From IMG/VR virus record IMGVR_UViG_3300048503_000037: a stretch of DNA of 20,000 bases. One strand, written 5' to 3'. The position numbers were made by a program, and so were the translations under genes. The notes below the pieces were generated by a model. That model did no database searches. It was not told the DNA's origin and worked only from the letters and a program-made list of their open reading frames with translations. Shown piece after piece: positions 1 through 20,000 of the stretch. Position 1 is the first letter of the stretch. Every line of letters starts with the position of its first letter. The DNA comes from an uncultured virus (IMG/VR IMGVR_UViG_3300048503_000037). Its lineage: Duplodnaviria; Heunggongvirae; Uroviricota; Caudoviricetes.

Positions 1-178
1 TGCCTGCCTTCTTGCCAAAGATACGCTGTCCGGCCCTCTTTGGCTTGATGTTCGATGGTTTCTCGGCGGCGCCGTTGTTCAGCGGCTCCTCCTGCTTCAT
101 GTGGAATTGCTCATTGCCAGGAATCGGGATCTTCTTGGCCTTAAACATATTCTTACCTTTCGAGTAGCTCATATCCAT
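1..178 (-). CDS. Hypothetical Lys-rich protein, truncated by window edge (MDMSYSKGKNMFKAKKIPIPGNEQFHMKQEEPLNNG...)
   Basis: Open frame from ATG at 178 to the edge, read manually. GAGG lies 5 nt upstream; alternative ATG at 148. Confidence 0.65.
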   Translation of the reverse strand, partial: MDMSYSKGKNMFKAKKIPIPGNEQFHMKQEEPLNNGAAEKPSNIKPKRAGQRIFGKKAG

Positions 179-288
179 GGTTGCCTCGATTCTTTTTCTC
201 TGATACTCTGTGTTGCCGCGGACTCTACCGCCGCTCTGCTTCGAGCCCGCGTGATCGCCGGGAAGCGGCAGAAACCGGCGAGGCAACC
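179..288 (-). promoter_or_regulatory. Structured 5' leader whose outer helix sequesters the RBS of the 1..178 gene
   Basis: Perfect 10-bp inverted repeat GGTTGCCTCG (179-188) / CGAGGCAACC (279-288). Inner helix UUCUGCCGC/GCGGUAGAG on the minus RNA. Confidence 0.5.
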
Positions 289-310
289 TCTTTGAGACCG
301 CGCGCCAATG

Positions 311-334
311 AAAAGGGCGACCCGAAGGCCGCCC
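311..334 (-). terminator. Intrinsic terminator after the Tlde1-like gene
   Basis: Minus strand GGGCGGCC-UUCG-GGUCGCCC-UUUU: 8-bp stem, cUUCGg tetraloop, U tract. Confidence 0.8.
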
Positions 335-367
335 ATCTCATGCTCTGGCGTGTTCCGCGATCTCCTT

Positions 368-766
368 TTATTCTCCGGTGGTAGGCGTGAATTGTTTTAC
401 CGTCCTGATGAACTGGCAGGGCGACGTGGACATTGCAAGCCGCGTGGGATGGTCGGCGACACAGCAGCCATCGGAAGCCCAGCCAGGATGCCGAAGCGAA
501 TCGCCGTGAATCATAAAACTCAAAGCGTCACGGTCGTACATCTCGCTTCCCGGCAACGGAGTGAGATGGCAAACGATCGGTCCTTTTTCGGGATCATCGA
601 ACCATTTTCCCATCGCGTAGGTCGCTTCTGGCAGCGGGCCATGGCCAACGATAGCCTCAGAGTCTACATTATCTTTATCTGGTCCGTTCCCAGCATAGCC
701 CGTCGAGACGTAGGCACCGGATGGGTTGAAGTAGCGGCCGGTCGGGATTTCAAAGGTCCACCACAT
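368..766 (-). CDS. Tlde1/DUF2778-family L,D-transpeptidase-fold peptidoglycan enzyme, candidate endolysin
   Basis: Motifs GYAG, GPLPxxxY, R..F.IHGD, and H-x10-SDGC (His/Cys catalytic pair). Start moved to ATG 766 (MWWTFE) behind GGAG. Confidence 0.8.
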   Translation of the reverse strand: MWWTFEIPTGRYFNPSGAYVSTGYAGNGPDKDNVDSEAIVGHGPLPEATYAMGKWFDDPEKGPIVCHLTPLPGSEMYDRDALSFMIHGDSLRHPGWASDGCCVADHPTRLAMSTSPCQFIRTVKQFTPTTGE

Positions 767-831
767 GCTGTGCTCCAGAACTTCCGCACCGTGTTGGTTG
801 CGCCCTGTAATACGGTGCCTATACAGCGGCG

Positions 832-960
832 TCAATCAGAACCTGGATTCGGTTGGCAGACTTTCTTATCCGTGTCGGGGAGTGCCGCGAGATGTGTACC
901 CTCTGGGCAGCTAAAGCCCATTGGGGAAACAAACATGCCTCCCATAGGAAGATTGTCCAT
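832..960 (-). CDS. Possible 42-aa peptide (MDNLPMGGMFVSPMGFSCPEGTHLAALPDTDKKVCQPNPGSD)
   Basis: Manually read ORF filling the gap, with a Cys pair. No clear RBS. Confidence 0.3.
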   Translation of the reverse strand: MDNLPMGGMFVSPMGFSCPEGTHLAALPDTDKKVCQPNPGSD

Positions 961-1067
961 GCCAAAATTCGGAGTCGGTTCTGAGTATTGTTTGTCAATG
1001 GCTTCACCCTCTTCCGTGCGCCAGTTGCGCGAATCCAGAACTTCCGGGGCCTTGCGACCCCGGTTTG

Positions 1068-1128
1068 TGCGCGGGCCGTCTCTCCATCCACGCCCCGCTA
1101 GGTGCGCAACTCCGCTTCACCCGCGCAA
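1068..1128 (-). repeat. 3'-UTR stem element, copy 1 (TGCGCGGG...CCCGCGCA)
   Basis: Arms tgcgcgggccg (1068-1078) and cccgcgcaa (1120-1128) are identical to the arms at 2455-2465 and 2511-2519. Confidence 0.55.
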
Positions 1129-1135
1129 CCTCGTG

Positions 1136-1492
1136 TTAGACCGCTGGGGCGAGTGCGGCTGTCACAGCGGCGGCATTGGCGGCTGCTGACTTGGCAAGCG
1201 CCTCAAGCTGATCTGCAATCAAGGCGACTGCCGGATCTTCGGTGCTGAGTCCTGCCACTTGGGCTTGGAGCGATGCGATTGAAGCCTGATCGGCTTGGAG
1301 TGCGGCGATGATCTGGTTGTCTGCCGCAGTCTCGGCGGTGACGGCTGCTGCGAGGTCGGTTTCGGCTTGGGTTGCTGCTGCGAGTCCTGCGGGAACGGTT
1401 GCCATGATTTTCTCCATTTGGGTGAGTTTGTAAATGACGTAGCCCTGCGCGAAAAGCAGGACCGCTGCGAGAGTGAGTGAGGCGTGGGACAT
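1136..1492 (-). CDS. Ala-rich coiled-coil protein with N-terminal membrane segment (spanin-like position)
   Basis: ATG 1492 with AGAGGT RBS, hydrophobic LTLAAVLLFAQGYVIY, then heptad-like Ala/Leu/Gln. Second in-frame ATG at 1405 behind GGAG. Confidence 0.75.
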   Translation of the reverse strand: MSHASLTLAAVLLFAQGYVIYKLTQMEKIMATVPAGLAAATQAETDLAAAVTAETAADNQIIAALQADQASIASLQAQVAGLSTEDPAVALIADQLEALAKSAAANAAAVTAALAPAV

Positions 1493-2055
1493 GCTACCTC
1501 TTTGGCCGTTCTCCAGCCGCGCAACCGACTGCCCAGGCGCGGGCGGTGTCGGCACGGCGATCTGATACACATAGTAGCCCGTAATCACCTGCGGGGCCAC
1601 TTGCCAGTTGAGTATGTTCGCGTTGAACGGTCCCTGCCCCGGCACCGTGAATGGAATCACAATGCTGCTTGCGCCGGTCCCGTCCGGCGAGGTCACGGTC
1701 AGAATGCAGACTTGGCCGACGCCGGGATCAGGTTCGCGGGCACGGTCACAACCATCTGCGATGCGTTGGAATCGGCCACGGCTGGCGTCAGTGGGCAGTT
1801 GATGGGGTCATTCGTCGTCCAGACCGGCACCAAGCCCGCTGGCAAGGTCGTAGGCATTCCGAACTGGCCCTTGGGAAACGCGGCAAAGAGTCCTGTCTGA
1901 CCGGGCAGCAGACCTGCGCCTGGTGACGGTTGCGCCGCCGTGAGCCTCTGCACCGCCGCCGTTAGGTCCGTCACCGCCTGCTGGAGCTTGGCGAGTCCCG
2001 GCTGCTGCGCTTGGCAGGGCAGGGCAAGGAGCGCGATCAGGGCCAGTCTCTTCAT
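1493..2055 (-). CDS. Signal-peptide protein with Ig/IPT-like beta region, apparently split by a 1-nt frameshift near 1725
   Basis: MKRLALIALLALPCQAQ starts at 2055 (ATGA overlap). QMVVTVPANLIP continues naturally as GVGQVCILTVTSPDGTG in the -1 frame. The 3' end is uncertain because that frame runs into the 1136..1492 gene. Confidence 0.6.
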
Positions 2056-2315
2056 CGCATCCCCATGAAAATCTGCTGGTCCGGACGGCACTCGATGCTC
2101 ACGCAGCGCGGGAACCATAGCGGCTGCGGGATCTCGTCAAGCCATGTCCATGCAGCCAGATATTCGCCGAGCTTCTCAATCCCGCTCTCGAATGCCGCAT
2201 CTTCTCGTTTCGCTTGGCGTGCTTCGCGGTATCGAGTACACCATACTTGGCGTGGCTGCGCGGCTCTAGCTGCCTCTGCCGCCTTGCGCACCTTCCATGG
2301 GATGTACGGGGCCAT
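2052..2315 (-). CDS. Hypothetical protein (87 aa, MAPYIPWKVRK...)
   Basis: GAGAGGT RBS before ATG 2315. Stop overlaps the next start. Confidence 0.7.
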   Translation of the reverse strand: MAPYIPWKVRKAAEAARAAQPRQVWCTRYREARQAKREDAAFESGIEKLGEYLAAWTWLDEIPQPLWFPRCVSIECRPDQQIFMGMR

Positions 2316-2326
2316 CAGTCTACCTC

Positions 2327-2440
2327 TCATTCGTCCCACCATCCCTTGTTTAGTCCGGTCACCGCCGTAAACGCCAGAGCCGCTACGAACGCCACCCAGC
2401 AAAGCGCGGATTCGAGTTGGGCGATCTGGTCGGGCGTCAT
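2327..2440 (-). CDS. 37-aa single-pass membrane peptide (MTPDQIAQLESALCWVAFVAALAFTAVTGLNKGWWDE)
   Basis: Below the ORF-track cutoff. GAGG RBS, one hydrophobic helix, fills the gap. Confidence 0.65.
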   Translation of the reverse strand: MTPDQIAQLESALCWVAFVAALAFTAVTGLNKGWWDE

Positions 2441-2453
2441 GGGTGCCTCTGAA

Positions 2454-2519
2454 TTGCGCGGGCCGGATCACGCTAAGGTAGAAGCTCGAAAGCAAACTAC
2501 CAGTCCTCGGCCCGCGCAA
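2454..2519 (-). repeat. 3'-UTR stem element, copy 2
   Basis: Perfect 12-bp inverted repeat TTGCGCGGGCCG/CGGCCCGCGCAA with inner GGTAG/CTACC helix. Confidence 0.65.
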
Positions 2520-2539
2520 ACTGTGCCGTCTCTGGCTGG

Positions 2540-3049
2540 CTACACCTTGCCGATGCCCTCGACCGGGTTCGTGTCGCAAGCGTTGTTCCATGCCGTGTTG
2601 TACTGGCTCTCAGGCGAATGGAAGATGCTGCGCTTGAAGCCAGGTACGAGCACCGCAACCTTCGCCGCTGCGTCTGCCGCAACTGCCGCCTGGTGCATGG
2701 CCTGAGTCTCTTCGTGGGCACCCACAGTGACCGGGGCCGGCGAGTTGGCCGTCAGGATAGCGATGACCGCAGTGATGCCAGCCGTGATGATGTTCACGTA
2801 GAGGGCGACATTCGGCGGAAGCGGAAGCGTGTCGAATACCGCTGTGAAGGCGTTCATGAGTTGGAGCACGTTCTGCGCGGTGGTGCCGGGAGTCCAGTTC
2901 TGAACGGCGAGCAGAGCCGCGTCATAGGCGTTCATGGCAGCGATGCCGTTCGGGGTGTTGAGTTGGCCGGTGGCGGCGAGCAGCGACTTGATTGTCGGTT
3001 CGATTGCGGCCATCAATGCGCCTGCGGTCTTAGTTGCGTTTTTGCACAT
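2540..3049 (-). CDS. Hypothetical Ala-rich protein with a hydrophobic segment (169 aa)
   Basis: AAAGGA RBS, GC-rich third codon positions, hydrophobic VALYVNIITAGITAVIAIL. Confidence 0.85.
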   Translation of the reverse strand: MCKNATKTAGALMAAIEPTIKSLLAATGQLNTPNGIAAMNAYDAALLAVQNWTPGTTAQNVLQLMNAFTAVFDTLPLPPNVALYVNIITAGITAVIAILTANSPAPVTVGAHEETQAMHQAAVAADAAAKVAVLVPGFKRSIFHSPESQYNTAWNNACDTNPVEGIGKV

Positions 3050-3076
3050 GGGTTTGGTCCTTTCGGTTGTGCTGCG

Positions 3077-3394
3077 TTACTTGGTTTGCGGCGCTTCCAC
3101 CGCGTTCAATGCTTTGCGGGCCGCTTCAATCATGGCGACAGCCTCGTTTAATATGCGCAAGTTCTCATCTCCATATTTTGTCGCCTTAGCTTGATCGTCC
3201 ATCAGTTTCACGATCATTTCCTGCGCCCCCGGCAACGTGTTTGGAATTCCTGTATAGCCGCCGAGATCCACTGTTGCAGTAGCACTGTCTAAGTCCTGAA
3301 AAGCGGTATAGACACCTTCCCGTGCCAGTTGATCCATCTCTACAGTATCGAGATAGCGGAGAATATCGTCGCGTTGCTGCTTGGTCTGCGCCAT
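3077..3394 (-). CDS. Hypothetical helical protein (105 aa)
   Basis: GAGG RBS before ATG, fits the operon. Confidence 0.8.
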   Translation of the reverse strand: MAQTKQQRDDILRYLDTVEMDQLAREGVYTAFQDLDSATATVDLGGYTGIPNTLPGAQEMIVKLMDDQAKATKYGDENLRILNEAVAMIEAARKALNAVEAPQTK

Positions 3395-3414
3395 GGTTGC
3401 CTCGCTCCCTCACT

Positions 3415-3732
3415 TCACGGGTTCTGGCGCAATCTGCCCTGCTCGTCAACCGGCAGACCGGCTGCATTCGTGCCAGGGACCGGCGTCACGGTCGTTGTGA
3501 CGGTCTGCTTGTTTTCCACCACCGTCACCTGCGACTCGGGCGGCAGCGGCGATTGCTTAAGGTAAGCCAGCACTGGCACCGCAAAACCGAATAGCGCCAG
3601 CTTGCCGATGTTCGCCCAGCCGGTCGGCGTGAAGTTGAATACCGAGGGCGCGACAATCACGCCACCGAGGGCGCTTGATGCGCCGCCAATGCCAGCGGAG
3701 ATCAGCGAGTACAGCCAGGGCTTCCAGTTCAT
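3415..3732 (-). CDS. Holin-like two-TM membrane protein
   Basis: Two hydrophobic helices and a hydrophilic C-tail, AAGGAG RBS, located upstream of the peptidoglycan enzyme. Holin role is inference. Confidence 0.6.
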   Translation of the reverse strand: MNWKPWLYSLISAGIGGASSALGGVIVAPSVFNFTPTGWANIGKLALFGFAVPVLAYLKQSPLPPESQVTVVENKQTVTTTVTPVPGTNAAGLPVDEQGRLRQNP

Positions 3733-4037
3733 GGGCGCTCCTTGTCTTTCAGCGGTATCCTACACGACCATTCGACAATTTTGTACGCCTGATCTTTTGT
3801 AGCGTACACTGTCCCGCGCCGAAAACTGTCCTCCACATAGGCATACCATCCGCCAGAATCATCCGGCCACGCATGGCCACATTCCTCTCCATTAGAACGA
3901 AACCAAGTTGTTTTCCGAAGAGCGCCTTGCCCCTCCAGCATCGTGCATCCATAGCTCGGCCAAGGACGAAAGATTGCACACGGGAGCACCACCCAGATGA
4001 GAAGTAGAAAAGACGCGAAGCCGATAACAAATTTCAT
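3729..4037 (-). CDS. Hypothetical membrane-anchored/exported protein (102 aa)
   Basis: Hydrophobic N-terminus. AAGGAG RBS lies within repeat copy 1. Confidence 0.75.
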   Translation of the reverse strand: MKFVIGFASFLLLIWVVLPCAIFRPWPSYGCTMLEGQGALRKTTWFRSNGEECGHAWPDDSGGWYAYVEDSFRRGTVYATKDQAYKIVEWSCRIPLKDKERP

Positions 4038-4041
4038 TTCG

Positions 4042-4365
4042 TCGGCTCCTTCGCGGCTAATGCGCTACTCATTCAACGCCTCAACAATGCAGCGAATAAC
4101 GTCCTGCTTGCACCAGCCGCCGAGGAGATTTCCTCTAACGGAGAGCAGCATCAAATGGGTTGCCTTCTCTCCGATTCCATTCACAAACAGCTTGTCGGCG
4201 ATGCGCTCCGCCAGTTTCGGTTTCTTTGGATTCTGTGCGCTCACGGCTTCGGCTCCTTCGCGGCTAATGCGCTCGGTTGCGGAATCGTGCCGTCCATGAC
4301 CGCGAATATGTTCCGCTTGCCGAGGAAATCACTGTGCAGCTTCGGCTCCTTCGCGGCCTTGCGCT
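4042..4365 (-). repeat. Three direct repeats carrying an AAGGAG RBS
   Basis: tcggctccttcgcggctaatgcgct is identical at 4042-4066 and 4249-4273. Variant tcggctccttcgcggccttgcgct at 4342-4365. Confidence 0.9.
4065..4244 (-). CDS. Hypothetical protein (59 aa, MSAQNPKKPKLAERIADKLFVNG...)
   Basis: GTG start overlaps the RHH stop, RBS is in repeat copy 2, and TAG overlaps the edge of repeat copy 1. Confidence 0.75.
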   Translation of the reverse strand: MSAQNPKKPKLAERIADKLFVNGIGEKATHLMLLSVRGNLLGGWCKQDVIRCIVEALNE

Positions 4366-4510
4366 GGTGGACCGAAGCCTCATCGTGAAGCACGATTTTC
4401 CAGATGGAGTTCACGATGTACGCCTGCACGGTTACGCCTTGATCGATAGCCTGCATCTTCATCCTGCGGTGCAGGTCATCGGGTAGCGCAATGTTCGGTC
4501 TGACACTCAT
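4241..4510 (-). CDS. Ribbon-helix-helix (CopG/Arc-like) DNA-binding protein
   Basis: RPNIALPDDLHRRMKMQAIDQGVTVQAYI fits the RHH strand-helix-G-helix pattern. Confidence 0.75.
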   Translation of the reverse strand: MSVRPNIALPDDLHRRMKMQAIDQGVTVQAYIVNSIWKIVLHDEASVHQRKAAKEPKLHSDFLGKRNIFAVMDGTIPQPSALAAKEPKP

Positions 4511-4554
4511 GACGCAAGTGTGTCACTTGTCCCGCAGGTTGTCAAGCCCCTGCG
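4511..4554 (-). promoter_or_regulatory. Sigma70-type leaderless promoter with palindromic operator
   Basis: TTGACA (4545-4540), 17 nt, TGn-CACACT (4522-4517), ATG 6 nt later. CAAGTG-n3-CACTTG covers the -10; CGCAGG/CCTGCG flanks the -35. Confidence 0.7.
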
Positions 4555-4557
4555 CGA

Positions 4558-4863
4558 TTATTCTTCGTTCAGGTCGATGCCCGCTTCCTTGAACGCGGCC
4601 ACGAGTCCGGCCTGGACGCCTGCCGAGACCGGCTCCTCGTAGTTTGTGCTCACCATTGCGCGGTAGGCTTCCCACCATGCAGCGGAGATACGGAAGTAGC
4701 GCGTGTGCGGGTCCGGTACGCGGCCATCGTCGCCCTTGGGCGCCTGCTCGTGTCCCTTCGGGCACTTGTCGTTGACGAGTGCGGTGCCGCAATGGACGCA
4801 GTAGATGATCGGCGGCGGTCCTGGGTTAGGGTTGATCGGGAATCCTTGCTTCTTCGGTTTCAT
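4558..4863 (-). CDS. Zn-ribbon hypothetical protein
   Basis: CVHC-x8-CPKGH; GAGGTG RBS before ATG 4863. Confidence 0.75.
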   Translation of the reverse strand: MKPKKQGFPINPNPGPPPIIYCVHCGTALVNDKCPKGHEQAPKGDDGRVPDPHTRYFRISAAWWEAYRAMVSTNYEEPVSAGVQAGLVAAFKEAGIDLNEE

Positions 4864-4871
4864 GCTACACC

Positions 4872-5399
4872 TCACTGACTATGATCGCCGCCGTTTGAAA
4901 GCAGCGGTGGCAGCGTGTTGAACTCACTCTTGCGTCCCTTGGGAGCAAAGAACGAGGGCTTCTTCTTCGGCTGCGAGTCCTGCGGCACGACCGTAAACGG
5001 CACTGGGTCTGGTCTGGAGTAGTAATTCTTCCAATCGTCCGTGAGCTTGATGATGTCAGGGGCTTTCCGAGCCAGCGCCATGAGCGCCTGCACATCTTTC
5101 CAACCATCGGCGACGGGGCCGGCGCCAAAGATTCCTAAGAGCGCGATTGCGGTAGTGGTGGCCCATGCGGCTCTTTTCTTGCGCCGATCTGCTACATCAT
5201 TCCGAGTTTTCCAGTCACTAAAGAAGGTTCTTCCTTCGGGAATGAAGCCAGTTTTCCCATCATCGCCGTTGAAGAGTTCTTTCCTTATCCTCTCCACCGT
5301 CGCCTGAATCACAGGCAGCGGACTATCGAGCTGTCGGTGGTCCAATCTGGCATCTACTATTTCCACGATTTGATCCCTCTCGTCCTCGCTGAGTGGCAT
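4872..5399 (-). CDS. Single-TM hypothetical protein following the fibre module
   Basis: 175-aa ORF with basic RRKKR before hydrophobic AAWATTTAIALLGIFGAG. Confidence 0.8.
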   Translation of the reverse strand: MPLSEDERDQIVEIVDARLDHRQLDSPLPVIQATVERIRKELFNGDDGKTGFIPEGRTFFSDWKTRNDVADRRKKRAAWATTTAIALLGIFGAGPVADGWKDVQALMALARKAPDIIKLTDDWKNYYSRPDPVPFTVVPQDSQPKKKPSFFAPKGRKSEFNTLPPLLSNGGDHSQ

Positions 5400-5488
5400 C
5401 CCATCCCCCCGAACCCCAAAATCTACAACCCCGGCTTTCCGATTACTGGAGCCTTGCCGGGTGCGCCAGGTTTGGCGCGGTTATGATC

Positions 5489-5823
5489 TTACTTCGTGCC
5501 CGTGTTCAACTGCTGTGCAACTGATACGGTCAGCAGATAGACCAGGCTTTTCTCACCCGTAACGCAAGGGGTTGTTGTGACTGAAGTTGGAACTGCAACT
5601 GTGTTGTTAGCCGGGTGAATGAGAATAGGATCACCAGCACTGCATTGAGAGTGAGCAGCCCATAGGATTTCTGGATGCGAGGCACAAACATTGTCGGCTT
5701 AGATTCGGGATGGTTAAAGGCACAAGCTGCAAGGGGCGGTGCAACAGGTGCTGTTTGGGCAGGGGTAGATGCCTTGCCGAGAACAGCCACAAACAGAACC
5801 ACGAGTAAAAGTACTTTTTTCAT
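5489..5823 (-). CDS. Small secreted Cys-containing protein, frameshifted near 5700
   Basis: AAGGAGG RBS and signal peptide MKKVLLLVVLFVAVLG. The -1 frame gives ADNVCASHPEILWAAHSQC...QQLNTGTK with TAA at 5489-5491. Confidence 0.65.
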
Positions 5824-5838
5824 TTTGTCCTCCTTATG

Positions 5839-7060
5839 TTATGGACAAGGTATTTCGGTGCCGACAAGAATGCCGCCGCTTAGCTGGAACCGTCTGCAAC
5901 TTCCATCTACCGTGTCTTTCCAGATCACACCATTGATAGCTGAGTCGCTAAGAGTAATATCCCCCTGTGACCGTACCGCTGGTGCTGCTGCGCCGGAGAT
6001 TGCTTTACCTTTGAGCGCAAACAGCATCAATCCACCATATCCGTGTATGGATAGGAGACAGATACGCCTTTTTGCACGCCCGCTGCATAAGCCGGGGCTG
6101 ATGACATTGACGTGTAAATCGAGGAGGTATCTGGCGTAGCAAATTTACCTAAGTATGTGAGGATACCACACTTATACTCCCATACGCTGCAATCAACCTA
6201 TCGTTTGGTTGAGTCGTGGTCAAGGTTGGCGTCGTAGCTGTCCATTGGATTCCGGCACCAAGTGGATTGTATGTCGTCAACATTGCAACACCACTACCAT
6301 CCACACAAGAGGATGATGCAGCCACGTTGGTGTACTCAGCTACGCTCATACCATTATCCCACAACCTTATATGCCGTTGCGGAAACTGTAATTGTACCAC
6401 CGTTGACATTGCAAGCAACTGCTGACCATACATTGTGGTCACCGATAGAGATTTACACTTGCTGCTGTTGTGTAGGTGTTCCCTAAATTGTCTGTTACAC
6501 CCGGTAATGCCCCCTCAGCATTTCCGCAATTTACAACGATGGCATTTCCAGCCGTCACCGGATTGGGGAGAGTCCCTGTACCATCCGAACTTCCCTGCAC
6601 AAATACTGGCTGCAAAATGCCAGTTGTGTTCGCGCTGAAAATGGCGGCGGCGTTGTTAGCATCGGGAGCTACAACAGTCTGCGTGCCGTTAAACGTCTGG
6701 CTCTGATTGTTCAGCGCCAAGTCTACAGGATTGGTTAGAAGATTCAGTGCACCGTTGATTGAAACATTGTGCGCTGACAGGTTCGCATCTGGCATCAGCG
6801 CGGTGGCTGCTGTCGAACCGGAGACTAGGATTTCTGTCTGTATGTTAGAGGGATCGTGGACCGTGCATACATCGCCGCTATCGCCGCTTAGGTAAGGTGT
6901 AAGCACTAAATTCTTGTCAAAACACAGCGCCGAGTCACCGGGCATATCCGTTACTAGTTGATCCACGTACGGAGCGTAAAATTGCAGAGCCGAAGACCGC
7001 CTTGGTATACTCGCTGGAAAAATTGTAGTTTGGCAGAGTGATCCCAAACGATGCCACAGG
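5839..7060 (-). pseudogene. Frameshift-fragmented 3' end of the giant spike gene (sequence error or decay)
   Basis: ORF pieces 6439..7047, 6149..6442 and 5839..6030 lack convincing RBSs and join through frame changes into one continuous beta-rich sequence ending GSCRRFQLSGGILVGTEIPCP. Confidence 0.7.
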
Positions 7061-10000
7061 TCCGGTAACCCGCAGAGTTGTTAACTGTGCTGACTCGCAT
7101 ATTCAGCATTGCTGCCTGATCCGAGCTAACCACCTGCTGTATGTCGCCTAAACCAGGCTGGATGGTGTTTGAGATGGTGGCAGTGGAGATTGCAGCCTCT
7201 AACCGCGATACTCCAGGATCGGTAAGATGCAGGATTTCGCAATTGGTCGCGGGGTTGTCTGGATAGTCACAGAAAAAATACCTATTAGGATAAAAGGGTA
7301 ACAATGCGCCTGGATCAGCAAAACTGTTCCAATAATATCCGCAAATGTTGCTTCCCGCTGTCTGACCGGGTTGTCCTGCTACTCCTGCTGTAGTGCAAAC
7401 CGCTGGGTTGGAATTCAACGATGTCTTGGACTGTTGACTCAACCACGTGCTGATAGTCTGTGTGCAGTTAGCAGCTACAGGAGCATAAACACTGCTTGGA
7501 ACTGGTAGCAGTGTTTCCGCCGTGTAGAGATAACCCTTGGCGTGAACCTGTTGCATATACGAGAAAAGATTTGCTTCGGTGGTTGCCTGTGCGGTGCCGT
7601 TAAGACAATCCTGCGATCCAAGCTGTGATACAAGGATAGTGCTACCCGGCGTGACGCTTGGAAAGTTGGGATTCGTGGAAAAGGTGGCAGCTTCATTCGC
7701 GGCGCTATCTCCACCTGCTGATTTTTGCACGATGGTTACACCAGCATACAATGGATCATCGCGCTGCTGTTGCGGAAGCGCATATTTGCAGGACTCATAT
7801 CCTGCCCCGGTCGAGCCATCGGGTACTCCTGTAGATGTAGCGTCAAAGGTGAATTGATTGGTTCCGGGCATCCCTGTAACTGTCGCCACAAAACCGTTGA
7901 GTGCTGTATAAGAGCCGCCAAAAGTAGAGAGCAGCAGCGCATTATTCACGACCTGATTGTTGGTGTTAGCCTCTGTGCATGTTGCGATATGGCTTGAAAT
8001 GGTGCAGCCTGAGATTGCATCTTCACTCAATGCTCCCACTTGGCAGCTACCCGCTACAATCTGCCGTGAGTCGCCCATGTCCACAAGCGTTTTTCCTGCC
8101 AGTGGGCTGACATACCCACCCCCGCCGCCAGTGCTTGCAATGCTGACTGTGCTTCCAACAGTGCTGACCGCTATGCCTGCCCCGGCTGCTATCGTTACTG
8201 CAGTGGTGACGCCGTTGACGCTGGGTACGCCCCCGCCGCCGCCAGAGCCGCAGTCGGAGCCTGTGCCCGTTACAATTCCATTGTCATCCGTGTGTAAGCA
8301 CTGATGCAGCCCAGAGCCAGCCGCCTGTTGAGGCAAGCTGATTTGGCTGTGATGGATGTCTACAATCTTGTTGCCAAAGCCGTCGTAGAGTCCATAGCCA
8401 TCGTTGTTATACCCGTTCGGCTTGATAACACCGCCCAACTCAGGTGTAATTGTGTTGCTCTGGTTCAGGAAGTCAATCTCACCGGGAATTCCAGTTGCCG
8501 GGTTGAAGGTGATCGCTTCACCAAATTGGTTTTGAATCTGAGCCTGAATGTTCAGGTTCTGCACAGGCTGAGCGTTCACTGGGGCAGACGCGCCGATTTC
8601 GCTCCATGCCGTCCCGATTGGAGAACCGGCAGTGCCATAGGTAGATAGCCCTTGGAAATTCCACAAGGGCTGCAAGATTGGGCTTCCGCTCCAATACACC
8701 TTGTTGATGTTCGCCCAAGTGCCACCCGAGAACTCCATCGCGCCTTCCTGCACAGACTCTACACGGTATGGATCCGAAACGAGCGTGGTGCATCCTTCGC
8801 AATCGAAGTTGAATACAGGCGACGGCCCGAGAGACCCGTAAAAGATCGGACGGTACAAATACTTGCCGTTAAGGTTGGTGAGGGGTGATCCTCCAGCGTT
8901 GCGGTTATCGCGGGCGAGATTAAGATACCCAAAACCCGTGATGCCTTTGTAGCACATGGCGTTCGCGCCCTGCGGCGTGCTAAAGCTCGGTCCTGTCTGA
9001 CGCTGTGCAATGCCCATTGGGGTAGCGCAAGTCTCAGGCATATCCACGGCGTCTCCGGTAAAGTCGGAGTGCCACACAGCCTTGTCAAACCAGGTGTCCA
9101 GGTTGGCGTACACCGAGTTATATGCCGAAGGCTCGACTACCATGTTGTCAAAACCTTCAAAATCGTTGATCCCACCCGCGCCAGCCGGGAAGTCTGAGCG
9201 GTGGCTCCATGTTCCACCATTAACGTAGGGAGCGCCTGAGTCAAACTCCAGATTGCTAACTTTCAGTCCAAGATCGGTGGACGCGCTCAAGATACCGATA
9301 CCTGTTGCAAAAACCATGTCGTGCTGGTTTCCCTTGTTGGCGTTGTTGGTTACCCACAGCCCGATAAATCCAGAGTCTATTTCCAGATTACCCACGTCCT
9401 CTCGGCTATACGGTCCTCCGAACATTGCTGATTGAGTTTGCAACACGCCTGGAGTAGGGGTATCAACAGTCACCCCATCCCACGTGCTAAAGACGGAGGC
9501 ACCCTGTAGCGCTGACCCGGTCGGGGCGAACGTAGATGCTCCTGATACCAGAGCTACCTGAATCGGGATAGCCGGGGGGATAAGTGGGGATAGGTTGGTA
9601 CACTGAGCATCAAACTTGGACGTGCCGGAATCCCAGCAAGCGAAGGGGCCAAAGACAATAGTTGGGGCAACAGAGCCGCATCCTGTCGGAGCGGTCGTCC
9701 ACACGGCAGAGGAAATGCCGCCAGAGGAGTTCGATGAGGCTGTACCCACGCCGACGAAGTTGGTTCCAGCATAGCCGCCGACACTGGAGCAAGTTGAGCC
9801 GCCAGCATTGAAAGCGTGAATCGCAAGGAAATTAGTTTGGGAAGTTGGGTGTCCGCCGCCAGCATTGGTGATGGTCGGGGTTCCGCAGGTGCCGCCAGTC
9901 AACGAGCAGGTTGCAGCTTCCCCGTCTCCGCCAGTCGGAATTACGTTTGGAGCCACCGTGCCAGTTAGACCAAAACCGGCATAGACGATTGTGACAGGGT

Positions 10001-11369
10001 TCTGCACGTGCCCGCTGGAGTCAGTTGTAACTGTAGCGAACTCACCACCGCACGGACCAGCGTAAATAGTTGGGCATCCAAGCCAGCTAGAAGCACTCTG
10101 TCCAAAATCCAGAATTTCTGTATTCGAGGCGGGGTAGTTTGTACCCCCGCCAGTTACGGTGCAAGCGTTAAGATGTCCGGATACAGTGGTACAAGAGACC
10201 GTCGCTCCAGAGCCACCTGCGTTAGTCTGATAATCGCCTGAGTCTTGAGCAAGACCACCATAGGCGTAGACAACATTTCCATTAGCGTCATGGTCATAGG
10301 TGGCAAGCATATAGTGGCCCGCCAGCCAAGCACAAGTTCCGCCGTTGCCCTGGACAACTGCTGTGTAACAAGCATGGGCAGCGGGGGTGTTATCCGTGCC
10401 CCAGATTCCGTACGCGGTGTCAGTCGTCTGGAACTGACGATCCACTGTAAAATGGGTGGCGTCAATAACCGACGCAATTTTGGCGGTGTTAGCGGTCGTG
10501 ATGGAGTTCGCAACGAAAGGCAAGCCCCCCGTCCAAGCTCCTGAGTTTTTGTTAAATGAGATGTATTTGCCCACGTCGGCAGACGTGAAATTCCAAGAGT
10601 AACCGTCAAGTGAGCCTGTGACGTTAACAGCATATCCCCCGCTAGACCAGCCAAAGCTCATGTATCCAAAGGATGGCTGCAAGTCGGCGATACCACCGTA
10701 GCAAAGGATGTTGCTGTAGACCGATGCCGCCGCGCAGTTAAGCGTGGGTCCAAGCTGATTCCATTGATACGTGCCGGTAACGTTCGAACATTGGAATATT
10801 TCTGACGTATTGGACGTATAGAAAGTACCATTGTTTGCGATTGCCGAGCACGTCGCCGAGGGCGCTCCTACTCCAACAGACCACTGCGGAACCCCGAGGT
10901 TTGTCGCCGCGCCATAGGCCGTGGTCGCACCTGTGCCACCACCGGGTATCGAAATAACACCGCTGATTCCTCCTGACTGCACGAAGTTCGTCCCGTCGCT
11001 GACCACCGTGACAGTGGTGCCATTTGTAATCGTCACACCGGTTCCAGTCACGCCGATAACCTGAATAGACTGGCTTCCGGTGGTAGCGTTCTCGATGGTG
11101 AATTGGAAGCCTGCTGCCTGGGGGGCCACAAGACTTCGTGTTGCGGTGAGCGAGACCGAGCTAATCACTTTGATAAAACCGGCGCTCATTTCGGGATAGA
11201 CCATCGTGTGATTTGCGTCAGATGTGAATGAAATAACTCCCGGATTGCGATTCGGGAAGACGCCGCCCGAGCCGATGTTGCCGGTCAATGGGATCTGCGG
11301 TGCTGGAACCTGCGCGAGGGCGCAAGGGGCCAAAATGGCGAGAATCAACAGTTTCGACAGATTTTTCAT
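6954..11369 (-). CDS. Giant tail-fibre/tailspike-like protein with signal peptide, beta-helix-like region and SGNH/GDSL esterase-like domain (probably extends to 5839)
   Basis: MKNLSKLLILAILAPCALAQ; fibre motifs NATTG..GTGVTI..SDGTN and IPGGGTGATTAYGAATNLG; tailspike-type NILCYGG..D / GTDNTPA; SGNH-like blocks MGDS, AGG, LGSQD, EILH. Confidence 0.8.
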   Translation of the reverse strand: MKNLSKLLILAILAPCALAQVPAPQIPLTGNIGSGGVFPNRNPGVISFTSDANHTMVYPEMSAGFIKVISSVSLTATRSLVAPQAAGFQFTIENATTGSQSIQVIGVTGTGVTITNGTTVTVVSDGTNFVQSGGISGVISIPGGGTGATTAYGAATNLGVPQWSVGVGAPSATCSAIANNGTFYTSNTSEIFQCSNVTGTYQWNQLGPTLNCAAASVYSNILCYGGIADLQPSFGYMSFGWSSGGYAVNVTGSLDGYSWNFTSADVGKYISFNKNSGAWTGGLPFVANSITTANTAKIASVIDATHFTVDRQFQTTDTAYGIWGTDNTPAAHACYTAVVQGNGGTCAWLAGHYMLATYDHDANGNVVYAYGGLAQDSGDYQTNAGGSGATVSCTTVSGHLNACTVTGGGTNYPASNTEILDFGQSASSWLGCPTIYAGPCGGEFATVTTDSSGHVQNPVTIVYAGFGLTGTVAPNVIPTGGDGEAATCSLTGGTCGTPTITNAGGGHPTSQTNFLAIHAFNAGGSTCSSVGGYAGTNFVGVGTASSNSSGGISSAVWTTAPTGCGSVAPTIVFGPFACWDSGTSKFDAQCTNLSPLIPPAIPIQVALVSGASTFAPTGSALQGASVFSTWDGVTVDTPTPGVLQTQSAMFGGPYSREDVGNLEIDSGFIGLWVTNNANKGNQHDMVFATGIGILSASTDLGLKVSNLEFDSGAPYVNGGTWSHRSDFPAGAGGINDFEGFDNMVVEPSAYNSVYANLDTWFDKAVWHSDFTGDAVDMPETCATPMGIAQRQTGPSFSTPQGANAMCYKGITGFGYLNLARDNRNAGGSPLTNLNGKYLYRPIFYGSLGPSPVFNFDCEGCTTLVSDPYRVESVQEGAMEFSGGTWANINKVYWSGSPILQPLWNFQGLSTYGTAGSPIGTAWSEIGASAPVNAQPVQNLNIQAQIQNQFGEAITFNPATGIPGEIDFLNQSNTITPELGGVIKPNGYNNDGYGLYDGFGNKIVDIHHSQISLPQQAAGSGLHQCLHTDDNGIVTGTGSDCGSGGGGGVPSVNGVTTAVTIAAGAGIAVSTVGSTVSIASTGGGGGYVSPLAGKTLVDMGDSRQIVAGSCQVGALSEDAISGCTISSHIATCTEANTNNQVVNNALLLSTFGGSYTALNGFVATVTGMPGTNQFTFDATSTGVPDGSTGAGYESCKYALPQQQRDDPLYAGVTIVQKSAGGDSAANEAATFSTNPNFPSVTPGSTILVSQLGSQDCLNGTAQATTEANLFSYMQQVHAKGYLYTAETLLPVPSSVYAPVAANCTQTISTWLSQQSKTSLNSNPAVCTTAGVAGQPGQTAGSNICGYYWNSFADPGALLPFYPNRYFFCDYPDNPATNCEILHLTDPGVSRLEAAISTATISNTIQPGLGDIQQVVSSDQAAMLNMRVSTVNNSAGYRTCGIVWDHSAKLQFFQRVYQGGLRLCNFTLRTWIN

Positions 11370-11370
11370 A

Positions 11371-12591
11371 TTAGCTAGCCACCTTTGGCGTGTACGTTCC
11401 GTAGAGCGGGTTGGTGCTCTGGTACAGGTACATCGTCACCGTCACGCCAAACTCATTGACGAATGTCACTGTAATGGGGGGATTGAAGGCAAAGGGGAAG
11501 CCGGTGCCGGCGTCGATGAAGGTGTGACTGCCTCCCAAGAGCAGCAGGTAGACGTTCTGCGCACTCGGCGTGTAAGGCCCGAAGGTCTGTCCAACCGTCT
11601 CGGCGCCCAGGCCGGCGCTCGGCAGGGCGTCGCTGGTGCTCAGCACGGCGGTTGTGTCGCTCGCGGTCACCGTTGAGGTCGCCCCGGCCGTCCCTACGCC
11701 GCCAAAGATGCGCGGCTGCCATGTGTACTGCTGGGTTGCGGTCTGCGTAGAAGCTCCAGTCGCCGTGAGTGTCACAGTCGTCGTTGCGATCGCGGAATGG
11801 TGGAAGCTGCCAACGATGGTGCCGGTTGTGAATGGAGAACTTAGGACTAGTGGCGAGTCAATCGAGTCAGTGTTGGTGATGTTGGCGCTCGACGGAACCC
11901 CGGTGTACGTCGCCACGCATGTGGGATTCGTGACCGTCTGCCCGAGTTCAAGCGATCCAGCGCAGCCGGTGAAGGAGTTGATAGTGAACCCACCGCCGCC
12001 ACTGCATAAGTTCCCTTGATTGGTGTAAACAGCGCCATTCCAGATATAGGGAACCAGGCAAGCTGTGCGCGCATCGAGGATGCTTATGTTGGTAATGCCG
12101 GTCGCCGCCGTAATAGTGCCGGTTGTTCCGCCCACCCGTGTCCAATCCGGCGTTAGAACGATCTCATACGGAAGGCCGTGGGCGTAGTTGATGGCTTCCT
12201 GGAGGCCGCCAGTGGCCGATGTGAGCGTGAATGTTTTGTGTGGATTGACTGGGTTCACGGTGATCGAGCAGCCGAAGCCTCCGACAGTCACCGCTGTAGG
12301 AACCACGATTTCAGAGTTGGCCGGAACCTGATCTTTGATGTAGATGGGGGTTCCAACGGCAAATACTGGGTTGAGCGGGATGCCGTTGGCGTTCGTTGTG
12401 CATAAAGAGGCCGCCGACCACGAGAACTGGCCTTGATTACCTTGAGGGATTGACCAGAGGCCGAAAGTGGAGGCGTAAAGCAGGCCTGCATCGTTGCCAG
12501 GGTTCCTGGTTGGTTGCCCAGGAGACTGCGCAGAGATCAACTGCCCTGCGCCCAACGCGATCATCGCAAGCCAAAGAATGAGTTTTTTCAT
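11371..12591 (-). CDS. Secreted fibre/spike-like protein, paralogue 3 (406 aa)
   Basis: Signal peptide MKKLILWLAMIALGAGQLISAQ; shared domain with GLQEAIN, LTPDW, ILDART; Ig-like Thr-rich C-terminus. Confidence 0.85.
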   Translation of the reverse strand: MKKLILWLAMIALGAGQLISAQSPGQPTRNPGNDAGLLYASTFGLWSIPQGNQGQFSWSAASLCTTNANGIPLNPVFAVGTPIYIKDQVPANSEIVVPTAVTVGGFGCSITVNPVNPHKTFTLTSATGGLQEAINYAHGLPYEIVLTPDWTRVGGTTGTITAATGITNISILDARTACLVPYIWNGAVYTNQGNLCSGGGGFTINSFTGCAGSLELGQTVTNPTCVATYTGVPSSANITNTDSIDSPLVLSSPFTTGTIVGSFHHSAIATTTVTLTATGASTQTATQQYTWQPRIFGGVGTAGATSTVTASDTTAVLSTSDALPSAGLGAETVGQTFGPYTPSAQNVYLLLLGGSHTFIDAGTGFPFAFNPPITVTFVNEFGVTVTMYLYQSTNPLYGTYTPKVAS

Positions 12592-12595
12592 GGGG

Positions 12596-13399
12596 TCACT
12601 GGTAGGGGATGTAGTGAACGGTGCCGGCAATGTTTACCACCAGGCAGGCGGCAGGACTTGTGCCGACGGTGTTGCAGTTCGAGGCCGCGGCGGTTGTGCC
12701 GCCCAAACCGACCTGTGAGGCCGCTACTGTGGGAGCCGCGGCGGTGAGAACCACCGTATTGCTGGTTGGACTGATCAGCGTGGGGCTGGTCTGGAGAACC
12801 GTCTTGCCCGTTCCCGTGGTTCCTGCGGCCGGAGTGCCACCCGAGTACGGCACCAGCGTCGATGTGCGCGCATCCAGAATCGTGGTGTTGGTCCCGGCCG
12901 TGGCGCTGGTAATCATCCCGGTTGTGCCGCCCATGGTCTGCCAGTCTGGAGTGAGGACCACGACATAGTGAGCCGAGCCGGCGAAGTTCAGCGCTTCCTG
13001 GAGGCCGAGCGTCCCAGATTGCAGGTAGTAGTTGGAGTGGGGATGGGTAGCCGGCAAAGAAACCGAGCAGCCGGAGCCAAGATAGCTAGCCAGGGTCGGC
13101 GTCACCGTCTCGGTGTTGCTCGGAACGCCAAGATCCACGATGGTGATGGGCGCGCTGGTGGAGTAGAGCGGGAACACCAGGCCGCCGGACGTGCCGTAGC
13201 ACTGGCCGGGATTATCCCAGCGCGTGCCCTGCGGGGTCGGTGAGGCGGTCCAGTGGGCGAAGTTGGCAGCGTAGAGCAATCCTGCGAGGTTGGCTGGGCC
13301 GTTGGCCGGGCTCGTCACGCTGGCTGTTGCGCTGGTGGTTTGGGCAGCAAGCGCCAGTGGCAGAGCCAGAAACGCTGCAAGCAATACTAATCTTTTCAT
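12596..13399 (-). CDS. Secreted fibre/spike-like protein, paralogue 2 (267 aa)
   Basis: AAAGGAG RBS, signal peptide MKRLVLLAAFLALPLALAAQ, shared domain, fibre-like VLQTSPTLISP and VNIAGTVHYIPY tip. Confidence 0.85.
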   Translation of the reverse strand: MKRLVLLAAFLALPLALAAQTTSATASVTSPANGPANLAGLLYAANFAHWTASPTPQGTRWDNPGQCYGTSGGLVFPLYSTSAPITIVDLGVPSNTETVTPTLASYLGSGCSVSLPATHPHSNYYLQSGTLGLQEALNFAGSAHYVVVLTPDWQTMGGTTGMITSATAGTNTTILDARTSTLVPYSGGTPAAGTTGTGKTVLQTSPTLISPTSNTVVLTAAAPTVAASQVGLGGTTAAASNCNTVGTSPAACLVVNIAGTVHYIPYQ

Positions 13400-13420
13400 G
13401 GCGATGTTGCTCCTTTGCAT

Positions 13421-13453
13421 AAAAGAAGGCGGCCAGTGCATATTCTGGCCGCC
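13421..13453 (-). terminator. Intrinsic terminator after paralogue 1
   Basis: GGCGGCCAG-8 nt-CTGGCCGCC followed by TTCTTTT on the minus strand. Confidence 0.8.
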
Positions 13454-13479
13454 CGGTGCATTCGATGGCTTGGTTGAGC

Positions 13480-14397
13480 TTACTTGCAGTTCCAGCTAAA
13501 GCTGTACGCTGTGGTGCTGGCCAGCGCCGAGGCCACAGAGACCGTCATAATGCCGTGGCTTGAGTAGGAGTTCGTCACGGTCAGGGTTGGCGGTGCTGTC
13601 GCTCCAGTGCTCGTGACCGTGCAAGAGCCTGGTGCAGCTTGGAACTGGCCGCTGTTCGCCCAAGTCTCGGTGAATACAGTGCCAGTGGTCGCGGTGCCGG
13701 TGGTGAATGAATAGGTGCCAGAGAGAGCGGTGCCTGTCGCAACTTTGCTGGTCGCGGTGCCTGCGGCCGCGCCTGTCGCCGCGGTCGGGGCGGTGTTGAC
13801 CCATGTTCCAGAGGCATACGCCGATCCATTCCAGACGTAGTAGGTCGGCCCGAGAGTCGTGACGTCTTCGACTATCACCGACGCATCACCCTTGGCCGCG
13901 CCGAGAATGGTAGCCGCCGTGGTCCCAGGGATCTGGTTGGCGATCGTCCACCAGTTCTTATCCAAGAGCAAAAGCGCAGGCCATGCGCCCTGCCCGTCGA
14001 GAGCGTTGATGCCCTCTTGGAGTCCGGCAGTGCCTGATTTCATCTGGAAGGTGTAGTGATTGTGGCTTGGCGCTACGGTCGCACCGCAACTGCCGGCGGT
14101 ATTCACGATGGCCGATGGCGTCACAACCTCCGAGTTGCTGGAGTTCGAGTCCGCAATCAGCACAGGCGCATTGGTGTTGAACACGAAGAAGTTGAGGTTT
14201 TGCCCTTGGCTGTTGCAGAGGCTGCGGCCCTGGAAGATGTAGGTGTTGGGGCTCTGCTGGTTGATCGACCAGAGTTGGAAGCTGGTGGCGTAGTACCAGG
14301 GCGCGGTGAACGGGGTAACGGCGGTTTGCGCTGACACTGGGGCCGCGCAGATGGCGGCAAGGATCAGCGCGACGATGGAGAACAATGCTTTGCGCAT
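13480..14397 (-). CDS. Secreted fibre/spike-like protein, paralogue 1 (305 aa)
   Basis: AAAGGAG RBS, signal peptide MRKALFSIVALILAAICAAPVSAQ, SGTAGLQEGIN domain, Thr-rich beta C-terminus. Confidence 0.85.
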   Translation of the reverse strand: MRKALFSIVALILAAICAAPVSAQTAVTPFTAPWYYATSFQLWSINQQSPNTYIFQGRSLCNSQGQNLNFFVFNTNAPVLIADSNSSNSEVVTPSAIVNTAGSCGATVAPSHNHYTFQMKSGTAGLQEGINALDGQGAWPALLLLDKNWWTIANQIPGTTAATILGAAKGDASVIVEDVTTLGPTYYVWNGSAYASGTWVNTAPTAATGAAAGTATSKVATGTALSGTYSFTTGTATTGTVFTETWANSGQFQAAPGSCTVTSTGATAPPTLTVTNSYSSHGIMTVSVASALASTTAYSFSWNCK

Positions 14398-14426
14398 GGC
14401 TGTGAAACTCCTTTGATGGTTGATGG

Positions 14427-16016
14427 TTAGAGTGGAAGCTCGATCCACGATAGAAGCGTCGGGGTCGGCGTAGTTCCGTAGTTGGCGAGCGTTGCCCCGT
14501 AACTAGCGCCAGCGGGCACGAGGAACGTCACTCCAGCATTACTCGGGCCTGCCGCATCACAGTTGTAGACTCCGGCTGAGATTACATTGACCGCAGCACT
14601 GACACCTGTGACGACAAACCCGCTACCAACGCAATTGGTTGCCTCTTGCACGGTGATCTCAACAAGCAGCGGTACTGTGCCTGCCGTGTATGAGCTGCCG
14701 AGCGCCCGAGAGCCAGTTACGTTGGTCTGGGTGACTGCCAGCGCGCACGGGACCGTAGCGGGGGCAATGTTCCCAGCGCCGTCATAGGTTGCGCAGTTCG
14801 TCGATGCGCCTGGAGTTGCAGTCTCAGTAGGAATCAGATTGCCTGTTCCTGGAGTATTCAGGTCAATCGTGGTTCTCGCTGGGGATGCAGAATCGGTAGC
14901 CGTGAACCGCTGAGTGAAGTTAAGGGTCGGCCGCTGTGTCTGCGCGACACCGTTGGCTGCCACGGTTTGATAGAAGAGACTTGGCGCTCCGGTCAGAATC
15001 GAGTAGGGCAGCGTCGGCGAATCCACATAAGCCGTGCCATTGCCAAGCAACACGTGATTGAGCGGTGCCAGACCGTTGAACAGATAGCCGGTGGCCGCGT
15101 TGACCGCGCCATTGATCCCGGCTCCCTCTACGTCCACACCCCAGCCAGGGAAGTTGGTGCCGACGCCGAACTTGCCCACGCCGGTGACGTTGTAGCCGCC
15201 GAAGTTCAGCGGGCCTGAGATGCTCTGCTGTCCGTGGTTGGCTGGCTGAGACAGGATTGGCACAGGGTAGAACACCACGCCATGATAGTAAGGCAGTCCA
15301 GTCGACAGGTTGTAAGTGCTGCCCGGTCCAAGCAGTTGCCACTGCATGGGGTAGTTGGGAACTGGATTGCCGTTGACCGTGACCATCGACACGTTGTAGC
15401 CGGTGCCGGTCGGCCATACTGCATCGTTGGCCACCACTTGGCACAGCGTGGTGTTGGTCGAGGCGGGACTGGAGCCAGAGGTCAATGCGGTGGACTGGAC
15501 GAAAGAGGCCGTCCCAGTTGTTTGACCTTGCAGTGTCTCAGTCCCGCTCGAAGTGGAGATGAATACATCCATCCCAACTGCCAATGCCGGTACGCCGCTC
15601 GATGGCGGGTTGACCACGAGTGTACCGGTGGCACCAAGAGTTGTTGCGGTCTCGGGACTGACCAGAGTCACGTGGCCGGCGGCGTCATACCACTCGTAAA
15701 CCGTGTAGTAGACGCCAGAAGGGAGCGATCCTCCCCCGCTGGTGGTGTTGACCGTCGCTGTTTGGGGGTTCTGGATGCCGACGACAGAGCCATCGGTCGA
15801 TGTCGCGCACGTGTTGACCGTGGCGAGGTTGACTCCACATCCTGCGATGAGGCCTTGCTGGCTCGGGGTCAGCGTGAGGATGGAGTTTGAGGAGGGAATG
15901 CCGTTGGCGCTGCGGAGGTTGCCGGTCAGCGTTACCTGGGCATTGGTGATGCAGGTTTGGCTATGCGCCACGATAGTCAACATGCAGAGGATGATTGGGA
16001 GCAACTTGAGCGGCAT
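14427..16016 (-). CDS. Tail-fibre-like protein with signal peptide
   Basis: MPLKLLPIILCMLTIVAHSQ (alternative ATG at 16121); GGSLPSGVYY..SPE module, YQTVAANGVAQTQRPTLNF, tip-like NVTGSRALGSSYT...TFLVPAGASY. Confidence 0.8.
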   Translation of the reverse strand: MPLKLLPIILCMLTIVAHSQTCITNAQVTLTGNLRSANGIPSSNSILTLTPSQQGLIAGCGVNLATVNTCATSTDGSVVGIQNPQTATVNTTSGGGSLPSGVYYTVYEWYDAAGHVTLVSPETATTLGATGTLVVNPPSSGVPALAVGMDVFISTSSGTETLQGQTTGTASFVQSTALTSGSSPASTNTTLCQVVANDAVWPTGTGYNVSMVTVNGNPVPNYPMQWQLLGPGSTYNLSTGLPYYHGVVFYPVPILSQPANHGQQSISGPLNFGGYNVTGVGKFGVGTNFPGWGVDVEGAGINGAVNAATGYLFNGLAPLNHVLLGNGTAYVDSPTLPYSILTGAPSLFYQTVAANGVAQTQRPTLNFTQRFTATDSASPARTTIDLNTPGTGNLIPTETATPGASTNCATYDGAGNIAPATVPCALAVTQTNVTGSRALGSSYTAGTVPLLVEITVQEATNCVGSGFVVTGVSAAVNVISAGVYNCDAAGPSNAGVTFLVPAGASYGATLANYGTTPTPTLLSWIELPL

Positions 16017-16117
16017 GAGGTAGTAAGCATTAGCCAGCACCGAGAAGAACAGACGGAAGCCGGGCGGCACGGTCTTAAGTTGGTCGCCTTGCGCTCTCGA
16101 TAGCGCTATGGGCGCTG

Positions 16118-16393
16118 TCATCTGACACTCCCTAGAGGCTCGTCCGACTCGCACATCTCGCAGGTCGTATGCTTGCGTGCGGCGCGAAGTCTCACAACAT
16201 CCCCGCTTAAATCGCCGTCGGAAAGCTCAATATGAACCTCCAGGCAACTGTGGCGCGTGGCTTCTGGGATCTCCATACTGCGGGCACTCTGCGATTGCCA
16301 CTGCTTGAGAAATCGGCGAATCTCAGGCTCGACCATCTCCGGGTGACCCACAATCTCGACGATGAGGTATGCACGGCTGACGGGACTGGTCAC
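16118..16393 (-). CDS. Hypothetical protein (91 aa)
   Basis: GTGA overlap with the upstream gene; C-terminal CxxC. Confidence 0.7.
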   Translation of the reverse strand: MTSPVSRAYLIVEIVGHPEMVEPEIRRFLKQWQSQSARSMEIPEATRHSCLEVHIELSDGDLSGDVVRLRAARKHTTCEMCESDEPLGSVR

Positions 16394-16737
16394 TGTACTG
16401 GTGCTCCCACCACGGCCAGTTTGGGCTGGTTGGCCTTCGCAATGGCGTCTTGCTCGGCTTCCAGTTTCTTCTGAGCCTCGGCCGCCTCGTGTTCGCGCCG
16501 CACCGCTTCCTGGTGCTGGAACTCGCTGATCGCGTTCTTGGTCTCGTCCTGGCGGAGCTGGAACTCGGTTTGCAGCATGTTGAGAATGCTGCCGTGGACC
16601 TGGATGGAGTAGCCGCGCAGGCGCTTGCCGATGGCGATGTACTCAGTTTGGAGGTTGTTGATTGCGGTGGCGACTGGCACGTTGGCGATGGCGCCGACGC
16701 GCTCCTGTAGGCTTTCGGCCTGGTTCTTGCTATTCAT
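16390..16737 (-). CDS. Hypothetical coiled-coil protein (115 aa)
   Basis: AAGGA RBS, ATGA overlap, strongly GC-rich third codon positions. Confidence 0.8.
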   Translation of the reverse strand: MNSKNQAESLQERVGAIANVPVATAINNLQTEYIAIGKRLRGYSIQVHGSILNMLQTEFQLRQDETKNAISEFQHQEAVRREHEAAEAQKKLEAEQDAIAKANQPKLAVVGAPVQ

Positions 16738-16958
16738 GCTTTCCTTTCGATGCCAAGATTGGCGTTGTTGAGATCGTCTGACTGCCAGTAGGAGCTCCCG
16801 CCGACCGTCACAATGAGGTCGCCACGCTTGACGGTTGATGGCAGCTTGCGGTTGAGCAGCAGCGTATTGCCGTCGTCAACCCCCATCACCATAGCCCGGC
16901 AGCGCACCTTGCGCCCATTCGGGCTGATAATCAACACGTGGTCGCCAACTGAGATCAT
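16734..16958 (-). CDS. Small beta-barrel-like hypothetical protein (74 aa)
   Basis: GAGGT RBS; SH3/KOW-like opening MISVGDHVLI. Confidence 0.7.
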   Translation of the reverse strand: MISVGDHVLIISPNGRKVRCRAMVMGVDDGNTLLLNRKLPSTVKRGDLIVTVGGSSYWQSDDLNNANLGIERKA

Positions 16959-16965
16959 GACCGCG

Positions 16966-17133
16966 TTACCTCAGCCTGGCAACTATGTAGCCTTCAAGCG
17001 TCGTGTCGGATGGGAGATCTGCTCGCGCACCGTCTGCGTCTGTCTTGGACGTGTACCACCCAATCAACTCGACGCCAGTGATCCCCTCAGTTGGTGACCA
17101 CGTTTGTTTTAGCAACAACCATACTCTAATCAT
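16966..17133 (-). CDS. Hypothetical protein (55 aa, MIRVWLLLKQ...)
   Basis: ATG 17133 overlaps the upstream TGA. Confidence 0.65.
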   Translation of the reverse strand: MIRVWLLLKQTWSPTEGITGVELIGWYTSKTDADGARADLPSDTTLEGYIVARLR

Positions 17134-17630
17134 GGCCGCAACCTGATCCTTTCGGTTTGGTACGTCAGCCGCTGGCCTTCTTCTCCGCGGCCATTGGGCT
17201 TGCACTCAAGATTACACGCCGGCCCGTCGGGGTAGTGCCACATCCACGTCGGCTTGAGCTGCTTCTCGCGGTACTCGCGCGCCGCTGGGCCCAACAAGAT
17301 GCGGCCGCAGTTTGGGCACAGCCGAAACTCCACTGCAAACATGGTTCCTGAGCCCCCTGCTTCCCGGTCCAACAAAATCAAACTCTTGGCAGCTCGCCGG
17401 CTTAGGCACCAGAACTCTTGCGGCGTGAACGTCAACCCCGCCGGCAGGTCGTGGGGCGAGAAGGTGTCCAAGTCCGCCGCAGTTGCAGTCAAGGTCACGA
17501 ACCACACTCGGCGGCAGACCGGCACCGACCGATACGCCTTCATCCGGCGTCGCCGAACCCAGGCACTGCGCTTCTCCAGCACCGATTCCCGCTTGGGGTC
17601 GTCCCAATCCTTGTACCTCAAATCTGCCAT
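17130..17630 (-). CDS. Basic hypothetical protein with putative Zn site
   Basis: CPNC...CNLEC and an Arg-rich N-terminus. Start uncertain. Confidence 0.7.
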   Translation of the reverse strand: MADLRYKDWDDPKRESVLEKRSAWVRRRRMKAYRSVPVCRRVWFVTLTATAADLDTFSPHDLPAGLTFTPQEFWCLSRRAAKSLILLDREAGGSGTMFAVEFRLCPNCGRILLGPAAREYREKQLKPTWMWHYPDGPACNLECKPNGRGEEGQRLTYQTERIRLRP

Positions 17631-17742
17631 GCTGGTGGTCCATCGAACCCTCTGCAATCGCTCTCAGGTCAACGTAGAGGCTTGTTTTTGCCAATTTTTG
17701 TGTCTTTGGCATGATTCTTTGCAAGTGCCTCAAAAGTGAGCA

Positions 17743-18117
17743 CTATACAAGTTGCATCACCTTAGCGCCTTGTGGCCCACCGCTCGGCACACCCTTCCAT
17801 ATCCGCCCATACACGTACACCGCCACGTTGCGCTGGCTCCCGGCCACGTACTTCAATATCCCGTCGCGCACCAGCTTCTCAACCTCAGCCCGCGTATGGT
17901 GACGATGTGTGCACCTGGGACCGTGGCAAGGCTGGTCAACGCCCCACCGCTCCAGCATGGCGCCATGGTGACCATCCAGCACACACACACGCCGCAGTTC
18001 TTTGCTCGCCGGCGGCCGCTGCAATCCCTTGGGTTGTTTGGGTGCGTATCTGAAAACTCGGCCCCGAATGTGCGTCTCGACCCTGTTTCCGGTCTGAATC
18101 GTCTCGAAATGAGCCAA
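17743..18117 (-). CDS. Hypothetical protein, first gene of the leftward operon
   Basis: TTG at 18117 behind AAGAGG; Cys/His cluster CHGPRCTHRH. The upstream part of the 295-aa track ORF overlaps promoter DNA. Confidence 0.65.
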   Translation of the reverse strand: MAHFETIQTGNRVETHIRGRVFRYAPKQPKGLQRPPASKELRRVCVLDGHHGAMLERWGVDQPCHGPRCTHRHHTRAEVEKLVRDGILKYVAGSQRNVAVYVYGRIWKGVPSGGPQGAKVMQLV

Positions 18118-18288
18118 GTAGCCTCTTTTCAGATACCTACGGCTTAATCTGGCCTTTTCGGTCCATGCTATTGAGCCGCATGGCAGGCAGCAGTCGAGGG
18201 CATCGGGCCAGATGGGCGGTGACGCCTCGCGCTCACGATCGGGCGGGGAGTGGCTGTGTGCTTCCCCCTCGTTCCCCCACGATTTCAG

Positions 18289-18317
18289 ACGATAGAACAG
18301 ATTGTTCGTGGTGTCAA
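18289..18317 (-). promoter_or_regulatory. Leftward sigma70-type promoter with palindromic operator in the spacer
   Basis: TTGACA (18317-18312), 17 nt, TATCGT (18294-18289). GAACA-n3-TGTTC at 18295-18307. Confidence 0.7.
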
Positions 18318-18426
18318 AGTTTATTTTAGCAGCACGCAAGGCGCGGTTTGCATACCCAGCGGCTAAAGCGCGCGGCGAGATCGCTGTAAAAAACTTCATC
18401 GCACAGCAGCAGCTGAAGATTGTTTT

Positions 18427-18502
18427 GGAGTAACCTCCGCCGAGCCGCATCCACGGTACGTGGAGCGTGAGGTTGGTAACCTCGGGCGGTACGTAACCCG
18501 CC
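18427..18502. repeat. Cluster of four tandem short palindromes
   Basis: ggag/ctcc, tccacg/cgtgga, gaggtt/aacctc, ggcgg/ccgcc; GTAACC occurs three times. Confidence 0.6.
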
Positions 18503-18514
18503 AGAAAGCCTCCC

Positions 18515-18718
18515 ATGAGATATAGCCCCGCCTGGGACCTCTCTACGATACCGCGCGAGCTGGTCCGCGCCGAATACGCCAAGAGCATCAAACCGCCCGC
18601 CCCCCGCGCTCGCGTCGAACTGCCTTGCATCCAATGTGCTCATCCTCTCAGCGCCCGCGAGCGGCGGAAACCATGCCCTAAATGCGGCTCTCGCCAGCCA
18701 CGGGAGTCAAAGGGATAA
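18515..18718 (+). CDS. Zn-ribbon protein (67 aa)
   Basis: CIQC-x12-CPKC; first rightward ORF. Confidence 0.7.
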   Translation: MRYSPAWDLSTIPRELVRAEYAKSIKPPAPRARVELPCIQCAHPLSARERRKPCPKCGSRQPRESKG

Positions 18719-18733
18719 TTCCCTTTATTTTAG

Positions 18734-18775
18734 TACACGCTTGACACGTCCATACGTTACGTGTAGTTTTGTGAC
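18734..18775 (+). promoter_or_regulatory. Sigma70-type leaderless promoter with ACGT-core operator-like repeats
   Basis: TTGACA 18741-18746, 17 nt, TAGTTT 18764-18769, ATG 6 nt later. TACACG/CGTGTA inverted repeat. Confidence 0.7.
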
Positions 18776-18925
18776 ATGGCTGATTTACGTGTTAACGACT
18801 TCGATCCTGCGCTGCTAAAGCAGTTGAAAATGGCTGCTGTAGACGCGGAGGTTACGTTGAAGCAGTTCGTGACGAGCGCGCTGCGCGCGGCGATGAGGAA
18901 CCAAACTCAACCCAAGAAAGGCTAG
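18776..18925 (+). CDS. Ribbon-helix-helix (Arc/FitA-like) regulator, 49 aa
   Basis: Manually read MADLRVNDFDPALLKQLKMAAVDAEVTLKQFVTSALRAAMRNQTQPKKG; below the track cutoff. Confidence 0.75.
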   Translation: MADLRVNDFDPALLKQLKMAAVDAEVTLKQFVTSALRAAMRNQTQPKKG

Positions 18926-18929
18926 ACCG

Positions 18930-19232
18930 ATGACACAACTCAACACATCCCAGCAGTACGTTGTTGACATGGCTGACGCCATTTTCAACGCTGTAGCCCG
19001 GCCCGCGCCGGTCTCCAACTGGACCCCTCTGGTAAACCTCGTCGGCGCGCGCGAGGCTGGCGACTTCATGCTCATGGGCAACGATGGCGACCTGATGCTG
19101 TACAAGCACATCAACAGCCGCCGCTACCTCAACATCAACCGCATCTCGGGCCGGACGTTCAAGTTTGTAGCGTGCGACCGGGAATATACCGCCATCCCTC
19201 ATGATGAGGCGCTGGCTTATGTGAGGGGGTAA
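18930..19232 (+). CDS. Hypothetical protein with YKHxxxRRYLN motif (100 aa)
   Basis: AAAGG RBS, coupled to the RHH gene, GC-rich third codon positions. Confidence 0.8.
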   Translation: MTQLNTSQQYVVDMADAIFNAVARPAPVSNWTPLVNLVGAREAGDFMLMGNDGDLMLYKHINSRRYLNINRISGRTFKFVACDREYTAIPHDEALAYVRG

Positions 19233-19233
19233 A

Positions 19234-19659
19234 ATGAAGCATACAATCACTTTGGCTCTTGTCTTGGCGGCCTGTAGCGCGCCCGCGTGGTCTCAGGCTG
19301 TCAAGCCAGCTCTCCAGACCATTCAATATGCTCTGGCGCCCAGCCAGCACGGCACGGTTCGCGTCGTACCCTTGTCGCTGGCAGGGGAATACGCGGGGAA
19401 CCTCGGCCCCTTGCACATCAAGCTGCATCTGCGTGTCACCAACCAGGGCGAGCTGGCCGGCACTCTTGACGGAGACGACGTGACCGGCATCAAGGTTGAC
19501 AATTTCGCCACCGCGCAGAGCCTCGAAGGCTACACACTTTCGTTCCGCATTCCCACGCTGCCGGCATTCTGGACGGGGGAAGTCGGCGCCGATGGCACAT
19601 TGCGCGGCGCCTGGCGCCAAGGCGGCAATACTCAACCTTTGAAGCTCGTTCGGAGGTAG
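19234..19659 (+). CDS. Secreted small beta-barrel-like protein (141 aa)
   Basis: GAGGGG RBS, signal peptide ...APAWSQ, beta-strand pattern ending GxWxQGG..PLxLxR. Confidence 0.8.
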   Translation: MKHTITLALVLAACSAPAWSQAVKPALQTIQYALAPSQHGTVRVVPLSLAGEYAGNLGPLHIKLHLRVTNQGELAGTLDGDDVTGIKVDNFATAQSLEGYTLSFRIPTLPAFWTGEVGADGTLRGAWRQGGNTQPLKLVRR

Positions 19660-19662
19660 GTC

Positions 19663-19899
19663 GTGGATAAGTTGACAGGGGCCCTTGTCGTATTGCTCAT
19701 CCTTACACTGGCGGTCGCCGGCTATCTGGGGTGGGTCGCAGCCCAGCGCACCCTTCGCGAGCACGCGGAACTGCAAGAAACGCTGCGGCACAAGCACTTC
19801 ATGGATGCCGTATACGGATCGACCGAGATCCGCCCGCCGGTGCCTAAACACCCAACCGATTCAAAGAAGTACAAGATTTGGGAGAACTATAAGCCATGA
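19663..19899 (+). CDS. Single-TM hypothetical protein (78 aa)
   Basis: GGAGGT RBS, GTG start, N-terminal TM. Confidence 0.75.
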   Translation: MDKLTGALVVLLILTLAVAGYLGWVAAQRTLREHAELQETLRHKHFMDAVYGSTEIRPPVPKHPTDSKKYKIWENYKP

Positions 19900-20000
19900 C
19901 TTACGTTCGCGCAGCACTGTTGGGACTTATCGTAGCCGCCGGATTCGTCGCGTTCGCCTCCGGCGTCGTGTGGGCCGCGGCGCAGATCGGGGTGAAGTGA
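19896..20000 (+). CDS. 34-aa hydrophobic peptide (MTYVRAALLGLIVAAGFVAFASGVVWAAAQIGVK)
   Basis: ATGA overlap with the upstream stop; TGA at 19998-20000. Confidence 0.6.
   Translation: MTYVRAALLGLIVAAGFVAFASGVVWAAAQIGVK

Follow-up and report, generated by a model that had tools for sequence, protein, structure and literature searches.

Leader-bearing genes in the window

The stretch of DNA analysed here (the window, 20,000 nucleotides) holds six consecutive genes at positions 5530-16016, all on the (-) strand and each encoding a product that begins with a leader peptide, and one further leader-bearing gene which starts at 2055 (-). The six module genes are closely packed in one late-strand block, with stops and starts that overlap or abut. 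The features are listed below, with cysteines counted in the mature part of each protein.

14427..16016 (-), first putative fibre gene, with a 529-aa product if read from the 16016 ATG (listed ORF up to 16154); leader of 19 aa, MPLKLLPIILCMLTIVAHS before Q (AHS-Q); 8 Cys
13480..14397 (-), 305-aa protein; leader MRKALFSIVALILAAICAAPVSA before Q (VSA-Q); 4 Cys
12596..13399 (-), 267-aa paralogue, N-domain as in the 305-aa protein; leader MKRLVLLAAFLALPLALAA before Q (LAA-Q); 4 Cys
11371..12591 (-), 406-aa paralogue, N-domain as in the 305-aa protein; leader MKKLILWLAMIALGAGQLISA before Q (ISA-Q); 6 Cys
6954..11369 (-), giant putative fibre/spike gene with an open frame of 1471 aa in the window copy; leader MKNLSKLLILAILAPCALA before Q (ALA-Q); 34 Cys (40 in the intact G001 copy)
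5839..6953 (-), continuation of the giant gene towards its 3' end, which in the window is out of frame with the rest and split into ORF pieces 6439-7047 and 6149-6442
5530..5823 (-), small protein of 97 aa, against 110 aa in G001; leader MKKVLLLVVLFVAVLGKASTPA before Q (TPA-Q); 2 Cys
3415..3732 (-), small membrane protein, holin candidate
1699..2055 (-), 118-aa leader-bearing protein of the lysis-like region, not fibre-like; leader MKRLALIALLALPCQA before Q (CQA-Q); 1 Cys
368..835 (-), Tlde1-like (L,D-transpeptidase-fold) protein, endolysin candidate

The window aligns at 98% identity to a 58-kb IMG/VR phage record (G001), in which the giant gene is one intact ORF of 1848 aa; the window copy, also 98% identical, is frame-broken, with nine indels from window position 7066 to 5843, the end of the G001 ORF. 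The giant protein is laid out as a leader, a conserved adaptor-like N-domain (residues ~40-133) and a long variable part that is rich in Cys and contains a GDS motif. Neither its window version nor its G001 version matched PF13472 or PF00657 in Pfam at E up to 0.1, and a precomputed PF13472 (SGNH/GDSL esterase) match exists for P0121, a relative that is 99% identical.

The 305-aa protein has an alpha/beta N-domain (~38-198) and a C-terminal beta-sandwich (200-305). Its AF2 model has a pLDDT of 91.9 and retrieved weak fold matches (Z at most 6.8, for the g322 model), and a comparison of 80 sequences showed no variation at C61 or C104 and very little at C259 or C304. The 267-aa and 406-aa paralogues align to each other at 43% identity, and the C-domain of the latter (~196-406) is found again at eight viral loci, where it is 71-81% identical and follows other N-parts that bear leaders; it is joined to five different N-parts. 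Of 64 Acidobacteriaceae loci, 12 have a relative of the holin candidate next to the leader-bearing fibre gene. The gene at 368..835 matched PF10908 at 29.2 bits, under the cut-off of 30.1, and phrog_24118 at E 1.2e-18. For the small protein encoded at 5530..5823, an alternative cleavage (GKA-S) is possible.

Sec-type leaders are specific to the module and conserved

The earlier note had proposed that the six consecutive genes and the 2055 gene carry Sec-type leaders ending just before Gln, and this can be read directly from the sequences. Leaders were judged by the pattern expected for Sec and signal peptidase I (SPase I), namely a positive n-region, an uncharged hydrophobic h-region of ~8-18 residues and small residues at -3 and -1. 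All seven have a charged n-region, a hydrophobic h-region and small residues at -3/-1 (AxA-type), with predicted cleavage before Gln, and a Shine-Dalgarno-like motif lies upstream of five of the seven starts. By inspection, none of the seven contains a lipobox (SPase II) or a twin-arginine/RR motif (Tat); Cys residues inside leaders have Pro or Ile at -1, which is at odds with the lipobox pattern.

The leaders are also module-specific by a home-made n/h/c-region score (threshold 4.0), which is not a trained predictor. Eight of the 68 greedy ORFs in G001 scored at least 4.0, seven forming the contiguous module and the eighth being the 2055 gene, and the other 60 scored at most 3.31 or were leaderless. 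High-scoring ORFs were likewise contiguous in G002 (4 of 36) and G003 (3 of 54), and the three of 61 that reached 4.0 in G005 comprise two adjacent fibre genes and one probably spurious ORF of 89 aa.

Leaders are kept in hundreds of homologues: in 117 of the 118 full-length g322 family members (homologues of the 305-aa protein), in 66 of the 70 relatives of the first fibre gene (g575) where the motif was located, in 30 of 35 members of the family of the giant's N-domain (by score) and in 121 of the 150 best representatives. The leader sequences themselves drift, and the mature N-termini (QIPAPQIPLTGN...) are conserved. Eight leaderless relatives begin at this conserved mature N-terminal motif, that is, at the predicted cleavage point, and no alternative in-frame start (ATG, GTG or TTG) with a Shine-Dalgarno-like motif was found at the leader/mature junction of the seven window genes. 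Export of the proteins through Sec, as predicted from these features, is well supported.

Gln follows the predicted cleavage site in 7/7 window leaders and in 116 of 121 leader-bearing relatives. Among predicted SPase I sites of the hosts, Gln stands at +1 in 15 of 47, versus 0-2 per genome at each of positions +2 to +6, and Glu_cyclase_2 is present in all three host genomes. A Q-rule for SPase I substrates has been described for Bacteroidetes (PMC5837995, in which a word search found no mention of Acidobacteria). The phage would similarly be copying its host's cleavage-site habit; the hosts here, however, are Acidobacteriota, and Gln at +1 is an enrichment in them and not a rule. Porphyromonas gingivalis phages have five leader-bearing Q-rule genes of unknown function, which their authors consider possible host-surface modifiers and which were not described as fibres (PMC10367356).

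Cysteine content points to oxidative folding

The many Cys residues claimed for the mature regions are indeed there, and their counts are even in all six module proteins, the 2055 product having one. Leader-bearing relatives with Cys (n=132) have even counts in 101 cases versus odd counts in 31 (binomial p 7.6e-10), and their Cys content is 1.67%, versus 0.59% in the eight leaderless relatives, of which six have odd counts. Oxidative (disulfide) folding is therefore a well-supported prediction, resting on the even parity and on the Cys-poor leaderless relatives. Since secretion signals and paired cysteines occur on all six proteins, these probably fold in the periplasm rather than in the cytoplasm.

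Relatives and fold searches suggest receptor-binding proteins

The earlier note had also attributed tail-fibre or tailspike motifs to the mature regions. No match was retrieved from Pfam or PHROGs for any of the seven leader-bearing window proteins; support for the attribution is only indirect and comes from the domains of relatives, fold and synteny. Domains found in relatives include Gp53-like_C, Beta_helix with K1-lyase_C, GDSL, collagen, YadA_stalk and Ice_binding. The family of the first fibre gene comprises 332 matches; its relatives have either Gp53-like_C, scored at 60 bits where 24.9 is the cut-off, or Beta_helix together with K1-lyase_C (31.2 bits).

Comparison with known fibre and tailspike structures, a check proposed in that note, showed the giant's N-domain to resemble tailspike adaptor domains. 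Its model (residues 40-137) matched the Solidus gp83 tailspike (PDB 24qj; Z 8.0, rmsd 2.7, 82 aa) and the N-part of CBA120 TSP4 (PDB 7rej; Z 6.3, rmsd 3.3, 89 aa), matches which are modest, as a Z of 8 is often given by the tool to merely common folds. Foldseek returned the same two with probabilities of 1.00 and 0.98 and E-values of 2e-3 and 1.7e-2. The fold search covered 48,161 chains, of which five reached a Z of at least 5 by the tool's own count, and the top four are phage spike/fibre entries. Proteins of 116-2230 aa with unrelated remainders have this adaptor-like N-domain in common, and clustering of public data at 50% identity leaves 1256 representatives of it. The relatives' domains, the fold and the gene position in G003 and G005 (below) together support the module proteins being receptor-binding fibres or spikes.

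Genome context and host

The flanks of the module are viral. G001 encodes TerS (phrog_51, E 1e-5) and TerL (phrog_979, E 2.9e-30), a row of portal-like, scaffold-like and MCP-like genes, DnaB, RecT and a RecE-like exonuclease; the lead for the MCP came from Atlas, with SU10_MCP on 15% of the members of a cluster (score 0.98). Relatives of the module are prophages in Acidobacteriaceae genomes: 61 of the 64 genome_contigs loci are titled Acidobacteriaceae, Terracidiphilus, Terriglobales or Acidobacteria (three exceptions), and in 31 of the 64 a fibre N-domain gene lies at most 10 kb from a portal-like gene. Judged by these genomic relatives, the host lineage of the phage is Acidobacteriaceae, of the soil Acidobacteria. 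The phage is a tailed one, probably of the short-tailed type, and the non-tailed or membrane-matured virion that the earlier note listed among its options is unlikely because terminase genes are present.

An ordinary chromosomal adhesin locus of non-viral origin was considered, since homologues occur in large Acidobacteriaceae chromosomal contigs. Those homologues, however, adjoin portal-like, scaffold-like and MCP-like genes, and the window belongs to a phage record with terminase genes; an adhesin locus, to which we give practically no credence, is thereby refuted.

The module lies ahead of same-strand lysis-like and head genes in the window, G001 and G002; in G001 and G002 it heads a rightward block, adjoins the lysis-like genes and lies ~7 kb upstream of the portal-like gene, and in the prophages it sits between a holin-like gene and the portal-like gene. 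Places such as these are also taken by lysogenic-conversion genes. In G003 and G005, which represent two other phage lineages, the leader-bearing genes close the structural operon after tail-size genes, at the distal end where fibre genes are placed, and are the only fibre-like genes there. G001 is 60% complete per CheckV, and leaderless fibres could therefore sit in its absent part.

A proposed export route for the receptor-binding proteins

We lean towards the reading that the six genes are the receptor-binding set of an Acidobacteriaceae phage, exported through Sec and folded with disulfide bonds, and that the virion is completed at or after lysis. The analysis is computational throughout: leaders and their conservation, even Cys counts, phage context and fibre-type relatives are observed, and export, cleavage, disulfide bonds, pyroglutamate and late docking are inferred. 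The genes would encode the fibres, spikes and small partners of a tailed phage, each made as a Sec preprotein, passed to the periplasm and cleaved by SPase I so that Gln becomes the first residue, where it may be converted into pyroglutamate by the glutaminyl cyclase of the host. The exported proteins would then fold with disulfide bonds. The N-terminal adaptor domain of the giant protein may belong to the type by which tailspikes attach to tails or to each other, and three smaller proteins have a different N-domain in common. As the particle is built in the cytoplasm, the exported parts would meet it only when holin and endolysin open the envelope, which places completion of the virion at or after lysis in this reading. 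Periplasmic fibres diluted on lysis would still have to find the particles, which counts against it. The broader proposal, that the whole host-recognition apparatus of a large group of uncultured Acidobacteriaceae phages is Sec-routed, disulfide-bonded and pyroglutamate-capped and docks on fibreless, cytoplasm-built particles when the envelope opens, we put at about an even chance.

The export signals and disulfide signatures would fit equally well if the proteins were secreted or surface proteins that never join the virion. Possible roles include stripping or modifying exopolysaccharide from inside to free progeny, blocking superinfection or re-adsorption, and serving as lysogen adhesins; the adjoining lysis-like genes in G001, G002 and the prophages and the sugar-acting domains of relatives (GDSL, beta-helix, K1-lyase_C) agree with such roles, as does the host-surface reading of the P. 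gingivalis phage genes in the excerpt of PMC10367356. Nevertheless, particle-borne receptor-binding proteins are typified by what is seen here, an adaptor-type domain conserved at the N-terminus and distal parts that are swapped, the genes are the sole fibre-like ones in the fibre slot of G003 and G005, their stops and starts abut or overlap in one late-strand block, and similarly placed proteins of phage phi10:1 (below) are annotated as virion proteins found by MS/MS. We regard secreted proteins foreign to the virion as rather unlikely.

It is improbable that the leaders are not working export signals and that the proteins fold in the cytoplasm as ordinary fibres do, with hydrophobic N-termini used or removed in some other way. 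Signal predictors do misfire on some phage structural proteins, capsid proteins among them (excerpt of PMC10367356), but here all three signal-peptide regions are found with an AxA-type site, leader character is conserved as the sequence drifts, Gln at +1 agrees with what the host's secreted proteins show, strongly even Cys parity is confined to leader-bearing relatives, and the leaderless relatives begin at the cleavage point. Those same leaderless relatives indicate that the domain can work without a leader, and dual-start designs are known in phage lysis genes, so that each gene might yield a leaderless cytoplasmic form for the virion and an exported form for the cell surface. The junctions of the seven genes, however, offer no in-frame start with a Shine-Dalgarno-like motif, and the even Cys counts speak for an oxidised main form; two forms per gene are very improbable.

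Comparison with known systems and implications

Phage proteins that use Sec have long been known, namely SAR endolysins, spanins and superinfection-exclusion lipoproteins. Similar to the module proteins, these are late or accessory proteins targeted to the envelope by N-terminal signals, but they serve in lysis or exclusion, not as receptor-binding parts of the virion, and are not known to have an architecture of adaptor plus distal domain. Comparison can also be made with branched or adaptor-borne receptor-binding proteins built on T4 gp10-type domains (CBA120 TSP4 and gp83 of Acinetobacter phage Solidus), to which the giant's N-domain has the modest fold matches given above and in which several receptor-binding genes likewise stand in a row with common N-domains and swapped distal parts; the giant's N-domain is only 14-17% identical to them. 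The CBA120 TSP4 and Solidus gp83 systems are not known to have signal peptides and are taken to fold in the cytoplasm.

We found no paper in the literature describing an export route for tailed-phage fibres. Morphogenesis of tailed phages is taught as a purely cytoplasmic process, and the absence of a signal peptide has been used as an argument for the phage origin of a protein, in pipelines and in published work (excerpt of PMC6199706). If the proposed route holds, virion assembly would gain an extracytoplasmic last step that depends on lysis timing and is absent from the textbook pathway, and host Sec, SPase I, Dsb and glutaminyl cyclase would be host factors for infectivity. Disulfide bonds and pyroglutamate caps would then be available to fibres and may prolong their survival in acid soils. 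There would also be consequences for the prediction of receptor-binding proteins and for their expression, for which periplasmic or oxidising hosts would be required.

The cultured Cellulophaga baltica phage phi10:1 (GenBank KC821618, Assiduviridae) offers a possible precedent, by analogy, for leader-bearing proteins joining the virion, and is a system in which the claim is directly testable. Its gp091-gp094, encoded by four genes in a row where the tail module ends distally, have Sec-type leaders ending before Gln or a small residue (SAQ-T, FGQ-N, SAQ-T and NAQ-T) and are annotated in GenBank as 'structural protein' with 'experimental MS/MS proteomics', an annotation also compatible with uncleaved leaders or co-purified material. 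In contrast to the phages described here, phi10:1 has a Bacteroidota host and a genome of the long-tailed type, and gp091-gp094 have 2, 0, 2 and 0 Cys, without the disulfide signature. A tblastn search with the giant's N-domain against 50,697 phage records retrieved nothing, and the domain is thus without similarity to phi10:1. In phi10:1, gp091-gp094 are followed by a leader-bearing pectate lyase.

Leader-bearing genes of the putative fibre module

The genes concerned all lie on the minus strand of the window, which is about 98% identical, in reverse orientation, to positions 22,752-44,071 of a 58,114-bp IMG/VR phage record (G001). They are:

14427-16016 (-): 529-aa product (g575, first fibre gene), from the leader-giving start codon
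13480-14397 (-): 305-aa product (g322), from the leader-giving start codon
12596-13399 (-): 267-aa product, from the leader-giving start codon
11371-12591 (-): 406-aa product, from the leader-giving start codon
6954-11369 (-): giant ORF, open for 1471 aa
5530-5823 (-): 97-aa product, from the leader-giving start codon
1699-2055 (-): seventh leader-bearing gene

A Shine-Dalgarno-like motif lies 5' of five of the seven starts; the 406-aa gene begins 4 bases past the preceding stop codon, and only 1 base separates the giant gene from the stop of the gene before it. The earlier note had described leaders ending just before Gln in these products, and its description and coordinates are correct, because each product opens with one to three basic residues, then a hydrophobic run free of charge, then a small-x-small site immediately before Gln, and none of the seven carries a lipobox or a twin-arginine motif. 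As read from the sequences, the C-termini show no PEP-CTERM or other C-terminal sorting signals. Using a simple self-written n/h/c-region score with a threshold of 4.0, 8 of the 68 greedy ORFs of G001 scored at least 4.0, seven of which form the contiguous module while the eighth is the 1699-2055 gene, and the remaining ORFs scored at most 3.31 or had no leader. The leader-bearing ORFs are likewise contiguous in the related phage records G002 (4/36) and G003 (3/54); in a third such record, G005, they number 3 of 61, two of them neighbouring fibre genes and the third an 89-aa ORF that is probably spurious.

Over the last (3') quarter of the giant gene and its small neighbour immediately beyond (window 5640-7066 vs G001 36,692-38,127), 11 short indels of 1-7 bases separate the two records, and an ORF of 1848 aa in the 98%-identical G001 copy is thereby split into pieces of 1471, 202 and 97 aa in the window. 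True decay of the gene, a mixture of strains or an error of assembly could account for these indels. In the first fibre gene the C-terminal part has been exchanged (window 14432-15123 vs G001 28,306-29,326), the phages being otherwise 96-98% identical, and G001 has an extra leader-bearing gene (MRWPLLLLLCCASVLA, then Gln; four Cys) that is absent from the window; the replacement and the extra gene look like a recent swap of a distal module.

Evidence for the leaders as probable export signals

The earlier note proposed checking leader conservation in homologues; among these the character of the leader is kept, without conservation of its sequence. In the 305-aa family a leader is present in 117 of 118 full-length homologues, with [AGSC]Q at its end in 113, and relatives of g575 have one in 66 of the 70 cases where the mature motif could be placed. 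For homologues of the giant's N-terminal part the score finds a leader in 30 of 35 and inspection by eye in four of the other five, and among ORFs from genome loci it does so in 55 of 81, with at least nine more by eye and the rest mostly cut by the locus ends. In alignment A6 the leaders vary and the mature start behind them, QIPAPQIPLTGN, is conserved. The mature N-domain, 141 aa long, was searched exhaustively with phmmer against 1.84 billion representatives and gave 1256 matches at E ≤0.001 and 440 at ≤1e-10; among the best 150 of the 1256, a regular expression recovered leader and motif in 121 (Gln in 116 of these), about 17 further leaders were seen by eye, and seven proteins have Met directly at the mature motif (e.g. 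MAQIPFSG...), as does the relative P0143.

The adaptor N-domain family thus includes a leaderless, Cys-poor branch (P0160, P0184, P0198, P0208, P0143, also P0237, P0258 and P0283). Its members come from contigs of 44-199 kb, and searches of viral_contigs and metagenome_contigs with P0143 and P0208 returned no match. The junction of leader and mature part lacks any in-frame start codon that has a ribosome-binding motif; a further isoform without the leader is therefore not evident, and dual start codons are not supported.

Past their leaders, the six window proteins contain 8, 4, 4, 6, 34 and 2 Cys, with 40 in the intact giant of G001 and four in the product of its extra gene. An even-count bias in Cys is an accepted signature of disulfide-bonded exported proteins. 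In the family of the giant's N-domain, the 136 leader-bearing proteins are 1.67% Cys, and the 132 of them that contain Cys split into 101 even and 31 odd counts (binomial p 7.6e-10), whereas the eight leaderless relatives are 0.59% Cys and six of the eight have odd counts. Within the 305-aa family C61 and C104 never vary, and C259 and C304 hardly do.

The Gln at +1 is, on predicted SPase I sites, the host's own habit. Across two 400-kb chromosome stretches from two Acidobacteriaceae genomes (L086-L105 of G007, L110-L129 of G008), 15 of 47 such sites have Gln at +1, as against 0-2 Gln per genome at each of +2 to +6 and a Gln background of 4%. A Glu_cyclase_2 gene occurs in all three host genomes tested, but also in 3 of 14 control genomes. 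Secreted proteins of Acidobacteriaceae would accordingly follow a partial 'Q-rule' outside Bacteroidota; the paper on that rule concerns Bacteroidetes, and a word search of its text gave no mention of Acidobacteria (PMC5837995).

Five independent lines agree in supporting the leaders as real export signals, and the suggestion that these proteins are exported and oxidatively folded is supported at the level of computation.

Phage context and host

The earlier note had left open an ordinary chromosomal adhesin locus, to be judged from the flanks, and viral genes are indeed found there. Outside the region shared with the window, G001 encodes TerS (phrog_51, E 1e-5) and TerL (phrog_979, E 2.9e-30), as well as GroEL, DnaB, RecT, a RecE-like exonuclease, a primosomal protein and several HNH nucleases. 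On the same strand, 3' of the module, small membrane proteins and a Tlde1-like protein are followed by three proteins, 865, 582 and 437 aa long. Of these, the 437-aa one is a lead for the major capsid protein (MCP), its Atlas neighbours being viral clusters, one with SU10_MCP on 15% of members (score 0.98); the 582-aa protein has a scaffold-type composition and the 865-aa protein sits in the portal position. Profiles of these three families found nothing credible in PDB sequence searches, and the names portal, scaffold and MCP are therefore positional. A non-tailed, membrane-containing virus was also considered and is unlikely, given the terminase subunits together with this portal-like, scaffold-like and MCP-like row.

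Neither megablast of the window nor tblastn of the N-domain and the MCP-like protein gave a match among 50,697 records of cultured phages. A search of species-representative genomes with the N-domain common to the 305-, 267- and 406-aa proteins (A1, A2) picked out 64 loci, and apart from three of them their titles read Acidobacteriaceae, Terracidiphilus, Terriglobales or Acidobacteria. At 31 of the 64 loci the N-domain gene has a homologue of the 865-aa protein no more than 10 kb away, and homologues of the 582-aa, 437-aa and holin-like proteins lie nearby at 26, 24 and 12, respectively. Gene order is fixed across these loci, which are prophages and not free-standing adhesin genes. The three remaining loci (L049, L059, L072) are titled as Verrucomicrobia or Opitutaceae MAGs, on contigs of 24 kb and 1.7 kb, and could reflect a wider host range or mis-binned phage contigs.

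Identity of the module proteins

The tail-fibre and tailspike motifs ascribed to the window proteins were not recovered in those proteins by family scans, but fibre-type domains do occur in their relatives. None of the seven leader genes was matched when 26 window ORFs were scanned against Pfam and PHROG, a Pfam scan relaxed to E 0.1 gave none for the giant protein or g575, and PDB sequence searches with the single 1848-, 529- and 406-aa sequences gave nothing credible. Relatives of the N-terminal part of g575 end in Gp53-like_C (60 bits vs a cut-off of 24.9) or in Beta_helix plus K1-lyase_C (31.2 bits vs 27), those of the giant's N-domain carry GDSL esterase, collagen repeats or YadA_stalk, and one relative of the 305-aa protein carries Ice_binding.

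An AF2 model of the giant's N-terminal part has pLDDT 85-95 at residues 40-133, with the remainder disordered. A Foldseek-independent fold search retrieved the tailspike gp83 of Acinetobacter phage Solidus (Z 8.0, rmsd 2.7, 82 aa), the N-terminal part of CBA120 TSP4 (Z 6.3), PDB 6o38 (Z 6.3), a phage tail-fibre complex titled 'a chaperone-substrate complex', and the capsid spike of phage Pa223 (Z 6.1). By the tool's count Z reaches at least 5 in 5 of 48,161 chains, and although the tool warns that values in this range can reflect merely common folds, which leaves membership of the adaptor class tentative, it is notable that the four top ranks are phage spike or fibre entries. Foldseek agrees, with probabilities of 1.00 and 0.98 and weak E-values. 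The 305-aa protein was modelled at pLDDT 91.9 as an alpha/beta domain followed by a beta-sandwich; Foldseek against the PDB gave no match at E ≤0.001, the best BFVD matches were uncharacterised proteins of uncultured Caudovirales (E 5.9e-6), and VIA gave Z of at most 6.8 with no convincing solved match.

The proteins are modular, N-domains being retained while distal parts vary. Five unrelated N-parts, every one with a leader of its own, carry behind them the C-domain known from the 406-aa protein, at 71-81% identity. G003 (90% complete) and G005 (with direct terminal repeats) have little in common with G001 except the fibre modules, and in each of them the structural operon ends with the leader-bearing genes. 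The order in G003 is TerL, 818 aa, 427 aa, a major head protein (phrog_14242), three mid-size genes, 1272 aa, two small genes, 551 aa, 578 aa and then three leader genes; that of G005 is similar, followed by an endolysin. We consider it probable that the module proteins are the phage's receptor-binding set.

Probable export, proposed late docking and the alternative outside the virion

The proteins would be exported by Sec, cleaved before Gln and disulfide-bonded in the periplasm, steps that we regard as very likely. The particle would meanwhile be packaged by terminase in the cytoplasm, so that the fibres could dock on it only once the envelope opens. P22 particles can take up tailspikes supplied in vitro, and late docking is therefore physically plausible. 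The key step, docking at or after lysis, is one that we still infer, and the joint reading of an exported receptor-binding set that docks late is favoured by a modest degree. The main rival would have the proteins exported yet placed outside the virion, as secreted exopolysaccharide-acting proteins or surface proteins. It is favoured by G001, G002 and the prophages, where the module lies next to lysis genes, but is at odds with the adaptor-type architecture and with the occupied fibre slot in G003 and G005, and we hold it to be rather unlikely.

The region 3' of the module, with its small membrane proteins and Tlde1-like protein, resembles a lysis region (window 368-835, 1136-1696 and 2540-4037, all minus strand). 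It encodes the Tlde1-like protein, which falls just short of the Pfam cut-off, a protein whose tail resembles a coiled coil, and three small proteins, each having one hydrophobic helix; no classical endolysin family was found in it.

Comparison with known phages

Full-text literature searches, with most subscription journals outside their coverage, returned no account of tailed phages whose receptor-binding proteins bear signal peptides. The absence of signal peptides in phage DGR targets has been taken as support for phage origin (PMC6199706), and five Q-rule leader genes of unknown function are reported in P. gingivalis phages (PMC10367356). The cultured Cellulophaga phage phi10:1 (GenBank KC821618) is closer: its gp091-094 are annotated 'structural protein; annotation based on experimental MS/MS proteomics analysis', their translations open with classical leaders (MKKILLLLLFISASLSAQ, then Thr, and similar), and the pectate lyase gp095 has a Sec-type leader too (gp091-095 within 11848-18879). 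This annotation, which is silent on cleavage and on possible co-purification, is the nearest experimental hint of leader-bearing fibre-slot proteins in virions. The leader-on-fibre pattern is not confined to the window, and the proposed routing of phage receptor-binding proteins through Sec would surprise phage biologists and is directly testable.

Other genes of the window and G001

G001 encodes a GroEL-type chaperonin (PF00118, E 3e-65; L010:6869-8629) and a cold-shock protein (L010:12187-12465), and a T5orf172/MUG113-type homing-endonuclease-like gene lies between the scaffold-like and MCP-like genes (L012:9755-10516). In the 865-aa portal-position protein (L012:4832-7429), C234, C237, C254 and C257 form a CxxC...CxxC pattern that is invariant across 23 relatives (A4); its PDB matches are weak only, to zinc-ribbon ribosomal proteins, and the cysteines could mark an inserted zinc ribbon. 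At the early-gene border of the window, opposite the late-gene strand, 19234-19659 (+) encodes a candidate lipoprotein of 141 aa, whose lipobox (LVLAAC) is a good one and which may serve superinfection exclusion.
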